Origin: Candidatus Moraniibacteriota bacterium
GTDB lineage: Bacteria; Patescibacteriota; Minisyncoccia; Moranbacterales; UBA1568
Direction of reading: 5' to 3'
DNA length: 64,000 bases
NCBI GenBank assembly: GCA_013336285.1
Contig: JAAXTX010000002.1
Location: 13,730-77,729, forward strand
Made by a program: the position numbers and the translations under genes
Notes under the pieces: model-generated
What the model was told of the DNA's origin: nothing
The model's database searches: none
The model's input: the letters and a program-made list of their open reading frames with translations, nothing else
In this document: in pieces, positions 1 through 64,000 of the stretch
Position numbering within the stretch: the stretch's first letter is position 1
Layout: each line of letters opens with the position of its first letter

Positions 1-253
1 CGTTCCAGAATCGTAGCACTCTCAATCCAAGCTGTTCAAAATATTTCGTCCGTTCCATATCATGCTCCGCTTGCTCATTATGTTGCCAACCGTCCAACTC
101 AACAACTAATCTCTTTTCAGAACAATAGAAATCGACGATATATGGCCCTATGGAATGTTGCCTTCGAAATTTACATCCTAACGCATTTCTTCGGAGCCGC
201 GACCAGAGTATGATTTCTTGCGGTGTCGCCGATTTCCGCAACATTTTTCTCAT
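1..253 (-). CDS. DUF559 (endonuclease-like) domain protein, 3'-partial at the window edge
   Basis: Minus-strand reading from the ATG at ~253 gives MRKMLRKSATPQEIILWSRLRRNALGCKFRRQHSIGPYIVDFYCSEKRLVVELDGWQHNEQAEHDMERTKYFEQLGLRVLRFWN..., which matches the DUF559 consensus (GPYIVDF...ELDG..H...VLRFWN). No stop before position 1, so it is absent from the ORF track. Confidence 0.6.
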   Translation of the reverse strand, partial: MRKMLRKSATPQEIILWSRLRRNALGCKFRRQHSIGPYIVDFYCSEKRLVVELDGWQHNEQAEHDMERTKYFEQLGLRVLRFWN

Positions 254-399
254 CGCCTCTCGTGATTTTGAATTGAATATGCGTTTCATACGACAATTAC
301 ACACCCCTCACCTTCGAAGACTCAGGAGCTCCCCTCCCCAAGGGGAGCAGGCCGATAGGCCGATCTCTCCATCTCCGTTCCCGTCTCACTTCTCACTCC

Positions 400-1758
400 T
401 CACTTCTGAATCCCAAGGTCGAGCAGCTTCTCAAGCTTCACCTTCTTTCGGGCATCATGCGGACCGACGATCGCGAGGTTCAACTTATCATTTCGGAAGA
501 GATCCTGTGCGACACGGAGCACATCGTCAGCCGTGACCCGCTCGATCGCGCGAACTTTGTCCTTGGGAAGGACGATCTCACCACGGAGAACTTCCTGCGA
601 AACAAGGTATTCCGCCACGTCGTCGGACCCTTCGAGTCCCATCGCGAGTCCGCCCTTGATGTATTCCTTAGCCTTGCGAAGCTCTTCCTTGCCGACCTTT
701 TCGGTCGCGATCTTCTTATACTCATCGAGGATGACTGCAATCGCCTTCTCAAGGTTCTCATGCTCGACGCCGCACTGCGTAGCGATATATCCGGCATCAT
801 GAAACGACTCCACCTCGGTACGGACCCTATAGGCCAGCCCACGCCGTTCGCGGACTTCGGTGAACAACCGGCTCGACATGCCACCGCCAAGAATGACCGA
901 CAGGATACCGAGCGCGAACCGGTCGGGATGATACATGTCGTACGCGCGCACTCCGAGAAGGAAATGCGTCTGATCGGTCTTCTTCTTATAGATGAAAACG
1001 GCAGGTGTCGACTGCCGGTCGGATGCCTTCTTGAATTCCGGACGTGCTCCCGCTTTTATGACCCCGAATCGCGATTGTACCCCGGCCATCACCTTCTTTT
1101 GATCGATATTCCCCGCGATACCCACGACCACGTTGCCGCCGACATAGCCGCGTTCCATATACTTCACGAAGTCGCGTCGATTGAGCGTACGGATATTCTC
1201 TTTCGGACCCGCGATGTCCCATCCGAGAGGCGTATCGCCATAAAGATGCTCCTCCCAGAGTTCCGCGACCTTGCGCATCGGCATATCCTCGTACATGTTG
1301 ATCTCCTGGATGATCGTCCCACGTTCGCGGTCGATCTCTTCCTGGTCGAGCTTCGCGTTGAGGAACATATCGGAAACCACGTCGAGCGCGGTCTCCCAGT
1401 GATGCGCCTCTACCTTGGCATAGTATCCGGTCCACTCCTTGCTCGTGAACGCGTTGTATTCCGCTCCGATCGAATCAAGCTCGCGTGAGATGTCGAACGC
1501 CGTCGGTCGCTTCTGCGTCCCCTTGAACATCATATGCTCAAGGAAGTGCGCGATACCGTTCTCCTTGCGTGACTCGAAGCGGGACCCGACTCCGGTCATG
1601 ACGAGCACGGTCGCCGTCCCCGTCTCCGTCATCGGGGCGAGTATCACGCGCAACCCGTTCTCCAGGGTGATTTTCTTGTATTTCATAACGTTACTGATGA
1701 ATGAGGAATTATGAATCAAGGTATCATACATCGGAATCACCGTCCCCGCCACCGTCAA
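400..1758 (-). CDS. M16 family zinc peptidase (pitrilysin/insulinase-like)
   Basis: 452-aa ORF with the inverted zinc motif HFLEHMMFKGT (HxxEH) near the N-terminus and a typical M16 two-domain length. Confidence 0.9.
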   Translation of the reverse strand: MTVAGTVIPMYDTLIHNSSFISNVMKYKKITLENGLRVILAPMTETGTATVLVMTGVGSRFESRKENGIAHFLEHMMFKGTQKRPTAFDISRELDSIGAEYNAFTSKEWTGYYAKVEAHHWETALDVVSDMFLNAKLDQEEIDRERGTIIQEINMYEDMPMRKVAELWEEHLYGDTPLGWDIAGPKENIRTLNRRDFVKYMERGYVGGNVVVGIAGNIDQKKVMAGVQSRFGVIKAGARPEFKKASDRQSTPAVFIYKKKTDQTHFLLGVRAYDMYHPDRFALGILSVILGGGMSSRLFTEVRERRGLAYRVRTEVESFHDAGYIATQCGVEHENLEKAIAVILDEYKKIATEKVGKEELRKAKEYIKGGLAMGLEGSDDVAEYLVSQEVLRGEIVLPKDKVRAIERVTADDVLRVAQDLFRNDKLNLAIVGPHDARKKVKLEKLLDLGIQK

Positions 1759-2285
1759 CCCTTCTCATACAACCACACCGCGCCTTCGTTCCGGACCGGC
1801 TGCCAATTCGGAAACCGGAATCCCACGGACACCACTGTCGCCCCGGCGGGCAGTTCCGAAAGGAGCTTTTTCTCCAGCCGTTCCATCATATATGAAATCC
1901 CGTAAACGCACACGGCATCATACTCCCCCAAGTCACAGTTCCAAAAGTTCCTCCGGAATATGCGCGTTTTTCCGGACAGGCCAGCTTTCCGCAATGTCGT
2001 CCGGCTTTTCCACACGAGAAAGGGGTTGATCTCGTACCCATGGACCGTTTCGTTCTCCGCAGCGAGATCCGCCACCACCCGCCCGTCCCCCGATCCGAGA
2101 TCGAGCACCCGCTTCTTCTCCCGGATCATCGTCCGGATCAGCTCACGGTTTTCCTCCTTGCACGGCACGTACGGCGCTCCCCACGGCATCACGAGAAGCG
2201 CGGAAAGTCGGATCATTAATACAAAGAGTAGTCCGACACCGACGAAGATCAAAATTATTGGGAGAATGTATATCACATTTGTCAT
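1755..2285 (-). CDS. Class I SAM-dependent methyltransferase with N-terminal transmembrane helix
   Basis: 176 aa with N-terminal hydrophobic segment and the glycine-rich motif VLDLGSGDGR. It overlaps the peptidase gene by 4 nt. Confidence 0.65.
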   Translation of the reverse strand: MTNVIYILPIILIFVGVGLLFVLMIRLSALLVMPWGAPYVPCKEENRELIRTMIREKKRVLDLGSGDGRVVADLAAENETVHGYEINPFLVWKSRTTLRKAGLSGKTRIFRRNFWNCDLGEYDAVCVYGISYMMERLEKKLLSELPAGATVVSVGFRFPNWQPVRNEGAVWLYEKG

Positions 2286-2305
2286 TCCGGGCTTGACCCG
2301 GAATC
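2283..2305. repeat. REP-like palindrome CATTCCGGG-CTTGA-CCCGGAATC (hairpin) at the GIY-YIG/methyltransferase junction
   Basis: Perfect 9-bp arms. Related copies are at 2688-2713, 2731-2754 and, in reverse complement, inside ileS at 14041-14066. Confidence 0.6.
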
Positions 2306-2354
2306 CATAGTTTCAAACCATCTGCGTCTGACTCAAACCAGTAGTGATAATTAT

Positions 2355-2663
2355 CTATGTTTCGGCATCCGACTCACCTACCATCCGCTCATACAGGTCA
2401 TCCCAGTTCGAATTCCCCCTTTCGATCAAATCGATCTTCCACTGTCGTTTCCAATTCTTCAATTGTTTCTCTCTCGAAAGAGCGCTCCGCACGTCTTCAG
2501 TCTGTTCGTAATAGACCAGACTACTGACGTCATATTTCTTTGTAAATCCGTCCACAGCCTTGTTTTTGTGCTGCCACACCCTTCCAAGCAAGTCCGATGT
2601 GATTCCGATATAGAGTGTCCCATTCTTTTTACTGGCCAGTATGTATACGAAATACTGTTTCAT
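2355..2663 (-). CDS. GIY-YIG nuclease family protein (UPF0213-like, stand-alone)
   Basis: 102 aa containing FVYILASKKNGTLYIGITSDLLGRVWQHK, the GIY...YIG motif with conserved R and downstream E. Confidence 0.8.
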   Translation of the reverse strand: MKQYFVYILASKKNGTLYIGITSDLLGRVWQHKNKAVDGFTKKYDVSSLVYYEQTEDVRSALSREKQLKNWKRQWKIDLIERGNSNWDDLYERMVGESDAET

Positions 2664-2687
2664 ATTTCATCGCTTTCCATTCCCTGT

Positions 2688-2754
2688 CATTCCGGCCTAC
2701 GAGCCGGAATCCGAAGAGTTAACTTTCTGGATCCCGGGTCAAGACCGGGATGAC
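2688..2754. repeat. Two adjacent REP-like palindromes (TCATTCCGGCC-N6-GCCGGAATCC and ATCCCGG-GTCAAGA-CCGGGAT) upstream of the GIY-YIG gene
   Basis: Variants of the 2283-2305 palindrome. They lie in a non-coding gap and probably act as hairpin terminators. Confidence 0.5.
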
Positions 2755-2762
2755 GCAGAGAA

Positions 2763-2830
2763 TTATTGCAAATTCTCCACCAGATACGCCCGCAATTCAG
2801 AAATCGGAATGCTGATTTTGTCCCGTAAAT
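2763..2830 (-). pseudogene. Orphan duplicate of the glyQS 3' terminus (encodes ...ISIPISELRAYLVENLQ*)
   Basis: About 55 bp similar to glyQS 3582-3650, with a 23-bp perfect core ATTCTCCACCAGATACGCCCGCA. It translates in frame to a variant of the GlyRS C-terminus (IRIPVSELRAYLVENLKK). Confidence 0.6.
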
Positions 2831-2859
2831 GCCATAACGTAGGCCAGGATGACAAAACC

Positions 2860-3567
2860 TCACTTTTCCAACTCCTTTAATATTTCCTCGACCTTCCCGA
2901 TCGCCTCGACCCGGATTCTTTCGGCTTCTTCTTTCGAAATGAGATCGTCCTCTTTCACATTTTCCAAAAAAGCCTCGACGGCCAGAGCGACGTTCGCATT
3001 ATCTTCACTTAGAACATGCAGGTCATTCGTCTTACTATTACATTCCTCTGCTTCCGCTTCCATTCCTATCATTCTATACAAGGCTGATGCGCCATGGACA
3101 AATTCTTCATTGTTATTGTACATCCCCTGACCCTCCTTTTGAGCTGCAAGAAACCAAATAAGAAGATCTCCGACTTTTTGCCATTTTTCACTCAGGTCGT
3201 CCTTTACCTTCTCATAGTCATTTAAATATGCGTAGGTCACATTATTCGCATGGCCTATCGAATCCACCCTTCCTGCTGTACCATCTTTCTTTTCCCCCTC
3301 AAGTATCATCCGGGCAGCTATAGAAAAACAGATTTGCTGATAATCACGCACGACATCTCTTAATACTAAGATATCTGCTTGTACAAGATAGAATAAAACA
3401 TTATATGGCTTATCATTTCGCAGCTCTACAAGTGCGCCTTCGAGATTTTCTTTTATTCGTTTCTTTTCGGGATCGATTTCGGTTTCTTTTAAATTCAAAG
3501 GTTCTCCCATTGGATTCTTGTTCGGCTTTTTCTCGTTTGAAGCAAGTCCATCAAATATTTCGGTCAT
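2860..3567 (-). CDS. Hypothetical acidic protein, cargo of the low-GC insert at the glyQS 3' end
   Basis: 235-aa ORF with visibly lower GC than its neighbours and no recognisable motif. It lies exactly between the two glyQS-terminus copies. Confidence 0.5.
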   Translation of the reverse strand: MTEIFDGLASNEKKPNKNPMGEPLNLKETEIDPEKKRIKENLEGALVELRNDKPYNVLFYLVQADILVLRDVVRDYQQICFSIAARMILEGEKKDGTAGRVDSIGHANNVTYAYLNDYEKVKDDLSEKWQKVGDLLIWFLAAQKEGQGMYNNNEEFVHGASALYRMIGMEAEAEECNSKTNDLHVLSEDNANVALAVEAFLENVKEDDLISKEEAERIRVEAIGKVEEILKELEK

Positions 3568-3581
3568 ATAATCGATGATGA

Positions 3582-4994
3582 TTATTTCTTCAGATTCTCC
3601 ACCAGATACGCCCGCAGTTCCGAGACTGGGATGCGGATCTGTTCCATCGTGTCACGATCACGGACGGTGACGGTGTCCTTGAGGGAAGCATCCTCGCCGA
3701 GGCCGACCGTGTCGAAGTCTATGGTGACACAGTACGGCGTGCCGATCTCGTCCTGCCGTCGATACCGCTTGCCGACGTTTCCGTTGTCGTCATACTCGGT
3801 CGCGAAGTCGCTCTTGAGAGAATCGAATATGCCACGTGCCGCAGCCACGAGTTCGGGCTTATTGCGCAGGAGCGGGAACACCGCGACCTTGACCGGGGCA
3901 AGCTTCTTCGGGAATTTGAGCACGACGCGCGTGTCGCCCTCCTTTACCTCTTCCTCGGCATACGCGTCAGTCAGCACCGCAAGGAACGTCCGATCGACAC
4001 CGACGGACGTCTCGACGATCCACGGGACGTACTTCTCCCCCGTCTGCGGATCTCGGTACGAGAGATCGACGCCGGAAAACTCTGAGTGCTGAGTCAGATC
4101 GTAATCGCTCCGATTATGGACGCCTTCGAGTTCCTTGAACCCGAACGGGAAGTTGTACTCGATGTCCCATGCCGCCTTCGCGTAAAACACGAGATTCTCG
4201 TGCTGGTGCCACTGCAGATTCTCCGGCTTGAGCCCGAGGTCGAGATAATACTGCCAGCGCTTTTCCCTCCACTGCTCATAATAATCGGTGGCCGTATCGG
4301 GATGGACGAAAAACTGCATCTCCATCTGTTCGAACTCACGCTTACGGAAGATGAACTGCCGAGCGGTGATTTCGTTTCGGAACGCCTTGCCGATCTGCGC
4401 GATACCGAACGGGACCTTCATCCGCGTCGAATCAAGCACGTTCTTGAAATTGACATAGATACCCTGACACGTCTCGCCGCGAAGGTATGTCGGTTCCTTG
4501 TCCCAGTCCCCGGTGAAGTTTCCGAGGTTGGATTTCACGAGCAGATTGAAGCTCTTCGCTTCGGTAAAATCATGCCCGCCGCACTTCGGACACACAACCT
4601 TGCCCTTGTGTTCGGAAAAGAGTGCGTTGATCTCCTCCTCGGTCATCTTCTCGTCGGCAAATATGCCGGCTTCCTCGAGAAGATGGTCCACGCGTACGCG
4701 CGAGTGGCACTTCCTGCATTCGGCCAAAGGGTCGCTGAACCCGCCGACATGACCGGACGCCTGCCAGACCTTCGGATGCATGAAAATCGCACTGTCGAGG
4801 CCGACGATGTTCTCGTGCTCGCGCACCATCGCCTGCCACCACGCCTCGCGGATATTGCGGGCGAGTTCGGCTCCGTACGGTCCGAAATCGTACACCGCCG
4901 CGAATCCACCGTAGATCTCCGAGCTCGGGAACACGAACCCACGCCGCTTCGAGAGCGAGATCAGCTTGTCCATCAGGTTTTCAACTTGTGCCAT
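3582..4994 (-). CDS. glyQS: Glycyl-tRNA synthetase, dimeric class II type
   Basis: 470 aa. The N-terminus FVFPSSEIYGGFAAVYDFGPYG and overall architecture are typical of alpha2 GlyRS, with class II motifs present. Confidence 0.9.
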   Translation of the reverse strand: MAQVENLMDKLISLSKRRGFVFPSSEIYGGFAAVYDFGPYGAELARNIREAWWQAMVREHENIVGLDSAIFMHPKVWQASGHVGGFSDPLAECRKCHSRVRVDHLLEEAGIFADEKMTEEEINALFSEHKGKVVCPKCGGHDFTEAKSFNLLVKSNLGNFTGDWDKEPTYLRGETCQGIYVNFKNVLDSTRMKVPFGIAQIGKAFRNEITARQFIFRKREFEQMEMQFFVHPDTATDYYEQWREKRWQYYLDLGLKPENLQWHQHENLVFYAKAAWDIEYNFPFGFKELEGVHNRSDYDLTQHSEFSGVDLSYRDPQTGEKYVPWIVETSVGVDRTFLAVLTDAYAEEEVKEGDTRVVLKFPKKLAPVKVAVFPLLRNKPELVAAARGIFDSLKSDFATEYDDNGNVGKRYRRQDEIGTPYCVTIDFDTVGLGEDASLKDTVTVRDRDTMEQIRIPVSELRAYLVENLKK

Positions 4995-5115
4995 AAAAGT
5001 GTCATTATTTCCCGAAAATCCGTGCGTTTCCCTTCAAATCTATCCCGTTTCAAGCCAAACGTCAAAGCCAGAATCATATCCTGGTCTTGATATCCGGTTT
5101 TCGGAAACGATTCCC

Positions 5116-7830
5116 TTACCGAAGTCGACGTTTCCGCGCCTCCTCAAAGAAGAAGACCAACGCGGTGAAGCACCATGCGACGACCCAGTCTATCCGTTCG
5201 ATCGGCGCCATACCGAGGGCACTCTGAAGAAACGGGATACGGGTGAAAGCGAACAACATTCCAATCGAGATCCCCATACCGACGAAGACCATCGGATTCG
5301 AAAAGAAGGGCATCCCGAAGAACGAACGGGATTCGCTTCTCGATTGCAAGAGGTTCGCCATCTGGGTCAAAGCGAGCGTTACGTACGTCGCGGTCGTCGC
5401 ATGCCGATACAGCGGACCGACAGGATCGAGCTCCTCTCCGTATGACCATCCTTCACGGATAAGCACCATGAGGAACGCGACGACTCCGCCGATCGCCATG
5501 ATCGCCCCGATGGAAAGTAATCGGATTACGCCGCGCATATCCATGATTTTCCTTCCCATGGCCGGCGAAGAATGACTCTTCGAATCCGGCTCTTCCGGCT
5601 CTACGCCGAGTGCGAACGATGGGAATACGTCCGTCGCAAGATCGATCGCAAGAATCTGTACCGCCGAGATCGGAGACGGTATGTGCAGGAGAAACCCGAG
5701 CAGGACCGTAAAGAGTTCGCTCGCATTCGAGGTGAAGACGTAGTGAGTGAACTTACGCAGGTTCTCGAAAATTCTTCGTCCTTCCCGGACCGCGCCGACG
5801 ATCGACGCAAAATGATCGTCCAAAAGAATCATGTCCGCCGCATCCTTGGACACGTCGGTGCCAGTAATGCCCATCGCTACCCCGATATCGGCCTTTTTAA
5901 GCGCCAATGCGTCATTCACTCCGTCTCCCGTCATCGCGACCACCTCCCCCCCGGACTGAAGGACCGTCGCTAGACGGAGCTTCTGTTCCGGTGCGATCCG
6001 TGCGAACACGGCGCCTTTTCTCGCAGCTGCCAGGACCGCCTCATCGGACAATGTTTCAAGGGTCGTCCCGTTCACCGCGATCGGATCCATGCGTTCGGAA
6101 AAAAATCCCGCCTTCTGCGCGATTGCCTTGGCCGTCGTCTCATAATCGCCCGTCACCATGACCACGGACACGCCGAGCTGTCGGCATTCCGCTATCGCCT
6201 CGCGAATACCCTCGCGCGGCGGATCGATCATCGCGGTCATTCCGACCCAAACGAGTTGTCGTTCGGCTTCCTCCGGATACGCGTTCTCCGTCACACCGTC
6301 CAGATCACGATATGCGAAGCCGAGCACGCGGAGCGCTTGCCCGGATAACTCATCATAGATGGCTTTCACACTTGCCTTATCCGCAGGAGTAAACGGTTTC
6401 CTGACGTCCCCGTCAAACCATTCCGTCGAAAGCTCGAGTAATACCTCGGGAGACCCCTTCACATACGATCGTGTTTCGGCATTGTCATAGATGACGCTCA
6501 TCCGACGACGTTCGGACTCGAACGGGTTCTCGGCGATCTTCCGATATCCGATCTCGAAGAAATCAGGGCGCGCGTTGAATTTTCTCGCGGCGACGATGAG
6601 AGCTCCCTCGGTGGGATCGCCGGTCACGATGAACCGTCCATCCGTTTTCGAAAGGGACGCGTCGTTACAGAGCGTGCAGATACGGAATAACATCTCGGCG
6701 CCGGGAATACCCGATGGATTCACGAGTTTGCCGTCGTGAGAGAAATCTCCTTTCGGTTCATAGCCGACCCCGGATATGTCATATCGATCCGTCCCTATGA
6801 CGACTTCGGTCACCGAAAGCTCGTTCTTGGTGATGGTGCCCGTCTTGTCGGTACAGACAAAAGACACGGAACCGAGCGTCTCTACCGCGGACAATTTCTT
6901 GGCAAGGACGTTTTTCTCGAGAAGCCGCTTCATACCGAGCGCGAACGAGACCGAGAGCGCCGCCGGGAGCCCCTCCGGAACGACCGACACCGAAAGGGCA
7001 AGCGCGAGCAGGAGCGACTGATACAGCGGCATATGCTGATAGTGGCCGATCATGATGACGATGCCGCCGATTGAAACGGAAAGAAGCGCCACGCCGTGGC
7101 CGAATCGTTCCATCTTCTTCTGCAAAGGAGTCTGGGCCTGTTTGATCCCGTGCGTAAGTTCCGCCATGTGGCCGAGTTCCGTCGCCGAGCCGGTCCCGAA
7201 TATCACGACACGGGCTTCACCCGACGAGACCGACTCCCCCATGAAGACGAGGTTCTCTATGTCGCTCCGCGCTACCGTTCCGGACATCGCTCCGGTAACG
7301 CGTTTCTCCGGCACGGATTCTCCCGTAAAAATAAAACTGTTCACCTTGAAGTTGTACGCTTCGAGCACATAAGCATCGGCAGGCACGCTCGAGCCGGCAT
7401 CAAGGAACACGATATCACCCGGAACGAGGTCGGTGACGGGAATCTCGTGTTTCTCTCCGTCACGAATGACCGTCGCGGTATCGGCGATGAATGTAGCAAG
7501 TTTCTCGATTATCCGCTCCGCCTTATATTCCTGAAAGAAACCGATCAGGGCGTTGGTGAGGATGATTATCGCGATAATATTCGCATCGCGCGTCTCGCCA
7601 AGCACGAGCGCCGCCACGCCGGCCACGGCGAGAATCCAGACGAATACGTCGTTGAACTGCTTCAGCAGAAGCTTGGATGCGACAAAACGGCGTTTTGTCT
7701 CGAGGGAATTCTTCCCATGCACCCTGAGCCGGGCTGCAGCTTCCGCGCCTGTGAGCCCGTTCGCGGATGTCCGCAATTTACCAAGCATTTCGACGGCGGA
7801 AAGCCGGTAGAAAGGTTTTTCTGCTTCCAT
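5116..7830 (-). CDS. Cation-transporting P-type ATPase (Ca2+/Mg2+-type, P2)
   Basis: 904 aa with the phosphorylation motif CTDKTGTIT, the hinge motif MTGDGVNDALALKKADIGVAMG and about 10 transmembrane segments. Confidence 0.9.
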   Translation of the reverse strand: MEAEKPFYRLSAVEMLGKLRTSANGLTGAEAAARLRVHGKNSLETKRRFVASKLLLKQFNDVFVWILAVAGVAALVLGETRDANIIAIIILTNALIGFFQEYKAERIIEKLATFIADTATVIRDGEKHEIPVTDLVPGDIVFLDAGSSVPADAYVLEAYNFKVNSFIFTGESVPEKRVTGAMSGTVARSDIENLVFMGESVSSGEARVVIFGTGSATELGHMAELTHGIKQAQTPLQKKMERFGHGVALLSVSIGGIVIMIGHYQHMPLYQSLLLALALSVSVVPEGLPAALSVSFALGMKRLLEKNVLAKKLSAVETLGSVSFVCTDKTGTITKNELSVTEVVIGTDRYDISGVGYEPKGDFSHDGKLVNPSGIPGAEMLFRICTLCNDASLSKTDGRFIVTGDPTEGALIVAARKFNARPDFFEIGYRKIAENPFESERRRMSVIYDNAETRSYVKGSPEVLLELSTEWFDGDVRKPFTPADKASVKAIYDELSGQALRVLGFAYRDLDGVTENAYPEEAERQLVWVGMTAMIDPPREGIREAIAECRQLGVSVVMVTGDYETTAKAIAQKAGFFSERMDPIAVNGTTLETLSDEAVLAAARKGAVFARIAPEQKLRLATVLQSGGEVVAMTGDGVNDALALKKADIGVAMGITGTDVSKDAADMILLDDHFASIVGAVREGRRIFENLRKFTHYVFTSNASELFTVLLGFLLHIPSPISAVQILAIDLATDVFPSFALGVEPEEPDSKSHSSPAMGRKIMDMRGVIRLLSIGAIMAIGGVVAFLMVLIREGWSYGEELDPVGPLYRHATTATYVTLALTQMANLLQSRSESRSFFGMPFFSNPMVFVGMGISIGMLFAFTRIPFLQSALGMAPIERIDWVVAWCFTALVFFFEEARKRRLR

Positions 7831-7895
7831 ATACCCAAGTCTATAAAGTCATTAAGTCCCTAAAGCCGAAAGTCGGAAACCTGAGGTGAAAAATG

Positions 7896-9029
7896 TCATG
7901 TTTTTTCTCCGCGAAGCGATTCCATGAGCCGGGCGTAGAAACGGAGATTGTGCGTCGACGCGAGCCGGCTGCCGAGCGGATCGTTCACACGGAACAGATG
8001 ATGGAGATAGGCCCGCGTATGGTCCATACAAAGCGGGCAGTCACAACCGGAATCGACCGCGGAAAAATCTTCCGCAAATCCCCCGTTATTGATATTGACC
8101 GTATTGTAAAAGTCCTCGACTTTCGACTTTCGATTTTCGATTTTCGGCTGCTCATTCCATACGAACAGTCTTCCATGCCGTCCCTCGCGCGTCGGTATGA
8201 CGCAGTCGAACATATCCCAACCGGCCGCATGGCAACGGACGATGTCTTCCGGTGTCCCGATACCGAGAGCGAACCGGATACTATCTTCGGGAATGACGGA
8301 TGCCGTATGCGATACGATGTCTTCGAGGAAATTCCCTTTCGAATCGACATGACGGCCACCGAACCCATATCCATCAAAACCGATAGCGATCAACCCTTCC
8401 GCACATCGCGTCCGCAGTTCCGGGAACATCCCTCCCTGCACGACACCGAACAGGAGCGGGCGCCGTTCGTCCGAAATCCCGCGATCGGCGATCTGCCTAT
8501 CGTATTCCTCGCGACACCGTTTCGCCCACCGGATCGTCCGCTCGACCGCATCCGATATCTCACTCTCCGGCACATCGTTCGGACGCGGGTCATCGAGAAC
8601 GACCATCATGTCGACACCGAGGTCGAATTGGATCGCGATCGCCCGTTCGGGCGTAAGCATTCGTTTCGATCCGTCGAGTACCGACTTGAATTCGGCACCC
8701 TCTTCCGTTATCTTTCCCATTTTCGCATCGCGGTGTATAAGCGAGTACACCTGATATCCGCCGGAATCGGAAAGAATCGGGCCGTTCCATCCCATAAACC
8801 GGTGAATACCACCGGACCGGGCGACGAGTCCTTCGCCGGGTTGAAGCATCAGATGATACGTGTTGACGACAAGTGCGCCGATGCCGACTTCCTTGATTTC
8901 CCTCGTCGTCGTCCCCCGTACCGCGGCACGCGTCGCATCCGGCATGAAGAACGGGGTGCGGATGTCCCCAGCCCCCGTCCGAACCGTCCCCGTCCTGCCT
9001 TGTCCTTCCCTTCCTTCGATCTGAAACAT
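7896..9029 (-). CDS. tgt: Queuine tRNA-ribosyltransferase (tRNA-guanine transglycosylase)
   Basis: 377 aa with LMLQPGEG...GGYQV core motifs and the zinc site CDCPLCMDHTRAYLHHL. Confidence 0.9.
   Translation of the reverse strand: MFQIEGREGQGRTGTVRTGAGDIRTPFFMPDATRAAVRGTTTREIKEVGIGALVVNTYHLMLQPGEGLVARSGGIHRFMGWNGPILSDSGGYQVYSLIHRDAKMGKITEEGAEFKSVLDGSKRMLTPERAIAIQFDLGVDMMVVLDDPRPNDVPESEISDAVERTIRWAKRCREEYDRQIADRGISDERRPLLFGVVQGGMFPELRTRCAEGLIAIGFDGYGFGGRHVDSKGNFLEDIVSHTASVIPEDSIRFALGIGTPEDIVRCHAAGWDMFDCVIPTREGRHGRLFVWNEQPKIENRKSKVEDFYNTVNINNGGFAEDFSAVDSGCDCPLCMDHTRAYLHHLFRVNDPLGSRLASTHNLRFYARLMESLRGEKT
8114..8146. repeat. Copy of the dispersed GACTTTCGACTTT minisatellite, in-frame inside tgt
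   Basis: CGACTTTCGACTTTCGATTTTCGATTTTCGG, which encodes ...KIENRKSKVED... within Tgt. Confidence 0.6.
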
Positions 9030-9040
9030 AACCTTTCTTT

Positions 9041-10957
9041 TCAGGGAACGACATTATATCCTTCGATCGGTATCCCCTTGTCCTCGATAAGCTGTGTCGT
9101 CTTTTCCGCTCGTTCGATTCGGACTCCCTTCCCGGTGAACGAGTCTTTTCCCTCGAGCATCGCGGAAAGAAGGATATTCGGAGATCTGTTCACCTGGTTC
9201 GGCGCCGGAACGATGGACACTTGCATCGAAAAATCGCGGGAACCCAACTCCGTAGCGGGCAGATTGCCGATATCCCATATCAGTTGACCGGTCCGGTCGT
9301 TGTAATTTACCGAGGCATTCTCCGGAAGGAACTTTCCGGTATACCGCACACCGGTCGGAAGGTTGATCGACACTTTGACGCCAGACAAGTCATTCAGATA
9401 ATTCTTCACGCTGAAACGAAGCATGTAGGTCGTCTCCTGACCGACCTTCGGTGGTATCGGGCCGGTATTGGGAATGGCGGTATCGGTATAAAACCCGAAC
9501 GTTTGGAAATTTACCACCGAAGAAACAAGGACATCAAGCGCGTTACTTGCGATGACCTTGTTCGCGCCGGTCGGAGTCGGCACATCGGGACTGTCGATCT
9601 TCGCGACTGTCCGGATCGAAAGCCGCTTCCCCGCGTTTGCGTCCGTCGCGATATCGCTCTTTATCGGAACGGAGAAGGTGAGAGTACCTCCTTCGTTCGG
9701 GCCGAGATGTGCCAGACCGGGAAAGTCGGCAGCAGTCCAAGTAATCATCCCACGCGCCATATCGAACGACCCCTGATATCCGAGCGCCAGTCTGGCCATA
9801 TCAATTTGAGTGGTATCCAGCTGAACTGTTATGATGACATCACGAAGAGAGAGAGTTCCACTATTCACATAATTCAGGTCATACTTAAGCAGATCACCCG
9901 GACTCGCCGTCAGGCCGGTCTGCCCGTTTACTGTCTGTGAAATCGAGAGCGGTGACGCAATCATCCGTGTCGAGCGTTCCTGTTGCTCGTAAGCGACAAA
10001 CGTGCCGTCCCCCTGAAGGACTCCGAGCGAGGCCCTGAGGACTTTTCCCTCATCCTTTCGGCCATTCAACGTCCCATGGATCCTTACCTCCCCGCTCGCT
10101 CCGGGAAGCAGGTTCCCTATCCGCCAAGTTCCCATCCCTTCGGTTGGGTTCGGTGTCGCCAAAACGAGATGAAAACCATCCGGATATTCGGCGACGAGTC
10201 TGATGTTCGAATATTCCAAATCGCTGTCGTTCTGATATCTGATGACGTAGTCGACGTCATTCCCGTCCGCAGCCTCGAGAGGAGCCGACGACTCCAAAAA
10301 GAGCGGCGAAGAGGCGATGGTGACCCCGACCTGATTTCCCGTTTCGAAAACGCTCGAAAGGCCGGCCGGTGCGAACCGGAGATTCGTTTTCAGATAGGAT
10401 AGCGAGCCTTTCGAACCGTAGAATTTCCCGGAGAATGTCATCTCACCGGATCCGTTCCTTCCGATATCCCCGACGGACGCCTTGGCGGAATTTCCCTGCA
10501 CCGAAAGACCGACTGCCTTTTCAAGCCGGAATGCCTCCGGAAAAATGACCTCCATTTCGGCATTTTTCGCGGCAAGTATGTTTCTGTTGTCCCAATGTAC
10601 GGTAAACGAGACTACCGCACCGCTTGCCACGTTGGCGGGACCGGTTATCGATACCGTCACCCGCTCATTCGCGAACAACATCGAGCGAAGTGCGGAAAAA
10701 TTTACAACGAATGCGCCGACTATCAGCACGACGATCCCGCCCACGTACCATTTCCAGTGTCTCCCGGAAAATTCCACGAAGCGACGCAGCATCGTCTTCC
10801 TGATCGGAATCTGCGATTCATCCCAATGCTCGGCATCGAATCCGACGCCTCCTTCCCCGTCCCGATGTGTCGCGCCCGGATCATAGACCGTCTTCATGTC
10901 ACGGTCACTCTTGAAATCGCGATGATGGATCCGCTCGTTGAGATCTTGCAGCCCCAT
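9041..10957 (-). CDS. Membrane-anchored protein with repeated DUF11-like beta-sandwich domains (cell-surface protein)
   Basis: 638 aa with an N-terminal transmembrane helix followed by repeated modules of the conserved-repeat-domain type (for example GDLLKYDLNYVNSGTLSLRDVIITVQLD and GVKVSINLPTGVRYTG). The true start is uncertain. Confidence 0.55.
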   Translation of the reverse strand: MGLQDLNERIHHRDFKSDRDMKTVYDPGATHRDGEGGVGFDAEHWDESQIPIRKTMLRRFVEFSGRHWKWYVGGIVVLIVGAFVVNFSALRSMLFANERVTVSITGPANVASGAVVSFTVHWDNRNILAAKNAEMEVIFPEAFRLEKAVGLSVQGNSAKASVGDIGRNGSGEMTFSGKFYGSKGSLSYLKTNLRFAPAGLSSVFETGNQVGVTIASSPLFLESSAPLEAADGNDVDYVIRYQNDSDLEYSNIRLVAEYPDGFHLVLATPNPTEGMGTWRIGNLLPGASGEVRIHGTLNGRKDEGKVLRASLGVLQGDGTFVAYEQQERSTRMIASPLSISQTVNGQTGLTASPGDLLKYDLNYVNSGTLSLRDVIITVQLDTTQIDMARLALGYQGSFDMARGMITWTAADFPGLAHLGPNEGGTLTFSVPIKSDIATDANAGKRLSIRTVAKIDSPDVPTPTGANKVIASNALDVLVSSVVNFQTFGFYTDTAIPNTGPIPPKVGQETTYMLRFSVKNYLNDLSGVKVSINLPTGVRYTGKFLPENASVNYNDRTGQLIWDIGNLPATELGSRDFSMQVSIVPAPNQVNRSPNILLSAMLEGKDSFTGKGVRIERAEKTTQLIEDKGIPIEGYNVVP

Positions 10958-11017
10958 ATGGTTTTACGTTGTGTTTTCCCTCACAGTATAGCAGAAAACC
11001 GATAGTGACAGAATGCG

Positions 11018-11734
11018 CTATCCGATGATGTGCGCGAGAAAGAGTTTCCGAATCCTGGTCAGTTCCGCGAGGTCCGATCCGCCGACGCGGACCTTGAGGA
11101 TCGACGGAAGCCGATTGCCGAGTATGAGACGGATAAGTTTCACGGCGTTCTCCCCGATCCGGACGGAATGTGAACCGGCATGTTCCTCGGTGACGATGCC
11201 GCCCATCTCGGGACTGAAGAAACAGCGATTCCCGGAACTGAGCGGTCCGCCGGACGCTGCGCACGCGTCGGCTTCGATCCGATATCCGAGTTCGTCGAAC
11301 AGCCGTATGAAGAACGCTTCGGTCAGCAGCGGCGTGAGAGGCATCTTCCCTTCGTGGACAAGACCGTCGAGCAACGAAAGGTATTCCGACAGCATGAAAA
11401 AAAGCCTTTCATCAGGCTGTTCCAATCCTACGAGACGATCGAACACCGAAGCCGTGTCAAGCCCCGTCGAAAGCGTCTCGTACTCACCCCGAAGCGCCAT
11501 GAACGACTCCTCGGCGATCGCGCCGGCCACCTTGCCGATCCCGCGGCCGCGCACGACCGTCACATCCGAAAGCGTGAGTGTCTCGAGCGCTGCGGCAAGT
11601 TTTGCGGCCGGCTTTCGTACGCCGATCGCCTTCGCCTGTACCTTGCCCATTTCTCGGGTAAAGAAAGTATACAGACGATCGGTCTCCCCGATCTCTTTTT
11701 TGCGCAGTACGATAGCGGTCAATCGAAGCTCCAT
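11018..11734 (-). CDS. recO: DNA repair protein RecO
   Basis: The N-terminal OB-fold region MELRLTAIVLRKKEIGETDRLYTFFTREMGKVQAKAIGVRK matches the RecO pattern. The longer listed ORF (to 11836) is probably an upstream artefact. Confidence 0.65.
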   Translation of the reverse strand: MELRLTAIVLRKKEIGETDRLYTFFTREMGKVQAKAIGVRKPAAKLAAALETLTLSDVTVVRGRGIGKVAGAIAEESFMALRGEYETLSTGLDTASVFDRLVGLEQPDERLFFMLSEYLSLLDGLVHEGKMPLTPLLTEAFFIRLFDELGYRIEADACAASGGPLSSGNRCFFSPEMGGIVTEEHAGSHSVRIGENAVKLIRLILGNRLPSILKVRVGGSDLAELTRIRKLFLAHIIG

Positions 11735-11808
11735 TTGGAGAGAAATGAAGAATTGGAAAGTATGAAGAAAAAATGTTGCGGTACCAATCGATACGATCTT
11801 ATGAATCC

Positions 11809-12321
11809 TTAATCTTCCAGAAAACTCAGGATGCACTCAACCGAATCTCCGATTGCCGTATCGGTATCGAGAAATAGCTTCGGATCCGACATGATGCGAT
11901 AATCGAAGTCATTTCTCATGAAACATCTCTCCGCATCGTGATGCGCCGGATGCCGCTCCCGCGACCGGAATCTCCGCTCCCGCTCCGGTTCATCGATCCG
12001 ACAAACGACGACGCGGACGACATGTCCACTCTCGGCGATATGGGCGATCCGATCCGCATTGCCAAGACGGTCAAACGTCGCATCACAAACGATATCATGT
12101 CCACTTTCCAAAGCCTCGTCGATAAACTGGAACAGACGAACGTTCACTTCTCTGCTGAAGCGGTCGCTCTCTTGAAGCGATGTGCCGCTTTTTTGACGAT
12201 ACAATTCAATCTTCACGTCATCCTCGCAGCATCGAACGATTCCCAAGCGTTCGGAGACAATTTCGGAAAGGGTCGTCTTTCCCGAACCAGGCAACCCGCA
12301 GAATATAATGGCCCTACTCAT
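11809..12321 (-). CDS. P-loop NTPase/kinase (AAA_33-like), paralog 1
   Basis: 170 aa with the Walker A motif GLPGSGKTT at residues 9-17. It is about 45% identical to the 12915-13424 product. Confidence 0.7.
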   Translation of the reverse strand: MSRAIIFCGLPGSGKTTLSEIVSERLGIVRCCEDDVKIELYRQKSGTSLQESDRFSREVNVRLFQFIDEALESGHDIVCDATFDRLGNADRIAHIAESGHVVRVVVCRIDEPERERRFRSRERHPAHHDAERCFMRNDFDYRIMSDPKLFLDTDTAIGDSVECILSFLED

Positions 12322-12329
12322 AGAAAATA

Positions 12330-12878
12330 CTACAGCAAGCCGAGATAATCGAGACCGAGATACCCGACATTGACGTCGGTCAACTGTCCTGAACGGAGAT
12401 GTGTGCGAAACTCCGACAATGTCATCAATACCGCCTCCACATTCTCCCCATTGTCTTCCAAGCGCGGCTCGGCAATTTTTTCACAATCCGTTACGACGAA
12501 CGCATGCCTCCGGGACGACGCGTATGCATCCACCAGCAATGTTGCGACATATTGAAGCGTACCTCGATATCCGGTCTCCTCCAATAGCTCACGCGCCACA
12601 GCGACCTCCGGAGTTTCCCCTTCCTTCGCGCTGCCGCCCGGAAGTTCACACACGACCTTGGCCGGACCGGGCCTGTATTGTCTCGCGAGAATGACTTTTC
12701 CGTCCTTCGTCATCGGCAGACAACAGATCGGGTCATGCCCTCCCTGCAGATAGAAATCCGTCTCTCTCCCATCAGGGAGTCGGAACATCACCTTCTCAAT
12801 CACCCGACTGTATTTCCGAAAGACCTCTTCCCGGGAAAGTTCTTTCCATGGTTGAACTTTATCCATATTGATATTCAC
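12330..12878 (-). CDS. NUDIX hydrolase (ADP-ribose pyrophosphatase-like)
   Basis: NUDIX box GGSAKEGETPEVAVARELLEETG. Confidence 0.85.
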   Translation of the reverse strand: MNINMDKVQPWKELSREEVFRKYSRVIEKVMFRLPDGRETDFYLQGGHDPICCLPMTKDGKVILARQYRPGPAKVVCELPGGSAKEGETPEVAVARELLEETGYRGTLQYVATLLVDAYASSRRHAFVVTDCEKIAEPRLEDNGENVEAVLMTLSEFRTHLRSGQLTDVNVGYLGLDYLGLL

Positions 12879-12914
12879 TACCGAATAAAATGATTCGGAA
12901 AGAAATTACTTTCC

Positions 12915-13424
12915 TCAATTGAGAAACTTTATAATTTTCTCAACTGACTCCCCTATCGGCTTTGCCGTATCTAACAAGAGTTTCTTTCCCGGCATCAATC
13001 CATAATCAAATATATCCTCGAAAAAAGTTCTCTCCGTGCCATGATATGCCTCATGCCGAGGACGGCTGACAAACCTCCGCTTTCGTTCTTCTTCGTCCAC
13101 CCGACACACAATCACTCTTACATCCCGCCCCTCAGTCACCCATTTTACGAATTGTTCTACATTGTCCGGATGATTGAACGTCGACTCGATGATAATATCG
13201 GTTCCGTTCTTCATTGCGTCATCCGCCAAAGCGATGAGGAGTCGTATCGAATGAAATCCGATCTTCCGACTATCATCAAGACTCATTCCGTTCAGATACC
13301 CATGCAAACGCTTCTTGACCGCATCCTTATGCAAGCAGAATATGTTCATCTGACACGAAACCTCGGTCGCGAGAGTCGTCTTCCCCGAACCGGGTAAACC
13401 ACAAAATACGATGACCCTGTTCAT
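12915..13424 (-). CDS. P-loop NTPase/kinase (AAA_33-like), paralog 2
   Basis: 169 aa with GLPGSGKTT and a conserved ...VCR(I/V)DE(P/E)ER(E/K)RRF.SR.RH.A.H..ER.F..DFDY..M block shared with paralog 1. It overlaps the ileS stop by 4 nt. Confidence 0.7.
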   Translation of the reverse strand: MNRVIVFCGLPGSGKTTLATEVSCQMNIFCLHKDAVKKRLHGYLNGMSLDDSRKIGFHSIRLLIALADDAMKNGTDIIIESTFNHPDNVEQFVKWVTEGRDVRVIVCRVDEEERKRRFVSRPRHEAYHGTERTFFEDIFDYGLMPGKKLLLDTAKPIGESVEKIIKFLN

Positions 13425-16400
13425 ACATTCCGTTTGAGTGCGAAGGAAAACATCCCCCCCTCTATCTTCGCGATCTCGCGATAGTCCGCATCCGCTATAT
13501 CGCCGCGAACGACTTCGGTCGCAAGTGTCTCGCGCGCGATCTCATCCCCGAATCCGTTCACCTCGACATCTCCGTCGAAGACCCGCTCCTTCCCCACGAT
13601 ACCGAGCGTGATCCTATCACTCACCTCGAATCCGGCTTTCTTGCGCCCTTCCTGGATCGCCCGAATGATTTCCCGTGCCTCGCCTTCGAGTGCGAGCTGT
13701 GGGGTGATTTCGGTATCCAATGCGATATCTTCGACCGTGGAACCGTCGAAACAGACTCCTTTAACATTGAGCTCCTCGAAAATGATCCGCTCCAAGAACA
13801 ATCTATCCTGAGAATCCGAGACGGCATCGAAAAGTTCCTGGTATTTCTCGCTTTTCAGCCGGATCTCGTTCAGAGGTTGCCGTACCTTGATTTTCGCCTC
13901 GGCACGTTTCTGAAGTCCTGAGCTGACAATCTCTCTCACCTGACTCATCATCACATTTAGCTTTTCATCAATTTTTCCTTCATCCGTTTCCGGCCACTCG
14001 GCAAGATGGACCGACCCGGGAACATCCTTAGATTCCGGGTCAAGCCCGGAATGACAATTCATAAGGTTCAGATAGATCTCCTCGGAAATGAACGGGGTGA
14101 ACGGTGCCATGAGCTTCGAGAGCGTGACGAGTACCTCGTAGAGCGTCGCATAGGCGGCGTCCTTGTCTCCGTCGTTCTCGTTCTTCCAGAAGCGCTTCCG
14201 ATTCCGGCGGATATACCAGTTCGACAGTTCATCGATGAACGATTCGATCTTGGCCGTCGGCGAATACAGGTCGTACGACGCGAGTGCCTCATCGACCTCG
14301 CGGACCAGCGCCTGCAGTTCGGACAAAATCCAGCGATCGAGGATATTCTCGGATTTCTTCGCATCCTTCCTTGGTTCCCACCCGTCGATCGACGCGTACG
14401 TCGTGAAGAACGAATACGAGTTCCAGAGCATCCGGAAGATGCGGTTCATCACGTCGCGCATCCCTTTCTCGTCGAACCGTTTCGGCAGTCCCGGCTGGTT
14501 GATGGAATACAGATACCACCGCAGCGCGTCCGCCCCGTATTTCTCGAACATCTCGAACGGATCCACGACGTTCCCCTTGGACTTGGACATCTTCTTTCCC
14601 TTCGCATCGAGGACGTGTCCCAGACAGACGACGTTCTGATACGCGTTTCCTTCGCGCACGACTCCCGCCTTGTGAAGCAAGGTCGCGATCGCGTGCAGCG
14701 TGTAGAACCACCCGCGGGTCTGATCGATCGCCTCACTGATATAATCAGCCGGGAAGTACTTCCCTTCGCCGATCCCGTTTTTCTCCTCGTCGGTCGCGCT
14801 TGCGGGAAATCCGAACTGCGCCAAGGGCATCGCTCCGGAATCGAACCACACGTCGAGCACCTCGGGTGTCCGTTTCATCGCCCCCTTCCCGCATTCGCAC
14901 GGCCACCATACTTCATCGATATACGGCTTGTGTAGGTCTTCCGGTTTCTTTCCGGACAGTTCCTTAAGTTTCGCTTTCGAATCGACAACCATCCTATGCC
15001 CACACCCGGTGCATTCCCATACCGGAATCGGCGTCCCCCAATATCGGTCGCGCGAGATCGCCCAATCCTTCGCCCCCTTGAGCCACTCCCCGAAACGGCC
15101 TTCCTTGATGTGCTCCGGCACCCAAGCTATCGACTCGGCATTCTGCGTAAGCTCCTCACGGACCGTGCTCATCGCGATAAACCACGACGGCTTCGCATAA
15201 TAAATCAAAGGCGTATCACACCGCCAGCAATGCGGATACTCATGCTCGTATACTTCTTCACGTAAGAGCAATCCGCGCTCACGGAGATCCGCGACGACGA
15301 GTTCGTCCACGGCAGACTTGTTCTTGTCATTCTTTTTCTTGACCGGCATACCGGCCCCGGGAAACCCTTTCAGCATCTTTCCCTCGAGGTCCACCGTGTG
15401 AAGTGTGGGAAGTCCGTTCGCCCGTGCAAGCTCCGCGTCATCCTCACCGAATGCCGGCGCGATATGCACGATGCCGGACCCGTCATCGGTCGTCACGAAG
15501 CCCGCCGCATATACTTTCCAGGCGTTCTCCAGGTTTTCATCCGCACCTTCAGCCGTTCCTTGGAACAATGGCTCATACGCGACTCCGACCAACTTCCCGC
15601 CAAGCACTGTCTCGTTCACTGTGAAAGCATCGGGTGATACGGCATCTTTCCGACCCGAGGCCATAATGAGATTTTCCGATACCGACTCGGCACCCTCGGC
15701 TGTGCCGGGCGCCGCGACCGTCCCCACCACGTATTCGATATCCCCGTTCACGGCAAGCGCGACATTCCCCGGAAGCGTCCACGGTGTCGTCGTCCACGCG
15801 ACGAGATACGTTCGGTCATCGGCAGTGAATGCGCCGATCTTCTGACCGGGCTTCACCCGGAATTTCACGAATGCGGAAGTATCCTTCACGGTCTGATATC
15901 CCTGAGCTACCTCGTGCGAGGAGAGCGCTGTCCCACACCGGTAGCAATACGGCACGACCTTATGCCCCCGATAGAGGAGATCGTTCCCGTTCGTATCCTT
16001 CTGTTCCGCGATCTTCGAGAACTGCCACCAGACCGATTCGATATAGCTATCCTCATAGGTGACATACGGATGTTCCATATCCACCCAGTACCCCATACGC
16101 TTCGTGAGCTTCTCCCACAGATCCCGATACTCCCAGACGGATTCTTTGCACTTACTATTGAACTCGATGACACTCGCGCGCGTATCGCCCGGCACGATGT
16201 TCTCGATATCCTGCTTATTCCTGAGTCCGAGCGCCTTTTCCACCTGGAGCTCGACCGGCAATCCGTGCGTGTCCCATCCGGCCTTGCGGCGAACACGATA
16301 ACCCTTCATCGTCTTGTAACGCGGCACGGCATCCTTGAACGATCGGGCAAGCACATGGTGCAAGCCCGGCTTCCCGTTGGCCGTCGGCGGTCCCTCATAA

Positions 16401-16528
16401 AAGACGAAGTCTCCTTTCGGCGCATCCTTCTCGACGGACTTCCTAAAGATATCGTTCGCGTCCCAATACGCGAGAATTTCTTCCTCCATCTTCGGGAAAT
16501 CGGATTTGGGGTCGATTTTTCTGATCAT
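13421..16528 (-). CDS. ileS: Isoleucyl-tRNA synthetase
   Basis: 1035 aa with the HIGH-type motif PPTANGKPGLHHV, KMSKS as KMSKSKGN, and editing and anticodon-binding regions. Confidence 0.95.
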   Translation of the reverse strand: MIRKIDPKSDFPKMEEEILAYWDANDIFRKSVEKDAPKGDFVFYEGPPTANGKPGLHHVLARSFKDAVPRYKTMKGYRVRRKAGWDTHGLPVELQVEKALGLRNKQDIENIVPGDTRASVIEFNSKCKESVWEYRDLWEKLTKRMGYWVDMEHPYVTYEDSYIESVWWQFSKIAEQKDTNGNDLLYRGHKVVPYCYRCGTALSSHEVAQGYQTVKDTSAFVKFRVKPGQKIGAFTADDRTYLVAWTTTPWTLPGNVALAVNGDIEYVVGTVAAPGTAEGAESVSENLIMASGRKDAVSPDAFTVNETVLGGKLVGVAYEPLFQGTAEGADENLENAWKVYAAGFVTTDDGSGIVHIAPAFGEDDAELARANGLPTLHTVDLEGKMLKGFPGAGMPVKKKNDKNKSAVDELVVADLRERGLLLREEVYEHEYPHCWRCDTPLIYYAKPSWFIAMSTVREELTQNAESIAWVPEHIKEGRFGEWLKGAKDWAISRDRYWGTPIPVWECTGCGHRMVVDSKAKLKELSGKKPEDLHKPYIDEVWWPCECGKGAMKRTPEVLDVWFDSGAMPLAQFGFPASATDEEKNGIGEGKYFPADYISEAIDQTRGWFYTLHAIATLLHKAGVVREGNAYQNVVCLGHVLDAKGKKMSKSKGNVVDPFEMFEKYGADALRWYLYSINQPGLPKRFDEKGMRDVMNRIFRMLWNSYSFFTTYASIDGWEPRKDAKKSENILDRWILSELQALVREVDEALASYDLYSPTAKIESFIDELSNWYIRRNRKRFWKNENDGDKDAAYATLYEVLVTLSKLMAPFTPFISEEIYLNLMNCHSGLDPESKDVPGSVHLAEWPETDEGKIDEKLNVMMSQVREIVSSGLQKRAEAKIKVRQPLNEIRLKSEKYQELFDAVSDSQDRLFLERIIFEELNVKGVCFDGSTVEDIALDTEITPQLALEGEAREIIRAIQEGRKKAGFEVSDRITLGIVGKERVFDGDVEVNGFGDEIARETLATEVVRGDIADADYREIAKIEGGMFSFALKRNV
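14041..14066. repeat. REP-like palindrome copy inside the ileS coding sequence (in-frame, encodes CHSGLDPE)
   Basis: GATTCCGGGTCAAGCCCGGAATGACA is the reverse complement of the 2283-2305 element. Confidence 0.55.
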
Positions 16529-16694
16529 ATGTTTGATATCAATAGAATTATATGACGATTGCTATGACACGAAAACCTCTCATTTCCCAAAGCTACGGAT
16601 GGCGCCACCCTTGATTATCACTCTCTTGCAAAATACCATCCCAACCACACATACAGCTTATTTCAAGAATAAGCATGCCCCTTCAAGCCTAACC

Positions 16695-16722
16695 TTGACT
16701 TTTCTTTATTTTCATGTATAAT
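16695..16722 (+). promoter_or_regulatory. Near-consensus sigma70-type promoter TTGACT-N16-TATAAT
   Basis: TTGACTtttctttattttcatgTATAAT, about 55 nt upstream of the small ORF at 16778. Confidence 0.5.
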
Positions 16723-16777
16723 AGAAGTAAGTTGAAAAACTGGCTTCTTAGCTTCTTAAAAATCATAAAAATCTACC

Positions 16778-16927
16778 ATGAAAAAATTTATCGTTTCCGC
16801 ACCCCTTGTGGGAATGCTCGCCTTCCTCGGCCTTGTAGTGGCGGCGGAAGGCAGCGAGGGTTTCTTGCGAGCGTTAAGCTCGCTTGGGACCGCTTTCTGC
16901 ACTGGTCCAATAATTTTTTTACACTAG
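16778..16927 (+). CDS. Small secreted or membrane peptide (49 aa) with N-terminal signal-like helix
   Basis: MKKFIVSAPLVGMLAFLGLVVAAEGSEGFLRALSSLGTAFCTGPIIFLH. It has its own promoter and a downstream hairpin plus T7, and lies in a low-GC insert. It is below the ORF-track size cutoff. Confidence 0.4.
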   Translation: MKKFIVSAPLVGMLAFLGLVVAAEGSEGFLRALSSLGTAFCTGPIIFLH

Positions 16928-17037
16928 GTTTGAAAACTTACGGCTGCTGGTCTATGATCGGCAGTTTTTTTATTCCAGTATCTTAAAAGGCAAGTCCTCT
17001 TTTGGAAATCCGTCTTCGGATCGATCTTTCTGATCAT
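16924..17037 (-). pseudogene. Orphan duplicate of the ileS 5' terminus (MIRKIDPKTDFQK... followed by out-of-context sequence)
   Basis: About 40 bp at 16998-17040 match the ileS start region 16488-16530 at about 82% identity, with shared TTTCTGATCATAT. The first 13 codons match IleRS MIRKIDPKSDFPK. Confidence 0.5.
16941..16971 (+). terminator. Intrinsic terminator (hairpin CGGCTGCTGG...CGGCAG followed by T7)
   Basis: Imperfect stem followed by TTTTTTT, immediately after the small ORF. Confidence 0.4.
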
Positions 17038-17048
17038 ATTCGATTCGA

Positions 17049-17468
17049 TTATTGATCTAATGAGGCTAGAAACGCCGCCTCATCCGGATACCGCTCCTCG
17101 AAAATGAGATAGAGCGTTTCCGGTTTTTCAGGTTCGCCGATCAGGATCAGATGTTTACCGAGCCCGTACGCGATCCCCGCCTCGATATGAGCGGCGTTCC
17201 CGCACGGCAGCAACATGATGACTTTCTCCGCATTCTTCAATCCGTCCAAGTCGCAACGGAACATATCGATGAAATGCGGGTTTGTATAAAAATTCTCGGT
17301 CGCTTCATGTATCGCCATCTGTTCCTCGGGACTTGCGTCCGGATTCTTCGGATCAGCCGGTATCTCGCAGAAATCATAGCAGGTCTTTCCCCGTTTACGC
17401 AGTTCGGCAACCAGCGCCTGCACCCGTTCCTTGTTTCGGAATTTCGAAATGATGGTGAAATCGGTCAT
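17049..17468 (-). CDS. Nucleoside 2-deoxyribosyltransferase-like (PF05014-like) protein
   Basis: The LPCGNAAHIEAGIAYGLGKHLILIG motif and a size of about 139 aa fit the NDT-like fold. The start is assigned to MTDFTIIS..., and the longer listed ORF would run over a terminator hairpin. Confidence 0.5.
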   Translation of the reverse strand: MTDFTIISKFRNKERVQALVAELRKRGKTCYDFCEIPADPKNPDASPEEQMAIHEATENFYTNPHFIDMFRCDLDGLKNAEKVIMLLPCGNAAHIEAGIAYGLGKHLILIGEPEKPETLYLIFEERYPDEAAFLASLDQ

Positions 17469-17717
17469 AGCGGTTGATACAAAAAATCCCTCCCCGAAAG
17501 ACAGGGAAGGACGGAAAGACCGTGGTACCACCTTCGTTCGCGACGACCGAACCGTCCGATCATCGCCTTCGTGTACGGCTGTCACGGGCCTACCCGTCGG
17601 ATTCTACCGCGCCAAGCCGAAGCGCTTCGCGAAGGCTGGCTGCCTTCTCACGTATGACTGACGTTTCTTTCCGAGGCGTACCCCGATACGGATCGGGGCT
17701 CCGGAGTGATGGCTCCG
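17469..17717 (-). promoter_or_regulatory. GC-rich structured leader with intrinsic terminator immediately upstream of the NDT-like gene (candidate riboswitch/attenuator)
   Basis: On the minus strand it has long-range complementary segments (GGACGG...CCGTCC). It ends with a CCTTCCCTG...GGGGAGGGA hairpin plus T6 about 10 nt before the ATG. No coding potential. Confidence 0.3.
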
Positions 17718-18209
17718 TTATCGCCGTTCCCTATTGTGAAGCCCGTCCCGGTTCCGGGAAAATATCTCCCATCCCTTGCGGATATCATCCCGTACTCCGG
17801 GAATGAAGTCAAATCCGGAAAGGTCTTCGATCGACTGCCAGCGACATTCGGAGTGTTCGTGTTCATCGCATACGGGCTCCGTCCGCCCTTCGCCATACCC
17901 CTCACAGAAACAGACGAACTTTATGCCCGGGATCTTTTTCTGCGACAGGTCCGGTACGGCGATCTCATACGTCGAGAACGGTATCGCTCCGCCGATACGG
18001 ATGTCGAATTCCTCGCGCATCTGCCGGACGACCGCTTCCTCGAAATTCTCACCGGCGTGTACCTGACCGCCACCGCATTCCCACTGCCCGGGATAGAGTG
18101 CCCGGGTCTCTTGCCGTTTCGCGATCAGCGCGACGATACCGGCCTCCGTCTCCCGGAGACAGATGCCTGCCACATGTACCTCGATGAGTTCACGATGATC
18201 TTCCCTCAT
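17718..18209 (-). CDS. NUDIX hydrolase (MutT-like)
   Basis: NUDIX box GGGQVHAGENFEEAVVRQMREEFDI. Confidence 0.8.
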   Translation of the reverse strand: MREDHRELIEVHVAGICLRETEAGIVALIAKRQETRALYPGQWECGGGQVHAGENFEEAVVRQMREEFDIRIGGAIPFSTYEIAVPDLSQKKIPGIKFVCFCEGYGEGRTEPVCDEHEHSECRWQSIEDLSGFDFIPGVRDDIRKGWEIFSRNRDGLHNRERR

Positions 18210-18226
18210 ATGTCGACAGTATAGCG

Positions 18227-18838
18227 CTATCGATTCTCGGACAACAGGTGTGCCCTGATCTCGGAGTCTATCTCGACTCGGGTCACCGACCCCGTCTCGG
18301 GATACCAGCTGTCTTTGCCCGCACTCTCACCGACAGTCTCTCCGAACAAGGCGCCGTGCAGCTGTTCAAGGGGATCGCCATGCGAAACGAGAGCAATCCG
18401 ACATCCGGCGAATTCACGAAGTACGTCCCGGACGGATTCGACCATCCGCTGCCGCATAGCCTGATACCCTTCGGTCCCCTCCTCGACATTGCCATCAATA
18501 TATGATGACAGGGCGGGGTGTCTTTCCCTGAACTCGTCGATGGGCCTCCCGTTCCATATGCCATTATCGGATTCCCGCAGTCGTTCGTCGAACCGTATCG
18601 ACAAGCCACCGCATGCCTCTGAAACGATTTCCGCCGTTTCGCGGGTACGCCTCATGGGCGACGAAAAAAGAGCATCGATTCCCTCTGCCGCAACCACTCC
18701 CGCAGACAGTGACACTTGCCGTCGTCCAATCTCTGTCAGGCCGAAAGCGGGATTTCCGGGGAACGAATCCAAAATGCCGCGGGTATTCGATTCCGCCTCT
18801 CCATGCCGTATAAGAAAAAAGACTGTCACACGTTCCAT
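18227..18838 (-). CDS. Histidine phosphatase family protein (phosphoglycerate mutase-like)
   Basis: The RHG motif FFLIRHGEAESN, a downstream RR and TAE; the start is probably MERVTVFF... Confidence 0.7.
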   Translation of the reverse strand: MERVTVFFLIRHGEAESNTRGILDSFPGNPAFGLTEIGRRQVSLSAGVVAAEGIDALFSSPMRRTRETAEIVSEACGGLSIRFDERLRESDNGIWNGRPIDEFRERHPALSSYIDGNVEEGTEGYQAMRQRMVESVRDVLREFAGCRIALVSHGDPLEQLHGALFGETVGESAGKDSWYPETGSVTRVEIDSEIRAHLLSENR

Positions 18839-18878
18839 ATCGTTAACAGTCCATAAATCGAAGGATGTAGAAGAAACT

Positions 18879-19049
18879 TCAATAGGACGCATGCGCCGTC
18901 TTCACCGCGGAAGCGAGCCCCTTGGCTCCCCCGTGCGCGGCTGACGATATGTCGATGCCTGCCGCTATTATAAGCGACAGCACGACCGGAACGACGATCT
19001 TCACCGCGAAGAACACCGTCTGCTCATCTTTTCCAAACTTCCGCGCCAT
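18879..19049 (-). CDS. Possible small membrane protein (56 aa)
   Basis: MARKFGKDEQTVFFAVKIVVPVVLSLIIAAGIDISS... has one predicted transmembrane helix, but there is no other support. Confidence 0.25.
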   Translation of the reverse strand: MARKFGKDEQTVFFAVKIVVPVVLSLIIAAGIDISSAAHGGAKGLASAVKTAHASY

Positions 19050-19154
19050 AGAAGTGAGATGAGAAAGGGTACAAAACAAACTGCACCGTCATCGTATCAT
19101 ACCGTCTTTTTTTTATCAAGCTGCACCGATAATCAGACAGCGAGACCTCACCTG

Positions 19155-20768
19155 TCACATCTTTTCCGGAGCGGAAACGCCGATAAGCCGGAGTGTTTCG
19201 GCAAGCACGACACGAACGGCCTCTACGAGCGCGAGTCTGGCCCCGGAAAGCTCCGGATTTCCCTCGTCGATCACGCGACAATCGGCATAAAAGGAGTGGA
19301 GTCGGTCAGCGAGCCGCATCGCGTACTGCGGGAGATGGTGAACGGCACCGGTTTCCGCCACCTCGACGCAAAGCTCCGGAAACATAAGCAGCTCACGAAA
19401 CAGGATCCGCTCTTTCGGATGAATAAGAAGCGATACATCGGCATCTTTCCCCGTCAATCCGGCCTCTTCGGCCTTTCGGAGGATACTTGAAAGCCGCGCA
19501 TGCGCGTACTGGACATAATAAACGGGGTTCTTCTCGGAACGTTCCTCGGCGAGACCGAGGTCAAAGTTCATGTGCGAATCAAGCGAAGACATGAGAAAAA
19601 AGAACCTCGCCACATCGTGACCCACCAGATCGACCAGTTCGTCGATGGTGACCACGTTTCCCGCGCGCTTGGACATACGGACCTCCTTGCCATCCTTCAC
19701 GAGCCGGACCAGCTGAACGATGAAAATATCGAATGGACCGGAAAATCCCAGTGCCTGAGCGGCCGCCTTGATACGGGTCACATATCCATGATGGTCGGCG
19801 CCCAAGGTCAGTACGAGCCGATCGGCACCGCGCTCCACCTTTGAGAGCAGATATCCGCAATCCGAAGCGAAGTACGTCCGATCCCCATCGGATTTCAGAA
19901 GCGCCCGATCCTTGTCATCGCCGAAATCGGTCGTCCGAAGCATCAAGGCCCCGTCCTGTTCATAGGTCAGTTCCCTTTCGCGGAGAATCGCGATAGCGCG
20001 ATCCACTAACCCTTTCTCGACGATATCCTTCAGCTCTGAAATGAACGAGTCATACCGGATATGCATCTTCTCATCAAGCGTCCTCCTGATATATTCCTTC
20101 ATGATGAAATCCGCCGCGGCGAGACCGACCGCCCGCACACGGACATCATCGACACCGGATTCATCTCCTATGTCAAGCGCCGTTCGGACCTCGTCGATAT
20201 ACTCCCCGCCGTACACGGCTTCCGAATCTCGCAAGACACTGTGTCCGAGCTTCATCACCTGTCCACCGCCGTCGTTCACATAATATTCGCTGGTCACATC
20301 GAAGCCGACCTTACGCAAGACGTTCGAAAAGGTGTCCCCAAAGAACCCCCCTCGCCCGTTCCCAAGATGCATCGGCCCCGTCGGATTCGCCGAAACGAAC
20401 TCATTGTTCACCGACACCCCTTCACCGATACCGCTGTCGCCATACTTTCCGCCACACTCGAGAATCTCGTTCACGACGGCGGCAAGCATCGACTGCGGAA
20501 GCGTGATGTTTATGTATCCCGGCGCGGCGACCTCGACCATCCCGTTCTCGACGGACGTCAGTTTCCCGACGATAAGCTCTGCCAGTTCCATCGGCGGTTT
20601 CTGCGCAAGTTTCGAAAGTGCGAGAGCAGCATTGGTCGCGAATTCCCCGTGACGTTCATCCCGGGTCCATTCGATGCGTATTTCGGGAACCTCAAAACGA
20701 GGAAGCAGATCTTCCGCCTGCAATTCCCCTATAGCCTCACGAATCTTGCCTTCCCATTGGGACTTCAT
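19155..20768 (-). CDS. argS: Arginyl-tRNA synthetase
   Basis: 537 aa with HIGH as PTGPMHLGNGRGG, an N-terminal Arg_tRNA_synt_N-like domain and a C-terminal DALR-type domain. Confidence 0.9.
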   Translation of the reverse strand: MKSQWEGKIREAIGELQAEDLLPRFEVPEIRIEWTRDERHGEFATNAALALSKLAQKPPMELAELIVGKLTSVENGMVEVAAPGYINITLPQSMLAAVVNEILECGGKYGDSGIGEGVSVNNEFVSANPTGPMHLGNGRGGFFGDTFSNVLRKVGFDVTSEYYVNDGGGQVMKLGHSVLRDSEAVYGGEYIDEVRTALDIGDESGVDDVRVRAVGLAAADFIMKEYIRRTLDEKMHIRYDSFISELKDIVEKGLVDRAIAILRERELTYEQDGALMLRTTDFGDDKDRALLKSDGDRTYFASDCGYLLSKVERGADRLVLTLGADHHGYVTRIKAAAQALGFSGPFDIFIVQLVRLVKDGKEVRMSKRAGNVVTIDELVDLVGHDVARFFFLMSSLDSHMNFDLGLAEERSEKNPVYYVQYAHARLSSILRKAEEAGLTGKDADVSLLIHPKERILFRELLMFPELCVEVAETGAVHHLPQYAMRLADRLHSFYADCRVIDEGNPELSGARLALVEAVRVVLAETLRLIGVSAPEKM

Positions 20769-20923
20769 GCCCTTATCCTACGGGAAAAATCCCCCGACGT
20801 GAAGACTTGCGCATTTTCATTCCTCATGTTATAAAATTCCGTGCGGACCCCCATTTTCATTAACATCATCAGGAATCAGTCACATCATCACAAGCGGCTG
20901 ATCCTGCTTCAACAGGAGCATCT

Positions 20924-21223
20924 ATGCCGAAGCGGAAACCGGGAGCCGGAAAGAAAGGATCGAAAAGAATCGTTCAGCCGGAAAAGAGTCATGGGAACAA
21001 GGGAAATTTACAGCATGAGATCGAAGACAGCCTTTCACGGCAGGTATCGGAAAAACGGAAAATCGTAAAAGCTGATAAATTTCAGGGTCTCATCGGAAAA
21101 TTACAGCGGGGAGAATCCATCCTCACCGATGAAGACTTCAAACGACTCGAGATCAACAGCGAAGCGAGCAAACGCAGTGACATCGAAGCGCAGGAACTGG
21201 CTCGGACCTACGTCGTCATGTGA
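20924..21223 (+). CDS. Hypothetical small basic protein
   Basis: 99 aa with a Lys/Arg-rich N-terminus. GGAG sits 6 nt upstream of the ATG, and a strong terminator follows. Confidence 0.5.
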   Translation: MPKRKPGAGKKGSKRIVQPEKSHGNKGNLQHEIEDSLSRQVSEKRKIVKADKFQGLIGKLQRGESILTDEDFKRLEINSEASKRSDIEAQELARTYVVM

Positions 21224-21242
21224 TTCAGCACCGATAAGCATC

Positions 21243-21278
21243 GCCGTCCGTCCCACGTGGGATCGGGCGGCTTTTTTT
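21243..21278 (+). terminator. Intrinsic terminator (TCCCACGTGGGA palindrome within a GC stem, followed by T7)
   Basis: GCCGTCCGTCCCACGTGGGATCGGGCGGCTTTTTTT. Confidence 0.6.
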
Positions 21279-21323
21279 CTTATCCGTCTTGTCGCGGACA
21301 TCGTATCGCGCTAGAGTGAAGCC

Positions 21324-21770
21324 ATGAAAACACTCTCCATAAACAGACGCGCCACGTTCGATTACGCCCTTACCGACCGGTATGAGGCGGGTTTGATGTT
21401 GACCGGTGCGGAGGTGAAATCAGCCAAGGCGGGTCATATGAGCCTCAAGGGAAGTTTCGTGGTCGCCCACGGGAACGAGCTCTTCCTGATGAACTCTCTC
21501 ATTTCGGCATACCCACTTGCACACAAGGACACCAGACACGAGGACCGACGTTCGCGGAAGCTTCTCCTCCGCCGTTCGGAAATTCGCTCGCTCATAGGAA
21601 AATCGCGCGTCGAAGGCTTGACTTTGGTCCCTGTTCGGGTGTACACTAAGAACCGACTCGTGAAGCTTGAGTTTGCCGTAGGTAAGGGGAAAAAACAGAT
21701 CGACAAACGGGAGACCATCAAGAAGCGCGAGGCCCGGAAAGACATCGGCCGTGCCATGCGGGAAAAGTGA
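21324..21770 (+). CDS. smpB: SsrA-binding protein SmpB
   Basis: 148 aa with FDYALTDRYEAGLMLTGAEVKS...VRVYTKNRLVKLEFAVGKGKK, the typical SmpB fold and a basic C-terminal tail. Confidence 0.9.
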   Translation: MKTLSINRRATFDYALTDRYEAGLMLTGAEVKSAKAGHMSLKGSFVVAHGNELFLMNSLISAYPLAHKDTRHEDRRSRKLLLRRSEIRSLIGKSRVEGLTLVPVRVYTKNRLVKLEFAVGKGKKQIDKRETIKKREARKDIGRAMREK

Positions 21771-21849
21771 AGTTCCCATACCCAAGCATCCGATCCCCGA
21801 TACGGGATCCGCGGCTTGGAACTTGGAATTTCCGTCAGGTGACGACAAT

Positions 21850-22246
21850 GGGGTTGTTTAGTTTCGACAGCGAGTTCATTCAGAACCTGCAAGCCGATGA
21901 TGGGGAGTCATCGTAAAAAATCCCCACACACGATATCTGCCAACATCGTATCAAAGGTGAAGATGGCGTTCGCTAACGCGTTCTCCCCGTCTTTCGCTTC
22001 AGCTCTCGCCTAAGGGCGTGAGCCATCGGACCCCCGATGTCTGATAGGGGTCATCCGGTGTCATATCATCAGACGGACCGACAGGAGTCTTTCCTCCATT
22101 CACTTCGTCGGCCCGGCATGAAAAGAGGCCCTGGGAAGGTTTCCGTCCGCCTTTCCGCTTTCCGGGGAACCAAAGGCTGACTATGCTTGTAGACGGTTTT
22201 GGAAAAACCCGTTTGGACATGGGTGCGATTCCCATCAACTCCACAC
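21850..22246 (+). ncRNA. ssrA: tmRNA (ssrA)
   Basis: The 5' end GGGGTTGTTTAGTTTCGACAGCG matches the tmRNA 5' consensus GGGGCUGAUUCUGGAUUCGACGGG. The 3' end has the T-arm GGGTGCGATTCCCAT and the acceptor strand CAACTCC+A pairing with GGGGUUG, including the G3:U pair. An internal in-frame tag reading frame ...AFANAFSPSFASALA* ends about 21960-22012. It sits immediately downstream of smpB. Confidence 0.7.
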
Positions 22247-22410
22247 AGAAGCTGTGAAAGCTTCAAAAGCTTCTCTAGCTGCAAAGCTTCTGAAGCCGAT
22301 GAGGCTTATCAGCACAGCAAAGGTAATAGCTCATGAAGCTTCCGAAGCTCATGAAGCTTGAAATTTAAAGCTTACGAAGCTATAGAAGCTTCCGGAGTTC
22401 ATGAAGCTAT
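22247..22410. repeat. Low-complexity tract dense in GAAGCTTC/AAGCTT (HindIII-site) palindromes between tmRNA and infC
   Basis: At least 8 AAGCTT hexamers and repeated CATGAAGCT/CGAAGCT units in about 160 bp. The first unit GAAGCTgtgaaAGCTTC forms a hairpin. Confidence 0.5.
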
Positions 22411-22416
22411 CACACT

Positions 22417-22965
22417 ATGAGACGCAGACGCAGCAGAAGGCCGAAACCGAAGCCGCAGATAAAGCAGAAGTTCCGGCATAACGAACAGATAACCGCTCCG
22501 GTCATTTTTCTGATCGGCGCGGACGGCGAATCGCTCGGCGAGATGCCGGTCAGCCAGGCGATAGAAATTGCGCGCGCCGACGACCTCGACCTGATCGAGG
22601 TGTCGCCTCAAGCGAATCCACCGGTGTGCAAGATTCTCGAATACGGCAAGTTCCAGTACCAGCAGACCAAGAAGGAACAGCAGGCGAAGAGCAATCAGAA
22701 GAAAGTCGATATCAAGGGCATCCGCATCGGACTCCGCGTCGACACGCACGATCTTCTCTTCAAGAAGGATCAGGCGGAGAAATTCCTTTCGAAAGGCCAC
22801 AAAGTGAAGATCGAACTCATCCTCCGCGGTCGGGAGAAGGCGATGCGAGACCGTGCCAAGGAAGCCATGAAGGAATTCCTTGCGATGCTCACCGTTCCCT
22901 ACAAGGTCGAGGAAGAGATCAAGGGGATGCGAAACGGGATCAGTATGGTCATCATTCCGGAATAA
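22417..22965 (+). CDS. infC: Translation initiation factor IF-3
   Basis: A basic N-terminal extension is followed by INEQITAPVIFLIGADGESLGEM and the IF3 N- and C-domains. It sits upstream of rpmI-rplT. Confidence 0.85.
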   Translation: MRRRRSRRPKPKPQIKQKFRHNEQITAPVIFLIGADGESLGEMPVSQAIEIARADDLDLIEVSPQANPPVCKILEYGKFQYQQTKKEQQAKSNQKKVDIKGIRIGLRVDTHDLLFKKDQAEKFLSKGHKVKIELILRGREKAMRDRAKEAMKEFLAMLTVPYKVEEEIKGMRNGISMVIIPE

Positions 22966-22992
22966 CAGCATATACAAGCATAAGACAACCGT

Positions 22993-23190
22993 ATGAAGCA
23001 GAAGACGAAGAAATCTGTCGCGAAGAAGATCATGGTAACCGGAAGCGGGAAACTCATGCGTCGCGCCACAGGACAGAACCACTACAATTCCCGCTACTCC
23101 GGGACCGAGATCAGCGCGAAGCGCCGCGATGTCGGATTCAAGCTCGCGAAGGAGGAACAGAACACGAAGCGGGCCCTTCCGTACGCGTAA
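22993..23190 (+). CDS. rpmI: 50S ribosomal protein L35
   Basis: 65 aa MKQKTKKSVAKKIMVTGSGKLMRR... Confidence 0.85.
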   Translation: MKQKTKKSVAKKIMVTGSGKLMRRATGQNHYNSRYSGTEISAKRRDVGFKLAKEEQNTKRALPYA

Positions 23191-23202
23191 GACACCGTCC
23201 GA

Positions 23203-23231
23203 TTGACTTTTCCCTCCGTCTCAATTAGAAT
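23203..23231 (+). promoter_or_regulatory. Internal promoter TTGACT-N17-TAGAAT upstream of rplT
   Basis: TTGACTtttccctccgtctcaatTAGAAT. Confidence 0.4.
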
Positions 23232-23268
23232 CCACAGACATTTCGTAATCAGGAATTCCTAGAATCTT

Positions 23269-23619
23269 ATGACCCGAGTGAAGCGCGGCGTAGCCGCCAA
23301 CAAACGACGCAAGAACGTCCTCGAGATGGCCAAGGGGTATCGCTGGGGTCGCAGTCGGCAGTATGCCGCGGCAAAACAGGCCGTCATGAAAGCCGGCGCC
23401 TATGCCTATCGCGATCGCCGCAACAAGAAGAGAACGTTCCGCTCGCTCTGGATCATCCGTCTCGGCAACGCACTCCGCGCCTTCGACACGAGTTACAGCG
23501 CGTTCATCGGAATCCTGAAGGCGAAGAGTATCGATCTCGATCGGAAGGCCCTCTCGGATCTCGCCGTACGCGACGCTGGAGCCTTCAAGGCCCTTTTCGA
23601 GAAGATCAAGAACACCTAG
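23269..23619 (+). CDS. rplT: 50S ribosomal protein L20
   Basis: 116 aa MTRVKRGVAANKRRKNVLEMAKGYRWGRSRQY... Confidence 0.9.
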   Translation: MTRVKRGVAANKRRKNVLEMAKGYRWGRSRQYAAAKQAVMKAGAYAYRDRRNKKRTFRSLWIIRLGNALRAFDTSYSAFIGILKAKSIDLDRKALSDLAVRDAGAFKALFEKIKNT

Positions 23620-23637
23620 TCCCAAATGGCCTCCCAC

Positions 23638-23671
23638 TGAAAATCCTCCGTTTGTACGGAGGATTTTTTTT
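23638..23671. terminator. Bidirectional intrinsic terminator (ATCCTCCG-TTTGTA-CGGAGGAT flanked by an A-run and T8)
   Basis: A perfect 8-bp stem with T8 on the plus strand and an A-tract on the other side. It ends both rplT and the convergent VanZ-like gene. Confidence 0.65.
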
Positions 23672-23691
23672 GATGAATGGATCACCGATCA

Positions 23692-24135
23692 TCACTTTTT
23701 CGGAAATACAGATGTAAAGAAATTCCCACCGGATTTTCGGACCGAAACGGCAACGATAAGAAGGATCCCGAGAAAGATACCGACCAGGTCGATACCGATA
23801 TCGGAGAGCTTCCCTTCGCGACCCGGAACGAAAAGTTGGTGTATCTCGTCCGAAAGGGCATAGAGAAGCGAGAGCGAGGCGATGAGAGCCATCTGCGCTC
23901 CGAGCCGTTCACGAATGAACGTCCGGCGAAGCACGTTGAAAACGAGCAGGGAGAGAACGAGATATTCGAAGACATGTGCGCCTTTCCTCTCCAGAAGGCT
24001 GTCGAAGGGTGCCAACGAAGCCGACGTCGTTCCGGACATCGAGGAAAAATAGAAAATGACACTCATCCAGAGAACGAGTGCCGTGACAGACCATCGGTTC
24101 ATATCAGTCTTGCGCATAGCGGAAAGCTTCGACAT
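23692..24135 (-). CDS. VanZ-like family membrane protein
   Basis: 147 aa with 4 transmembrane segments and the motifs AHVFEYLVLSLLV and SDEIHQLFVPGREGKLSDIGIDLVG. Confidence 0.55.
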   Translation of the reverse strand: MSKLSAMRKTDMNRWSVTALVLWMSVIFYFSSMSGTTSASLAPFDSLLERKGAHVFEYLVLSLLVFNVLRRTFIRERLGAQMALIASLSLLYALSDEIHQLFVPGREGKLSDIGIDLVGIFLGILLIVAVSVRKSGGNFFTSVFPKK

Positions 24136-24136
24136 T

Positions 24137-24280
24137 CACGCCCTCCCGGACATCTTCCGTATCTTATCCTTGGCGTTCCGGACAAGCGGGAACAGGATAT
24201 AGAACGGCAGCCAGAGCCAGAGCGTCGCATCCAAAAAATCCTCAAACCGCGTATTCAGGTCTTTCGTCACTTTTCCCATA
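24137..24280 (-). CDS. Possible small membrane protein (47 aa) translationally coupled to the VanZ-like gene
   Basis: MGKVTKDLNTRFEDFLDATLWLWLPFYILFPLVRNAKDKIRKMSGRA. Its TGA overlaps the VanZ ATG (TGAATG). Confidence 0.3.
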
Positions 24281-24326
24281 TATTTCTTCGAGTCTATTGA
24301 TTCTCCCCTTCATTTCGCACGGACCT

Positions 24327-25040
24327 TTATCGTCGACTGTCCGCGATCTCATATATGACGTCCTTCTTCTCGACGACGATCCGCCATCCCTCCTTTTCCG
24401 CGACCTTCTTCAGGTTCTGATTCGGATTGAACGCTATCGGATTCTCGACGATCTCCAGGATACTGATGTCAGACTCGGTATCGCCGATTCCGTACGATTC
24501 GTCGAGATCGAGTCCATGCTCACTCAGATAGGTCTTCAGGACCTCACCCTTCGCCTTGGACGGCTCGAATACCGTCTCACCCGTATAGAGGCCGTTATCA
24601 TCCTTCTCGTACACGCTTCCGAATACGAAATCAAACTTGAGATAATCCCGGTTGTATTCCTCTACGATCTCGATCGGAGATCCGGAAACCGCGATTATGT
24701 GATACCCCTCCGCACGGAACTTCCTGATAAGTTCCTCTGCGAAGATATACGTGCGCTTCATCTGGAACGGCACGACGATACGGCTCGCCTCGCGGGCCTT
24801 CTCCTCCGAGACGCCGCGGATATGCTCGGCGTAGAGCGCGACAAGCGCGCGACGGTAATCCTCGTAGGTCCCCTCATGTTCCAGCCAGTCCGTATAGATT
24901 TCCGTCAGCCGTTTACGGACCCCGGCCGGAAATGCGCCGATCCACGCGAGCTCGTTGATGAGTTCGAAATGTAGATTCTTTCTGAAAATGGTTCCGTCGA
25001 TGTCAAAAACCGCGATTTTCGTTCGGCCATTCTTATCCAT
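24327..25040 (-). CDS. HAD-superfamily hydrolase (subfamily IB, phosphoserine-phosphatase-like)
   Basis: Motif I is IAVFDIDGTI and motif IV is GDTESDISILE. Confidence 0.8.
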   Translation of the reverse strand: MDKNGRTKIAVFDIDGTIFRKNLHFELINELAWIGAFPAGVRKRLTEIYTDWLEHEGTYEDYRRALVALYAEHIRGVSEEKAREASRIVVPFQMKRTYIFAEELIRKFRAEGYHIIAVSGSPIEIVEEYNRDYLKFDFVFGSVYEKDDNGLYTGETVFEPSKAKGEVLKTYLSEHGLDLDESYGIGDTESDISILEIVENPIAFNPNQNLKKVAEKEGWRIVVEKKDVIYEIADSRR

Positions 25041-25056
25041 ATGGGTACATGCTGTA

Positions 25057-26391
25057 TTAGTTCATTCTTTTCAGGAAGAGACTGAAATGCGATCCGACAC
25101 CTTTTATGCTTTCTACCTCGAGGTCACCTTCCATCTTCCTCGCGATTTCCCGCGATATCCAAAGACCGAGCCCCGTCCCCGTGATTTGTTCAGTCTGTTC
25201 CGACTTCACCCGATAGAATTTCGAGAACAGATTCTTCAGATCCTCGGAAGATATACCCAGTCCGGTATCCGCAACCGTGACGATCACCCGGCCCGCACGT
25301 TCCTTGACCGTCACGGCGACCGTTCCTTTCGGGGTATATTTCACAGCATTGGATAAAAGGTTCACCAGTATCTGCTTCACGCGCTCGGGATCCGCATATA
25401 CGGCCGGAAAGGCCGCATCCTCGAAAAGAAACTTCAGCCCTTTCTCCTGGGCGATTATACCATAATCGACGATCAACGGCTTCAGAATTCCTCCGAGGTC
25501 CGTTTCCGTCATCCGCATCGGCAACCGACCCTGCTCAAGCCTGGACACGTCAAGAAGGTCGTCCACGAGAAGCGTCAACCTGTCCGCATTCATCGAAATT
25601 TTCCCGATATAGTCCTTCCTCTCCTCCGGACCGCACTCCGAACCGAGCAAATCGACGTATCCGCGAATTATTGTCATCGGGCTTTTCAATTCATGACTCG
25701 CCATGGAAATGAAATCGTCCTTCATCCGGTCCACCTCCTCCAGTTCAAGCGCCCGTATCGCGTATCGCGAAAATCGAAGATGATGCAGAAGCAACAGAAA
25801 CACCAGAAAAAGAGTGACGAAAGCGACACCGTAAACCCGGTCGATCGCGGACCGGACGAACGCATCGTTCTCAGCGAGAGAAAACCTGAAAAAGACAAGC
25901 CCTTTCCTTTCTCCGTCGGAATCGATGCGACGGAAGATATTCCAATATCTCACTCCCGAATCGTTGCTGATATATGCGGAACCCGCTTCCTCTTCCCACG
26001 CGAGAAAATACGGAAATTCCGACCGAATGTTTCCAACATCTTCCTGATCCGTAGATGCGATCGACCGGAAGCCTTCCCCGTTCTCAGATCGCACGTAGAC
26101 GATGATGGCGGCGATATCAGACTCCCCCAATTTCAACTCCTTCACTTTTTGCTGAAGGCGATCTGGATTTGAAAGCAGATCGGAAGAAAGCGTCCCAAAA
26201 ACCTCTTCGGCGAGTCTTGCCTTGCTCAAAAGCAACGCGTCGGTGCTCTCCTCGAATTTCTTCAGCGAATAGTAACTGTTCCAGAATATGACAGCCGTTA
26301 CCACAAGTATCAGGAAAATCGAATAGACGACAACTGATTGTTTTCGAATTAGGGGAAGCGGTTTCATGGGCGTAGATCGGTTATTTCTCAC
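25057..26391 (-). CDS. Sensor histidine kinase (two TM helices flanking a periplasmic sensor, HisKA plus HATPase_c)
   Basis: H-box SHELKSPMTIIRGYVDLL; N, G1 and G2 boxes (NLLSNAVKYT, DTGLGI, GTGLGL). No response regulator is adjacent. Confidence 0.85.
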   Translation of the reverse strand: MRNNRSTPMKPLPLIRKQSVVVYSIFLILVVTAVIFWNSYYSLKKFEESTDALLLSKARLAEEVFGTLSSDLLSNPDRLQQKVKELKLGESDIAAIIVYVRSENGEGFRSIASTDQEDVGNIRSEFPYFLAWEEEAGSAYISNDSGVRYWNIFRRIDSDGERKGLVFFRFSLAENDAFVRSAIDRVYGVAFVTLFLVFLLLLHHLRFSRYAIRALELEEVDRMKDDFISMASHELKSPMTIIRGYVDLLGSECGPEERKDYIGKISMNADRLTLLVDDLLDVSRLEQGRLPMRMTETDLGGILKPLIVDYGIIAQEKGLKFLFEDAAFPAVYADPERVKQILVNLLSNAVKYTPKGTVAVTVKERAGRVIVTVADTGLGISSEDLKNLFSKFYRVKSEQTEQITGTGLGLWISREIARKMEGDLEVESIKGVGSHFSLFLKRMN

Positions 26392-26392
26392 T

Positions 26393-27925
26393 TCAGCCCG
26401 TCGGCGGCATCCTCCTCCGGATAATCGTAAGGGAAAGAAGTACGAATAACACGGCGATTCCCGTACCGATAGCTACGTAGACGGGAAGTTCCCGTGACAG
26501 CGAAGACCGATTTCCCTCATCCGCGACTTGGACCGCGAACGTCTCCGGAGTCACGGTAACAGCCTCCGCCGTCTTGATGAACGGGAGTGACTTTGACTGA
26601 GCCGTAATACGTCCCATATTATCGGTCACGGCGACATATACTTCGTGATTTCCGTCTTCCAGGCTCCGATCAAGATCGTATTGCCAGTTGCCGCTACCAT
26701 CCGTCAGCACCGTGACGACGATCGGATCGCTGTAGATATAGAGCGTAAGATACGCGTTAGGAAGGCCCTTCCCTGAAATTACGGTCGTCCGCCTGTTCGT
26801 TTCCGGAGATATGCGATTCTCGACTTTGGTAACAGTATATCTGGTATCCTCCCTTTCCGTCTTCAATTCCGGAGCTGCGGCAATATCCTTCGCTGCCTGG
26901 AACTGAATCTTATCCCTCTTATCCCCGGGGGAATACTTCAGCGGATCGAATCCGCCCCGAACCTCCTCGCCATCCGAAAAACCGTCCCCGTCGGTGTCAC
27001 GTATGTTCAAATCGGTTCCCAAGCGCGCCTCTTCCGCATCGGACAATCCGTCCCCGTCGGCATCCATGAACACGGATTCCGGCACAGGGACGGTCCCGAC
27101 CGTCAATACGAAAGGCCTGTCCCTTGTCGCGTTCAGCTGTTCATTCTCCGTTGGAAGGAAAGCGGCCACTGATCCGCTCAGTCCTGAAACGTTTTTCTCA
27201 CTATCGATCGACTGAACGGCGTATTCATACCTCTTTCCCGGTTCCACGGCCGCGTCGTCAAAATACCTGTTTTCGGTATTTCCTATTGCCATACCGTTGC
27301 GAAAAATCCTATAACGCAAAGCCCCTATGCCGCCCGTCGATGACTGCCACTTCACTCGGACTATCGACTGACCTATAATTTCCGATCCGATATCCGTCGG
27401 AACGGTCGGCGACCGCAACGCCGTCTGCATCGATGTGCCCGTACTCAAGGTCATGCCGGTGCCTGTCGTACCCCCTCCTGAGGTCGTCTGCGAACTACCG
27501 ACGTTGGTCGCCGTGGAAGCCCCTCCGACCGAAGAGACATTGATCGCCGCAGACGTGCTCGTCGTCGAAGAAGATGCGCCGCCGGACACCGTCGTTGACG
27601 CGGAAGTCGCGGTAGGGACTGAGGTCTGATTGCTTGTCGACGTCGTACTTGTCACGTTCGACGTATTTCCAGTCGTTCTGTTGCTGACACTTCGTGTGCC
27701 GTTTGACGTGCCGGTGTTTGAAACCGATATATTCGTTCCAGAAGTAGTCGACGTACCCGTCGATATCTGCGTACTGCTACCGATAGTGCTTGTAATGGTC
27801 GAGGTGGACGATGATACGCTGTCGCCTAGCACCCTGTCGTCGTAATCATGGAATTGGATTCCGAAAAAAGCAATCCCGGCCGCAAGCAGTCCTATCGACA
27901 TGCAGGAGAAGATGATTTTTTTCAT
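26393..27925 (-). CDS. Cell-surface protein: signal peptide, Ser/Thr-rich linker, FN3-like domain, Ca-binding DxDGDG (TSP3-like) repeats, Ig-like domain and a C-terminal transmembrane anchor
   Basis: 510 aa with about 130 aa of S/T/G low complexity. It contains RVKWQ...YRIFRNG...YEYAVQSID (FN3-like), DADGDGLSDAEE/DTDGDGFSDGEE, and a C-terminal LPVYVAIGTGIAVLFVLLSLTIIRRR. Its stop is 1 nt from the HK start. Confidence 0.6.
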   Translation of the reverse strand: MKKIIFSCMSIGLLAAGIAFFGIQFHDYDDRVLGDSVSSSTSTITSTIGSSTQISTGTSTTSGTNISVSNTGTSNGTRSVSNRTTGNTSNVTSTTSTSNQTSVPTATSASTTVSGGASSSTTSTSAAINVSSVGGASTATNVGSSQTTSGGGTTGTGMTLSTGTSMQTALRSPTVPTDIGSEIIGQSIVRVKWQSSTGGIGALRYRIFRNGMAIGNTENRYFDDAAVEPGKRYEYAVQSIDSEKNVSGLSGSVAAFLPTENEQLNATRDRPFVLTVGTVPVPESVFMDADGDGLSDAEEARLGTDLNIRDTDGDGFSDGEEVRGGFDPLKYSPGDKRDKIQFQAAKDIAAAPELKTEREDTRYTVTKVENRISPETNRRTTVISGKGLPNAYLTLYIYSDPIVVTVLTDGSGNWQYDLDRSLEDGNHEVYVAVTDNMGRITAQSKSLPFIKTAEAVTVTPETFAVQVADEGNRSSLSRELPVYVAIGTGIAVLFVLLSLTIIRRRMPPTG

Positions 27926-27931
27926 ACCTCG

Positions 27932-28450
27932 TTATTCGGTTGTAACCACTGATTCCATTGTACTCGCGAGCGAGAAAAGGGCAATTCCCGTAGCTACGGA
28001 AACGTTGAGGGATTCCTTGGTACCGCGCATGGGAATTTCCAACAGGACGTCGCTTTCCCTAAGAATTTCCCCTGAAATCCCTTCCGTCTCATTACCGACG
28101 ACAAGCGCGACTCCCCGATCCGGAACGAAAGACCGATAGTCCGCACCGCCTTTTCCGCATTCAAGCGAAACGATCGCGAACCCTTCAGACCGGAGATGCT
28201 GCATAAGCGTATGAATATCATCCGCCCGTTCCCAGGGAACTGCATACTCCGCACCGAGAGCGGTCTTTGCGAGCGCCTTTTCCGCATTGGTTTTCCAGGA
28301 TCTCGCCGGATCAGCCGGAGTCTGCGTATAACCCGAAAGGAACACCTTCATGACACCGGCACCGTCCGCGGTGCGAAACATGGCGCCTACATTATGCGCG
28401 CTGCGGATGTCATGAAGAATGAGGATGATTTCCGGACCCATAGGACTCAT
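27932..28450 (-). CDS. TrmH/SpoU family RNA 2'-O-methyltransferase
   Basis: 172 aa containing HNVGAMFRTADGAGV and the SPOUT fold. Confidence 0.8.
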   Translation of the reverse strand: MSPMGPEIILILHDIRSAHNVGAMFRTADGAGVMKVFLSGYTQTPADPARSWKTNAEKALAKTALGAEYAVPWERADDIHTLMQHLRSEGFAIVSLECGKGGADYRSFVPDRGVALVVGNETEGISGEILRESDVLLEIPMRGTKESLNVSVATGIALFSLASTMESVVTTE

Positions 28451-29478
28451 TTGACCCCCGAGTCACGAAAAAGATCTTTGGCAACGTCCCAAACAGCCGG
28501 TTCCCCTTTCACTTCCTTCATCCAGTACCACCACTCCACGCCCCAGAGATACGCTTCAGGGAATCCGACCCGCTTCGCGTAATCGACGTATTCGCGAAGC
28601 AAATCGGGATTCATGGTCTTGTACTGTTCCTCGACAGATGCGTTCGCAACCCAACCGTTCGCCCACGGCTCGGCCTGTAATTCCGCGACCACGAACCGGT
28701 CCTTTCCCATTATTAGTCGGATAAGTGCCGCCTTAAGTCGATAATAATTGGGCCCGATCGGATACGTGACGTAGCCGCGGTCCGGGTTGTATACTTTCCG
28801 ATACATCGTCGACCCCAGGATATCGCCTCGGGCGGCGGCGGCGGTCCAGGTCGAAAATTCCCCACTGTCCGTTATCAGTATCGGTCGGGATGGATCAAGG
28901 GATTTTACGTACGCGATCTCGGAATCGAAAAAATCCCTGGAAAGCGTCGGACACTCACCGAAAAACGTCACGAACGGTTCGTTCTCGACCTGCCAGACTT
29001 TCAACTCGGGTCGATCGCGGTAACGGGTAACGACTTTCTCGATGAAATCCGTCAACCGCGCTTCCCGATAGGCGTCATTACCGTCGTCCTTAACCCAATT
29101 CGGAATATGACATTCCGGCCATCGCGGCGACCGTTGTCCCACGACCAGGATCACGTCCGCTCCCCGTTTTGCCGCCACGTCGAGCATCCAGTCCGTGTCG
29201 GAAAAATCATAGGTTCCCCGTTCATTCTCGACCAGATCCCAATAGATCGGAATGCGGATCTTCCGAACGCCGAGATCGTCGAGCACAGCGACATACGCCT
29301 CTTTCCAATCGACACCGAGATCCCGTGCGTACCGCGCGGAAAACGTGACCCCGAGCGAGACGTCGCTGCGCGGCGCGGGACCGGGCAAGTTGAGATACGC
29401 GAACAACCCTCCGGCCGACAAGAGCAGAACGAGTACGGCGATTCCGAAAACCTTGAGGATGAATATCCAGGATTTCAT
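28447..29478 (-). CDS. Membrane-anchored clan GH-A glycoside hydrolase (TIM barrel; family uncertain)
   Basis: An N-terminal transmembrane segment, then IPIYWDLVENERGTYDF... and the catalytic NEP in WQVENEP. It overlaps the TrmH stop by 4 nt. Confidence 0.55.
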   Translation of the reverse strand: MKSWIFILKVFGIAVLVLLLSAGGLFAYLNLPGPAPRSDVSLGVTFSARYARDLGVDWKEAYVAVLDDLGVRKIRIPIYWDLVENERGTYDFSDTDWMLDVAAKRGADVILVVGQRSPRWPECHIPNWVKDDGNDAYREARLTDFIEKVVTRYRDRPELKVWQVENEPFVTFFGECPTLSRDFFDSEIAYVKSLDPSRPILITDSGEFSTWTAAAARGDILGSTMYRKVYNPDRGYVTYPIGPNYYRLKAALIRLIMGKDRFVVAELQAEPWANGWVANASVEEQYKTMNPDLLREYVDYAKRVGFPEAYLWGVEWWYWMKEVKGEPAVWDVAKDLFRDSGVK

Positions 29479-29493
29479 AAACCTATCGATATA

Positions 29494-30435
29494 TCAGAGA
29501 AACCCGTCCGTACTTCCGCCGTACGCGATAAGCCATATCCCGAGTGACAACAGGATGATCGCGAAACATTTCCGAAGCATGCCGGATCGGCTGATGTGCT
29601 CACGAAATATGGAAGGGAAACGGATGGAAAGCGTCATAGCAAGCAGGAACACCAGACCGTACTGAGCACCGTTCATGCCCTGGATGAAAGTCGCCGGCCC
29701 GAGCGAGACCGCATAAGAGACAAGGATGGTCCCGGCACCTCCGAAACCCTGATTCAGAAGGAAAAATGCCGCGGTTCCGACCGTCCGTTTCGCAGAGCCT
29801 GAAAATCGTTCCTGACCGGAGAGGATAGACCTGCGCGATGAGGGCAGCAAGAGCAAGGCGATGCCACCGAGAAACATACCGAGTTTCGACCAGACAAAAC
29901 CAGTCGCGAAATCCGAAAGAAGATAGGATTCCTTGAGCATTATGTAAGAGGCGGCGAAGAGTGCGCCGGAAACGAGCACGTCCCGTGTGAAACCTGGACC
30001 ACGGATACCTTTTCCCCCGGTAGCGAGCAATACTCCGCCTGACACCAATAACGCAAGGGAGAGCACATCGACGGGAGCGACGGAACCGCCCGAGGAGAAA
30101 GAAGAAAAAGCGGAAAGAGCGAACAGGAACCCGGTCGTCGCTACGCCGACAAGCGGTGCCACACGAGAAACCTCACTTCGTTTTATGGCCCGATAAGACG
30201 AAAGCAGTCCGAACAGGAAAAGAAAACCTGAAAACGTGCCGAACGCGATAGCTGTCGGTATAAAAAAGACGAACCCGAACGGCACGAGTGCCAGAAACGG
30301 CAGGCTCGTCAAAGCCGTAAAGAACGCATACAGGGCGGGTGCTCCGATCCGTCGTTCCGAAAGAAGGAATTTGTCGGATATGGACGCGACCGCGAGGAGC
30401 GCATACCCCGTGAACGCAACGAGTAACCAGGACAT
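29494..30435 (-). CDS. Polytopic membrane protein, EamA/DMT-like transporter
   Basis: About 10 predicted transmembrane helices in two halves. The start is assigned to MSWLLVAF... Confidence 0.45.
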   Translation of the reverse strand: MSWLLVAFTGYALLAVASISDKFLLSERRIGAPALYAFFTALTSLPFLALVPFGFVFFIPTAIAFGTFSGFLFLFGLLSSYRAIKRSEVSRVAPLVGVATTGFLFALSAFSSFSSGGSVAPVDVLSLALLVSGGVLLATGGKGIRGPGFTRDVLVSGALFAASYIMLKESYLLSDFATGFVWSKLGMFLGGIALLLLPSSRRSILSGQERFSGSAKRTVGTAAFFLLNQGFGGAGTILVSYAVSLGPATFIQGMNGAQYGLVFLLAMTLSIRFPSIFREHISRSGMLRKCFAIILLSLGIWLIAYGGSTDGFL

Positions 30436-30519
30436 ATGTTCATTTTCTCCAGTATACCGTACGCAAGGAAAAAGAAAAAAGGGACCGGACATCTTCATGT
30501 TCCGGTCCCGTGTCTTCTT

Positions 30520-32061
30520 TCAGTGACTCTCGAGATAAAGCTTCTTTTTTTCCAAATCCTCCGCGATGAGTTCAAATCCCCGGAAACCGTCATCGGGACG
30601 GACCACGCCGGAGTACCGCGGAATCCCGTCCATCATGAAGAGATACGGATATCTCCTGTTCGGATCAAGCGTTCCCCAGTATGCCATCAGTTTTCCGTAA
30701 GCGTTATTCTTGACATTGCGGATCGATTGACCAACGGAACGACCACGACCGATCCGATACCGGACCGATGTCGCCCAAAACGGAGCCTGGTGAAACACAT
30801 CCTGCGCCTCTTTCGGACTCATCTTCTCGAACCAATCCCGACAGACATGCCGGAGATCATACTCGTTCGGATCAAACGTCAGCAGACTCCCGTCCTTTAC
30901 CGCATCCTCATAATCCCTTGACCCGGGAAGCGGCGTGACGCAGAACAGCGACGTCAAGTCCAGAATCCGATTAAAGCCCATGACCTGCTCCTTTATTTCT
31001 TGCCGGGTCTGAGTCGGAAAACCGAGCATGACACCGGAGTTGACAAGAACGCCGTACTGACGCCATTGACTGGCGATTTCCTGATACCGTTCCGGCTTAT
31101 TATGTGGTTTATTCACATCTTTCAGCGCCCCAGAATCAAGACTTTCCATGCCGGTAAACACATGGGTCACTCCCGCCAGTACCAAATCACGCATTTCGCG
31201 CTCGATTCCGGCAGCCGAATCGATCTGGATGAAAATATCCAACGGCCTACCGGTCGCTTTCAGAAGTTTCTGATTCAACCGGATGAGTCCCTCTTTCACG
31301 ATCTGATAATGATATGAGCGACGGAAATTATCATCCCCCAATATAATCCTGTGCCCGTTCCGATGTGTCCGCTCAATCCAATCGAGCACAACTTCCGGAT
31401 CGCGGGCACGACATGCGTCCACGTTGCCGCCACGAAGATTGATCACGCAGCAGTACGAGCATTTGAAGGGACAACCTTCGCTTGTGTTTATTCCCACCAT
31501 CGGGTTCAAACACCGCTCGTGCTCATGCGGCCCGGAAAGTGCAGGGAGCGGCGCGATACTGATATCGACATACTCCTTCTGCCAGTAGAACGGTTTCAGA
31601 CCGCCATTCAGAAAATCCTCGACGATCCGCCCGACCGTGATTTCGCCTTCGCCGACATTGAATACGATCCCATATCTGACCATGTAATCGTACGTTTTCC
31701 AATCGGCCAACGTCACGCCGGGACCGCCGATGACGACCGTATAGCCGTATCCTCTCATCCGTCTGGCGATATCGATAGCCCGTGCGAGCTCGTACGTCCG
31801 AGCCGTAATGAAGATCAACGAACTTCGCTTCGGCAGACGACGGATGTCCCCCACATAGCTCTCGCCGATTTCCAAACGTTCTTCCACAAGAATAACGTCA
31901 CACGCTACCCCGAGACCGGCGGCGGCGGCTTCCGCTATCGCCTGGAGCACTTTCGGTGCCGGAGATTTCATCAGGATATAGCGATATTGCAACAATCTTC
32001 CGCCATCATCGTAGGATGATGGGGAGATTATAACTACGTTTATCTTTTCCGCCATCATCAA
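30520..32061 (-). CDS. B12-binding-domain radical SAM protein (class B rSAM)
   Basis: 513 aa with an N-terminal Rossmann-like B12-binding region and the radical SAM motif CPFKCSYC (CxxxCxxC). Confidence 0.8.
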   Translation of the reverse strand: MMMAEKINVVIISPSSYDDGGRLLQYRYILMKSPAPKVLQAIAEAAAAGLGVACDVILVEERLEIGESYVGDIRRLPKRSSLIFITARTYELARAIDIARRMRGYGYTVVIGGPGVTLADWKTYDYMVRYGIVFNVGEGEITVGRIVEDFLNGGLKPFYWQKEYVDISIAPLPALSGPHEHERCLNPMVGINTSEGCPFKCSYCCVINLRGGNVDACRARDPEVVLDWIERTHRNGHRIILGDDNFRRSYHYQIVKEGLIRLNQKLLKATGRPLDIFIQIDSAAGIEREMRDLVLAGVTHVFTGMESLDSGALKDVNKPHNKPERYQEIASQWRQYGVLVNSGVMLGFPTQTRQEIKEQVMGFNRILDLTSLFCVTPLPGSRDYEDAVKDGSLLTFDPNEYDLRHVCRDWFEKMSPKEAQDVFHQAPFWATSVRYRIGRGRSVGQSIRNVKNNAYGKLMAYWGTLDPNRRYPYLFMMDGIPRYSGVVRPDDGFRGFELIAEDLEKKKLYLESH

Positions 32062-32214
32062 CCCTCCTTTTTTGGATCAAATTATTAACGGTACGCGTAT
32101 AGCGCCCTTTGCAGTGATGTCACTCAATCACAGATTGCGAAAACAGTCAAAGCTCGCGACCCCTCAGCGACATTTCATGTTCGAAAAACGACTATGTCGG
32201 TCATTTCGATCCCA

Positions 32215-32991
32215 TCAGCTTCGGGCTATCTTGTCGTAGTACATGCGAACACCGGAAATCCAACTTTGGACGCTCTCGGGACTGTGTCCCGCACACGTGT
32301 TTCCGCATTTCCACACGATCAGTTTCTCCGGACTGCTTGCCTGTCGTTTGGCGACAAGTTCCGCGATTCGATCCCCGACGGCATGCGCCGCCTCATCCGC
32401 TGAACCGAAGCACGCGTATCCCATAGCCATACCAAGACTTCCCGAACCTTTGAGTCCCCAATAGTTCCTGCAGTCTCTTCCGGCCAGTGTCGGGGCATGC
32501 TTCCCCCAATCCGATTCCTTCTTCGCGATACCGACTATGAGAGCAGCTATCTCGCGGTCGTACTCCGCTATGACTGGCGCCATTTCCTCGATAGGATATC
32601 CGAAAACAACGGCACGGACCTCATCTTCCAAACCGCTCGGATCACCTTCCTCGGGAATCCCGCCCGTAGCGAGCAACTCCTTGCAGTGGTCACGCTCAGT
32701 CGAGAAATTCTCAATCGTTTCCGCTTCGGCCCCGAACACATACCGGAATTCCTTTCCGGCAAGGACATTGCAGATACCGTTCCCATCGACCGAAACCGTT
32801 GCGGCAGGACTCATGTCGACCGTATCCTGTCTCGGTGAAATGGCAAGTACGGACATTCCTAGCACGAAAAAAATGGCAGAAAGAAAAACGGCCCGTTTAA
32901 GGCGTCGTACAAATACCTTTCTGTTTATTGCTTTTCCCCGACGTTTATTTTCCTCCGTCCCCTCCGAAACCACCGTTTCGGTTTTCGGCAT
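32215..32991 (-). CDS. Membrane-anchored protein with GH73-like (glucosaminidase-type) domain, paralog A
   Basis: An N-terminal transmembrane segment is followed by the candidate catalytic motif IAKKESDWGKH (compare GH73 A..ESGWG) and a C-terminal W.CG..CAGHS...WIS.V..YYDK block. Confidence 0.45.
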   Translation of the reverse strand: MPKTETVVSEGTEENKRRGKAINRKVFVRRLKRAVFLSAIFFVLGMSVLAISPRQDTVDMSPAATVSVDGNGICNVLAGKEFRYVFGAEAETIENFSTERDHCKELLATGGIPEEGDPSGLEDEVRAVVFGYPIEEMAPVIAEYDREIAALIVGIAKKESDWGKHAPTLAGRDCRNYWGLKGSGSLGMAMGYACFGSADEAAHAVGDRIAELVAKRQASSPEKLIVWKCGNTCAGHSPESVQSWISGVRMYYDKIARS

Positions 32992-33175
32992 AGTTATCCG
33001 TTAAGGATCGTTCTGCCCTCCATGCATTTTCCCTCCAGGAACGCCATCACAATATATCATGAAATAGTCTCTCGAAAAAGTATCAGCGATGACCTGTCAA
33101 GGCGCGGTTATACAGGTCGCTACCGGATATTCCTTCAAACAAGCCGGAGAATTGATATGAATAGGTCGCGGTCAT

Positions 33176-33202
33176 ACGATAAAACGGCCCGGAAAGCCGT
33201 TT
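33176..33202 (-). terminator. Intrinsic terminator after paralog B (AACGGC-CCGGAAA-GCCGTT followed by a T-run on the minus strand)
   Basis: Hairpin with an adjacent A/T run. Confidence 0.5.
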
Positions 33203-33228
33203 CATTCGAATCTCGACATGGCCAAGAT

Positions 33229-34368
33229 TTACTCCTCCGTCGGAGCGGAATCATTCAGCTTGTCATAATACAACTCCACGTCGGAAATCCATTTCTGAAC
33301 GCTGTAAGAGCTATGTGCCGCACATGAACTTCCGCATTTCCAAATGATAAGCTCTTGCGGCGTATCGATATGATTATTGACGATAAGCGTCTCAAGGCGC
33401 TTCCCTACGGTCGAGACGGCATCTTCACGACTATTGAAACAGGTATGCCCCCCCGTACCCATCAGTTTCCTAATTCCGCGATACCCCCAATAGTTGTAAC
33501 AATCCTGGCCGTCGAGTACCGGAACGCGCACTCCCCAGTTCGACTCCTTCTTCGCGATTGCGACGAGGAACATAGCGACGGTCCGATCCTGCTTGACGAT
33601 CTCAGGTACCATATCCTCAATCGGATACCCGGCGACCATTTTCCGGACGCGAGTCTCGAATTCCTTCGTATCCGGATCCTCCGCGGCAAGTTCCGCAAGC
33701 AGTTGTTCCGTATCGAATACCGAGGTACCCGAATCTACCAAGGGTTGTTGCGCCGGCTGTTGTACGTATACGATATTTGCCTCTTCAGCCTGTGCGCCGT
33801 TTCCAAAGGAATGTTGCAGAAGCAGAGCCGAAACCATGCCAAGTGCCATCGCTCCGACCAGCGGCACGTATGCCGCCTGTCCGGATGAAATGCCCAATCT
33901 GAAGCCGGACATTCCCGTAGCCAGATTGTCCCCGAAATCTCGTGACCGGTTCTCAAGCAATCGCCAAGCCGCTTCGACTCCCGAAAAATCAGGCAGTTCC
34001 GGAATGTTCGGGAGGGTAATGACAAACGGACGGCGATATTCCGTGACGCCGGAAAAACCGGGTTTCCGAAGCGCGTCAACAGTTCGGATGGGAGCGAAAA
34101 ACATGGGCTTCTCGCCGAGAACATCGATGGCGTGTGCGGGATACAGAATAGAATCACCCGAAAAGGAAGCGACCCGAAATCTCCTTCCGCGCGATATCAC
34201 CTCGGATCGGTATTCCCGAAGGGATGTCCGGCCCACGAAAGAAGACGCGACTAATGGTCGCTTGGAAGAAACACTGTCGATCGATGTCTGTTTTTGTTCT
34301 TTCAGAGGAAAGACGTTCGGGTGCATAGAAGGCTTTTGTTTTCTGCCGTCCATTCTCGGACGGGACAT
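33229..34368 (-). CDS. Membrane-anchored protein with GH73-like domain, paralog B (long cytoplasmic N-terminal region)
   Basis: 379 aa. The C-terminal 200 aa align with paralog A (MVAGYPIEDMVPEIV...AKKESNWG...IIWKCGSSCAAHS...WISDVELYYDK). A transmembrane helix lies near residue 185. Confidence 0.45.
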   Translation of the reverse strand: MSRPRMDGRKQKPSMHPNVFPLKEQKQTSIDSVSSKRPLVASSFVGRTSLREYRSEVISRGRRFRVASFSGDSILYPAHAIDVLGEKPMFFAPIRTVDALRKPGFSGVTEYRRPFVITLPNIPELPDFSGVEAAWRLLENRSRDFGDNLATGMSGFRLGISSGQAAYVPLVGAMALGMVSALLLQHSFGNGAQAEEANIVYVQQPAQQPLVDSGTSVFDTEQLLAELAAEDPDTKEFETRVRKMVAGYPIEDMVPEIVKQDRTVAMFLVAIAKKESNWGVRVPVLDGQDCYNYWGYRGIRKLMGTGGHTCFNSREDAVSTVGKRLETLIVNNHIDTPQELIIWKCGSSCAAHSSYSVQKWISDVELYYDKLNDSAPTEE

Positions 34369-34382
34369 CCCTGATCCGTTAT

Positions 34383-34787
34383 TTATTTCGTCGCTGCCGA
34401 CAGTCCCAGCTTATCGATGAAATATGCCTCCACATCCGGCGTACCGACATAGCATTTCCCTTCCGCATAGAGAAAAGGCACTCCGATTTCCTTTTCCTGC
34501 AAACCGCACGACTTCGCCTTCGCGGCCATCTCTGCCGAGTTAGCCTGGTCATGCCAGACTTCCTTCTTCGAAAAGCTCATTTTTTCCGATGCCTTGTTGT
34601 CATCGAGGAATTTCTCGACATCCTTGCAATGCGGACATTCGACGCCGTAGTAGAAAACGATTCCCGTAGAGGCGTCTGAGCTTGCGGAATCCGAAGTGAT
34701 ATTTTGAGACCGGTTCTGAAGCATGAAGCCCCCGACAAACACGGCCACTGCTAACAATGCGATCACCGCGATAGCCTTCTTATCCAT
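34383..34787 (-). CDS. Membrane-anchored thioredoxin-fold protein (CPHC active site)
   Basis: An N-terminal transmembrane segment, GVECPHCKD, and a second Cys pair later in the sequence. Confidence 0.6.
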   Translation of the reverse strand: MDKKAIAVIALLAVAVFVGGFMLQNRSQNITSDSASSDASTGIVFYYGVECPHCKDVEKFLDDNKASEKMSFSKKEVWHDQANSAEMAAKAKSCGLQEKEIGVPFLYAEGKCYVGTPDVEAYFIDKLGLSAATK

Positions 34788-34900
34788 ATAGAAACCTTTT
34801 ATTCCTGAAGACTCACTGCCGTATCATGATAGCACTTTTTTCGCATAAAAAAAAGCGCGGACTTTATTTCCGCCCCGGAAAAGCATTATCGTCAGCAGTT

Positions 34901-35752
34901 TCAGACTCCTGTCCGGCTTTCGGAACGGTTTCGCCACACGAAGATGACAACTAACGAGACAGCCACTGATAACATACCGAGTGACAAAGCCTGCCCCATG
35001 GTCATCCAACCGAAGAAAAGACCCGTCCCCGGATCCGGCTCACGGAAGAACTCCGCTATGAATCGAGCAACGGAATATCCGATAAGGAAAACAGCCGAAA
35101 CCGAACCGTCGGGAAGCTTTCGTTTCCTTAAGAAAGCCAGGAAAAGGAACAATACGACTCCCTCCAGCAGTGCTTCGTACAATACCGACGGATGACGCAA
35201 CTCCCAGGTTCCGCCAGTGGACGGGTCGGGCAGATATATGCCCCACGGCACGTCGGTTTTCCTACCGACAAGTTCCAGGTTCAAAAAATTTCCGATCCTA
35301 CCGAGAAACAGCGCCAACGGTACGCCGGATACGACGAAATCGGCGAATGCGAGCATTCCTAGCTTTCTGATCCGGACGAAGACAAGGAATACGATCCCCG
35401 AACCAATAAGCGCACCGAAGAAGCTCATCCCGTGGATGCCAGAATATGACCCGGTGCCGGAATCGATCGGCAAGAATAACGACATCGGCGTTGAAAGTAG
35501 CGACGGATCATACAGTAACGCGTATCCGAGTCGGCCGCCGAGAAGCGTTCCGAAAAATATTGAGAATGCGGCATCCCATACGGTCTCCGTGTCAAAACGG
35601 GAATCCGCCTTTCTTGCGCGACGGAGCAGGAAAGCCGTCGCCACAAGGAATCCGAGGATGAAGCAGATCGCATACCATCTGACAGTAAACGGCCCGGCCG
35701 TGAGAGCGACCGGGTCGATACATTCCGCAAAGTACCGCCATGACTCTGACAT
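34901..35752 (-). CDS. lgt: Prolipoprotein diacylglyceryl transferase
   Basis: The Lgt signature GRIGNFLNLELVGR and a 7-TM architecture. Confidence 0.85.
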   Translation of the reverse strand: MSESWRYFAECIDPVALTAGPFTVRWYAICFILGFLVATAFLLRRARKADSRFDTETVWDAAFSIFFGTLLGGRLGYALLYDPSLLSTPMSLFLPIDSGTGSYSGIHGMSFFGALIGSGIVFLVFVRIRKLGMLAFADFVVSGVPLALFLGRIGNFLNLELVGRKTDVPWGIYLPDPSTGGTWELRHPSVLYEALLEGVVLFLFLAFLRKRKLPDGSVSAVFLIGYSVARFIAEFFREPDPGTGLFFGWMTMGQALSLGMLSVAVSLVVIFVWRNRSESRTGV

Positions 35753-35764
35753 AGGAATTTCGCG

Positions 35765-36826
35765 TCAGGACGAGGAAGTCAAGGAGGCATTTCCATTATC
35801 AACTTTCGCTCCGTATCCCAAAGCGTAGATATCGGCAAGTGCGAAGAAGAGTGATACGACGACGGGTCCGATAAGCAACCCCGGAAAGCCAAAAAAGGTA
35901 ATCCCACCGAGCGTGGCGAAGAAAACGAGCAACGGATGCATCTCAGTATCCCGACCGACAAGTCTCGGTCGTAGGATGTTGTCGATTACGGATATCACCC
36001 CGAGTCCGAATGACAAGACGAATACTCCCTGCCAGACATCTCCTCCCACGAACAGGATGAGACCGGTCGGAATCCATACGAGCGCGGTACCTACACCGGG
36101 GATAAGTGAGGCAAGTGCGACGATTATACCGAGCACTGCAGGAGACGGGACACCGGCGATTGCGAACGCGAATCCGGCAAGCAATCCCTGTACCGCCCCG
36201 ACGACGAGCGTCCCCTTGATCATGGCGCGGCTGATGGAGGTAAACTTCTTGAACAGCAAGACGTCCTGTGCATCGTCCAGCGGAGAGAACCGCTTCAGCT
36301 GACGCAGGATTGACTCCCCGTCGAGCATAAAATAGAAGAGGGTGAAAAAAAAGACAAACAGCCAGAGGATAAACTGAACAACGCCCTGATAGGCTGCGCC
36401 GAGGGCCGTCACCGTGCTGGTCGAGACTGAGCGCAATGAATTCGAAAGTCGGTCGGCTAAATCTCCGCCCGGAAAGACGGAGCGAAGGAGAGGTGATTGA
36501 TCTACAAACTCCGCGGCCTTTCCGACAACTTCGGCACTCTGGCCGGAATGATAGAAGACGTTCGCCTCGTTCACAGCGAAAGCGACGACGATGGAAATCG
36601 GCGCGACAATGAGCAGGGCTACAATGAGACACAAGATCGCGGCGGCGGCAGGACGGTTTCCGAAAAGCACCTTCCGAAATCTCCGATTCATACCTCGCAG
36701 AAGAACCGCGAAAACTGCCGCCACGACGATTGCCGTCAGGAACGGCTGAAAGATAAAAAACACCGCCGCGCCGGCGACGAGCAGGAGAAGCAGGAATAGA
36801 TACATGTTGAAATCGTGCTTTTTCAT
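35765..36826 (-). CDS. AI-2E family transporter (PerM/UPF0118)
   Basis: 353 aa with 8 transmembrane helices in the typical AI-2E layout. Confidence 0.75.
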   Translation of the reverse strand: MKKHDFNMYLFLLLLLVAGAAVFFIFQPFLTAIVVAAVFAVLLRGMNRRFRKVLFGNRPAAAAILCLIVALLIVAPISIVVAFAVNEANVFYHSGQSAEVVGKAAEFVDQSPLLRSVFPGGDLADRLSNSLRSVSTSTVTALGAAYQGVVQFILWLFVFFFTLFYFMLDGESILRQLKRFSPLDDAQDVLLFKKFTSISRAMIKGTLVVGAVQGLLAGFAFAIAGVPSPAVLGIIVALASLIPGVGTALVWIPTGLILFVGGDVWQGVFVLSFGLGVISVIDNILRPRLVGRDTEMHPLLVFFATLGGITFFGFPGLLIGPVVVSLFFALADIYALGYGAKVDNGNASLTSSS

Positions 36827-36904
36827 CCCTTTTTAGAGCCATTTTCCCTATCATTATACAGGAAAAACGATTTGAAGGCAAGAAAAATTTCCTAGAAACG
36901 GGAT

Positions 36905-37966
36905 TCAACTCCGAGAAGACGGGCGTTCGGGGTATACGTCGCGGGATTTCTTGTCGAACGCGGCAAAGGTCGGCTCACCGAGAAGGACCTGCGCGTTGAC
37001 GAACAAAATCGGTTTCCCACCGATGATCGACTTCGCATACGGAGGACGGACGGCGAGTTCGAGACCGTACCGCTCATGAAACCAGTCCTTGATTCCGGCG
37101 CGGGAATTGTGCGATGCGGGAACGAGAAACGGTTCGTACGACTTTCTTTTCGCGGAGTAGTATGTCGTATGCTTCTCGTGCAGGAAGAGCATGACCTGCG
37201 CGTCCTTCCATCGTCCCCGTTCCAATTTTGAATTTTGTCCGCCATTTGACAGTACGACTTTAGACTTTTGACTTTCGACTTTTGACGTGAGAGCGGTCAG
37301 TTCACTTTTCCCCTTCTCTCGAAAATAACGACACCCGTCTCGGACAGGACATGCACCGCACTTCGGCCGGGCGACACAGATCGCGCTTCCGAAGTCCATA
37401 AGGGACGCGTTCAGCTCCTTCGCAGGCAGCGAAAACGCCGCTTCGAATTCCGGAAACGGGATATCCGCTTTTTTCGACCCGAAGAAAAACCGTCCGACGA
37501 CACGGCGGAGATTCGTATCCCACGCGACCGTATTCCTGCCATAGGCGAAGCTCGCGATCGCGGCAGCGGTATAGGGTCCCACACCGGGGAGCCCCTTAAG
37601 CGCTTCGACGACCTTTGGAAATTTCCCGCCGTGTTCCGAGACGACCACTCGCGCCGTCTTCAACATATTTCGCCCGCGCGCATAGTACCCGAGCCCCTGA
37701 TAATACGGCAGAAATTCCTCCCATGTCGCGATTGCAAGCGATTCGACCGTCGGAAATCGCCCAAGAAAACGCTCATAGTATCCGATCACGCGCGACACCT
37801 GCGTCTGTTGGAGCATGATCTCTGAGACCCAGACCTCGTAGGCGCCGATACGCGCCTTGCGCCACGGCAGGTGCTCCCGCCCAGCATGACGGAAGAAGTC
37901 GTCGAGCTTCCCTTCGAAGAATCTCAGTTTTTCGAGCTGACGTTTTTGCATAGAATCATGAATCAA
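36905..37966 (-). CDS. mutY: A/G-specific adenine DNA glycosylase MutY (HhH-GPD plus 4Fe-4S plus NUDIX-like C-domain)
   Basis: The HhH-GPD region LPGVGPYTAAAIASFAYG, the FeS loop CVARPKCGACPVRDGC, and a C-terminal MutT-like domain. Confidence 0.8.
   Translation of the reverse strand: MIHDSMQKRQLEKLRFFEGKLDDFFRHAGREHLPWRKARIGAYEVWVSEIMLQQTQVSRVIGYYERFLGRFPTVESLAIATWEEFLPYYQGLGYYARGRNMLKTARVVVSEHGGKFPKVVEALKGLPGVGPYTAAAIASFAYGRNTVAWDTNLRRVVGRFFFGSKKADIPFPEFEAAFSLPAKELNASLMDFGSAICVARPKCGACPVRDGCRYFREKGKSELTALTSKVESQKSKVVLSNGGQNSKLERGRWKDAQVMLFLHEKHTTYYSAKRKSYEPFLVPASHNSRAGIKDWFHERYGLELAVRPPYAKSIIGGKPILFVNAQVLLGEPTFAAFDKKSRDVYPERPSSRS
37254..37287. repeat. Copy of the dispersed GACTTTCGACTTT minisatellite, in-frame in the MutY interdomain linker
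   Basis: ACGACTTTAGACTTTTGACTTTCGACTTTTGACG, which encodes TSKVESQKSKVV. Confidence 0.6.
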
Positions 37967-38032
37967 GAAGAAAGAATCGTGCCGTGACCGCTCGCCTCCC
38001 CGTTTAAAACTCTTTTCTTGATTCCTTATTCT

Positions 38033-39097
38033 TTATTCTTCCTCGGAAATGATTCCACTTCCCAGGCACTCATCCCCGCGATAGAACGCGGCGATCTGCC
38101 CGGGAGCGACTCCGGTATCGCCTTCCGCAAGCATCACGCGCCCACGACCCCTATCCTGAATCACAAGATTGCACTCGGCCTCTTTCACCCCATGTCGAAG
38201 TTTCACTGTAAGCGTATCGTCGGACGAAGGCGCTTCCGCGATCCACGAAAGCCCCTCGACCGAAAATTCCGTCCGCGCCGTCTCCGCACTCCTATATGCG
38301 TTCGATATATAGACGATATTCTTGGTGGTATCCTTGCCCGTCACGTACCAGGGTCCCCCGGAAAGCCCTATTCCCTTGCGCTGGCCGATCGTATAGAACC
38401 AGAAGCCCTGGTGCTTCCCGAGCCTTGCTCCGGTCTTCTGGTCGACGATATCCCCTTCGCGGGTCCCAAGCTTCTCCTCGAGGAACTTGTCGAACGGAAC
38501 TTTCCCGAGGAAGCAGATCCCCTGACTATCCTTACGCGTGGCATTCGGAAGCGCGTACGTCACTGCGAGCTTCCGCACTTCCTCCTTGCGGTATCCGCCG
38601 ATCGGGAACATCGCCTTTTCTGCCTGCTCCGGCGTGAGCCTCGAGAGGAAATAGGTCTGGTCCTTCACCGGGTCGGATGAACGCAGCAGACGAGCCTTGC
38701 CGTCTCGAATTTCGGTGTGCGCATAGTGCCCCGTCGCCGCCCGATCGAATTCCGATCCGTACGCCTCGACGAACGCCCCGAACTTGATAAGCGTATTGCA
38801 GAACACGTCCGGATTCGGCGTCCGTCCCGCCGTCGCCTCGGCGATCACGTACGACACGATACGCTCGTGGTATTCCTTCTGGAACGGAACGATCTCGAGT
38901 GGTACCCCAGCCCCCTCGCATACCGAGCGGACATATTTCAGATCTTCCTCCCACGGGCATTCACCCAGGAACGACAACTCGTCCTCAAGCCATATCTTGA
39001 GGTAGAACGCGGACACCTCGTGCCCCGCGTCCTTCAAAAGACGCAGAGCGACCGAACTGTCCACCCCGCCGGAAATAAGCATCGCTATCTTCATGAT
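38033..39097 (-). CDS. mnmA: tRNA-specific 2-thiouridylase MnmA
   Basis: The PP-loop motif SGGVDSS and C-terminal Cys residues. The start is assigned to MKIAMLISGGVDSS. Confidence 0.85.
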   Translation of the reverse strand: MMKIAMLISGGVDSSVALRLLKDAGHEVSAFYLKIWLEDELSFLGECPWEEDLKYVRSVCEGAGVPLEIVPFQKEYHERIVSYVIAEATAGRTPNPDVFCNTLIKFGAFVEAYGSEFDRAATGHYAHTEIRDGKARLLRSSDPVKDQTYFLSRLTPEQAEKAMFPIGGYRKEEVRKLAVTYALPNATRKDSQGICFLGKVPFDKFLEEKLGTREGDIVDQKTGARLGKHQGFWFYTIGQRKGIGLSGGPWYVTGKDTTKNIVYISNAYRSAETARTEFSVEGLSWIAEAPSSDDTLTVKLRHGVKEAECNLVIQDRGRGRVMLAEGDTGVAPGQIAAFYRGDECLGSGIISEEE

Positions 39098-39460
39098 TCC
39101 TCTATAATCGGAAAGAAACGATAGCATGCGCAGAGAAAATTGTCATATACGACACTGTTTCAAAGAAATCGTCTTATCCGGTGTTTCGCCGTCGGTGAAG
39201 TTTTCCAAAAGCAGTCAACTCCCGTCTTCATTTTATAAATCATATGCGATCGTGAACACGATAGAGTGCGTCCCGAGAAATATAATAGGCGTTTAGTCAT
39301 TGTAAGAATTTTCGAAAAAAGTTCGCAGTTCGTTCACGAAATTATTCGCCATGGAATTGTGATGGTGGCGACCACTTCGTAGAAATGATTCTCCGTAAGC
39401 CTTTTATGTCATTGTCTTTTGTTTCTCCCAAGTGCGCGTTGTTTCTCATAGCTAATACAA

Positions 39461-42400
39461 TTAATCCCAGCGAAGATCGTAGAGATCAGACTCTACATCG
39501 TGTCCCTTCGCTTCGTGTTCGTAAGACTCCGCTATCGAGCGTAAAAGCGCAGCCGTGCGTGGCCATCTCACCTTCACTGCGTCGCTCAGCTTTTTATATT
39601 TCTCGACCAGTACTCGCTCCTGCTTGCCTCCGTCATTCAAGCCACGTGATGTCACGCCACGGCTGTTGTAAATCTCGTTCTGGATATGGTCGTCGATAGT
39701 TTGATTGTTGAGCTGTTCGATGACGTTGCGAACAGTGGTATGCGGCCATGTGCCGTCCGGGTCTGCTGGCGCATGCGCGAGGATAAAGCCAATTTGCAGA
39801 TCACAGCCGATGACGTGCTTCGTCTCCTCGCATCGCTTACGGGCCGCGGTGATCCAATCCATGAGGGCTTTTTCGTCCACACCCCCATCATCCTTGAGGC
39901 CCGGCAAGAGATACCAAGAATCCAACACCTCGCTTGTAACTCGCCACCTGCGCTCGCGTATCTCTTCGTCCACACCTTCCTCGCTCGGGTTTTCTGCGCG
40001 GTCGTCGCGCTTGTAAATAAAGCTGATCAGTTGGGCAAAGAAAGTAGGGTCGGTCTGCAACGCTCGGTGAAGTGCCATTGGCGCGGCAGTATACCGCTTG
40101 AGTTCGTCGAACAGAGCAGCAAAAGGCCATTCGAGCTTTGCCATTTCGTCTATTGAAAGTTCGTTTTTTTCGTACAACTGTCGGAATACATGCCCAAGAT
40201 GGAATTCGTCCATCACGTCGCCAAGCGTCTTTTTGTCCTGCGCGTTCAGAATCTCTTGGAGCAGACGCTGTAGCAGTCTGTTTGGAACATCAACGTCCGG
40301 GCTACCAGCAACATGAAGCGCAGCGAACGGCCGCTTGGCATCAAGGAGCTTCTCGACTGCGATCGGCACGTCGGTGTTTTTATCCGCGCGAGAATAACCG
40401 CTTGCTTGTTTCCAATACGCAACCTCTTCTTCCTTGCCTCGTGCCGCGACCGCACTCCACGTCTCAGCACCTTCTGGCAAACCGAAATAGAGAAGCGCAC
40501 ACGCTTCCGGCGAGTAATTGCCTTGTGTTTTCAAACGCTCAATGGACTTGTCTATCCACTCAGCACCTACGACCTCGACGCGACCCATTGCGTAGCCGCG
40601 CGTGAGCAACGGCATATCTTTGACGCGCGTGATGAGCAAATCTAAAACAGTGTTGTCCTCCTGCTCGTCGCGCACAGCCATCGCAAGAGCATGGCCGAGT
40701 ACGCCCTGATACTGAATCGTGCTCGAAAACTCCAAAACCTTTTCAAACGGAGTATTGTCCAAGACTTCCCGAGCTGCAGCCTTTTGAGCCTCTTTTACCG
40801 AAGTGTCCTTTGCGTCATATTCTTTCGACTCTCCCTGGGGCAAGCGCGGCCATGGCGTACTCAAAAGCCAACCGACGCGCTCAATAACATCCGTGGGAGC
40901 GAATTTCTGCAGTATTTGATTCAAATCTGGCACATGGACGCGCCTATCCGCTTCGCCGTAGCTGTTAATCCAATTGAGAGCCTCGCGTGTTTTCTGAAGC
41001 AGTAAGTCCCTCTCTTCTTTTGAAAAAGCATCAGGCTCCATTGCGAGTATTGTAGTTAGCAACCGCTCCCGCGTATCTGCAGGGATACGCGTAAACTCAT
41101 CCAGTGAAGCAACGGCGTTCTCTCGGGCACAGGCAAGGTCCTGCAGCATAGGTAACAACCCCCTTAAATACTCGTTGTATTCAGCGTTCGTCTCTTGCTC
41201 AAGACCACGGCGATAACCGCCCGTCTCGCGCCAGCGAAAGCGATGCGACTCGCTGATACTGCCACCGCCATAGTATCTTTCGGCGAATTTCCAGACCAAC
41301 TTAGGATACATAGTGATCAGCTTTTTCAATACTTCCAAACGCTCCTTCGGTTGTGCGTGCGTCTGCGGAAGCCCGGGCAAAAACACTTCGCCTAAACTAT
41401 TCGCTGGGCGATTGCTCCGGCCTCCTCCGAGATCAATATTCGCCAATTCAATAAGCACATATACTGCACGCGCGAAATATTCCGTGCTCCACGCGATGCC
41501 TTCGAGAGACCACAGCAGCCCAGAGTGGCGGCATTCTCCCACCACGCCTCGCACGTCATCTTTCATAAGGTCTTGGAAAATGCTCGGCTGCTTTGCGATC
41601 CATCCCTCAAGAGATTCCATGAACGCGTCCGGTGAAGCCTCAGAAAGCAAGGGAGATGCCTCCTTGAGCGATGACCATGCCTCCCATGTGCTCGCGTTCG
41701 TAAAGACAGTGCGGACGATGCGATCGGCAAACGCTTGCGCCGACGCGACGCTTGGAGACTGGCTGCCATGTACCGCGATCAATACGAGCGATTCGACAAG
41801 GCCGGTCTGCAGCCACTCGGAATATGGATTACCTTTGCCATAGATGGAAGCTGCCCACCGCTTCTCCGGTTCAAGTTCGTACTTTGGGTCGGTTTTAGTG
41901 AGCACTGATAGAAGCGCGGTCTCGAATAGTTTCAGCTGACCTTGCGTGAGATGCGGAGCGAGGAGATACCAAGCATCGAGCGGCGACTTGATCATCCATA
42001 CGCTGCCGACCTTCCGAACAGGCGCGTCATCAATCGATAAAAAAGGAGTAAGCTCTTTGATGAATGCGTCGTAGCCCATGCCGGTAAGAGCCTCGACAAT
42101 CTGACGGTCGCCATCCTTATGCTCATCCCATGCGTTTGCAATCAGCACTGGCAGGAGGATCTTCGCCGATTCAGCTTTAGCCCAGGCAGGCGCGCTGACG
42201 GCGTTCGATTGAAATAAATGGCGACGCAATACCGGAATGCTACGTCCCGAGTCCCGAGCGATTCTCAAAGCATCAGCTTCGGAGAGACCACCATCGTGTA
42301 AGAGCTTCTCGACCACACTGCGCTGCGGTCGCGCGAGCCGAAGCACACTGCGAATGCCGACAACGGTCGCGTCCATGCTTATGAAAACGTGATGGCCTTT

Positions 42401-43258
42401 GGCGATGGCAGCATGAGCGCCGTCCAAGCATTCCCCGGGGCCTGCAATGACGAGCGGATAGTTTGGAAACGCCTGAACGAGCTGACGCATCTCCGCCTTG
42501 TTCTCCACGACCACGCACCGCGCGAATGCCTGTGCCTTTTCCGTCTCAGGAAGCGTCGCGATTGCAGCGTACAGGAATGCATACGCTTCGTCGGGGTGAT
42601 CGCCCTGCACTTCAAGAATAGCCGGACGCTCGGCAATCCATTTCTTCACGGCCTCCGCGTCTCTCGTGCGCCCTCCGATGACAAGCTGCGGTGTCATCAC
42701 CGGCTTCGTTCCCACAGACCATTCCTCCCACACCGCCTCCAAATCACGTATACCATTCGAGACGACCTTGCCGATCTGACGCGCAAGCCATAGACCGACC
42801 GCCGGAGTGATGGCAATCCATTGCTCAAGCGTATCGGCAGCGATCACTTTGACGTCCTTCCATGCGCCGAGCGCCTTCTTCGCTGCTTGCCATGCGTTGC
42901 GCTTGGGGAATGAGCGCGGAGTCACAAAGACGAACGTCGTATCGGACGCGGTCATCCCAAGCGGATCGGCGGCACGCTTGGCATAGTCGGCTTCGGCTTT
43001 CGTCTGCGCCGACTTCTCGGTCCCTACCTCCCAGCCTGATGCGCCGGTCGGAAGGAATGGAGAGGTTACCGGCGTCTTGAGCCGTCCGTCCCATCCGCCA
43101 GTCGCTACGCTATTACCACTAGGAAAATCGAACTCCTCAACGGCATTGGCCGTGTGAGCTAGAATGAGGCGTCCCACAAGCTCCGGCAGGGTGTCCTGGC
43201 AGTGCCGCTGTTGCGTGTTGGCCCAGTTTGCGATGTCGGTTGCGGTAATCCACTTCAT
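39461..43258 (-). CDS. Large orphan hypothetical protein (1265 aa), no recognisable catalytic motifs
   Basis: A single long uninterrupted ORF with its own AT-rich 5' and 3' flanks and somewhat lower GC than its neighbours. It is Trp-rich and mostly alpha-helical by composition. The N-terminal ~110 aa have a D...GGWDG...GWEVGTEK pattern. Confidence 0.65.
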   Translation of the reverse strand: MKWITATDIANWANTQQRHCQDTLPELVGRLILAHTANAVEEFDFPSGNSVATGGWDGRLKTPVTSPFLPTGASGWEVGTEKSAQTKAEADYAKRAADPLGMTASDTTFVFVTPRSFPKRNAWQAAKKALGAWKDVKVIAADTLEQWIAITPAVGLWLARQIGKVVSNGIRDLEAVWEEWSVGTKPVMTPQLVIGGRTRDAEAVKKWIAERPAILEVQGDHPDEAYAFLYAAIATLPETEKAQAFARCVVVENKAEMRQLVQAFPNYPLVIAGPGECLDGAHAAIAKGHHVFISMDATVVGIRSVLRLARPQRSVVEKLLHDGGLSEADALRIARDSGRSIPVLRRHLFQSNAVSAPAWAKAESAKILLPVLIANAWDEHKDGDRQIVEALTGMGYDAFIKELTPFLSIDDAPVRKVGSVWMIKSPLDAWYLLAPHLTQGQLKLFETALLSVLTKTDPKYELEPEKRWAASIYGKGNPYSEWLQTGLVESLVLIAVHGSQSPSVASAQAFADRIVRTVFTNASTWEAWSSLKEASPLLSEASPDAFMESLEGWIAKQPSIFQDLMKDDVRGVVGECRHSGLLWSLEGIAWSTEYFARAVYVLIELANIDLGGGRSNRPANSLGEVFLPGLPQTHAQPKERLEVLKKLITMYPKLVWKFAERYYGGGSISESHRFRWRETGGYRRGLEQETNAEYNEYLRGLLPMLQDLACARENAVASLDEFTRIPADTRERLLTTILAMEPDAFSKEERDLLLQKTREALNWINSYGEADRRVHVPDLNQILQKFAPTDVIERVGWLLSTPWPRLPQGESKEYDAKDTSVKEAQKAAAREVLDNTPFEKVLEFSSTIQYQGVLGHALAMAVRDEQEDNTVLDLLITRVKDMPLLTRGYAMGRVEVVGAEWIDKSIERLKTQGNYSPEACALLYFGLPEGAETWSAVAARGKEEEVAYWKQASGYSRADKNTDVPIAVEKLLDAKRPFAALHVAGSPDVDVPNRLLQRLLQEILNAQDKKTLGDVMDEFHLGHVFRQLYEKNELSIDEMAKLEWPFAALFDELKRYTAAPMALHRALQTDPTFFAQLISFIYKRDDRAENPSEEGVDEEIRERRWRVTSEVLDSWYLLPGLKDDGGVDEKALMDWITAARKRCEETKHVIGCDLQIGFILAHAPADPDGTWPHTTVRNVIEQLNNQTIDDHIQNEIYNSRGVTSRGLNDGGKQERVLVEKYKKLSDAVKVRWPRTAALLRSIAESYEHEAKGHDVESDLYDLRWD

Positions 43259-43542
43259 AAAAACGGTGTCGTGTGAACGCGCTGTATAAGGCTCACATGG
43301 GCCAGAAAAGGGCTCAGGTTCCTTTTTTCAGAAATGAAAAAGTAACGTCTTTATCGTATCTAATACGACGGGAATATACAATAATTCCCTTTTCAAAGCC
43401 AATTTTCATGTTCCCTCAATCTTCCATCCCTAGCGCATCAGACCAACAATCAGCTTCAATAAATACAAGACCGAGGCTCGAATAAGCCTCTGTCAGTTCC
43501 GTGGATTGAAACCACTCAAACGATATCCAATATGTCATCGGC

Positions 43543-44531
43543 CTAAGGTTTCAGGCACGCTCCGTCCGCCGCGAGGTACTCCCTGACGATCCGCCTCACC
43601 TCGGCGACATCTCGTGCTTCCATGAGGGAGATACGGAGATCCTTCGCGTGGTCGAAACCGCTCACATAGGCCTTGGAGAACTTTCGCATGACCTCGAATT
43701 TCCTCCCCTCTCCGTAGAAACGCTCGAAGAGTTCCGCATGTTCGACGAGCGCGTGAAGCTTGTCCCCGATGGCGACATTCTTCTTTCGCGCATTGAACAC
43801 CCATGGATTTCCAAGACTCGCCCGGCCGATCATGATCCCATCGGCTCCGGTTTCCTTCGCTTTCGCTCGACCATCGGCAAGATCGGTCACATCACCGTTG
43901 CCGATGATAAGCACTCCGCTCCCCTTCGCTATCTCGACCGCGCGCGTCACGCGATCCCATTTCGCTGGCACTTTCGACATTTCCTTCCTCGTACGCGCAT
44001 GTATCGTGATCGCCGCGGGGTTCGTTTCAAGCAACACCGGAAGCCAGGTATCGAGTTCGTCCTTGTTCCATCCGATGCGCGTCTTCACCGATACGGGAAT
44101 CGGGTGATGATGTGATGAGACACCCTCTTTTGCGGCTATGACAAGTTCCGCCGAAAGCGATGGATCCTTGATGAGCGCCGCCCCCGCCCCCTGGTCATTG
44201 ATCGCCTTGTCCGGACATCCCATGTTGATATCCACCCCGTCGAACCCGAGGTCCGCGATAAGATACGCCGCCTGCCGTATCTTCTCCGGCGAAGCGGAAA
44301 AGATCTGTGCCACGATCGGTCGCTCGATCTCGCCGTCGTATTCAAGCTTCGGCAAAAGTGCCTGCCTCCCCACCGGATGCAGCAGTCCGTCCGCGGACAC
44401 GAACTCGGTCCACATCACATCGGGTTTGCCATGTCGCGCGAGCATCGTGCGGAACGGAAAATCCGTCACGTCGTCCATCGGCGCCAGCGCGAAAAAAGGT
44501 TTTTTCAGTTGTTCCCAGAAGTTTGATTCCA
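43543..44531 (-). CDS. tRNA-dihydrouridine synthase (Dus family)
   Basis: FALAPMDDVTDFPFR, the FMN-binding TIM-barrel motifs and GVDINMGCP. The start is assigned to MESNFWEQ..., and the longer listed N-terminus is unlikely. Confidence 0.8.
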
Positions 44532-44599
44532 TGAATGAATGGTACCGGGCAGATAGAAAAGAGGCAAGGAAGCTGCGAATCGGTCGGCGAATCCGTCGG

Positions 44600-44650
44600 T
44601 TGACAATATGCGATGTATCCATTATAAATAATGGTCGACAAGGTGTCGAC
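44600..44650 (+). promoter_or_regulatory. Consensus promoter TTGACA-N17-TATAAA followed by a GTCGAC-N5-GTCGAC operator-like repeat
   Basis: TTGACAatatgcgatgtatccatTATAAAtaatgGTCGACaaggtGTCGAC. Confidence 0.45.
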
Positions 44651-44695
44651 GCCTGGCGCAAGGGACTTGCGTAACGCTCCTTACAAGAATCCGAT

Positions 44696-44989
44696 ATGTT
44701 ATCACGCACCTTTTTCCCGCGAGACAAGAATACCGACGAGTTTTCCCTCTCGGATCTCGATGTCCTTGTTCCGGGATTGGGAACAGAGATTCTCAAGCAG
44801 ATCGACTCGGTCCAAGACCGCCATTCAATGAACGCGGCCAAGGAAACCATCTCCACCCTGCTCGAGCGACACGGTACACGCATGGAAGACATCTTCATCG
44901 ACCAAGGTGATTGTTCCGGACACAACCTGGAGATCGCCTTCGAGAGTACGGCTTATAACCACAAGCTTCAAGATAGGCTCCGTGGTTGA
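44696..44989 (+). CDS. Hypothetical small protein (97 aa)
   Basis: An ORF downstream of the consensus promoter with no recognisable motif. Confidence 0.3.
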   Translation: MLSRTFFPRDKNTDEFSLSDLDVLVPGLGTEILKQIDSVQDRHSMNAAKETISTLLERHGTRMEDIFIDQGDCSGHNLEIAFESTAYNHKLQDRLRG

Positions 44990-45267
44990 TACTAAAACTG
45001 ACGACTGTACCATATATCTCTCATTATATCTCTCATTTTTTTACAAAGATGGGAGTTTTTTATATACCGGTCCTGCACTCGTTTCCAAATACATTTCAGG
45101 AATTGCCGTTGCATGTCGGCGATCGCATGATCGGTGATGATGACCGCGACGAGATTCTCGAACGACACGAGAAACAGGCGATCTCCGGTCACCAGCAGGA
45201 CTGGTCGGCTTCGCCGACTTTACATATTTTCTTCCCTATGCTTAAATAGGACTAAATTAGTCTTACT

Positions 45268-45708
45268 TTGATGAAGATATCAAAAAAGGCATATTATGGC
45301 CTCAGGGCGACGGTCAGTCTCGCGGAGGCTGGCGGGCCTGTTTCGGCACGAGAGCTCGCGGAGCGTGAACGGATCCCCGAGGATTTCCTCGAGAAGATTC
45401 TTCAGAAACTCCGTAAAGCCGGAATCGTCGAATCGACCAAAGGCGTCGAGGGTGGCTATGCGCTGACGCGGAAAACGGTCTCCGCCTGGGACATACTCAA
45501 GGCGCTCGACGGGCCGGTCAGGACATTCTCCTCCCCCGGCGGCAAAGGCACCCTCCCCTGCGACTTCCCCTCCCACTGCCAGACGAACGACGTATTGCGA
45601 AGACTAGAGGATGCGATTGAAAAGACCTTATCAGGAATGACGATTGAAAAATTATCAAATCAGAATAAAGAATCAGGAATTAAGAATATTGTTTCGTCCG
45701 TTTCCTGA
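45268..45708 (+). CDS. Rrf2 family transcriptional regulator (IscR/SufR-like)
   Basis: An N-terminal wHTH (YGLRATVSLAEAGGPVSARELAERERIPEDFLEKILQKLRKAGIV) and Cys residues in LPCDFPSHC. It sits directly upstream of the suf genes. Confidence 0.8.
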   Translation: MMKISKKAYYGLRATVSLAEAGGPVSARELAERERIPEDFLEKILQKLRKAGIVESTKGVEGGYALTRKTVSAWDILKALDGPVRTFSSPGGKGTLPCDFPSHCQTNDVLRRLEDAIEKTLSGMTIEKLSNQNKESGIKNIVSSVS

Positions 45709-45731
45709 CTTTCGACTTTTACTTTCGACTC
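45707..45731. repeat. GACTTTCGACTTT minisatellite copy immediately upstream of sufC
   Basis: GACTTTCGACTTTTACTTTCGACTC, ending 6 nt before the sufC ATG. Confidence 0.6.
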
Positions 45732-45737
45732 AACCCT

Positions 45738-46454
45738 ATGCTTTCCATAAAAAATCTTTCGGCCGCGATCAGTGACAAGGAAATACTTCTCGGAATCACG
45801 CTCGATTTCGAACCGGGAAAGACGTACGTCGTCCTCGGACCGAACGGATCGGGCAAGTCGACATTGGCCGCAACGATCATGGGACGGCCGGATATCGCCG
45901 TTACCGACGCATCCGAACTCGCATGGAACGGAGAGAACCTGAAGGCCTTGTCGGCGGACAAGCGCGCGAGGCTCGGCATTTTCCTTTCCTTCCAGTCCCC
46001 GCTTCCGATTCCCGGCGTCTCGGTCGAGGAACTTCTCCGCTGCGCACTCGACGGAGAGAAGGATCTCGTCGCCCTTCACAAGGAACTCCGCGGGTTCGCG
46101 AAAGAAATCGGCCTCGACGAGGAATTCCTCTCCCGATCCATCCATGACGGTTTTTCCGGGGGCGAACGCAAGAAAGTCGAGGCGATCCAAGCCGCAGCAC
46201 TCGCGCCGTCGCTTGCGATTTTCGATGAGATCGACACCGGCACCGATACGGACGCCGTGAAGCGGATCGCGGAATTCCTTTCGGCTCATCTCCCACAGGA
46301 GGCGACAAAAATATTTATCACGCATTCCCCGAAGCTCATAGAGCTCCTGCGCCCCGATTCGGTCGTCATCCTGAAGGAAGGCCGTGTGGTGGCCGAGGGC
46401 GGGCGTGATCTTGCCGTGAAGACGATCAAGGAGGGATTCGAAGGGATCAAGTAA
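45738..46454 (+). CDS. sufC: FeS assembly ATPase SufC
   Basis: Walker A GPNGSGKST, the ABC signature FSGGERKK and a length of 238 aa. Confidence 0.9.
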   Translation: MLSIKNLSAAISDKEILLGITLDFEPGKTYVVLGPNGSGKSTLAATIMGRPDIAVTDASELAWNGENLKALSADKRARLGIFLSFQSPLPIPGVSVEELLRCALDGEKDLVALHKELRGFAKEIGLDEEFLSRSIHDGFSGGERKKVEAIQAAALAPSLAIFDEIDTGTDTDAVKRIAEFLSAHLPQEATKIFITHSPKLIELLRPDSVVILKEGRVVAEGGRDLAVKTIKEGFEGIK

Positions 46455-46544
46455 CAGATACCATGGAGCAGATAACGGCCGACGTGGACGACAAGACCCA
46501 TTTCAAAATTATGATTTTCGGTCTCGTCCCCTTTCGAAATATTA

Positions 46545-46650
46545 AATTCGAAATTCGAAATTTTTTCGGACTTGATGAACTTTATAGACTTTCGACTTTA
46601 CGGACTTTATAGACTTTCTAGCCTTTATGGACATTACGGACTCTGACGAC
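46545..46650. repeat. Tandem degenerate array of the GACTTTCGACTTT / TTATAGACTTT / TTACGGAC minisatellite spanning the sufC-sufB gap and the sufB start
   Basis: AAATTCGAAATTCGAAA...TTTATAGACTTTCGACTTTACGGACTTTATAGACTTTCTAGCCTTTATGGACATTACGGACTC. This is the largest copy in the window. Confidence 0.65.
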
Positions 46651-48018
46651 TACAAATACGGATTCTCCATGCCCGAGCGAACGATCCATGGGACCGGTCG
46701 CGGACTTTCTGCGTCAGTCGTCCGTCAGATTTCCGAGATCAAGGACGAGCCCGAATGGATGCTCGATTTTCGGCTGAAGTCATACGAACTCTTTACGAAA
46801 GCGTCGAGACCGAAGTGGGGACCCGATCTCTCTGCGCTCGATTACGATTCCATCACCTATTTCAGGAAATCCACCGAGTCCGCCGTGAAGAGCTGGGACG
46901 ACCTCCCGCCGGAAATCCGCGAGACGTACGACCGCATCGGCGTTCCCGAGGCGGAAAAGGATTTTCTTGCGGGAGTATCCGCACAGTACGAAAGCGAGGT
47001 CGTCTACGAAAGCGTCCAGAAGGAACTGACCAAACAGGGCGTCATCTTCTGCGATATGGATACCGCGGTCCGGAAACATCCCGATATCGTGCGAGAATAT
47101 TTCGGTACGCTCGTGCCGCCCGGAGACAATTTCTCCGCCGCGCTCAACTCCGCGACCTGGTCCGGCGGCTCGTTCGTGTACGTCCCGAAGGGCGTCCATG
47201 TCACGCTCCCGCTACAGGCGTATTTCCGCATCAATTCCGAATCGTTCGGACAGTTCGAACGGACGCTCATTGTCGCCGACCAGGGCAGTTTCGTCCACTA
47301 CCTCGAAGGCTGCACCGCCCCGATCTACCGCACCGATTCGCTCCACTCCGCTGTGGTCGAGATCTTCGTAAAAAAAGGCGCTCGTGTCCGCTACACTACC
47401 GTCCAGAACTGGAGCGGTAACATCTATAACCTGGTTACCAAACGTGCGAAGGCCGAGGAAGACGCGATAATGGAATGGGTCGACTGCAATCTCGGCTCCA
47501 AGGTCACCATGAAATACCCGGCGGTCATCCTTGCGGGTCGCGGCGCGCGCGGCGAGATGCTTTCGCTCGCCCTCGCAGGCAAAGGCCAGCATCAAGATAC
47601 CGGCGCGCGCATGATCCACCTCGCCCCCGACACGCACTCGCGTATCGTCTCGAAATCGATATCCAAAGATGGTGGCCGTTCATCCTTTCGCGGCGACATC
47701 CGTGTCGCCAAGAACGCCTCGGGCTGTTCTTCCTCGAGCGTCTGCGACGCACTCATACTCGACAAGGACTCCCGATCGGATACGTACCCATCGCTTCGGA
47801 CCGATGTCTCGGATGCCCGGCTCGCGCACGAGGCAACCGTCGAGAAAATCGGAGAGGAAAAACTCTTCTACCTCGCTTCCCGCGGCATCGGCACGGACGC
47901 TGCGGAAGGTCTTCTCGTCAACGGATTCATCGAACCGGTGGTGAAGGATCTTCCCATGGAATATTCACTTGAGCTCAACCGGCTGATCAATCTCGAGATG
48001 GAAGGAAGCGTGGGATAA
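46627..48018 (+). CDS. sufB: FeS cluster assembly protein SufB
   Basis: 463 aa with the conserved SufB beta-helix and C-terminal region. The annotated ATG lies inside the minisatellite, so the true start may be downstream. Confidence 0.9.
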   Translation: MDITDSDDYKYGFSMPERTIHGTGRGLSASVVRQISEIKDEPEWMLDFRLKSYELFTKASRPKWGPDLSALDYDSITYFRKSTESAVKSWDDLPPEIRETYDRIGVPEAEKDFLAGVSAQYESEVVYESVQKELTKQGVIFCDMDTAVRKHPDIVREYFGTLVPPGDNFSAALNSATWSGGSFVYVPKGVHVTLPLQAYFRINSESFGQFERTLIVADQGSFVHYLEGCTAPIYRTDSLHSAVVEIFVKKGARVRYTTVQNWSGNIYNLVTKRAKAEEDAIMEWVDCNLGSKVTMKYPAVILAGRGARGEMLSLALAGKGQHQDTGARMIHLAPDTHSRIVSKSISKDGGRSSFRGDIRVAKNASGCSSSSVCDALILDKDSRSDTYPSLRTDVSDARLAHEATVEKIGEEKLFYLASRGIGTDAAEGLLVNGFIEPVVKDLPMEYSLELNRLINLEMEGSVG

Positions 48019-48068
48019 AAAAAGAACCATCGATATGCATCGTATCGATGGCCCATCACGTTCCGAAA

Positions 48069-48416
48069 TCACCTCAAAACCATGACAGAGAAAAGAACAT
48101 GCGGTTTCGAATCCGCTCCGATAAGACCGGCTTGCAGCCTCCCCTTCTCACACGGGACGACCTGGACATGCCGTGTCACCTGAAATCCGCCGAAGGAAAA
48201 GATAGCCAGAAGTGCTACCGCGGTAGCAAAACGAAAAGCGGGATACGGCTGAACCGGAACAAAGGATATCCGTTTCCGCACGGCCTTCCAAGCCCATGAA
48301 AAAAATTCGACCATCGGATACCACAACAGGATAGAAAGACCGGCTACGACCGGTATCCCGATGACGGTCAACAACAAGGCAAGACAGTGGCTTAACTGAA
48401 GCATAGATGCCTCCAT
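48069..48416 (-). CDS. Possible antisense-encoded membrane protein (about 115 aa, 3 TM) inside the suf cluster
   Basis: It has a TTGACA-N17-TAGTAT promoter on the minus strand, a 9-bp-stem hairpin plus T-run just after its stop (48015-48052), and a hydrophobic product MEASMLQLSHCLALLLTVIGIPVVAG... Confidence 0.35.
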   Translation of the reverse strand: MEASMLQLSHCLALLLTVIGIPVVAGLSILLWYPMVEFFSWAWKAVRKRISFVPVQPYPAFRFATAVALLAIFSFGGFQVTRHVQVVPCEKGRLQAGLIGADSKPHVLFSVMVLR

Positions 48417-48484
48417 GGTTTGATTATTGGAAATGAACGTCTGATACACTGGAATCGGAAATATACTACTATATTATAAGTATA

Positions 48485-49054
48485 ATGTCAATACTAGAGT
48501 CTATGAGATTAATCGATATATCAAGAGACAACGAAACGACCTACCGACTCAGGGAAAACGAGCGGGCTATTTTCATGATGAACAATCGTGACGGAAAGAT
48601 AACGTTCGAACTCGCCGGGCACGGTGCCACGGCCCATGTCTTCGCGTTCTATGAGGGAACGGATGCCGAACGGTTCGCGCCCCGTATCATACAAAGGCAC
48701 CTCGCGTCGGGAACGGTTTCCTCATCGACCGTGCGGGCGCGACTCGACGGTTCATCCTTACTTCGTTTCCGAGGTCTCGTGGATATCGCGAAGGACGCGA
48801 CCGGATCGGACGCGCGGCAGAACTGCCGGATACTTCTTCTCTCCCCAGACGCCACAGCCCATGCCGGACCGGAACTCGAAATCTCGACGGATGATGTGAC
48901 ATGCTCCCACGCCGCCTCGATCGCGCCGCCCGATCCGGACCAACTGTATTTCCTCGCCACACGCGGACTGGAAACCGACAAGGCGACAGCGCTGCTTGCC
49001 GACGGATTCTTCCGAGACGCCCGCGACGAGATGGAAAGACTCTCCCAATCATAA
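48485..49054 (+). CDS. sufD: Short SufD-like protein (C-terminal SufBD core only)
   Basis: 189 aa matching the SufB/D C-terminal region (...LLLSPDATAHAGPELEISTDDVTCSHAASIAPPDPDQLYFLATRGL...). The N-terminal beta-helix half present in canonical SufD is missing. Confidence 0.6.
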   Translation: MSILESMRLIDISRDNETTYRLRENERAIFMMNNRDGKITFELAGHGATAHVFAFYEGTDAERFAPRIIQRHLASGTVSSSTVRARLDGSSLLRFRGLVDIAKDATGSDARQNCRILLLSPDATAHAGPELEISTDDVTCSHAASIAPPDPDQLYFLATRGLETDKATALLADGFFRDARDEMERLSQS

Positions 49055-49064
49055 TTCCGCTTCT

Positions 49065-50282
49065 ATGATTCCAGAAAACATCCGAAAAGAATTTCCCATT
49101 TTTGATAACCGACCGGAAATGACCTACCTCGATTCCGCGGCGACCGCACTGACACCGGCGCCTGTCATAGAGGCCGTTTCGACATACTATCGCGAGCTCT
49201 CGGCGAATGTCGGGCGAGGACTCTACCCGACCGCGGAGGAAACCACTGCCCGATTCGAATCGGTACGGGAACGAATATCCCGATTTCTCAATACCTCATC
49301 CGATGAGATCGTCTTCACCCGAAACTCGACCGAAGGCCTTAATCTACTCGCAGCCACCCTCGCGGACCGGATCGAGGAAGGCGACAATATCGTCATAACC
49401 GCGCTCGAACACCATTCGAATTTCCTTCCCTGGAAACGGCTCACGAAGCGATGTGGGGCCGAACTCCGCATCGTTCCCTTCGAGAAGGACGGCTCCATAC
49501 ATCCGGACACGGCGAGGTCCTTCGTCGACTCAAGAACAAAAATCTTCGCTTTCTCCGCCATTTCAAACGTATTCGGAACACCGAACGATGTCTCGACTAT
49601 CGTACGAACTGCAAAAGCCCTCAATCCCGATATCCTGACCGTCATTGATGCCGCGCAAGCTATCGGCCACATGCAAGTCGATATTCAAGAGTGGAATTGT
49701 GATTTTCTCGCGTTCTCCGGACATAAATGTTTCGGCCCGACGGGGGTCGGTATCCTTTTCGGAAAACACGACATACTCTCATCGCTTCCACCTTATCAGG
49801 TCGGCGGAGGTATGGTACTTGATTCGACTGCGGACGAACCGACCTATATGGATGTTCCGCACCGATTCGAAGCGGGTACACCCGATATCGCTTCCGTCTT
49901 CGGCCTCGATGCCGCGCTCGACTTCATCGATTCGATCGGTGTCGATGCCATACATGCATACGAATCCGAACTCGCGACACAGGCAGTGTCGAAACTCAAA
50001 AAAGCATTCGGTGATTCGATTCATATTCTCGGTTTTAATGATCGACGCGAAAGCGGCATCGTTTCCTTCACACTCGAAGGCATCCATCCACACGACATCG
50101 CGCAGATTCTCGGTGAACGCGATATCTGTATCCGTGCCGGCGAACACTGTGCTACGCCGCTTCACCACGTTCTCTCCCTCCCCGCCACTGCCCGCGTCAG
50201 TTTCTCGGTATATAATACGGAAGAAGATATCGACCGCCTCATCGAAGGATTGAAGGAAGTGAGAAGTCTTTTTGAGAATTAA
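49065..50282 (+). CDS. sufS: Cysteine desulfurase SufS (class V aminotransferase)
   Basis: The PLP lysine region FSGHKCFGPTGVGILFG and the catalytic Cys loop RAGEHCATP. The start is taken at MIPENIRKEF. Confidence 0.85.
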   Translation: MIPENIRKEFPIFDNRPEMTYLDSAATALTPAPVIEAVSTYYRELSANVGRGLYPTAEETTARFESVRERISRFLNTSSDEIVFTRNSTEGLNLLAATLADRIEEGDNIVITALEHHSNFLPWKRLTKRCGAELRIVPFEKDGSIHPDTARSFVDSRTKIFAFSAISNVFGTPNDVSTIVRTAKALNPDILTVIDAAQAIGHMQVDIQEWNCDFLAFSGHKCFGPTGVGILFGKHDILSSLPPYQVGGGMVLDSTADEPTYMDVPHRFEAGTPDIASVFGLDAALDFIDSIGVDAIHAYESELATQAVSKLKKAFGDSIHILGFNDRRESGIVSFTLEGIHPHDIAQILGERDICIRAGEHCATPLHHVLSLPATARVSFSVYNTEEDIDRLIEGLKEVRSLFEN

Positions 50283-50421
50283 CTATTCTCCCACCCCTCA
50301 CCCGGCATACGCGGGTCAAGAGTCTCGAAGACTTGACAGCTCCCCTCTGGCAGGGGAGCAGGAAACTCACTCAACTCCCCGTTTTTTTGTTTACTGTTAA
50401 TCGCTATCTGTTCACTGTCGT

Positions 50422-50790
50422 ATGTCCTCCCTCTACCAGGCGATCATCCTCGATCATTCGAAACATCCACGCAACTGCGGTGAACTTGAACATGCCAATC
50501 ATCACGGGGAAGCGAAGAATCCGACCTGCGGAGACTCGCTCTCGATGGATATCCTCACCGAAAACGGCATCATCGAGGACATCCGCTTCGACGGGGCCGG
50601 ATGCGCCATATCCCAGGCAAGTGCTTCGCTTCTCACCGAAGCGGTCAAAGAAAAGACTATCGAGGAAGCGCTCGCGCTCGAGCGGGACGACATCCTCGCA
50701 CTCCTCGGCGTGACCCTCACCCCGAACCGCCTCAAATGCGCTCTTCTCGCGCTCGAGACCCTAAAGAAAGCGCTCAGGCCCAAACATTGA
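50422..50790 (+). CDS. sufU: SufU/IscU-like sulfur acceptor or scaffold
   Basis: Three conserved Cys residues (NPTCGD, GAGCAIS, KCALL) and a length of 122 aa. Confidence 0.8.
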   Translation: MSSLYQAIILDHSKHPRNCGELEHANHHGEAKNPTCGDSLSMDILTENGIIEDIRFDGAGCAISQASASLLTEAVKEKTIEEALALERDDILALLGVTLTPNRLKCALLALETLKKALRPKH

Positions 50791-50862
50791 CGGCCGCGAC
50801 ATTTTCGGGTACTCTCCAGATGCGAATAGAATCCTTTTAAAACATAATATTTGGGAGCATGC

Positions 50863-51351
50863 ATGGACAAAACAAAAAGAACAGCCATCCTACTCAAAAT
50901 AGCTGCATCGATTATCGGTATTCACGGCATTGTTTTGCTTATTTCATTTTTCCGAGACGGAGCATACCTGAATAGTCTGAGTTCCAATGCCTTTCTCATT
51001 TTCAGTTATCTCGTTTTTAACGAGAGTCGTCGAGTTATTCCTGAGAGACTGAGACTACTCGGAGACACGTTTGGATTGGCTATCATCTCATTTCTCGGTA
51101 TAAAGGTAATATTGGAACTGCTGGCACTGGGAACTATCATCCCGCACGAGACGGCTGACGCGTACCTGACATGGAATCAGAAGACGGACGGTTCAATGAT
51201 AGATTTCACCTTACAGCTTGTCGGAAATATTATCGTTTTTCTCTCGTTAATACTTTTTGTGTTACTGCCCCTTGCCGGGTGGTGCGCGGGAAAATTAAAC
51301 GATTTCATAAGGGAAACACCTGTCTCCAAAGCGAGGCTTCCAAAAAACTGA
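50863..51351 (+). CDS. Hypothetical 4-TM membrane protein on a low-GC islet
   Basis: Markedly AT-richer than the flanking suf genes. GGGAG sits 6 nt before the ATG, and a hairpin plus T-run terminator lies at about 51385-51420. Confidence 0.5.
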   Translation: MDKTKRTAILLKIAASIIGIHGIVLLISFFRDGAYLNSLSSNAFLIFSYLVFNESRRVIPERLRLLGDTFGLAIISFLGIKVILELLALGTIIPHETADAYLTWNQKTDGSMIDFTLQLVGNIIVFLSLILFVLLPLAGWCAGKLNDFIRETPVSKARLPKN

Positions 51352-51541
51352 ATATCGAACGAACACATCCGTTACAGCGGATTGCGATAGAATACAACGC
51401 GATCCGCTTTTTATTATCAAATTCCAGTAGAAGGAGAGAGCGAAGACCATATGATGCCACCTTGGATACGGATCATAACGCCTGGAAAAATATTCCAAAA
51501 TCAGCTATCATGGGAAGGAAATAACTTCTAAGGAAAATCCT

Positions 51542-51781
51542 ATGGATTTCAAGGATGCCTCCAAGCCGAGCGGACCGGTCACGCTCGCAAGCGGACAGAC
51601 GGTAGCGGTGAATCGTGACGCGTGTATCGGTTGCGGCGGCTGCACGGCCATCGCCCCGAATACTTTCGGGATCGACGAAGAAGGTAAGTCGACTATTCTC
51701 GCCTCCGCGGACGCGGACTCGAAAGAGACGATCACGAGCGCGAAGGACGGTTGCCCCGTTGCCGCGATCAGTGTCGACTAA
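51542..51781 (+). CDS. 4Fe-4S ferredoxin (single cluster)
   Basis: CIGCGGC...CP cysteine pattern, 79 aa. Confidence 0.8.
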   Translation: MDFKDASKPSGPVTLASGQTVAVNRDACIGCGGCTAIAPNTFGIDEEGKSTILASADADSKETITSAKDGCPVAAISVD

Positions 51782-51889
51782 GCTACGGCTTTTTTTAAGA
51801 CGGACATCAACGATACGATGTCCGTTTTCGTTTTCCTTTGCCAAAAGGGGGAAATTTTTATACTATGAAGGTCCTAAGCGATACATGAT

Positions 51890-52207
51890 ATGACTGACGC
51901 CGCAACCACGGCTAAAGAATCGGCGATGGAGAAACTCAGTGCCGTACTCGACCCCGAGCTCGGCGTGTCCATCGTGGACCTCGGCCTCGTCTACGGAGTG
52001 GAAATCTCCCCCGCTGGCGTCGCGACGGTTTCCATGACCCTTACGACCATCGGCTGCCCGCTCTTCTCCGTCATTCAAAAGGATATCGAGGACCGGCTCC
52101 TCGAGCTTCCGGAAATCGAGGACGTGAAGATCGATCTCACCTTCGACCCGCCCTGGTCCCCCGACCGCATGACCAAGGAAACGAAAATCAGGCTCGGATT
52201 CGCATAA
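51890..52207 (+). CDS. sufT: FeS assembly protein SufT / DUF59 (MIP18 family)
   Basis: LDPELGVSIVDLGLVYGVEI...TLTTIGCPL is the DUF59 signature; 105 aa. Confidence 0.8.
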   Translation: MTDAATTAKESAMEKLSAVLDPELGVSIVDLGLVYGVEISPAGVATVSMTLTTIGCPLFSVIQKDIEDRLLELPEIEDVKIDLTFDPPWSPDRMTKETKIRLGFA

Positions 52208-52457
52208 ATATAAAAACCTCCCCGATTTTTTCGAGGAGGTTTATGTCACACCGACACGATGCGACGCAGAAATCGCAGTCACTGGCATAGTCTTCATCCC
52301 ATTCCGCAAATTCGGGACAACAGCAAAGTTCTTTTCTGATTTGTCCTTCTTCGCTCACAATCCTTCTGAGCTCTTCCTCGGCGGCATGGGTTTCTCTCTT
52401 GCTGTCACTTCCAAGTTGCCGGAACAATTCCCGTATTTGCTCTTCCGAGGTCTTCAC
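52188..52457 (-). CDS. Possible Cys-rich small protein (89 aa)
   Basis: CCCPEFAEWDEDYASDCDFCVASCRC with GGAG 6 nt upstream of the ATG. Its 3' end overlaps the sufT terminator hairpin. Confidence 0.3.
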   Translation of the reverse strand: MKTSEEQIRELFRQLGSDSKRETHAAEEELRRIVSEEGQIRKELCCCPEFAEWDEDYASDCDFCVASCRCDINLLEKIGEVFIFMRIRA

Positions 52458-52633
52458 GGTCTTCTCCGTTTTATTTAAGTATTTTCATTACATCCGTATA
52501 TATCATCTGAACGTTATTCCGAAAGAAGCCGCATCGGTAAGAACGCGGATTATCGCCGTTATTTTCCGAGCCCTCGAAAAAATCACCGACAAACGGTTCG
52601 CTCGAACCAAACGACTCGATTCCGTCTCCTCAT

Positions 52634-52669
52634 CCAAAAAAACAAGGGAAACGATTTCGTCTCCCTTGT
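52634..52669 (-). terminator. Intrinsic terminator for the methyltransferase gene (CAAGGGA...TCCCTTG followed by T7 on the minus strand)
   Basis: A 7-bp stem with an adjacent U-tract. Confidence 0.55.
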
Positions 52670-52679
52670 CATGAACCGC

Positions 52680-53459
52680 CTATCCCCTGCTCGCGACGAA
52701 GCCGATATATGGGCAGTCTTCTTCGTACCCTGCCCAGTAGTCGGTTCCATATTTTTCGATACCCGCCGGATCAATCTTCAGTGCCTCCCAGCGTACGTTC
52801 GCGAATCCGGCCTTCCGTGCCGCACGCTCCACATCGGTCATTGAAAAATACGTGTCGATGATGGACATATATTTTTTTCCGCCGTCGTCGAGAAAGTCGA
52901 TACCGATCCGTCCATCAGCCCTTCTGCTGAAAATCCTCCCGTTCACAACTTCCCCGAATCGGCTGAAATCCGGATTCAGCGTTACGGCGACAAGTTTACC
53001 CTCCATTTTTAGAAACTTGCTGGAACGGGTGAAAATCTCTTCCAGCTGTCTTGAAGTCACCGCCGGAAAGACCATGATTACGGTCACCAGATCGAACCTT
53101 TTTCCGGTCGGTATTTGCGAATAGTCAGATACGTATCGTATACCCAAGGGCCTTTCCGCTTCTTCGTTTCTCGCGTCGGTCAGTTCATTTTCAGACGGAT
53201 CGAAACCGATAATTTCACCCGCACCGGCACACCGCATCATCCGCGTGAAAGTTCCGTTCGCGCAGCCGATATCGAGAATGACTGCTCCGCCCGGATCCCC
53301 TATCATTCGAAGCGATTCTGGATACTGCACGTACCGCTTGTTCGGGTCGATGCGTGTAGCCAAAGCATACTGAGAACTGATTATATCGAACTGACGTAGC
53401 AGCCTCTGTTCTTCGGCTTCATCGTTATATACCTTTTTTCTCGAATCCTTATCATTCAT
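52680..53459 (-). CDS. Class I SAM-dependent methyltransferase
   Basis: VILDIGCANGTFT (motif I) and a 259-aa Rossmann-fold layout. Confidence 0.8.
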   Translation of the reverse strand: MNDKDSRKKVYNDEAEEQRLLRQFDIISSQYALATRIDPNKRYVQYPESLRMIGDPGGAVILDIGCANGTFTRMMRCAGAGEIIGFDPSENELTDARNEEAERPLGIRYVSDYSQIPTGKRFDLVTVIMVFPAVTSRQLEEIFTRSSKFLKMEGKLVAVTLNPDFSRFGEVVNGRIFSRRADGRIGIDFLDDGGKKYMSIIDTYFSMTDVERAARKAGFANVRWEALKIDPAGIEKYGTDYWAGYEEDCPYIGFVASRG

Positions 53460-53530
53460 TTTTCACCTCATTTTTATATTATTGGAACGGGAAAGAAATA
53501 TTCTCTCCCGCTCCATCGTTTCAAACGGCC

Positions 53531-54199
53531 TTACAGCATAAGCTTGAATCCCACGCTGCCATAGACCACGTCGTCTTTCTTTTGGATGAGCCCGTGCTGG
53601 ACGTTTCCCTGCACGCTAAGCGAGATATTCTTGCGTACCGGATACTCTGCCCGCACTCTTCCCGTCACATGTGCCCACCCGTTGGTCGCGTAAAAACCGT
53701 CGAGATACGCGATCGCTATCGATGGTGTCACAGTCAACCCTTCGAAGACAGCCTGCTTGCCAAGTTCGACATACAGTCGGTTCTTTTCGGAAGCTATACC
53801 GGTCGTGACCTGCTTGGTCCATATCACGGAACCGCATACGGGACCATTTTGTTTCAGGACCAGTTCGAGCATATTCTCGGATGATCCCGCTACGCACCAG
53901 CGTTGGATGCTTAGGTCGGCGGAGAATCTTCCATACGAATGGTCGACGGTTACCCGTTTTCCGATAACATAGTCAATTTCGCTGACGACCCGTTTCTCGA
54001 GATCGACATTGTTCCAGACGCTTGCATACCAGCCGTCCGATTCGATGCCGATCATCGTCTGACCGACAGGGACTCCGCCATGACTCCCCGACTTGTTGAC
54101 GCAATCGGACAAGACAGCCTGACTGACGATGATATCGGCCGCCCGACATTCAATCGCCAATCCCATAAACAACGCCATCGCCATAAGTATGTGTTTCAT
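53531..54199 (-). CDS. Secreted hypothetical protein (signal peptide; beta-rich)
   Basis: MKHILMAMALFMGLAIECRAAD signal-like N-terminus, 221 aa, no motif recognised. Confidence 0.45.
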   Translation of the reverse strand: MKHILMAMALFMGLAIECRAADIIVSQAVLSDCVNKSGSHGGVPVGQTMIGIESDGWYASVWNNVDLEKRVVSEIDYVIGKRVTVDHSYGRFSADLSIQRWCVAGSSENMLELVLKQNGPVCGSVIWTKQVTTGIASEKNRLYVELGKQAVFEGLTVTPSIAIAYLDGFYATNGWAHVTGRVRAEYPVRKNISLSVQGNVQHGLIQKKDDVVYGSVGFKLML

Positions 54200-54448
54200 G
54201 ATTTCCCCTTTGTTTTGGTTTGGTTGGTATTGTATTTGTGAAGAAGCACTTGTATTGCGTTTCGACTTGTCAACGCATCATAACGGAATAGTATAGCGCC
54301 AAATCAACTCTTTGTCATCTATGGTGTCAATGTATTAGAGTTTAACTTTCGTCGTATTCATAATTTTGCTTTAATTTTGCCATTATATTGAATATATGCT
54401 ATACTTATATTGTCGCCATTTCTGATGACAAACGAATGCTTTTGATTT

Positions 54449-55180
54449 ATGCTCCACAAACGACTCCAAAATGCCGGATTGAACGAAACCGAAGCGAAGA
54501 TCTACCTCGCCGTGCTTGAACTCGGCCAGACATCCGTCAGTCGTATCGCACTGAAAGCAGGCATCAAGCGAACGACGGTCTATCTTTCCCTTGAAAACCT
54601 GATGAAAAAAGGTCTTATCAGCGCCATTAAAAAGGGCAGCAAAGCATATTACTACGCCGAAGACCCGAGAAATCTGGAGCGCATGATGGAAGTTCGAAAA
54701 AATGAAGTATCGGACATCATCCCCCGGTTGCTTGCCTTCACGAATCTCATCGACAACAAGCCGGAAATACGCTATTTCGAGGGAGAAGAAGGAATCAAGG
54801 AAGTCCTCATGAAATCACTCGAGCAACCGGGCAAGGAAATACTGATGATGTTTTCCGAGTCGTACTTTTCGGACTTCGGCGACGAGTTTTTCGAAAAAAC
54901 GTATCGACCGGAAAGGATCAGACGAAAAATCCTTTCACGGACGCTGATGCCGGATAACGAACAGATGCGTGCCTTTTCGGGAAAAAGCGTTCAACACTTG
55001 CGTCAGGCGAAATTCCTTCCGCCAGACCTGTTCAAGATCGATATCGAGGTATTGATGTATGAAAGAAATCAGATAGCCATAATTTCCTTCAAGGAGGGGT
55101 TCGCTTTCATTATTAACAGCCCCGCGATTCACTCCAGTTTCAAAAGCATCTTCGAGACCCTCTGGGCCGTGGCGAAATAG
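54449..55180 (+). CDS. TrmB family transcriptional regulator (archaeal-type sugar regulator-like)
   Basis: An N-terminal HTH (ETEAKIYLAVLELGQTSVSRIALKAGIKRTTVYLSLENLMKKGLI) plus a C-terminal effector domain. It lies on a low-GC islet. Confidence 0.7.
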   Translation: MLHKRLQNAGLNETEAKIYLAVLELGQTSVSRIALKAGIKRTTVYLSLENLMKKGLISAIKKGSKAYYYAEDPRNLERMMEVRKNEVSDIIPRLLAFTNLIDNKPEIRYFEGEEGIKEVLMKSLEQPGKEILMMFSESYFSDFGDEFFEKTYRPERIRRKILSRTLMPDNEQMRAFSGKSVQHLRQAKFLPPDLFKIDIEVLMYERNQIAIISFKEGFAFIINSPAIHSSFKSIFETLWAVAK

Positions 55181-55190
55181 AACATTTTAT

Positions 55191-55227
55191 AAAAAAGAAA
55201 GTTCCCACTCGTACGGGAACTTTTTTA
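55191..55227. terminator. Bidirectional terminator (GTTCCC-ACTCGTAC-GGGAAC flanked by A6 and T6)
   Basis: It separates the convergent TrmB-like and 55238-55651 genes. Confidence 0.6.
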
Positions 55228-55237
55228 ATCGATAACA

Positions 55238-55651
55238 TCAGGATTCGTTTGGGTACCGACCGGTCAGTCTCTTGAACTCTTCACGGTCATACGTGGTGAA
55301 TTGCATCGACTCGGGCTTAATAACCACTTGACCGATAAATCTTTGATCCTGAACGGGAGCATATCTGACCGTACGCCTGTCGTTAATATCGTTCGAATTA
55401 TCTTGCACGATTCCCTCATCATGACGCTCCACGATTACCGCTTCGTCCGTATAGGTTACCGTGGCAATATGCCTGTCCGACATACCCTCAGCCGTTCTTT
55501 CGCGGCCGAGTGTGAGCGGCAGTTTTGCCGCCCTGCAAAAGGAAAGCCAGTCCATGTATTTCCGATGTGGATCGGCGTCATAATCATAGATGCACATGCC
55601 CCATCTCCGTTTTCTGGATTGATAAGAAACCACTCCACATAAAAGTACCAT
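55238..55651 (-). CDS. Hypothetical protein
   Basis: 137-aa ORF ending at the bidirectional terminator, with no motif recognised. Confidence 0.4.
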   Translation of the reverse strand: MVLLCGVVSYQSRKRRWGMCIYDYDADPHRKYMDWLSFCRAAKLPLTLGRERTAEGMSDRHIATVTYTDEAVIVERHDEGIVQDNSNDINDRRTVRYAPVQDQRFIGQVVIKPESMQFTTYDREEFKRLTGRYPNES

Positions 55652-55729
55652 CCATTCGGACCCATGGTCAATTCAGCTCACGAAAAAGAGGCCTCTTCAA
55701 GCCCCTTTATTACGATATTACGAAATCGT

Positions 55730-56578
55730 TTATCTATACCCCGCCAGGACTTCCTGGAACGCCTCTTCGGAAAATTCCCGTTTATAGGGCGGAACCTCGC
55801 CGATACCAAGGCGATCCTCGTACAGCTCGCGCGAATCGTTGCGATAGATGACACCGAGCGGAAGCTTGTCGGTCTCGAGCGCAAGCTGAAACGCCGCCAC
55901 GCGATCGGTCGGATCGTAGTTCTCCGATACCGGATGCGTGTGTTCCTTGAACCACTGATAGGTATTCGTCTTGTTGAACACGACGCACGGCACGAAAAGA
56001 TCAACCATCGAGAATCCCTTGAAAGAAATCGCCTGTTTGATGATATCCTTTGCCTGGGCGACATCACTCACGTTCGCGCGTGCGACGAACGGCACGTCGA
56101 CCGAAATGGCGACCGCCATGGGATTGAACGGTTCGACGATCACCCCGTCCGGCTGGATCGGGTTCTTCATCCCTTCCTCCGATGTCGGTGATGCCTGCCC
56201 CTTCGTGAGACCGTACACCATGTTGTTGTGCACGAGGACGGTAATATCGGGATTGCGACGCGCGACATGTAACAGATGATTGCCGCCCTCCCCGTAAATA
56301 TCGCCATCACCCGATTCCGCGATGACGGTCAGGCTCCGGTTCGCAAGCTTGATTCCCATCGCCGTTGGAATGGAACGTCCATGCAGTCCGTTGAACATGT
56401 GCGCATCGACATACTGCGGCATCTTGGCCGCCTGGCCGATGCCGGACGCGATGACGACTTCCTTCGGGTCCTTACCGAGGTCACGAAGCGCCATCTTGAG
56501 GATATTGAGAAGCGGAAAATTTCCGCATCCCGGACACCAGGCGATGTCAGTATCCTGAGGCATATCGAAGGGAAGCAT
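55730..56578 (-). CDS. korB: 2-oxoacid:ferredoxin oxidoreductase beta subunit (TPP-binding)
   Basis: DIAWCPGCGNF and the TPP motif GDGD....GGNH. The start is assigned to MLPFDMPQ..., and the longer listed ORF reads through the minisatellite. Confidence 0.85.
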   Translation of the reverse strand: MLPFDMPQDTDIAWCPGCGNFPLLNILKMALRDLGKDPKEVVIASGIGQAAKMPQYVDAHMFNGLHGRSIPTAMGIKLANRSLTVIAESGDGDIYGEGGNHLLHVARRNPDITVLVHNNMVYGLTKGQASPTSEEGMKNPIQPDGVIVEPFNPMAVAISVDVPFVARANVSDVAQAKDIIKQAISFKGFSMVDLFVPCVVFNKTNTYQWFKEHTHPVSENYDPTDRVAAFQLALETDKLPLGVIYRNDSRELYEDRLGIGEVPPYKREFSEEAFQEVLAGYR

Positions 56579-56590
56579 AGGGTTATGAGT

Positions 56591-56622
56591 CAAAAGTGAA
56601 AAGTCGAAAGTCCATCGAGTCC
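56591..56622. repeat. GACTTTCGACTTT minisatellite copy in the korA-korB junction
   Basis: CAAAAGTGAAAAGTCGAAAGTCCATCGAGTCC. Confidence 0.6.
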
Positions 56623-56636
56623 GTATCATCAAACGT

Positions 56637-58349
56637 CTACGCTTCGGGTTCGAGCTCGTCCATAAGTTCCTCGACACAGAACGGTTCCCCGGTCGACTTG
56701 AGAATGCGCCGCGAGACCTTCACGCCCAATTCACGGACCAGCAGATCGGCGAACTGTCCCGAATGATTGTTCTCGACGACTATGATCCGTTTTCCCGAGA
56801 GTAACGTTTCCACGGCCGGATTGATCGGAAAGACCTGTGAGAAATGCAGTCCGCCGAGCTTGCGGCTTCCAAGTCTGGTGAGCGATTCCTCCACCACGCC
56901 ACGATTGGAACCCCAGGATACGACAGCCGTCTCGGCCCCTTCTAAATTATCAAATGCGTGCGGAATCACCGCCTCATCGCGAAGCGCGTCGAGCCTCCGG
57001 GACCGCTTGTCCATCATCGCGCGACGCACCTCGAAACTCTCTGTGATATGTCCGCTCTCGTCGTGCTCGTCCGAATCCACACAGACCAGCCCATCCCCGT
57101 ATCCGGGTACACCGCGTGGTGAAAGCCCGTCCGTAGTCAGCGCGTAGCGGAGATATTCCGCCTGAGTCTTCACGATGTTGCGGCGTATCGGCAAACGGAC
57201 GATTTCTTTCGAATCGATCGTTGAAACCGCATCGAGGAAATACTGGTCCGACAAGATGAAAACCGGAATCTGATACGCGTCCGCCGTATCGAACGCCCGC
57301 TCCATGGACCCGATCGCCTCAGCCGGATTTCCCGGCGCGAATATCGCGCGGGAAAATTCCCCGTGCCCCGAGTAGAGCGCGAGATTGAGATCCCCCTGTT
57401 CCGTCCGTGTCGGAAGTCCGGTCGCGGGTCCCGGCCGCTGTCCGATATGGATCACGATAGGCGTCTCTATCATGCCGGCCAGACTCACTCCTTCCTGCAT
57501 GAGATCGAATCCGCCACCGGATGTCGTCACCATGGCCCGTGCACCCGCATACGAAGCACCGAGCCCCGCGTTAATGGCGGAAATTTCGTCCTCCGCCTGA
57601 TCAACCACTATGCCGCAACGTTTCGCGTTCTGCGCAAGAAATGCCAACACGCCCGTAGCGGGCGACATTGGATATGAGGAAATGAAATCACACCCGCCCG
57701 CAATCGCCCCGATGCCGAGTGCCGTCGTTCCATCCACCAGGAGATCGTCTTTCTTGCCGTCATCCGGAACGAGCGGTACTTCTATATTCTCCGCGTACGC
57801 CGCGTGTTTCCCGAACGCGTGCCCTTTCCGGAGTGCCTCGATATTTTTTTCGACAATGTCGTCACCTTTTCTCGAAAAGACTTTCGTAAGATACGTTTCC
57901 GCCTCCTCGGACGGTATTCCTATCACTCCGAGTATCACTCCGAGCGCCGCCGAATTCGCGTAGATGGGATTTCCACCCGCTTCCATCGCGAACCGAAGCA
58001 TGGGCGTATCGATGAATCTGCATATCCCGCCCATATCAGCGCTCGCTTTCTCGGCAAAAACGGTAGTTCCCTCGCCGATACGCCACCGCAGGTGTTCGAG
58101 CGCCGGCGCGTCCAGTGCGAGCAGAAAATCGATTCGGCGGATATAGGCCCTGCGCGGGACCCTGGCAGAGGAGAGTCGGATTTGCACGGAATTACTGCCT
58201 CCACGGACCCGGGACATATACTCCTTGCACGCGGACACGCCATATCCGGCGTCTTTCAGGATACGGACCAATGCAGCCTCGACGGTCTGAACCCCCTGCC
58301 CGGCAGCTCCCCCGACAACTATTGAAATATCTTTGGAAAACTTCGGCAT
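56637..58349 (-). CDS. korA: 2-oxoacid:ferredoxin oxidoreductase alpha subunit with fused N-terminal gamma domain
   Basis: 570 aa with the N-terminal GGAAGQGV gamma-type motif followed by alpha-subunit domains. Confidence 0.85.
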   Translation of the reverse strand: MPKFSKDISIVVGGAAGQGVQTVEAALVRILKDAGYGVSACKEYMSRVRGGSNSVQIRLSSARVPRRAYIRRIDFLLALDAPALEHLRWRIGEGTTVFAEKASADMGGICRFIDTPMLRFAMEAGGNPIYANSAALGVILGVIGIPSEEAETYLTKVFSRKGDDIVEKNIEALRKGHAFGKHAAYAENIEVPLVPDDGKKDDLLVDGTTALGIGAIAGGCDFISSYPMSPATGVLAFLAQNAKRCGIVVDQAEDEISAINAGLGASYAGARAMVTTSGGGFDLMQEGVSLAGMIETPIVIHIGQRPGPATGLPTRTEQGDLNLALYSGHGEFSRAIFAPGNPAEAIGSMERAFDTADAYQIPVFILSDQYFLDAVSTIDSKEIVRLPIRRNIVKTQAEYLRYALTTDGLSPRGVPGYGDGLVCVDSDEHDESGHITESFEVRRAMMDKRSRRLDALRDEAVIPHAFDNLEGAETAVVSWGSNRGVVEESLTRLGSRKLGGLHFSQVFPINPAVETLLSGKRIIVVENNHSGQFADLLVRELGVKVSRRILKSTGEPFCVEELMDELEPEA

Positions 58350-58530
58350 ACTTTATATTCATTCGGTATTTTATACAGTATACCACGGGAAGGAATCATC
58401 CGGACGACAAAAGATACGAACAAGCGGTCGATAGTCATGCCAGGATGAAATTGCGAAAAAACGACAAGCGATCAACCCCGTCAACGGCATCCCTTACGCC
58501 TTCGATGACTTGCGAAACCACAGACGCTCA

Positions 58531-58607
58531 AAAAATGTTGTCCTCGCTTTCCAGTTTTTTCTTCACGATCTCGAACTCATTCTCGGCTTCCTTGAGTTTC
58601 TCAAAAT
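58531..58607 (-). pseudogene. Orphan duplicate of the xseB 3' terminus (encodes ...EKLKEAENEFEIVKKKLESEDNIF*)
   Basis: About 57 bp match 60024-60085 with 4 mismatches, with perfect cores ATCTCGAACTCATTCTCGGC and TCCTTGAGTTTCTC. It is in frame with a diverged XseB C-terminus. Confidence 0.6.
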
Positions 58608-58625
58608 GAAATGGCAACTACTCTT

Positions 58626-59732
58626 CTACTTCGATATGGCCATACCGCCTTCTTCAACTTCCGAAGAAATTACCTCATACGTTTCCGGATTGTAGTAGAT
58701 CCGATCATATATCTCAAACGGACGGCCGATAAATCCTCCGTTCTTTTCTGTCGCGATATTCAGATCCCACTTATCATAATACGATATGTAATGCCCTTTC
58801 TTATCTTCTCCGAGAGTGATCGTGAAACGCCCCATTACCCTAGAGAAATCGTCGACGAACAACTCATTTCCACCACCCTCTTTCAGTTCTGATACCAAGT
58901 CGCTTACCGTTTGTTTTTCAAACAGTTTTGGAAAAAAATCAACGATTTTGTAATAATATTTATCCACGTCAGATCGAGCCGGTTTGTGATCCGAGATCCC
59001 GAAAGTTCCATGTTTCTGAGAAAGACCAAGGTAGAGCCTCCACGCATCATAGCGTTCCGGTCCCTGCTTTTCATAGAATGTCGACGCGCCCATTACCAAA
59101 TTATCGAGAAACAACATAGAATGAGCTTCGCTAAAATAGGTTACCGGGCGAATACTTCTCTCAACCAGTTCACTGAGACCGAACTTGTATACCGACCGCT
59201 GTTCCTCTGTTATCCCTTCTTCAAACATTTCCGATCTCGCACGATCGCGCTCAGCGAACTTTCCATCCGCTTTCTGCATAACGTTCACACCAGTGAAATA
59301 TGCCCCGTAGAGAGGAAAAAGACTCACGAATCCGACCATGACCCGATTCATGATTCGATCAACCTTCTCTCGGTGTTTCTTGATTTCTTTTCCATAGAGC
59401 CTCGCTCGCGCTTCAATTAACTCCCGCTCTTCCTGAACTTCAGGATGCCTCTCGAGTTCGGAAATCTGAAATTCGACAACATCGGAAAGTCGGCTGGCGG
59501 GATGCCTCTCAAGCCATGAGACAAGATTAGCTCTGAGTGTCGCGACCTGGTTCGAATCATCCGAAGATGGCACACAATCATCGAGCTCTCGCCAGTCCCC
59601 GATTACCTTCGCCGCTTCCAGCATCCTTTCACTGATTTTCTTATCAAAATTCTCTTGCCGTTCCGGAAAATCCTCCTGCGGAACACTGGGTTTTTCCGGT
59701 ACAGCAAGAGACGGCATAAACGATTCCTTCAT
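58626..59732 (-). CDS. Hypothetical protein, cargo of the low-GC insert at the xseB 3' end
   Basis: 368 aa, lower GC than neighbours, no motif recognised. Confidence 0.5.
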   Translation of the reverse strand: MKESFMPSLAVPEKPSVPQEDFPERQENFDKKISERMLEAAKVIGDWRELDDCVPSSDDSNQVATLRANLVSWLERHPASRLSDVVEFQISELERHPEVQEERELIEARARLYGKEIKKHREKVDRIMNRVMVGFVSLFPLYGAYFTGVNVMQKADGKFAERDRARSEMFEEGITEEQRSVYKFGLSELVERSIRPVTYFSEAHSMLFLDNLVMGASTFYEKQGPERYDAWRLYLGLSQKHGTFGISDHKPARSDVDKYYYKIVDFFPKLFEKQTVSDLVSELKEGGGNELFVDDFSRVMGRFTITLGEDKKGHYISYYDKWDLNIATEKNGGFIGRPFEIYDRIYYNPETYEVISSEVEEGGMAISK

Positions 59733-59734
59733 AC

Positions 59735-59890
59735 TTATTCCTTATCATTCGTTTCCTCAGTGCTATCACGACACGCCTCCCTAAAATCGGTCTCAACCTC
59801 TGCGATAGATTCTTCAAATTCGGAAAAAAGGTCTCGTATTTTTTGCTCTGCCTCTTTCCGTTCTTTGTCCGTGAGTTCCGATTTGTTCAT
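59735..59890 (-). CDS. Possible small acidic protein (51 aa) coupled to the 368-aa cargo gene
   Basis: MNKSELTDKERKEAEQKIRDLFSEFEESIAEVETDFREACRDSTEETNDKE. Its stop is 2 nt before the next ATG. Confidence 0.3.
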   Translation of the reverse strand: MNKSELTDKERKEAEQKIRDLFSEFEESIAEVETDFREACRDSTEETNDKE

Positions 59891-60008
59891 AAAACACGTA
59901 GTATCTTCTTCGCAAAACTTATTTCCACACTCACTTATTCTGATCCTTCCTTTGGCAAGAAAGAAAAACTAATCTTTGCACTACCCTCTCCTTTCTACCT
60001 CCTACTCC

Positions 60009-60221
60009 CTATTCCTCCCCTTCCAGTTCCTTCTTCACTATCTCGAACTCATTCTCGGCCTCCTTGAGTTTCTCGCGGCTTTCCTTCACGAGTACCGCAC
60101 CTGCTTTCACCTTCGCGAGCCCCTCCTCGACATCTACCTCCTCTTGACTCTCGAACCAGGCGACGATTTCCTCCAATTTCTTCAGCGACTCCCCAAGCGA
60201 CTGCTTCTTTTCCTGTGGCAT
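60009..60221 (-). CDS. xseB: Exodeoxyribonuclease VII small subunit
   Basis: 70 aa with LEEIVAWFESQEEVDVEEGLAKVKAGAVLVKESREKLKEAE, the XseB coiled-coil pattern. Confidence 0.8.
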   Translation of the reverse strand: MPQEKKQSLGESLKKLEEIVAWFESQEEVDVEEGLAKVKAGAVLVKESREKLKEAENEFEIVKKELEGEE

Positions 60222-60291
60222 ATATTTTTTATTACATGGTTATATTGATGAATTGTTTCATTGTCTCCTGTTCCAGGATAACTGTTAACTG

Positions 60292-61836
60292 CTATCTGTT
60301 CACTGACTTCACTTCCGCTGAAAGCGATCCGTCCGACAACCTGATATTCAGTTCTTCCCCGACGGAGACATCGCCGACCTTCGAGAGCACCTTTCCTCCG
60401 GCCCGAACAATGGCGTAGCCGAGGGAAAGCACTCGGTTAGGGTCATACTGACGAAGCGCTCCTTCTGCCCTAGAAAGCCGTTCCCGAACATCTTTGGCAG
60501 CACTCTTCCAGCCATCGCCGATCCGTCGTGTCGAGTCCTCAAGAAGAGACGAGGACTCTCGCAGCCGGTACTCGATGACCGATAATTTCGAATAAAGCGC
60601 GTTCGTTACCCGCTCGAACCGGTCGGAAACGCCCTCAAGAAAGGCAAGAAAAGTCGAGACACTTTTTTCGAGCCGATCGGAGGATTCGGAAAGCGCGCGT
60701 TCGAAAGAAGAAACAATGGCTCGCTCGCTTTGGACGAGCGTCTGACGTGCCGAATCCCACGGCTCCCGGATAGTACGTGCGACCGCGGTCGGAGTCGAGA
60801 CCATTCGGTCCGCCACGAGTGCGGCCAGGGTCACGTCCTTCTCATGACCTATGCCGGCGATTACCGGCATCTCGCATTCGGAAATTTCACGGACAAGCGA
60901 CTCCGTATTGAACGCCTGCAGACTTTCGATACTTCCGCCGCCGCGAATGATGACCAGGATATCGTATGAATCCGCCTTCGACCGGAAATATCGGATTGCT
61001 TTCAACACGTCGAACACGGCTCTTTTCCCCTCGACACTCGACGGATAAAGGTCGATCCGGATACCCAGCCTTCCGAGATTCGTCAGGAAATCGCCGATTG
61101 CGGCACCCTGTTCCGAAGTGATAAGAGCGATACACTCTGGAAATTCCGGGAGCTTCCGCTTCCGTTCCGGCGCGAAGATACCTTCCGATTCGAGCTTTCG
61201 ATACAGCGCGTCGTAAGCCTTCTTAAGCGCGCCCTCTCCCGCGATCTCAATGACACCGACCTTGAGTGACAGCCTGCCCATCGGCTTCCATATTTCCGGA
61301 ACGCCCTCGACGATCACGTCATCCCCTTCCTTGAGACGCACTCCGGAGACGTCGTATTGCCATCGGAACATGAGGCAGTTGATCATGCTCTGATCTTCCG
61401 GATCCTTAAGGGAAAAGTATACGACCCGTTCGCGCTCATCCACTGAAGATACTTCCCCGCGGATTCGGGCGGCCATACCGGAAAGCTCCGTATTGAGTCC
61501 GTCGAGGAATCGGCTCACGGACAATATGTCGTCTTCAGTCGGTGAAACCGTTTCCGACATATTCGAAAAATCAGATCGCATCCCGACGGGCTCCGACACA
61601 GGCATCATTCCGGTTCCAGATCCGGCACGCGCGACGATTTCCAGAATCGCCTTCCCATACTGGCGACACTTCGCATCCTTGATTCCCTTCACCTCCATGA
61701 GCTCACCCGATGTCGACGGCTTCCTTGCGGCTATGCCGTCGAGCGCGGCATTCGTAAGCACGCGAAACGGCTCAACGCCTTCTTTCGAAGCCTGTTTCGC
61801 CCGCCACATCCGTAACAAAGAGGAAAGATCCGCCAT
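60292..61836 (-). CDS. xseA: Exodeoxyribonuclease VII large subunit with an N-terminal HRDC-like extension
   Basis: The OB-fold and catalytic core (...IALITSEQGAAIGDF...IIRGGGSIESL...AGIGHEKD...) are preceded by about 70 aa resembling an HRDC domain (EPFRVLTNAALDGIAARKPSTSGELMEVKGIKDAKCRQYGKAILEIV). Confidence 0.8.
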   Translation of the reverse strand: MADLSSLLRMWRAKQASKEGVEPFRVLTNAALDGIAARKPSTSGELMEVKGIKDAKCRQYGKAILEIVARAGSGTGMMPVSEPVGMRSDFSNMSETVSPTEDDILSVSRFLDGLNTELSGMAARIRGEVSSVDERERVVYFSLKDPEDQSMINCLMFRWQYDVSGVRLKEGDDVIVEGVPEIWKPMGRLSLKVGVIEIAGEGALKKAYDALYRKLESEGIFAPERKRKLPEFPECIALITSEQGAAIGDFLTNLGRLGIRIDLYPSSVEGKRAVFDVLKAIRYFRSKADSYDILVIIRGGGSIESLQAFNTESLVREISECEMPVIAGIGHEKDVTLAALVADRMVSTPTAVARTIREPWDSARQTLVQSERAIVSSFERALSESSDRLEKSVSTFLAFLEGVSDRFERVTNALYSKLSVIEYRLRESSSLLEDSTRRIGDGWKSAAKDVRERLSRAEGALRQYDPNRVLSLGYAIVRAGGKVLSKVGDVSVGEELNIRLSDGSLSAEVKSVNR

Positions 61837-61867
61837 AGAAAAGAGAAATTTAAATTGACAATCACGG

Positions 61868-61930
61868 ATTACGGACACGCTACATTGCCGAACGACTTAA
61901 TATACTTTCGACTTTCGGACTTGGGGACTC
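61868..61930. repeat. GACTTTCGACTTT / TTACGGAC minisatellite copy upstream of xseA
   Basis: ATTACGGACACGC...ATACTTTCGACTTTCGGACTTGGGGACTC. Confidence 0.6.
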
Positions 61931-63155
61931 AAAATAACAACGTGTCCGGTTTGAAAATGAGCAGCAATCCGAGCATAACCATAAGTGCTCCACCGAACAG
62001 ATTGCACCATTTCACATAGCCTTCGGTCATTTGCAACCTCCCCGCACCCCACAACGCGAGTGCGAACACGACGAGATCGTCGACCATGTAAAAGAGCATG
62101 TAGATGAGCATGTATCCCTGGGTCCGGAAGAACCCGAGACGGTTCATCTCGATAATCTTCGTGAATGTCTGCGGGATGCCTATCGAACAGGCGAATTCGA
62201 TAACGTTAACGGAAAGGGCGAGGGTCACCACGCCGGTCGCCGTGATCCAGGTGAATGGCTGCGCGACGAGTTTCTTGATCTGTCCCGATATGCCGGCCCG
62301 CTTCTTCACGTCCGTCACGAGACACGTCCCGTCGCCGCGATACCATTCATAGATAAAAAAGATTCCTCCACCAATCGCGATCAACCCGACGATCGGAGTC
62401 ACGATACGGTCAAGTCCGATAAAATCCCACGCCTTGAACCAGACGTTCAGGATGAGATAGTACATGATCGTCTCTGCCAGAAGGAACAGTCCTGCCACGA
62501 GAATAATCTTCTTCCGATCGCCGAACTGGATGAGCACCAGAAGGAATGTGACGAGAACCCACATCGCGCAAGGATTGAACCCGTCCACGAAGCCGAGAAT
62601 GGCGGACAATGCCGGCAGCGAATATCTCGATACGTCAACCGTACCCGCCACCGGCACCGAAACGTAGGCGGGATCGTTTCCGAAAGTCCTACACACGTTT
62701 CCATCCTCGCAGGTTCCCCCGGACGACTTTTCCACGTTTCCGCCTTTACCGGAGGAAAGGATCGAATCGAACCCAGTCGCATCAGAAGTCGGATTGTCGA
62801 GGAGCTCCTCGATCCGTCTTCCCGTCGTATCGGAAGATTCGAAACCCTGAATGACGATCCCCCCGACCGCCGTGATCGGAGTCGATTTCGAAAGTTCCTC
62901 GAACACCGTCACGCGGTCGAAAAGCGCCTTTCCTTCCGTTGTTCCCAAATCGTACGTCACGACATCCACATCGTTTCTCCGCGCCGAAAGGTCACGAAGA
63001 AACGCTTCTTCTTCCTGACAATGGGCGCAATCGGTCCGCCCGATGATTTCCACGGTCTTCTTCTCCTTTGCAAAGACCGATACCGGAGCAAAAAAAGACA
63101 GTATCGATAGAAAAAGGAGAAAAATGATCGACATTTTTTTCATAAGGTTTACCAA
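61929..63155 (-). CDS. Membrane protein with N-terminal thioredoxin-like CxxC domain and polytopic C-terminal domain (DsbD/CcdA-like?)
   Basis: A signal/TM segment, then CAHCQ, then about 6 transmembrane helices with a Cys pair (NPCAMW...CSIG). Confidence 0.45.
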   Translation of the reverse strand: MVNLMKKMSIIFLLFLSILSFFAPVSVFAKEKKTVEIIGRTDCAHCQEEEAFLRDLSARRNDVDVVTYDLGTTEGKALFDRVTVFEELSKSTPITAVGGIVIQGFESSDTTGRRIEELLDNPTSDATGFDSILSSGKGGNVEKSSGGTCEDGNVCRTFGNDPAYVSVPVAGTVDVSRYSLPALSAILGFVDGFNPCAMWVLVTFLLVLIQFGDRKKIILVAGLFLLAETIMYYLILNVWFKAWDFIGLDRIVTPIVGLIAIGGGIFFIYEWYRGDGTCLVTDVKKRAGISGQIKKLVAQPFTWITATGVVTLALSVNVIEFACSIGIPQTFTKIIEMNRLGFFRTQGYMLIYMLFYMVDDLVVFALALWGAGRLQMTEGYVKWCNLFGGALMVMLGLLLIFKPDTLLF

Positions 63156-63239
63156 ATATGGTACCCCTCATTGTACCCTGGAAGCGAAAATATCCCAAAA
63201 ATATGGTACTATGGTGGAAAAGAAACAATATCCGTTTCC

Positions 63240-64000
63240 ATGGAACCGCTCATATCCATCGATAAACTCCGGGTCATCTACAACCAGGGGAAATCAAACG
63301 AATCCCGTGCGCTCGAGGAGACGACCCTCGAGATTTTTCCGAAGGAGTATGTCATCATCTACGGCCCATCCGGGTGCGGGAAATCGACGCTCCTGTATTC
63401 GATTGCCGGGCTCCAGAAGCCGACCTACGGAGATATCACGATAAACGGAAGGTCCTTCTCAAAGATGTCAAAGAAAGAGCAGCTGGAGCTACATCAGACC
63501 GGGATCGGGCTCGTTTTCCAGGCCTTCTACCTTATTCCCTCCCTTACCATTCTCGACAACGTCTGTCTGCCGCGCGTTTTCCGCGGCGAACGGCATTCGG
63601 ACCGCGAAAGAGACGGTATCCAGGCTCTCCGCCGCTTCGGTATCGTAGAACAGGCAGACAAATACCCGAGTCAGCTCTCCGGAGGCCAGAAACAACGTGT
63701 CGCCATAGCCCGAGCCCTTATAAACCAACCGAAAATCATCCTTGCCGACGAACCGGTCGGAAACCTGGACAGCGAATCGGCGCGCAACGTACTTCAGATA
63801 CTAAAAGAGCTGAACGAGGTCGATCAACAGACCATCATCATGGTTACGCACAATCCGGAACACCTCGCCTATGCGGACCGAGTCATCCATATGCGTGACG
63901 GCCGAGTCATAAAAGAAGACGTAAACAAGGACAAGCGCCCTGTCGAAGCCAAGAAAGATGTGGTCATGGTCAAGGAAGAATCGCCGGAAACCCAGGAACT
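63240..64000 (+). CDS. ABC transporter ATP-binding protein (FtsE/LolD/MacB-like), 3'-partial
   Basis: Translation from the ATG at ~63240 gives [11 protein letters not shown] (Walker A), the signature [15 protein letters not shown], and Walker B ILADEP. The ORF runs off the window, so it is absent from the ORF track. Confidence 0.8.

Follow-up and report, generated by a model that had tools for sequence, protein, structure and literature searches.

Integrase elements that restore the end of their target gene include e14 and phage 21 in icd, the dusA-specific islands and the streptococcal ICE, IME and CIME at gene 3' ends. CPR bacteria (Patescibacteria) have tiny genomes with few classical mobile elements, and to our knowledge their acquisition of lineage-specific genes is poorly documented. 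C-terminal displacement has been described at rhs loci, as have T6SS effector-immunity and CDI orphan arrays (Jackson 2009, PMC2935791; Kirchberger 2017, PMC5361080). The rhs/T6SS architecture has been ascribed either to homology-facilitated illegitimate recombination (PMC5361080) or to homologous recombination via circles (PMC2935791). The former process is known from transformation (de Vries & Wackernagel 2002; Prudhomme 2002; Meier & Wackernagel 2003, as cited in PMC5361080); in experiments its frequency lies orders of magnitude below that of homologous recombination (PMC5361080).

Two systems of Neisseria are also relevant. Minimal mobile elements (Saunders & Snyder 2002; Snyder 2007) are considered here according to the definition quoted in PMC3082526. 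In the Ssn/NTS system, the Ssn nuclease cuts incoming ssDNA and modulates natural transformation (PMC11893778). Among Patescibacteria, natural competence of Saccharibacteria is reported from experiments (PMC10633639; preprint PMC10187176), and members of the phylum carry homologous-recombination and comEC genes (PMC12455944).

The glyS locus described below lies in a stretch of 64,000 nt of a Candidatus Moraniibacteriota genome, referred to as the window. Its features, together with those of two similar loci in the same window, are collected in Table 1.

Table 1. Features of the glyS, ileS and xseB loci in the window
Feature	Position	Strand	Basis
M16 peptidase gene, conserved outer border of the variable interval	400..1686	-	Peptidase_M16 in relatives; start regions aligned
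Methyltransferase gene (176 aa); orthologue directly follows glyS in empty-site relatives	1755..2285	-	Pfam Methyltransf_25
SRM-c hairpin repeat, holds the start codon of the downstream methyltransferase gene	2281..2305	+	pattern search
Single-domain GIY-YIG protein (102 aa), probable Ssn-family ssDNA nuclease	2355..2663	-	Pfam GIY-YIG, 5e-17, residues 3-77
SRM-b hairpin repeat	2686..2711	+	pattern search
SRM-a hairpin repeat, directly after the orphan stop and TTCTCTGC	2730..2754	-	pattern search; NTS/SRM consensus of PMC11893778
Orphan glyS 3' end (60 nt: 19 codons and stop), out of frame with cargo	2763..2822	-	repeat alignment
15-nt filler (TTATGGCATTTACGG) between truncated hairpin and orphan	2823..2837	-	direct reading
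Truncated SRM hairpin repeat (GTCATCCTGGCCTACG, 5' arm and loop only), cargo side of junction	2838..2853	-	sequence comparison
Cargo gene: acidic all-helical ORFan (235 aa), GC 0.41	2860..3567	-	ORF 3567->2860
glyS (GlyRS, 470 aa), intact	3582..4994	-	Pfam tRNA-synt_2b and HGTP_anticodon
Terminal repeat copy in working glyS (last 19 codons and stop), contiguous with cargo	3584..3645	-	repeat alignment
5' end of working ileS (repeat copy)	16489..16530	-	repeat search
Insert upstream of ileS, 467 nt, GC 0.41; signal-peptide-like 49-aa ORF at 16778-16927 (+)	16531..16997	.	ORF and GC reading
Orphan ileS start (ATG and 12 codons), 11 nt past the stop codon of the upstream gene	16998..17039	-	repeat search; z=8.1
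Orphan xseB 3' end	58541..58602	-	repeat search; z=31.7
Insert after xseB: 51-aa ORF (59890->59735) and 368-aa ORF (59732->58626), GC 0.45	58603..60008	-	homologues at the same position in L120 and L121
xseB, terminal repeat at 60013-60074	60009..60221	-	Pfam Exonuc_VII_S; repeat search

The duplicated glyS end and its cargo

The GlyRS encoded in the window is identical to P0140 / NTW13491.1 of Candidatus Moranbacteria. A repeat search aligned the 3' end of its gene (3584-3645) with a second copy (2762-2823; 62 nt, 77% identity, spacing 822). The pair shares an exact 23-nt core (ATTCTCCACCAGATACGCCCGCA; 2772-2794 and 3594-3616) that is bordered by mismatches on both sides. The genuine GlyRS C-terminus reads EQIRIPVSELRAYLVENLKK, and the orphan tail translates as DKISIPISELRAYLVENLQ (2822->2763). 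The local-alignment score of the pair is 56, compared with 19.9 +/- 2.3 (maximum 29) in 300 Markov shuffles (z=15.6). In a scan of all gene termini of the window (median 20, 95th percentile 25), the glyS score lies between those of xseB (94) and ileS (40). The duplication proposed in the preliminary description is thus real.

The same description had named an assembly artefact as an outcome that would dispose of the duplication. The window comes from a metagenome-assembled genome and the locus is strain-variable, as would be expected of an assembler chimera of two strain variants. Against this, the orphan and its junction occur in four separately assembled JGI samples (L085-L088) as well as in the NCBI MAG of the window, the xseB scar is found in two further assemblies (L120 and L121), and no k-mer is shared at the junction that could mislead an assembler. 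The window orphan is 97% identical to that of L086. Because independent assemblies carry the same junction, an artefact is effectively refuted.

The DNA between the two copies is AT-richer than its surroundings, as had been noted from the sequence (GC of the insert 2831-3581 is 0.414, versus 0.573 in glyS and 0.532 in the window). Its sole ORF encodes the acidic 235-aa protein (pI 4.67). This protein has no family match, no detected similarity to toxins or immunity proteins and no match in phage, plasmid or IMG/VR collections, and a fold search returned generic helical bundles only.

The cargo is followed by a truncated hairpin repeat, the GTCATCCTGG arm of which is also present 3' of the cargo in the related genome L081, there as part of a complete hairpin. 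The 15-nt filler that comes next does not resemble the part of glyS that precedes the repeat, and it probably marks an illegitimate junction. Beyond the filler and the orphan, the sequence is of native type. The sequence after the window's orphan stop, including the SRM (TAA-TTCTCTG-hairpin repeat), also stands after the real glyS stop of L116 (TTCTCTGTGTCATCCCGGG...). The working glyS end adjoins the cargo, and the orphan has the native-type flank. This arrangement supports a replacement end that arrived with the cargo and displaced the native end, as the preliminary description had proposed when it spoke of an element-borne gene end.

The orphan's peptide is not the C-terminus of any GlyRS in a set of 120 cluster representatives and 31 cluster members, so these sequences did not yield a donor or ancestral allele. 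A degenerate pattern for ELRAYLVENL matched 25 loci in a metagenome scan, none of them related to the glyS locus, and had no match in viral contigs. Exact-sequence contig look-ups for the window GlyRS, the cargo and P0001 returned no record.

The glyS-M16 interval in related genomes

The interval between glyS and the M16 peptidase gene is hypervariable, with seven arrangements in independent assemblies of lineages whose GlyRS proteins are 92-95% identical. The empty sites that had been suggested as a check exist and make up two of the seven arrangements: in L114 and L123, a spacer and a methyltransferase gene separate glyS from M16, and in L001, M16 directly follows glyS. The 176-aa methyltransferase of the window is 67% identical to the 173-aa protein of L114. 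Unrelated low-GC genes lie directly 3' of glyS in L117, and after glyS and one hairpin repeat in L116. The cargo of the window is found without the orphan in L081-L084 and with the same orphan in L085-L088. Because empty sites exist in the closest relatives, the glyS cargo is an insertion. The opposite outcome, in which all relatives carry the cargo gene and lack the orphan, holds for L081-L084 only, as L085-L088 carry both and the others neither. In L081, the orphan may have been lost through a later deletion between two SRM arms, in which case its arrangement is not an independent clean insertion.

Identity among these genomes varies along the locus. Over 2900-2470 (the cargo 3' end, orphan, SRMs and 5' part of the GIY-YIG gene), window and L086 share 96.8% identity, versus 86.3% in glyS (Fisher p=7e-11). 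Window and L081 are 90.5% identical over the glyS end and the 5' part of the cargo (3800-3441) versus 85.1% in the remaining glyS. In the middle of the cargo, identity is 73% between window and L086 and 83% between L081 and L086. The glyS locus is a recombination mosaic.

The native flank carries the GIY-YIG gene with SRMs on both sides, as described for ssnA. The SRM pattern search gave four matches versus 0.01 expected. A sequence search with the GIY-YIG protein found no solved relative.

Related scars at xseB, ileS and M16

The preliminary description had claimed that the glyS architecture recurs at ileS and xseB. Both duplications are real, but the copy at ileS is of the 5' end and not the 3' end.

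At xseB, the terminal repeat and the orphan (60013-60074 and 58541-58602) are 90% identical. Two independent xseB insertions have inner boundaries 27 nt apart. L121 has three xseB ends in tandem with two cassettes, and its first orphan and flank correspond to the real xseB end and flank of the window. The methyltransferase cargo ORF of L121 enters an orphan out of frame and stops there (VSSRS*), which indicates that the cargo lost its end at the junction. In each genome, changes in the real xseB copy are matched by changes in the orphan, pointing to gene conversion between the repeats. The 368-aa cargo protein of the window has only a sub-threshold match to AbiC in a family search (E=0.0027) and no match in a phage collection, and its AF2 model is poor (pLDDT 58). 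In L122, of another lineage, a 35%-identical homologue is preceded by a LemA gene (188 aa) and an intervening 40-aa ORF, with no repeats, so this cargo family is not tied to xseB.

The ileS repeat (16489-16530 and 16998-17039) is 81% identical. No Rfam family or T-box was found in the ileS insert. A chimeric query (the 368-aa and 51-aa cargo proteins, XseB and a 178-aa protein) returned homologues of the 368-aa protein only, and no relatives of the ileS site were obtained. Two 5' repeats of M16, of 41 nt and 82 nt, have the same 327-aa neighbour gene, and their orphans hold the native upstream region. In roughly 100 kb of sequence from this clade there are thus six independent events at four targets (glyS 3', xseB 3' twice, ileS 5' and M16 5' twice), with repeats of about 41-82 nt and inserts of 0.47-3.6 kb that contain zero to four ORFan genes each. 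Short direct repeats number 4.7/100 kb in the window versus 1.2-1.75/100 kb elsewhere, but these counts are so low, and include so many tandem paralogues, that the difference has no bearing on the argument. The genes at 12321 and 13424 also resemble each other over 53 nt at their 5' ends; this similarity was rejected as a displacement scar, as the two are full-length paralogues (AAA_33 kinases, 45% identical).

The differences between real and orphan copies fall at codon positions 1, 2 and 3 in the numbers 11, 6 and 27 (n=44; deficit at position 2, P=0.003). This third-position bias indicates that much of the divergence arose between functional alleles and not after a duplication in place. It therefore speaks against a model in which a widely staggered break or template switching copies 40-80 nt of the resident gene end and the outer copy then decays. 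Relaxed constraint of this kind is suggested by three orphan-specific changes at otherwise conserved glyS residues (E->D, Q->K and R->S), and the xseB orphan does resemble the real copy of its own genome. The latter similarity is accounted for by gene conversion, however, and the glyS orphan resembles the glyS ends of L117 and L114 more closely than those of the genomes that carry it. As no known insertion mechanism gives target duplications varying from 31 to 82 nt, duplication in place is highly improbable.

The preliminary description attributed the glyS module to site-specific integration of an element that is either decayed or mobilised in trans. On this reading, small non-autonomous (CIME-like) elements would bring a replacement gene end as their attP, and tyrosine or serine recombinases encoded elsewhere in the genome would move them in trans. 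Such elements would account for direct repeats around low-GC cargo at conserved gene ends, for the restored gene, for the exact 23-nt core in the glyS repeat, for the tandem accretion in L121 and for the empty sites. The observation that no integrase is present was upheld and extended: no integrase, recombinase or transposase domain (Pfam) was found in the inserts or the 48 ORFs of the window, the gene tables of six related arrangements, and the genes on record for the related xseB arrangements, include no recombinase, and no autonomous relative with the same att site was found. The interpretation itself was not upheld. The four targets are unrelated in sequence, the boundaries of independent insertions differ both at xseB and at M16, and a cargo ORF is cut at the L121 junction. 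The 23-nt core sits in the middle of the repeat, away from the boundary that an att crossover would define. In addition, 40 of 40 other glyS loci (GTDB) lack a glyS-end orphan, and the secondary structure of the repeats does not exceed that of shuffles (z -1.4 to +1.2). Site-specific integration is therefore unlikely. An integron gene cassette was likewise rejected, as the repeats, unlike an attC-type imperfect palindrome, fold no better than shuffles and no integrase was found in the 48 ORFs of the window.

Tandem arrays and gene conversion are also features of the circle model of Jackson et al. for rhs genes, which needs no recombinase. Recombination between repeats would excise the cargo with one repeat, and after transfer a single Campbell-type RecA crossover within roughly 60 nt would put this circle back into a relative's genome at the same gene end, re-creating the repeats and displacing the old end. 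The model was proposed for an identical rhs architecture (PMC2935791). It agrees with the conversion between real and orphan copies and with the three xseB ends and two cassettes of L121, and the exact 23-nt core, central in the glyS repeat, could plausibly be the tract of such a crossover. However, the first repeat-flanked cassette would still need an illegitimate event, and stretches of 40-60 nt with 77-90% identity serve RecA poorly as a substrate. The truncated cargo ORF of L121 and the truncated SRM and filler at glyS are left unexplained, no circular form or cargo-only contig was found, and scans of viral, plasmid and metagenome sequences gave no related match. Movement through circles is possible but doubtful.

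A proposed model of terminal displacement and its precedents

The preferred explanation, put forward with moderate confidence, is that the glyS scar arose by terminal displacement, through homology-anchored, one-sided recombination with DNA of a close relative and no dedicated recombinase. A donor segment from a related Moranbacteria lineage, in which the 3' part of glyS was joined to the 235-aa ORFan gene, would enter the cell, presumably by natural transformation, and pair with the resident glyS, where a homologous crossover would serve as the anchor. The non-homologous far end would break in an SRM hairpin and be joined illegitimately, with the 15-nt filler, to the resident chromosome at a point 57 nt ahead of the stop codon of its glyS. 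The outcome would be an intact glyS with a cargo-borne end, the cargo and then the last 19 codons of the resident gene on their native flank (SRMs and GIY-YIG gene). A mirror image of these events, in which the orphan and its flank are the incoming block and are anchored on the GIY-YIG/SRM side, would leave the same product and may apply equally. The module would later have spread and been reshuffled among lineages by homologous recombination in its flanks, and the short direct repeats would then undergo gene conversion.

Terminal displacement is favoured by the native flank of the orphan, the seven arrangements, the mosaicism, the six events with variable boundaries, the cut cargo of L121, the coding-type divergence of the copies, the interaction of the repeats and the lack of recombinase domains among the 48 window ORFs, as well as by the adjacent probable Ssn/SRM context, the competence and comEC reports from other Patescibacteria and the rhs/T6SS precedent. 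RecO is encoded in the window. Several points argue against it. The narrow range of short repeats could point to a more specific mechanism, although longer repeats would be unstable and shorter ones would escape detection. Six scars in roughly 100 kb are many, given the rarity of illegitimate joints in experiments. For a duplication to arise instead of a deletion, the illegitimate joint must lie within the stretch that the recipient has in common with the donor. Finally, gene conversion and tandem arrays suit a circle with Campbell-type reinsertion equally well.

A broader proposal, which is speculative and put forward tentatively, is that this CPR clade routinely gains ORFans beside conserved genes through a pathway that is linked to transformation and needs no recombinase. 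Incoming ssDNA would be trimmed partly at SRMs by the Ssn nuclease and joined by one homologous and one illegitimate joint. The repeats would then act as portable homology sites for excision, conversion and movement between lineages. If such a pathway exists, natural transformation of uncultured bacteria would leave a genomic footprint that can be counted, in the form of gene-terminus orphans. The scars are a sequence-level record of gene gain at housekeeping-gene borders, with no element-encoded recombinase and in the vicinity of a probable Ssn/SRM system. If they prove general, the number of gene-terminus orphans in MAGs could be used to measure how much gene flow transformation drives in uncultured lineages, and terminal displacement would extend beyond polymorphic toxin loci. 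They also serve as a warning that gene-end direct repeats around low-GC cargo do not by themselves imply an integrase-driven island.

Comparison with described systems sets the glyS locus apart from some and close to others. Like e14, phage 21 and the ICE, IME and CIME, it has terminus repeats that bracket an insert and a target gene kept intact by an element-borne end, and tandem accretion is possible. It differs in its variable boundaries, its unrelated targets, a cut cargo ORF and inserts of only 0.47-3.6 kb with zero to four ORFan genes, and no recombinase was found here or in relatives. With homology-facilitated illegitimate recombination the model shares one homologous and one illegitimate joint and the absence of element-encoded functions. 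That process is known mainly from laboratory selections, whereas here it is deduced from natural scars, which have in addition a short duplication of the anchor gene's terminus.

The repeats beside the GIY-YIG gene match the Ssn/NTS consensus (Chenal et al. 2025, PMC11893778), CGTCATTCC...GGAATC, and the match extends to the GTC that precedes the palindrome and the C that follows it. The protein is in the same size class (about 94-110 aa), with SRMs 5' and 3' of its gene. This system is a neighbour of the duplication and a possible contributor to it. The xseB and ileS scars have no nearby SRM. The glyS-M16 setting as a whole resembles, by analogy, a minimal-mobile-element hotspot of Neisseria beside a probable Ssn/SRM system. 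As far as the quoted definition goes, the two share conserved flanks (here glyS and M16), whole-gene cassettes that differ by strain, no mobility genes, exchange by homologous recombination in the flanks and NTS/dRS3-type hairpin repeats at the site. Minimal mobile elements as described there are without duplicated gene termini, and the scars here would add an illegitimate step.

The closest parallel is with rhs, CDI and T6SS loci. The glyS locus is not a member of these systems (it has no toxin tip or immunity gene). Its targets are housekeeping genes, the replaced end is functionally equivalent and not a new toxin tip, 5' ends are displaced too, the cargo consists of ORFans and the host belongs to the CPR. 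It nevertheless works like them: a conserved gene serves as the anchor and receives a new end with downstream genes, while the old end is displaced as a short fragment. The displaced end lies outside and the native outer flank is kept (glyS, xseB of L121 and M16). Both have serial arrays (three xseB ends in L121), core fragments of variable length and no integrase, and in both the anchor gene and its flanks carry mosaic tracts among close relatives.

Duplicated gene ends beside low-GC inserts

The minus strand carries glyS, the 235-aa cargo gene, a displaced copy of the glyS end (the orphan), the GIY-YIG gene, and the methyltransferase, M16 peptidase, xseB and ileS genes. The orphan repeats the final 62 nt of glyS with 77% identity, including an exact 23-nt block, and translates as DKISIPISELRAYLVENLQ; the working end translates as EQIRIPVSELRAYLVENLKK. 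The alignment score is 56, compared with 19.9 +/- 2.3 for 300 shuffles (z=15.6). The match is far beyond chance, and the feature is real and non-random. The GC content of the cargo gene is 0.41 versus 0.57 for glyS. The glyS-end duplication around AT-richer DNA with a single 235-aa ORF, as given in the preliminary description, is therefore borne out, and it holds on direct alignment of the two copies. A Candidatus Moranbacteria MAG contains identical proteins (cargo, HGA31_00470; GlyRS, NTW13491.1).

Coordinates of the features discussed (window positions unless a relative's locus is named)
Feature	Position	Strand	Remarks
glyS	4994->3582	-	470-aa GlyRS; tRNA-synt_2b and HGTP_anticodon domains (Pfam)
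Cargo gene	3567->2860	-	235 aa; sole ORF between the glyS-end copies; pI 4.67
glyS-end repeat	2762-2823, 3584-3645		displaced and working copy
Exact 23-nt block	2772-2794, 3594-3616		in both copies
Orphan glyS end, coding part	2822->2763	-
Truncated SRM	2853->2838		GTCATCCTGGCCTACG
SRM-a	2730-2754	-	form GTCATYCCGG...CCGGRATC
SRM-b	2686-2711	+	same form
SRM-c	2281-2305	+	same form
Methyltransferase gene start	2279-2290		176-aa product; GGAATGAC
GIY-YIG gene	2663->2355	-	102 aa, single-domain; SRMs on both sides
Kinase paralogues and NUDIX gene	11809-13424	-
Fourth SRM	14031-14055	-	peptide CHSGLDPESKDVP
49-aa ORF	16778-16927	+	in ileS insert; MKKFIVSAPLVGMLAFLGLVVAAEG...
tmRNA	21850-22246	+	tag peptide ANIVSKVKMAFANAFSPSFASALA
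SufD-like ORF	48485-49054
SufD-like ORF region	48069-49054		contains 126-aa membrane ORF
xseB	60221->60009	-	followed by 51-aa ORF, 368-aa ORF, orphan end
Orphan xseB end	58541-58602	-	90% identical to working end
xseA region	61622-62500; L120 3690-5236
L121 xseB ends	4033-4102, 4707-4776, 6120-6189		three tandem copies
L117 M16 start copies	7300-7340, 8636-8676		41 nt
L085 M16 start copies	2636-2717, 6280-6361		82 nt (25 nt leader, 57 nt coding)
L114 direct repeat	1486-1520, 3334-3368		35 nt, perfect
glyS stop and SRM, regions compared	L081 6721-6770; L116 6411-6460

A comparison of each gene terminus in the window with its outside flank gave scores of 94 for xseB, 56 for glyS and 40 for ileS, against a background median of 20 and 95th percentile of 25. 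A fourth pair (score 46) was rejected, being two full-length paralogous kinases with no displacement scar. At ileS, the first 13 codons are repeated 467 nt upstream, 11 nt past the stop codon of the upstream gene. The recurrence at ileS and xseB noted in the preliminary description is thus real at both genes, with the correction that the ileS duplication involves the 5' rather than the 3' end. The ileS insert contains a 49-aa ORF on the opposite strand with a signal-peptide-like N-terminus. Separately, ileS lies directly upstream of two AAA_33/zeta-toxin-like kinase paralogues (45% identical) around a NUDIX gene, the first of which has a lower GC content (0.46).

The same scars are found in loci from independent assemblies of relatives (designated by L numbers). 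L120 has the xseB arrangement of the window with the same inner boundary. In L121, the order is xseB, a 208-aa methyltransferase gene, orphan-1, a 53-aa ORF, a 371-aa ORF and orphan-2, such that copies of the xseB end separate two cassettes. Compared with orphan-2, orphan-1 has its start 27 nt further in; its counterpart in the window, downstream flank included, is the real xseB end with its flank. The methyltransferase ORF enters orphan-1 out of frame and stops there (…VSSRS*), so the junction removed this gene's own stop codon. The M16 start region is copied in L117 and L085. The copy lies upstream of a 327-aa gene in L117 (1.3 kb insertion) and of four genes, the last being the same 327-aa gene, in L085 (3.6 kb insertion), and the two insertions have different inner boundaries. 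A faint TrmB match is on record for the L116 orthologue of the 327-aa gene. As the cargo-orphan arrangement at glyS recurs in four separately assembled JGI samples (L085-L088) and the xseB scar in two further assemblies (L120, L121), an assembly artefact is ruled out.

In total there are six events at four unrelated targets (glyS, xseB, ileS and M16). In all six, the native outer flank stays with the displaced copy, and the insert lies next to the working copy. Inner boundaries vary, even between events at a single target. GC content is low (0.41-0.45) in each of the three inserts of the window. The 235-aa cargo is a lineage-restricted ORFan. The 368-aa ORF has few homologues and a sub-threshold AbiC match; a homologue in another lineage (35%) lies downstream of LemA, with a 40-aa ORF between and no repeats.

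Two further features were observed. L120 xseA is without its N-terminal HRDC domain; downstream of the xseB cassette, an HRDC-only ORF and the neighbouring 401-aa gene lie in inverted orientation, suggesting rearrangement beside the insertion site. In the window, a SufD-like ORF covers just positions 96-232 of the SUFBD_core profile and is separated from sufB by an opposite-strand membrane ORF; it may be a split or truncated sufD.

The glyS-M16 interval in related lineages

The interval from glyS to the conserved M16 peptidase gene takes seven forms in lineages whose GlyRS proteins are 92-95% identical (81% aa for L001). In the window, glyS is followed by the cargo gene, orphan, SRM hairpin repeats, GIY-YIG gene, methyltransferase gene and M16. 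L085-88 have a 239-aa cargo homologue, the orphan, SRM, GIY-YIG gene and four further genes before M16; L081-84 have the 239-aa homologue (66% aa), SRM, GIY-YIG and Bro-N genes and no orphan. L116 has an SRM, an unrelated 321-aa gene (GC 0.345), the 327-aa gene and Bro-N, and L117 an unrelated 225-aa gene (GC 0.364) and the 327-aa gene. L114 and L123, which have the closest GlyRS, show a spacer of ~115 nt and the methyltransferase gene, and in L001 M16 follows glyS. Empty sites, which the preliminary description proposed to look for, are thus present (L114, L123). It had held that cargo without an orphan in all relatives would speak against it; L081-84 show this pattern, but L085-88 carry both and the others neither. 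A glyS-end orphan is absent from 40 of 40 glyS loci of other species.

Downstream of the real glyS stop in L116 comes TTCTCTGTGTCATCCCGGG...CCCGGGATCCAGAAA. The window has this native flank after the orphan stop instead (TAATTCTCTGCGTCATCCCGGTCTTGACCCGGGATCCAGAAAG), and its working stop is separated from the cargo by 14 nt. The orphan and its flank are therefore a glyS end of the native type, and the end now in use moves together with the cargo, as expected of the replacement gene end proposed earlier. The setting of this locus matches the site definition of the minimal mobile element of Neisseria (PMC3082526). In L114, the direct repeat lies in two intergenic regions, bracketing OMP-decarboxylase and 263-aa genes between an ATPase gene and a 252-aa gene upstream of glyS, and may mark another cassette boundary.

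The GIY-YIG gene and its flanking repeats

Ssn proteins are site-specific single-stranded-DNA nucleases that modulate natural transformation in Neisseria and cut incoming ssDNA a few nucleotides upstream of a repeat (PMC11893778). The GIY-YIG gene and SRMs match the gene-plus-flanking-repeat arrangement of this family, and the repeats match the NTS/SRM consensus CGTCATTCCCGCGMAVGCGGGAATCYRG (PMC11893778), with four copies in the window versus 0.01 expected (pattern search). Together they probably represent an Ssn/SRM system of a CPR bacterium. At the glyS junction, the cargo side is a truncated SRM, after which come 15 nt of filler and then the orphan. The L081 cargo fills precisely the space from the glyS stop to the SRM, where Ssn is predicted to cut and where 5 nt (TCTGT) are missing; this SRM has an extra 20-nt mini-hairpin in its loop, as in L116. 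These features tie Ssn/SRM to the glyS scar. As no SRM is found near the xseB or ileS scars, it is at most a local contributor.

SRMs also occur in genes. The fourth copy is in frame inside the ileS coding sequence and coincides with a 13-residue insertion relative to the solved IleRS 8c8v, recalling the in-frame insertions of Rickettsia palindromic elements. The methyltransferase start codon lies inside SRM-c and the N-terminus is unlike those of the L114 and L123 orthologues, so the gene appears to have gained a new start from this repeat.

Origin of the displaced ends

The preliminary description attributed the glyS insert to a site-specific integrative (CIME-like) element. The architecture was right, but the agent is not supported. 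Pfam scans of 48 window ORFs revealed no integrase, recombinase or transposase (RecO is present), nor did precomputed domains of genes in the related glyS and xseB arrangements. In addition, there is no fixed boundary, a cargo ORF is cut at its junction (L121) and the targets are unrelated. Because 64 kb of the genome is covered, an integrase retains some probability. The window has no tRNA gene, the sole RNA gene detected (Rfam/ARAGORN) being a tmRNA. AttC-like repeats were rejected, since the gene-end repeats fold no better than shuffled sequence.

Identity between lineages is uneven. Identity between the window and L086 is 86% in glyS and 73% in the cargo middle, versus 96.8% over 2900-2470 (Fisher p=7e-11), a block that runs from the last 40 nt of the cargo through the orphan and SRMs to take in two thirds of the GIY-YIG gene. 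The window and L081 are 90.5% identical over the glyS end and 5' part of the cargo versus 85.1% in the rest of glyS (p=0.008). In the cargo middle, L081 and L086 are 83% identical, and either is 71-73% identical to the window. The locus is therefore a mosaic in which homologous recombination exchanges segments among lineages.

Duplication of the target in place fits poorly. Differences between real and orphan copies in six pairs number 11, 6 and 27 at codon positions 1, 2 and 3 (position-2 deficit, binomial P=0.003), so a large share of the divergence dates from a time when each copy was a functional gene end in a separate lineage. Also against it, the glyS tails of L117 and L114 resemble the glyS orphan more closely than do the tails of its own carrier genomes. 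The orphan also has a few replacements where residues are otherwise invariant (E->D, Q->K, R->S), as would be expected after release from selection. At xseB, lineage-specific states common to the real and orphan copies within each genome point to gene conversion between the repeats.

These patterns fit best with one-sided recombination, anchored by homology, in which the DNA comes from close relatives. One crossover would occur in a conserved gene or in the DNA flanking it, and an illegitimate joint would fall by chance 31-82 nt inside the shared gene terminus, leaving a displaced terminal fragment behind. A circle (Campbell) variant may explain how cassettes spread once the first event had taken place. 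Patescibacteria are reported to have comEC and genes for homologous recombination (PMC12455944), and Saccharibacteria have been shown to be naturally competent (PMC10633639; preprint PMC10187176). Given how rare this process is in the laboratory, a count of six scars in about 100 kb of clade sequence seems high, and a more specific, still unrecognised mechanism therefore has a non-trivial probability.

The same logic as in one-sided recombination underlies published proposals on C-terminal displacement in rhs (PMC2935791) and on T6SS effector-immunity arrays (PMC5361080). Terminal displacement by recombination is a known kind of event; what would be new here is its occurrence at the termini of housekeeping genes, in a CPR clade and with ORFan cargo.

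Follow-up and report, generated by a model that had tools for sequence, protein, structure and literature searches.

The subfamily of small P-loop kinases described here has a single solved member, the structural-genomics "putative kinase" Caur_3907 of Chloroflexus aurantiacus (PDB 2RHM), and since the function of 2RHM itself is unassigned, this structure names a fold and not an activity; our literature search on 2RHM/Caur_3907, and on combinations of a kinase with a Nudix enzyme, found nothing on function. Gluconate, sugar, shikimate and APS kinases of the NMP-kinase fold share with this subfamily a Walker A motif, an Asp after strand 2 that binds substrate and a lid rich in Arg. For Nudix enzymes, the closest described relatives of the protein reported here are ADP-ribose pyrophosphatases (ADPRases) of the NudF type, i.e., Bacillus NudF/Act (8wv3/8zr8), Bdellovibrio NudF (5c7q), Thermus Ndx2 (2yvm) and Ndx4 (1v8i) and E. 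coli NudE; NUDT5 is also matched. A P-loop kinase and an ADPRase-type Nudix enzyme in one nucleotide-cofactor pathway have a precedent in NadR and NadM (PMC9503650). In NAD salvage of this type, the P-loop ribosylnicotinamide kinase domain of NadR and the Nudix ADPRase domain of NadM serve one cofactor pathway; the locus reported here differs from it in that an NMN adenylyltransferase is absent and in that the kinases are AAA_33/2RHM-like (AAA_28, 13.7-16.7 bits against a cut-off of 27).

We analyzed a 64,000-nt stretch of a Candidatus Moranbacteria (CPR) genome (the window), in which a minus-strand gene array runs in the order ileS, kinB, NUDIX, kinA, recO; protein matches at 100% identity bear the same name, Candidatus Moranbacteria. 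Its features, with two genes upstream of ileS, are as follows:

18227..18892, minus strand: stand-alone histidine phosphatase (His_Phos_1; PF00300, 120.9 bits), upstream of ileS and on the same strand
17718..18209, minus strand: second NUDIX, MutT-like, 163 aa (PF00293, 47.5 bits), upstream of ileS
13421..16528, minus strand: ileS, isoleucyl-tRNA synthetase (IleRS), 1035 aa; its stop codon and the kinB start share the sequence ATGA
12915..13424, minus strand: kinB, ileS-coupled P-loop kinase of the 2RHM-like AAA_33 subfamily, 169 aa
12897..12914, minus strand: hairpin GGAAAG-TAATTT-CTTTCC directly 3' of the kinB stop, a weak match to a terminator-like consensus
12330..12866, minus strand: NUDIX hydrolase of the NudF/ADP-ribose (ADP-sugar) pyrophosphatase type, 178 aa; a GTG at 12878 could also serve as start
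11809..12321, minus strand: kinA, second kinase paralogue, 170 aa (open reading frame with AAA_33)
11018..11734, minus strand: recO, 238 aa from ATG 11734 (RecO_N/RecO_C; TIGR00613, 89.4 bits), the downstream boundary of the slot discussed below

This layout agrees with a preliminary description of the same DNA, which reported two open reading frames of about 170 aa on either side of a NUDIX gene, with ileS upstream and recO downstream, and which placed them within an operon-like ileS-recO array that is not a standard operon. The co-orientation that it reported also stands, and its gaps of 4-36 nt are revised: ileS and kinB overlap by 4 nt (ATGA), kinB and NUDIX are separated by 48 nt (36 nt if the GTG start is used), and with corrected starts NUDIX and kinA are separated by 8 nt and kinA and recO by 74 nt. 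The NUDIX most likely starts at ATG 12866 (178 aa) rather than at GTG 12878, in line with the NCBI protein P0017 and with homologues of 179 aa, and recO most likely starts at ATG 11734 (238 aa) and not at GTG 11836, since its relatives are 237-241 aa long and RecO_N begins at residue 35 of the longer frame. Terminator-like hairpins number 11, against 6.2 +/- 2.9 expected in shuffles, so that the hairpin after kinB carries no statistical weight by itself. At gathering thresholds, Rfam models matched neither a T-box nor any other element upstream of ileS, and the sole RNA element of the window is a tmRNA located elsewhere.

The two kinases are true paralogues, as the preliminary description had proposed from an identity of about 45%: they align end-to-end without gaps at 44% identity (75/169; E 7e-48), far beyond chance, and both have AAA_33 (PF13671) as their best Pfam family, with 70.5 bits for kinA and 74.4 bits for kinB over a cut-off of 27. 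The Walker A sequence GLPGSGKTT and the conserved block VCR(I/V)DE..ER.RRF.SR.RH.A.H..ER.F that it had listed are found in both proteins. Predicted models of the two paralogues, a comparison that the same description had proposed, are confident (AF2 pLDDT 93.8 for kinB and 96.3 for kinA), and the top Foldseek match to both is 2RHM (TM 0.78-0.84), at about 21-22% identity in the structural alignment. The profile of the kinase family aligns with 2RHM along positions 2-178 of its 180 (E 1.3e-48), and the lid motif R-x-R-H-P-G-H lies within the aligned part. Gluconate, sugar, shikimate and APS kinases follow in the Foldseek ranking (E 1e-9 to 1e-6, TM ~0.6-0.7), and differ from the window kinases in the R123-H124-x-x-H127 motif, which only the 2RHM-like group has. 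This R-x-R-H-x-x-H motif follows the lid and reads RERHPAHH in kinA and RPRHEAYH in kinB, where kinB carries a Tyr in place of the His present in 95% of members; the lid arginines R117 and R121 do not vary among 73 family members. The family is large, with 3381 cluster representatives at E<=1e-10, and on profile, fold and motif grounds we assign kinA and kinB to it as new members of a known family with 2RHM as its solved structure.

The kinases score far under the cut-off of every NCBIfam equivalog of a well-characterised stand-alone family, with 2RHM as their best solved relative. For example, scores were 15.1 bits for gluconokinase (TIGR01313; cut-off 113.75), 15-17.8 for adenylate kinase (TIGR01351; cut-off 168), 15.3 for the shikimate kinase model (cut-off 142), 12.5-20.7 for APS kinase models (cut-offs 127-244) and 19.5 for PSTK (cut-off 290.5), and kinB reaches 17.9 bits for Pfam CPT, under its cut-off of 22. 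Across the entire kinase domain, profile comparison also shows weak similarity to the aminoacyl-tRNA kinase PSTK (E 5e-9; PSTK/KTI12), the kinase domain of CthPnkp (E 6e-8) and T4 Pnk (1ly1; E 4.5e-6), and these matches bear on the suggestion that the window encodes RNA or DNA end repair, in which 5'-OH polynucleotide kinases like T4 Pnk/Pnkp would act with a NUDIX 5'-end pyrophosphohydrolase beside ileS, recO and tgt. PHROG 505 "polynucleotide kinase" (E 4.8e-10 and 5.3e-8) and weak tblastn matches to mycobacteriophage PNK genes (27% identity, E 1e-6) would fit such a role, as would Asp34, Lys37 and the RxxxR lid, whose spacing we take to be like that of Asp35, Arg38 and Arg122/126 of T4 Pnk. 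The similarity does not discriminate, with E-values for T4 Pnk and CthPnkp weaker than or equal to those for APS kinase, PSTK and adenylate kinase, and PNK structures fall outside the top 50 Foldseek matches of both models, with small-molecule kinases inside. The window kinases also differ from these enzymes in having no phosphatase or ligase partner domain and no tRNA-binding domain, most members of their family are acidic (pI 5-6.5), and the NUDIX is ADPRase-like and not RppH-like. We therefore regard the PNK-like, end-repair reading as very improbable. Searches of phages and plasmids by tblastn with the kinases returned matches of 24-29% identity, annotated as PNK or AAA ATPase.

A kinase like the zeta toxin had also been suggested. 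Such an enzyme would phosphorylate UDP-GlcNAc or NAD and have the NUDIX for its antidote, and an antibiotic phosphotransferase like CPT would be a related case. Zeta toxin and PezT (UDP-GlcNAc kinases) and AvrRxo1-type NAD kinases are likewise P-loop kinases, and the two kinases score above the Pfam Zeta_toxin cut-off (43 and 53.7 bits against 22.3), but this match is weaker than the AAA_33 match it overlaps and covers only profile positions 18-153 of 199. The window proteins, at 169-170 aa, are some 100 aa shorter than these toxins. Resistance finds an echo in the CPT score of kinB, which is below cut-off, and in one distant homologue located near glyoxalase/bleomycin-resistance-like and MFS genes. 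Set against this, an antitoxin-like gene (epsilon/PezA) is absent, the neighbours are ileS, NUDIX and recO in a stable housekeeping synteny, zeta, PezT and CPT structures are absent from the top 50 fold matches of both models, and PADLOC matches stay at noise level (VakA, 21-25 bits, largely over the P-loop). Gene context, protein size and fold ranking thus make a toxin or resistance kinase extremely improbable. Anti-phage defence was considered separately and rejected: the best PADLOC matches were VakA at 21-24.8 bits, which in kinB spans only residues 1-32 (the P-loop region), and PDC-S07, whose 28.6 bits come from the Nudix box alone.

Comparison of the two paralogues with their relatives showed that they have different histories. 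kinB is 80%, 75% and 52% identical to P0002, P0003 and P0006, all three of which are arranged ileS-kinase-recO, and kinB is the orthologue of the single kinase located after ileS in relatives. The only close relative of kinA is P0012 (58% identity), which is likewise located after a NUDIX gene (L011), and in a neighbor-joining tree these two form a long-branched clade beside the kinB clade. A relative-rate test counted 37 unique changes in kinA and 12 in kinB (chi2 12.8). We take kinA to stem from an old duplication within the ileS-linked kinase lineage of Moranbacteria, since when it has evolved about three times faster than kinB. Both proteins retain Walker A, Asp34, Lys37, the lid Arg117-x3-Arg121 and Arg123-His124, and with all ATP-binding and catalytic elements kept and both folds confidently predicted, we infer that both are active ATP-dependent kinases. 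Positions conserved in the family are altered in each, K33E and G56S in kinA and H127Y and D129G in kinB, and these positions probably contact the acceptor substrate; the likeliest reading of such paralogue-specific deviations is therefore that kinA and kinB serve two related, non-identical substrates or steps.

The gene between the two kinases encodes a NUDIX hydrolase, as first described, with PF00293 at 58.9 bits over a cut-off of 21.1 and a complete Nudix box, G-SAKEG-E-TPEVAVA-RE-L-L-EE-T-G-Y (pattern Gx5Ex7REUxEExGU). It is homologous to solved ADPRases over its full length, including the N-terminal strand region (E 2.4e-17 with the single sequence; E 1.2e-19 with a profile, positions 9-178, 8wv3), and has 924 homologues, the closest of which are 82-89% identical; the JGI name given to homologues is "ADP-ribose pyrophosphatase". 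Scores for the NCBIfam equivalogs lie under their cut-offs, at 40.6 against 169 bits for NudE (NF008736) and 14.6 against 79.55 bits for YffH/AdpP (TIGR00052). An invariant Tyr115 is located about 15 residues past the Nudix box; classical ADPRases presumably have a Pro near this position, which we use as a lead only. By its homology, the enzyme would cleave ADP-ribose or another ADP-X to AMP and X-phosphate.

We then compared the region between ileS and recO across related loci, using a profile from an 11-sequence kinase alignment for the kinase locus search; the ileS orthologues at these loci carry Pfam tRNA-synt_1, Anticodon_1 and DUF5915. The position directly 3' of ileS and before recO is a variable slot in Moranbacteria. 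An ileS-kinase-recO arrangement with a 4-nt overlap occurs at 12 of 22 species-level genome loci, and at 7 of 22 the kinase is located away from ileS. For example, L001, L004 and L007 are arranged ileS-kinase-recO, L012-L014 and L037 ileS-NUDIX-recO, and L011 ileS-NUDIX-kinase-recO. Loci L117 and L118 have the order ileS-NUDIX-590aa-recO and L123 has ileS-kinase-590aa, with homologous 590-aa proteins (36% identity, E 3e-110). Whichever gene follows ileS, kinase or NUDIX, it typically overlaps the ileS stop by 1-4 nt or begins about 10 nt after it. The window holds the union of these contents, i.e., the ileS-coupled kinB, the NUDIX and kinA, and it is the only one of the related loci examined that carries a kinase-NUDIX-kinase sandwich. 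The preliminary description had viewed this sandwich as a retained unit, and had named as evidence against itself a kinase belonging to a well-characterised family together with an arrangement that is not conserved; the kinases fall under the cut-offs of the characterised families, and the arrangement is unique to this genome, with relatives carrying a kinase alone, a NUDIX alone or a NUDIX with a kinase.

All four slot contents (kinase; NUDIX; NUDIX-kinase; kinase-NUDIX-kinase) are found among genomes whose IleRS are 69-76% identical. The window NUDIX is 89% identical to that of L012 and 58% identical to that of L011, with similar IleRS identities of 71% and 69%, and the sandwich appears to be a product of cassette gain and loss, the order of events being ambiguous from these NUDIX and IleRS identities. 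No pseudogene remnants of a kinase or NUDIX were found in the intergenic spacers of NUDIX-only loci. Orthologues of the NUDIX are also located away from the slot, in L119 and, among the matches listed, in the distant metagenome loci L038-L116; most matches listed in a metagenome scan that used the NUDIX alignment were distant NUDIX genes, and among them only L037 adjoins ileS, recO or the kinase.

Such a pattern could come from co-location alone, with the site after an essential, constitutive ileS serving as a permissive "piggy-back" spot for genes of unrelated function, and with no meaning in the sandwich. The four contents at a similar distance, the NUDIX orthologues elsewhere and the 7 of 22 kinase loci that do not adjoin ileS are all as this would predict, and the NUDIX, His_Phos_1 and hydrolase-like domains inserted at three sites of IleRS (described below) fit ileS as a tolerated landing site. 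Adjacency is in any case weak evidence, because CPR genomes pack unrelated housekeeping genes tightly. We consider co-location alone a serious possibility, and yet an unlikely one: it is these two families, rather than a random set of genes, that keep appearing at the slot over deep divergence, down to an IleRS identity of 44-47%, kinase-NUDIX fusions exist in the kinase family, and L036 joins the same NUDIX family and a kinase without ileS.

Evidence for a functional link between kinase and NUDIX is weak to moderate, and the link is not obligate. Most kinase loci have no NUDIX within 6 kb, and most NUDIX loci have no kinase. The best 150 of the 3381 kinase-family representatives include the kinase-NUDIX fusions P0147 and P0275, seven tandem kinase-kinase fusions and one kinase-GrpB fusion; the fused NUDIX domains belong to another subfamily, with only the Nudix box in common with the window NUDIX. 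Recurrent neighbours or fusion partners of the kinase are NUDIX, a weak MazG-like region, GrpB, NT5C, IMPase, a nucleoside-deoxyribosyltransferase-like (NDT-like) protein and His_Phos_1. For example, NT5C lies near the kinase in L026, and L036 has the order IMPase-NUDIX-NDT-like-kinase, with the same NUDIX family and a kinase in an ileS-free context. Outside the ileS slot, kinase neighbourhoods are mixed, including a glycosyltransferase cluster (L028/L031) and a hydrogenase/Nuo cluster (L032), and the kinase stands alone in Actinobacteria-like contigs; around the distant family members P0008 and P0010, no conserved neighbours were found. The fold relatives, the mostly acidic proteins and the recurrent neighbours and fusions together make it likely that the kinase substrate is a small metabolite, phosphorylated or derived from a nucleotide, and not a nucleic acid.

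A coupled nucleotide, NAD or ADP-ribose pathway, as the preliminary description suggested, may exist, with support from L011, L022 (an IleRS with a NUDIX insertion, followed by a kinase), L036 and the fusions, although the coupling is not obligate. In the strict form of this proposal, kinase, NUDIX and kinase would make up one obligate pathway for ADP-ribose, NAD or nucleotide salvage, with two consecutive phosphorylations around the NUDIX step. The NUDIX-kinase adjacency in the window, L011 and L036, the P0147 and P0275 proteins, the tandem fusions as recurrent paired kinase domains, and a NUDIX of the ADP-ribose pyrophosphatase type are in line with it. We nonetheless judge an obligate pathway improbable, given a three-gene unit unique to this genome among the examined loci, the many loci with one partner and without the other, and the different subfamily of the fused NUDIX domains.

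Insertions were identified in 3 of 21 IleRS sequences, at three different sites: a NUDIX domain (L022), a His_Phos_1 domain (L037) and a GxSxG hydrolase-like domain (L014). Two of these resemble stand-alone neighbours of ileS in the window: the His_Phos_1 protein (18227..18892) is 32% identical to the domain inserted in the L037 IleRS (E 4e-18), and the MutT-like NUDIX (17718..18209) is 27% identical to the domain inserted in the L022 IleRS (E 2e-8). The insertions hint that IleRS and small phospho-hydrolase enzymes are connected, and raise the idea of an IleRS-linked house-cleaning function, in which kinase, NUDIX and inserted domains act on a compound made or bound by IleRS, e.g., ApnA by-products, a non-cognate aminoacyl-adenylate or aminoacyl-tRNA, or an adenylate-mimicking inhibitor. 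That NUDIX and kinase alternate at one position would then mean that a single compound is removed by two chemistries. Translational coupling of either gene to ileS is kept over deep divergence, kinase and NUDIX take each other's place between ileS and the gene for the homologous 590-aa protein, and the weak full-domain similarity to PSTK, together with the inserted domains and their likeness to the ileS neighbours, would agree with such a function. Members of both families are found away from ileS, the wider 2RHM-like family outside CPR has no ileS link, and the insertions are confined to 3 of 21 IleRS at three sites, all of which argue against it. To our knowledge, an IleRS-linked house-cleaning role of a kinase or NUDIX has no biochemical precedent, and a literature search combining IleRS, Nudix and insertion found none. 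That the IleRS of Moranbacteria is functionally tied to small phospho-processing enzymes that remove or recycle IleRS-derived or IleRS-targeting nucleotide species is, in our assessment, a long shot; if true, an aminoacyl-tRNA synthetase would have a layer of quality control or house-cleaning, acting in trans or inserted in cis, of a kind not described before. Should the insertion of enzyme domains in IleRS prove general, it would be of interest to aminoacyl-tRNA synthetase biologists.

The explanation that we favor overall, at about even chances, is a variable-slot mosaic with two active kinases and an ADPRase-type NUDIX that form a loose nucleotide housekeeping or salvage set. CPR bacteria often lack nucleotide synthesis (PMC7304191). 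In a group of bacteria often unable to make nucleotides de novo, kinB, NUDIX and kinA would be expressed together with ileS and serve in nucleotide housekeeping or salvage, and their association would be loose and not obligate. As a gene arrangement, the sandwich itself matters little, being the mosaic of one genome. The fusions of the kinase with NUDIX, GrpB and itself, and the conserved ileS coupling in Moranbacteria, lead to a testable shortlist of nucleotide and sugar-phosphate substrates for 2RHM-like kinases, and given the dependence of CPR bacteria on salvage, small kinases and NUDIX enzymes without an assigned role could plausibly fill gaps in their nucleotide economy. A NUDIX of 158-159 aa is present at the position equivalent to the MutT-like NUDIX in L001, L004, L011, L012 and L014, and the stand-alone His_Phos_1 protein upstream of ileS may be a member of the same loose set of small phospho-enzymes.

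Our analysis of the ileS-recO interval confirmed the gene order given in the preliminary description, with two paralogous kinase genes (kinB and kinA) placed around a NUDIX hydrolase gene, ileS upstream and recO downstream, all on one strand.

13421-16528, minus strand: ileS, 1035 aa
12915-13424, minus strand: kinB, 169 aa
12330-12866, minus strand: NUDIX hydrolase, 178 aa
11809-12321, minus strand: kinA, 170 aa
11018-11734, minus strand: recO, 238 aa
Downstream of recO: a 638-aa CLIPPER-like protein, then tgt, then a P-type ATPase

The start codon of kinB overlaps the stop codon of ileS as ATGA. Two start codons most likely differ from those of a mechanical ORF list: the NUDIX start is placed at ATG 12866, since the NCBI protein has 178 aa and its homologues 179 aa, and that of recO at ATG 11734, since in the longer ORF RecO_N begins only at residue 35 and relatives have 237-241 aa. 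With these starts, the spacers are 48 nt (kinB-NUDIX), 8 nt (NUDIX-kinA) and 74 nt (kinA-recO), where intervals of 4-36 nt had been reported previously, and the reported co-orientation stands. KinA and KinB are 44% identical in a gap-free alignment (E 7e-48), and the 100% identical proteins at NCBI, assigned there to a Candidatus Moranbacteria MAG, are labelled “ATP-binding protein” (both kinases) and “NUDIX hydrolase,” with nothing more specific.

KinA and KinB are new members of a known family, the AAA_33 kinases around PDB 2RHM. In the HMM searches that had been proposed for them, the best Pfam match was AAA_33 (70.5 bits for KinA and 74.4 bits for KinB), the Zeta_toxin and AAA_18 matches overlapped this match and were weaker, and no curated NCBIfam model came near its cut-off. 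A profile built from 73 family members matched one solved structure end to end, 2RHM (E 1.3e-48, the family motif R-x-R-H-x-x-H included). It is the Chloroflexus protein Caur_3907, deposited by structural genomics as a “putative kinase,” for which our literature search found no paper giving a function. The AlphaFold models of the two paralogues are confident (pLDDT 96.3 for KinA and 93.8 for KinB) and share one topology, and for both 2RHM ranks first in Foldseek (TM 0.78-0.84), followed by gluconate, sugar, shikimate, APS and adenylate kinases. Neither model has zeta toxins, CPT or T4 Pnk among its top 50 matches. The original assignments to a P-loop kinase and a NUDIX hydrolase hold, and a zeta-toxin-like or PNK-like kinase is improbable. 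Invariant or nearly invariant in the family are G9, G14, K15, T17, K33, D34, K37, C107, R117, R121, R123, H124, H127 and T153. The spacing of K15, D34 and R117-x3-R121 is the same as in small-molecule kinases of the NMP-kinase fold; K15, D34 and R117 are residues of M. tuberculosis shikimate kinase as well, a correspondence that counts only as a lead. Both paralogues keep the catalytic residue set, with departures from the family at K33E and G56S in KinA and a relative at locus L011, and at H127Y and D129G in KinB and the orthologues closest to it. Most of the family is acidic, with a pI of ~5-6.5. Elsewhere in the window, an ORF at 45738-46454 (plus strand) scores weakly against the kinase family HMM (15.3 bits) and is probably an unrelated P-loop protein.

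The NUDIX protein of the array is likewise a new member of a known family, the NudF-type NUDIX hydrolases. Its Nudix box is complete, and the protein can be aligned from end to end with solved ADP-ribose/ADP-sugar pyrophosphatases (E 2.4e-17 with the single sequence and 1.2e-19 with a profile), with scores below every NCBIfam equivalog cut-off. We found 924 homologues of this well-conserved, 179-aa family, and the columns of a 31-sequence alignment are 67% identical on average.

A survey of related loci demonstrated that the content of the position between ileS and recO varies among Moranbacteria. For example, ileS-kinase-recO with a 4-nt ileS/kinase overlap is present at L001, L004 and L007, with kinases 80%, 75% and 52% identical to KinB, and 12 of 22 species-level genome loci, as well as L123-L125, contain ileS-kinase with this same overlap. 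The order is ileS-NUDIX-recO at L012-L014 and L037 (NUDIX 82-89% identical to that of the window), ileS-NUDIX-kinase-recO at L011 (58% identical to the window NUDIX and to KinA, respectively), and ileS-NUDIX-590 aa-recO, with an ileS/NUDIX overlap, at L117 and L118. At L123 the kinase lies between ileS and a 586-aa protein homologous to the post-NUDIX protein of L117 (36%, E 3e-110) and L118 (34%, E 4e-41); one and the same position is therefore filled by the kinase in some lineages and by the NUDIX in others. The kinase-NUDIX-kinase order was present only in the window among the related loci examined, and thus is not a conserved arrangement but a lineage-specific mosaic of two genes, each recurring independently after ileS.

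The homologous proteins of L117, L118 and L123 represent a conserved protein of ~570-600 aa that comes after the NUDIX or kinase in several Moranbacteria, gives no Pfam match, and is missing in the window, where kinA is followed directly by recO.

L117:5550-7343: ~570-600-aa protein
L118:5552-7258: ~570-600-aa protein
L123:5903-7663: ~570-600-aa protein
L027:696-2468: candidate for the same protein, a 590-aa ORF

Contexts away from ileS account for 7 of 22 kinase loci, for example beside an NT5C nucleotidase (L026), in the order IMPase-NUDIX-NDT-like-kinase (L036), in glycosyltransferase clusters (L028 and L031) and in a hydrogenase/Nuo cluster (L032); a NUDIX orthologue also lies away from ileS at L119. 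Eleven MAGs with the kinase family are titled “uncultured Bdellovibrionales bacterium” (L017, L019-L021, L023-L025, L027, L029, L030 and L033), most with parts of the Moranbacteria-type ileS-kinase-recO-CLIPPER-tgt synteny, and the L036 record is titled Gammaproteobacteria; these record taxonomies are probably wrong.

In a neighbour-joining tree, KinA and the L011 kinase form one long-branched clade beside that of KinB, L001, L004 and homologue P0004, within the Moranbacteria ileS-linked group. Relative-rate counts gave 37 unique changes in KinA and 12 in KinB with P0006 as the outgroup (chi2 12.8), and 39 and 13 with P0005, a difference that was weaker with three other outgroups. Tree and counts thus identify an old duplication, with kinB the conservative, ileS-coupled copy and kinA the fast-evolving copy after the NUDIX gene, and not a recent tandem duplication. 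IleRS identity to the window is similar across four slot contents (L001 76%, L004 74%, L012 71%, L011 69%), so that genes must have been lost differentially and/or exchanged as cassettes. The window NUDIX shares 89% identity with its L012 counterpart and only 58% with that of L011, and a search for pseudogene remnants in the spacers of NUDIX-only loci found none.

Several observations count for a link between kinase and NUDIX: they adjoin in the window and at L011, are close together at L036, in an unrelated context, occur at L022 as a NUDIX domain within IleRS with the kinase next to it downstream, and are fused in 2 of the best 150 kinase family representatives (P0147 and P0275). Counting against it, the fused domains have only the Nudix box in common with the window NUDIX, no ORF with a Nudix box lies within 6 kb of most kinase loci, and most NUDIX loci among those listed lack a kinase. 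Of the coupled salvage pathway proposed earlier, a loose link, with kinase and NUDIX in one sector of nucleotide or sugar-phosphate metabolism, is therefore plausible, and an obligate three-step kinase-NUDIX-kinase pathway unlikely. The same 150 representatives included one kinase-GrpB fusion, one kinase with a sub-threshold MazG/PRA-PH-like tail, and seven tandem two-domain 2RHM-like kinases (P0140, P0151, P0153, P0161, P0169, P0176 and P0191), so that paired kinase domains recur in the family outside CPR bacteria; P0140 keeps the motifs in both domains, and the second lid motif of P0151 is degenerate.

We propose that KinA and KinB would both be active, using ATP to phosphorylate small molecules and differing somewhat in acceptor specificity, that the NUDIX enzyme would cleave ADP-ribose or ADP-X to AMP and a phosphorylated moiety, and that all three may be expressed from the ileS transcript, with roles in nucleotide housekeeping or salvage. 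Nucleotide biosynthesis is often missing in this group of organisms (PMC7304191). The significance of the array rests mainly on a large kinase family with no assigned function and on its conserved, unexplained coupling to ileS. The strongest rival is pure co-location, i.e., genes merely sharing a permissive site after ileS, which we consider possible if rather doubtful. A scan for Nudix boxes also revealed domains inserted at three different sites in 3 of 21 related IleRS proteins.

L022:2738-6004, plus strand: complete NUDIX insertion, residues 219-320 (PF00293, E 9.8e-14), just before WTTTPWTLPGN
L037:631-4710, plus strand: His_Phos_1 insertion, residues 620-789 (E 1.1e-30), between the zinc-knuckle cysteine pairs
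L014:2239-5844, plus strand: ~175-aa insertion containing THSLG, a GxSxG-like motif, with no match in Pfam, in the region after WTTTPWTLPGN, in what is presumably the CP1 editing-domain region

The inserted His_Phos_1 and NUDIX domains are 32% (E 4e-18) and 27% (E 2e-8) identical to the window histidine phosphatase and second NUDIX upstream of ileS, respectively. These insertions, with a NUDIX or kinase gene overlapping the end of ileS, allow a more novel reading, in which slot enzymes and inserted domains form a house-cleaning set serving IleRS; however, the insertions are few and at different sites, and ileS may be just a tolerated landing place, which makes this reading improbable.

Upstream of ileS, and further along the window, we identified the following features.

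16529-17048: gap of ~520 nt without a long ORF
17049-17471, minus strand: small protein, ~140 aa from an internal Met, 70% identical to L012:1359-1775
17718-18209, minus strand: second NUDIX, MutT-like, Nudix box …RQMREEFDI vs REUxEExGU
18227-18892, minus strand: stand-alone histidine phosphatase (His_Phos_1), in the argS-ileS interval
21850-22246, plus strand: tmRNA gene

At the position of the gap, relatives contain a 23S_rRNA_IVP (four-helix-bundle) gene (L001 2096-2773, L011 2540-3169 and L012 1933-2637), and no Rfam element, T-box included, was found in 16529-17048 at the gathering threshold. Catalysis by the second NUDIX, syntenic at L001, L004, L011, L012 and L014, may be altered or lost, since its box deviates. 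The small protein, with marginal nucleoside-2-deoxyribosyltransferase-like similarity only (E 0.089), adds, together with His_Phos_1, to the impression that the argS-ileS interval leans towards nucleotide metabolism. The tmRNA gene scores 122.3 bits in Rfam, and its tag peptide according to ARAGORN is ANIVSKVKMAFANAFSPSFASALA.

Follow-up and report, generated by a model that had tools for sequence, protein, structure and literature searches.

How does a streamlined, uncultured CPR bacterium gain accessory DNA within the first codons of an essential gene under riboswitch control, with the gene still intact and without mobile-element machinery? This question is raised by a locus in a metagenome assembly of Candidatus Moraniibacteriota (CPR; GCA_013336285.1, contig JAAXTX010000002.1, positions 13,730-77,729, forward strand), and the whole stretch of 64,000 nt that was analysed is referred to here as the window. 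The 509-bp insertion in the first codons of the isoleucyl-tRNA synthetase (IleRS) gene ileS described in the current study is genuine and fairly recent, and it provides a before-and-after record of such an acquisition at base-pair resolution. Judging from the sequences compared, it is probable that incoming DNA, which carried a small self-contained transcription unit and a stretch homologous to the 5' end of ileS, recombined at this site with no integrase or transposase taking part.

The insertion at the start of ileS

The features of the locus are listed in Table 1, and the IleRS protein that is 100% identical to the one encoded here belongs to a Candidatus Moranbacteria MAG. The original prediction had reported that the start of ileS is repeated upstream of the gene at about 82% identity, which the pairwise alignment bore out, since the direct repeat (16489-16530 against 16998-17039) is identical at 34 of 42 positions (81%). 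With gaps allowed, the local alignment extends over 16530-16485 against 17039-16995. Aligned with the 1.2 kb upstream of it, the ileS start scored 45, a value reached by none of 2000 dinucleotide shuffles (mean 19.8, sd 2.4, maximum 31; Gumbel fit, p about 1e-6). Both copies contain the 13-mer TTTCTGATCATAT, ATG included (16518-16530 and 17027-17039), and the peptides encoded are MIRKIDPKSDFPK in ileS and MIRKIDPKTDFQK in the orphan copy, with six of the eight differences between copies at third codon positions (Fisher p=0.01). The similarity ceases near 16995-16998, where a GGA/GA microhomology is possible; a further match past codon 14 ('YW') amounted to about 13 of 30 nt by our own count and was discarded as not significant. 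The orphan ATG lies 11 nt past the stop of the upstream 139-aa gene, that is, at the ileS start site of the Ile-T-box operon. This location of the orphan start behind a gene that is itself cargo had been overlooked in the original prediction.

Table 1. Positions of the features discussed in the text, numbered from the first nucleotide of the window
Feature	Position	Strand	Basis or remark
glyS cassette, gene-end duplication with cargo	2762-3645
ileS, isoleucyl-tRNA synthetase, 1035 aa, intact	13421..16528	-	ORF; 100% identical protein named isoleucine--tRNA ligase
Functional repeat copy: 2 nt 5' of the ATG and first 40 nt of ileS	16489..16530	-	repeat comparison
Perfect 13-nt core, right-hand copy (ATATGATCAGAAA on minus strand); right junction of the insert	16518..16530	.
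Inserted module, 467 bp, GC 0.415	16531..16997	.	absent in L161, L171, L172, L173
TATAAT, perfect, 18 nt upstream of the ileS ATG; -35 poor (TTTTCG)	16547..16552	-	sequence
Sigma-70-type promoter TTGACT-16-TATAAT, 11/12, directed away from ileS	16695..16722	+
49-codon ORF MKKFIVSAPLVGMLAFLGLVVAAEGSEGFLRALSSLGTAFCTGPIIFLH; same stretch a strongly structured RNA	16778..16927	+	ORF list, folding
Orphan 37-codon ORF MIRKIDPKTDFQKRTCLLRYWNKKTADHRPAAVSFQT, at the original ileS start position	16924..17037	-	ORF list
Intrinsic terminator, 11-pair stem (16942-16966), then T7	16942..16972	+	fold
Orphan ileS-start copy	16998..17039	-	core 17027-17039 identical; other 29 nt a different ileS allele
139-aa nucleoside 2-deoxyribosyltransferase-like gene, itself cargo between T-box and ileS	17049..17468	-	phrog_12607, E=1.9e-14
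Ile T-box leader: short stem I, AUC specifier, GGUGGUACCACG motif, terminator and U-run	17504..17730	-
xseB cassette, gene-end duplication with cargo	58541-60074

That an insert lies at the 5' end of ileS, as had been proposed, can be read directly from four related contigs (L161, L171, L172, and L173), in which the stop of the 139-aa gene is followed by the 11 nt TCGAATCGAAT and the ileS ATG, the module being absent. These empty-site contigs match the flanks of the insert in the window at 97-100%, and the surrounding genes of the same relatives are only 75-85% identical to those of the window. Genome and metagenome scans gave relatives at 60-70% amino acid identity only, and the informative ones were obtained through the protein clusters of IleRS and of the 139-aa protein; looked up by exact sequence, neither IleRS nor the 139-aa protein nor the 49-aa peptide gave a record.

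The same comparisons make it highly improbable that no insertion took place and that the locus is explained by a chance resemblance, by two strains joined as a chimera in assembly, or by a T-box or attenuator forming the normal conserved leader of ileS. Such a reading draws on the contig being a metagenome assembly and on the T-box regulation of ileS in this clade. However, chance is excluded by the shuffles, and a de Bruijn chimera would be expected to show a long exact k-mer overlap, whereas the junctions have the 13-nt core only. The conserved leader, an alternative already present in the original prediction, does not hold at the orthologous loci, from which the module is missing, and the true Ile T-box lies upstream, at 17504-17730. 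The module itself has no RNA-family match: a search of Rfam with positions 16350-17200 returned nothing at E<=10, and at the gathering threshold only tmRNA was found in the entire window. A degenerate second T-box considered around GGGTGGCGCCATCC (about 16590-16605) had no Rfam support and was rejected.

Two ileS alleles at the junctions

The functional copy agrees in full (42/42) with the start of ileS in L161 and L171, and the orphan, left-hand copy does so at 33 of 42 positions. When followed from the orphan side against L171, the window differs at one of the 111 nt that run to the core's end, at eight of the 29 nt directly past it (Fisher 1e-5 against the 1/111 before), and again at just one of the 92 nt that begin with the second core; upstream of the right-hand core, the match to the empty sites falls to 7 of 40. 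The orphan allele (ATGATCAGAAAGATCGATCCGAAGACGGATTTCCAAAAG) has the variants AAG and CCG in common with the allele of L172/L173, and GAT and CCG with L082, which gives it the look of a genuine ileS allele from a different lineage. Because the switch after the core is so abrupt (from 1/111 to 8/29) and the functional copy differs at only 1 of 92 positions, the tail of the orphan is another ileS allele rather than a decayed duplicate. As judged from these alignments, the end of the core is a recombination junction between two ileS alleles. The word 'duplication' in the original prediction was accordingly given up, since the copies are not a duplicate that diverged later: the orphan follows the empty site to the end of the core and the other allele from there.

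These observations bear most directly on an in-situ insertion with an exact target duplication of about 42 bp, in which the orphan would have decayed neutrally to 81%. The form of the locus fits the published class of such insertions, with a repeat of more than 30 bp on a single-copy target, low GC, no mobility genes, and a position at gene ends (PMC2853133), but the published repeats are near-identical (44/46 and 417/423; PMC2853133), against 34/42 here. Moreover, the spacer and the core together hold no difference in 24 equally unconstrained nucleotides and are followed abruptly by 8 in 29; the flanks are only about 1-3% off the empty sites, which leaves too little time for a neutral decay of the orphan by 19-28%; and the preference of the differences for third codon positions (6/8) also speaks against it. 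We regard this origin as quite unlikely.

Contents of the inserted module

The module is poorer in GC than the window (0.415 vs 0.532), with 0.36 in its non-ORF part (16531-16777) and 0.51 in the ORF. The near-perfect promoter and the hairpin with T7 terminator described earlier were both found (11/12 and an 11-pair stem), and together with the 49-codon ORF located between them they agree with the earlier description of a self-contained unit on the plus strand. Promoters scoring at least 11/12 occur just three times on both strands of the entire 64 kb, and 1.3% of module shuffles contained one as good or better. The stem of the terminator folds at -18.8 kcal/mol (z=-4.0) and holds four G-U pairs in our own pairing, so that its minus-strand form is weaker and the terminator is plus-strand-specific. 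Neither a credible promoter nor a terminator was found on the minus strand of the module, in which the TATAAT ahead of ileS is a weak candidate, from its sequence, for a new ileS promoter. The small gene and ileS are divergent, as the module promoter points away from ileS.

Besides the 49-aa ORF, the module contains the last part of the orphan ORF and a few ORFs without matches, which overlap the 49-aa ORF in different frames. No integrase, transposase, or recombinase is encoded in 16531-16997, and the neighbours are ileS and the deoxyribosyltransferase-like gene. The module DNA had no match by blastn, tblastn, or tblastx in the rest of the window and in about 170 fetched loci, the whole module had none among phage records, and one exact 21-nt pattern from it had none among viral contigs. 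Inverted repeats were not found at the module ends. An IS or MITE was rejected, as terminal inverted repeats and further copies are both absent; an integron cassette was set aside because no integrase and, on inspection, no attC-like site was seen; and an intron or intein was discarded because the downstream ileS copy is complete by itself.

The original prediction saw in the cargo a secreted peptide, possibly a bacteriocin, signal, or toxin, and this was not established, the 49-mer being without homologue or family match. A word-indexed search gave no homologue, and a HMMER scan of 1.84 billion representatives gave two matches only, both to very long proteins, which we take to be spurious and due to repetitive sequence; nothing credible came back from Pfam, PHROGs, or PADLOC, whether for the 49-mer or for the remaining cargo proteins. 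No genes for processing, export, or immunity stand beside the ORF, which follows from the unit being bounded by ileS and the orphan. With no homologue among the sequences searched, the cargo is a candidate for either a peptide or a structured RNA. According to prediction and modelling, the cargo most likely encodes a putative small protein of two helices, either membrane-bound or bearing a signal peptide: AlphaFold2 without an alignment placed helices at residues 7-24 and 26-48 (pLDDT 77), and by eye the N-terminus resembles a Sec signal, with MKK, 20 hydrophobic residues, and then VAA|E.

It is possible, though clearly less probable, that the cargo is a non-coding small RNA in which the 49-codon ORF is incidental. 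The predicted transcript of 247 nt folds at -84.5 kcal/mol (z=-4.5), and none of 200 shuffles was as good; the 150-nt ORF segment is structured on both strands (plus, z=-4.5; minus, z=-3.6); the ATG has no Shine-Dalgarno sequence; and protein homologues were not found. On the other hand, Rfam families are missing even at E<=10, a missing Shine-Dalgarno is commonplace among the genes here (present in just 11 of 44), and the frame of the ORF has the GC1/GC2/GC3 pattern of the genome (0.54/0.44/0.56, vs 0.58/0.41/0.63 in the genes of the window). The peptide also has a coherent build, in which a basic N-terminus is followed by a hydrophobic helix of 20 residues and then by another helix. The ORF could likewise have arisen by chance within a structured RNA, or the module could be inert DNA.

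Proposed route of the insertion

The order from which the locus arose is the one kept in the four relatives, namely the Ile T-box leader, the 139-aa deoxyribosyltransferase-like gene, 11 nt, and ileS. For the route of recombination we infer, as the preferred account, homology-facilitated illegitimate recombination (HFIR) during natural transformation. The DNA from the donor would have comprised the module and an ileS start, anchored by homologous recombination in ileS, whose first ~90 nt are highly conserved, and its far end would have been joined illegitimately about 42 nt into the ileS of the recipient, whose own first 42 nt would be left stranded as the orphan behind the upstream gene. A candidate arm for this anchoring is nt 1-90 of ileS, conserved at 97-100% with a breakpoint near nt 90: over nt ~25-90 the window is 97-98% identical to L161, L171, L172, L173, and L164, followed by 45 nt at ~80%. 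This arm persists even beside IleRS bodies of a different type. An equally workable version would start from a circularised fragment that crossed over just once, at the 13-nt core ATATGATCAGAAA. Against HFIR counts its requirement of an earlier recombination junction of the recipient exactly at the 13-nt core, and against the circular version its requirement of a 0.5-kb circle; we know of no 0.5-kb circle of such a kind. Either copy may be the native one, and the incoming DNA may have been linear or circular, as a donor-type locus, with the module beside an ileS of the orphan allele, was not found in the searches made.

Insertions that are integrase-free, of low GC, and flanked by target duplications of more than 30 bp have been found mainly in naturally competent bacteria (PMC2853133), and the account of HFIR cited here describes linear DNA that integrates with one homologous and one illegitimate end (PMC3240628). 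Natural competence is described for CPR Saccharibacteria in the source cited (PMC10633639), and in the present organism natural transformation would be the proposed route of entry. Only events that spare the essential gene survive, which would give rise to the look of a duplicated terminus at ileS as well as in the glyS and xseB cases.

As a consequence of the insertion, ileS would now be 509 nt farther from its T-box operon and its translational coupling to the upstream gene would be lost; the gene is probably still transcribed by read-through, since a terminator was not found on the minus strand. Transcription of the small gene from its near-consensus promoter would be convergent with the T-box read-through, so its RNA would be antisense to the leader of the read-through ileS transcript. 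The direction of the promoter and this antisense relation had been overlooked in the original prediction. With the riboswitch and the gene under its control now physically apart, the locus amounts to a natural experiment.

Cassettes in the window and exchange at the T-box/ileS junction

The claim that this is the third example of its kind in the window stood, as the duplications with cargo at glyS and xseB were both confirmed, and the differences between their copies are also allele-like and conservative. Three such terminus-duplication architectures occur in the 64 kb of the window and none in 59 kb of relatives. By inspection, the three cassettes have no common sequence or terminal inverted repeats, and their cores are unrelated.

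The recurrence of the architecture would suit a miniature site-specific element, in which a circle of about 0.5 kb, mobilised in trans, integrated at the core ATATGATCAGAAA by way of an attachment site that imitates the start of ileS, its siblings at glyS and xseB carrying imitations of other gene ends. A perfect 13-nt core at both junctions with homeologous flanks resembles attL/attR, and one crossover at the core yields the whole structure. Nevertheless, no recombinase is found in or beside the insert, the three cassettes lack common sequence and terminal inverted repeats as far as inspection shows, their cores are mutually unrelated, and a second copy of the module was nowhere among the loci, phage records, and viral contigs searched (the last with one 21-nt pattern); we hold such an element to be unlikely. 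Homology-facilitated entry of transforming DNA stays the preferred account.

Cargo also varies in the upstream half of the locus. Homologues of the 139-aa protein were named nucleoside 2-deoxyribosyltransferase by JGI, and its gene has about 97% nucleotide identity to L161 and L171. The T-box leader scored 30.5 bits against RF00230 (E=3.9e-5), under the gathering score; homologous leaders reached 71.6 bits in L088 and 43 bits in L083, and neither the ATC nor the T-box motif varies among the 11 leaders that were aligned. Nothing lies between T-box and ileS in L001, L002, L005, L083, and L088; a 23S_rRNA_IVP-family gene does so in L163 and L164, the deoxyribosyltransferase-like gene alone in L161 and L171-L173, and both genes in L165-L169. 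On these gene orders, the T-box/ileS junction is a candidate recombination hot spot with conserved arms and a cargo that differs by lineage, at which unrelated small genes are swapped among species otherwise just 75-85% identical.

It may be speculated, with little confidence, that CPR genomes hold integrase-free mini-cassettes, each moving with its own copy of an essential gene's terminus (the start of ileS, the end of glyS or xseB) that serves as a homing address, and that the T-box/ileS junction, with its conserved arms, is a dedicated site of cassette exchange. In that case the cargo would be an addiction unit, a toxic membrane peptide curbed by antisense read-through from the T-box operon, which would tie its retention to the expression of the essential gene. 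If the pattern is general, it would explain the origin of many lineage-specific small orphan genes of CPR genomes. Such a pattern also points to places in these genomes where genetic tools might naturally be landed.

Comparison with known systems

Integrative elements at gene ends, such as tRNA-gene islands and prophages, likewise leave a terminus repeat flanking the insert, an intact gene, and an identical core with diverged flanks. They differ from the present case, which has no integrase, measures only 0.5 kb, targets the 5' end of a protein gene, and was found in no other copy. The cargo resembles type I toxin-antitoxin systems (hok/sok, aapA/isoA) in a peptide of some 50 aa whose N-terminal helix is hydrophobic, in a strong predicted promoter of its own, and in an mRNA that is highly structured, its start codon pairing with the 3' end in the predicted fold; an overlapping antisense RNA is possible. 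This resemblance is generic, as there is no toxin-family homology and no promoter for a discrete antisense sRNA was found.

Insertion with long target duplication has been described before (Nobusato et al., 2000; Furuta et al., 2010; PMC2853133), and the insert at the ileS start is a fresh case of this already described type, differing in host, small cargo, and allele switch. In both, a foreign insert of low GC is flanked by direct repeats of more than 30 bp that align to a single-copy target in a relative, the repeats overlap gene ends, and transposase and integrase are absent. In contrast to the described insertions, the cargo here is a small-gene unit of 0.25 kb with no restriction-modification system, the host is a CPR bacterium, and the repeats are 81% identical instead of 95-100%, with an abrupt switch between two ileS alleles.

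HFIR has been reported in the naturally transformable Acinetobacter, Streptococcus pneumoniae, and Pseudomonas stutzeri, as described in the account cited (PMC3240628). As read from its sequence, the present case would depart from HFIR in a short anchor and in the duplication of the target end, where a deletion is more usual. The two would agree in having one end anchored in conserved homology (here the first ~90 nt of ileS) and the other joined without homology, and no dedicated recombinase is needed. HFIR would also account for the allele difference between the donor and recipient copies and for a cargo that always lies just outside the conserved gene.

The repeated ileS start and its upstream context

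The ileS product is 100% identical to a protein recorded as isoleucine--tRNA ligase from a Candidatus Moranbacteria MAG, and its closest genome relatives are Moraniibacteriota (60-76% amino acid identity). The two nucleotides preceding the ATG and the first 40 nt of the gene are found again upstream, with 34 of 42 nt identical, including a perfect 13-nt core (ATATGATCAGAAA on the coding strand). This repeat, claimed in the original prediction, is real and far beyond chance, since its local score was 45, while dinucleotide shuffling of the upstream 1.2 kb (2000 rounds) gave a mean of 19.8 (sd 2.4) and a maximum of 31. The upstream copy, hereafter the orphan, begins a 37-codon orphan ORF (MIRKIDPKTDFQK...), whose end shares a palindromic CTAG (16924-16927) with the convergent 49-codon ORF of the intervening module, giving a TAG stop on both strands.

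A 139-aa gene, itself directly preceded by a T-box leader, has its stop codon 11 nt upstream of the orphan ATG; homologous leaders of relatives reach 71.6 and 43 bits in Rfam. Because it adjoins this gene behind the leader, the orphan occupies the exact ileS start site of an Ile-T-box operon. Alignment of 11 leaders revealed an invariant ATC (Ile) specifier within a short stem I, the T-box motif GGTGGTACCACG and a terminator with a T-run. Ile T-box leaders were located in the window and in L001, L002, L005, L083, L088, L161, L163-L165, and L172 (loci of relatives). In the Ile T-box before ileS in Moranbacteria, stem I is very short, the AUC specifier is invariant and a terminator is present; these leaders score 30-72 bits with the Rfam T-box model, below the gathering score.

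Coordinates of the features in the window and, for one gene, in related loci
Feature	Position	Strand	Remarks
235-aa low-GC orphan gene	2860..3567		between glyS copies
GIY-YIG nuclease gene, 102 aa	2355..2663		Pfam E=5e-17; just downstream of glyS orphan
glyS-like class II synthetase gene	3582..4994
glyS repeat, last ~62 nt	3584-3645 and 2762-2823		77%
ileS	13421..16528	minus	ORF
ileS start repeat	16489-16530 and 16998-17039
Promoter TTGACT-16-TATAAT	16695-16722	plus	11/12 match
49-codon ORF	16778..16927	plus
Hairpin, 11 pairs, then T7	16942-16972	plus
139-aa gene, nucleoside-2-deoxyribosyltransferase-like	17049..17468	minus	phrog_12607, E=1.9e-14; JGI names
T-box leader	17504-17730	minus	Rfam 30.5 bits, E=3.9e-5, below gathering score
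Small membrane-protein gene	18880-19050	minus	L172 3003-3152; L174 7498-7671
xseB	60009..60221
xseB repeat, last ~62 nt	60013-60074 and 58541-58602		90%

Empty sites and the switch of ileS allele

Four contigs of relatives reached via protein-cluster look-ups (L161, L171, L172, and L173) carry the same 139-aa gene (93-97% amino acid identity), then TCGAATCGAAT and the ileS ATG, with no module. Compared with L171, the window has one mismatch in the 111 nt ending with the core and 8 in the 29 nt that follow (Fisher p=1e-5); the functional copy, from the second core onward, has one mismatch in 92 nt, and the empty site shows no relation to the 40 nt preceding the second core (7/40). These flank matches and the unrelated stretch between them show that, relative to the four empty-site genomes, the window carries a clean insertion of 509 bp with the core at its boundaries, and direct comparison thus supports the proposal of an inserted module. 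For argS, NUDIX and the ileS body, identity of the window to the empty-site contigs is only 75-85%; the shared tract, which runs from the 3' part of the T-box across the 139-aa gene as far as about nt 90 of ileS, is thus a recently exchanged segment.

Six of the eight differences between the orphan and the functional copy fall at third codon positions, and the orphan variants recur in working ileS starts of other lineages (AAG and CCG in L172/L173, GAT and CCG in L082), so the orphan tail is a different ileS allele and the tail/core boundary a recombination junction. Decay in place of a duplicated orphan was considered and rejected: it should degrade the copy evenly, yet 24 nt of spacer plus core, equally unconstrained, show no change from the empty sites, and the 1-3% divergence of the flanks from those sites allows no time for 19-28% decay. 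The predicted duplication therefore holds as regards two copies, but it is in fact a junction of two ileS alleles. In one MAG bin (GCA_013336235.1), L161 and L173 each carry the 139-aa gene followed by ileS, with differing alleles and body types; this bin is probably a mix of two populations.

Gene content at this junction varies among relatives: between T-box and ileS there is nothing in L001, L002, L005, L083, and L088, a 23S_rRNA_IVP-family gene in L163 and L164, the 139-aa gene alone in L161 and L171-L173, and both genes in L165-L169. The first ~90 nt of ileS (window 16440-16528, minus; L161, L164, L171-L173) show 97-100% nucleotide identity, which falls sharply near nt 90; nt ~25-90 of the window are 97-98% identical to those in five of these loci, and the following 45 nt ~80%. 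Other genes of the genomes sharing this arm are 75-85% identical, and the arm is kept in L171 and L173 despite an IleRS body of a different type. The T-box/ileS junction behaves as a cassette-exchange site with a conserved arm.

The IleRS of L171 (1892-5656) and L173 (765-3480) has an FFDGPPFATG motif and an inserted or fused His_Phos_1 (histidine-phosphatase) domain, giving 1254 aa, and retains the same 5' arm and upstream 139-aa gene. Downstream of ileS (window 11809-13424) lie an AAA_33 kinase-like gene, a NUDIX gene and another AAA_33 kinase-like gene; by eye, the products of the two kinase-like genes share roughly 40% identity, GC is low in the copy nearer to ileS, and the same position holds only the kinase in L174 or only a NUDIX gene in L172.

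The module and its predicted effect on ileS

The 467-bp module has a GC content of 0.415, versus 0.532 for the window, and contains an 11/12 promoter match, of which the entire 64 kb has only three; such a match occurs in 1.3% of module shuffles. The 49-codon ORF tracks the codon-position GC of the window genes (0.54/0.44/0.56 and 0.58/0.41/0.63, respectively) and has no Shine-Dalgarno sequence, which is normal here because only 11 of 44 genes carry one. Four G-U pairs make the hairpin, whose stem was paired by hand, plus-strand-specific. The predicted small transcript folds unusually strongly (z=-4.5); in it, the start codon and the ORF's 3' end are paired by a long-range A/U helix. For the peptide, AlphaFold run without an alignment gave two helices (7-24 and 26-48; pLDDT 77), which is weak evidence. 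Homologue and protein-family searches returned no match for the 49-mer, and Rfam no RNA family for the module region; the cargo may be a small RNA, a toxin-like peptide, or a peptide that is secreted or sits in the membrane, all of which remain candidates. The genes argS and histidine phosphatase flank a conserved small membrane-protein gene (~50-57 aa, MARKFGKDEQTVFFAVKIVVPVVLSLIIAAGID...) that is common to relatives and has no relation to the 49-mer.

A terminator search found no minus-strand terminator between the 139-aa gene and ileS, so transcription of ileS probably still proceeds from the T-box operon, with a leader 509 nt longer and translational coupling lost. A perfect TATAAT lies 18 nt before the ileS ATG, although a new ileS promoter is doubtful because its -35 is weak. 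The small gene is divergent from ileS, and its predicted transcript, convergent with the T-box operon, would be fully complementary to a read-through ileS leader.

Sister cases

The two further terminus duplications that had been proposed in the window do exist, at glyS (peptides EQIRIPVSELRAYLVENLKK and DKISIPISELRAYLVENLQ) and xseB, and the copies differ synonymously or conservatively (E/D, Q/K, V/I, K/Q). The xseB copies enclose a 51-aa ORF and an orphan gene of 368 aa, whose product has only a weak PADLOC AbiC match (E=0.003). No such gene-end repeats were found in ~59 kb of relatives. The region of the GIY-YIG gene (window 2143-2760) has palindromic flanks translating as '...IPGQARNDK...' or '...IPGQDRDDA...', and may represent a selfish gene of the homing type beside a cargo site. 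Elsewhere, imperfect AGCT(C/T)ATGAAGCTTCCGAAGCT-like repeats run right behind the tmRNA gene (22250-22408 and 21850-22246, respectively).

Origin of the insert

No recombinase, inverted repeats or extra module copies were found in the module and its neighbours, the window or the fetched loci, and two routes fit the data. In homology-facilitated illegitimate recombination, a donor fragment comprising the module and an ileS start would have used the conserved 5' arm of ileS as its anchor, with its other end joined ~42 nt into the recipient's ileS, so that the orphan would be the recipient's own remnant. Alternatively, a circularised fragment with the orphan's allele could have entered by a single crossover at the core, which fits the data as well. 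We favour the first route because linear DNA suffices and because it also covers glyS and xseB, where orphan and intact gene lie on opposite sides of the cargo, as anchored recombination predicts.

The ileS insert is a well-documented case of integrase-free insertion, of a kind already known but to our knowledge not previously described in this clade or at a riboswitch/aaRS junction. Homology-facilitated illegitimate recombination is established in competent bacteria (PMC3240628), and natural competence is possible in CPR bacteria (PMC10633639), which further favours this route. The formal description of insertion with long target duplication (PMC2853133) matches the ileS insert, whereas the repeats of that system are near-identical, unlike the ileS-start copies described here.
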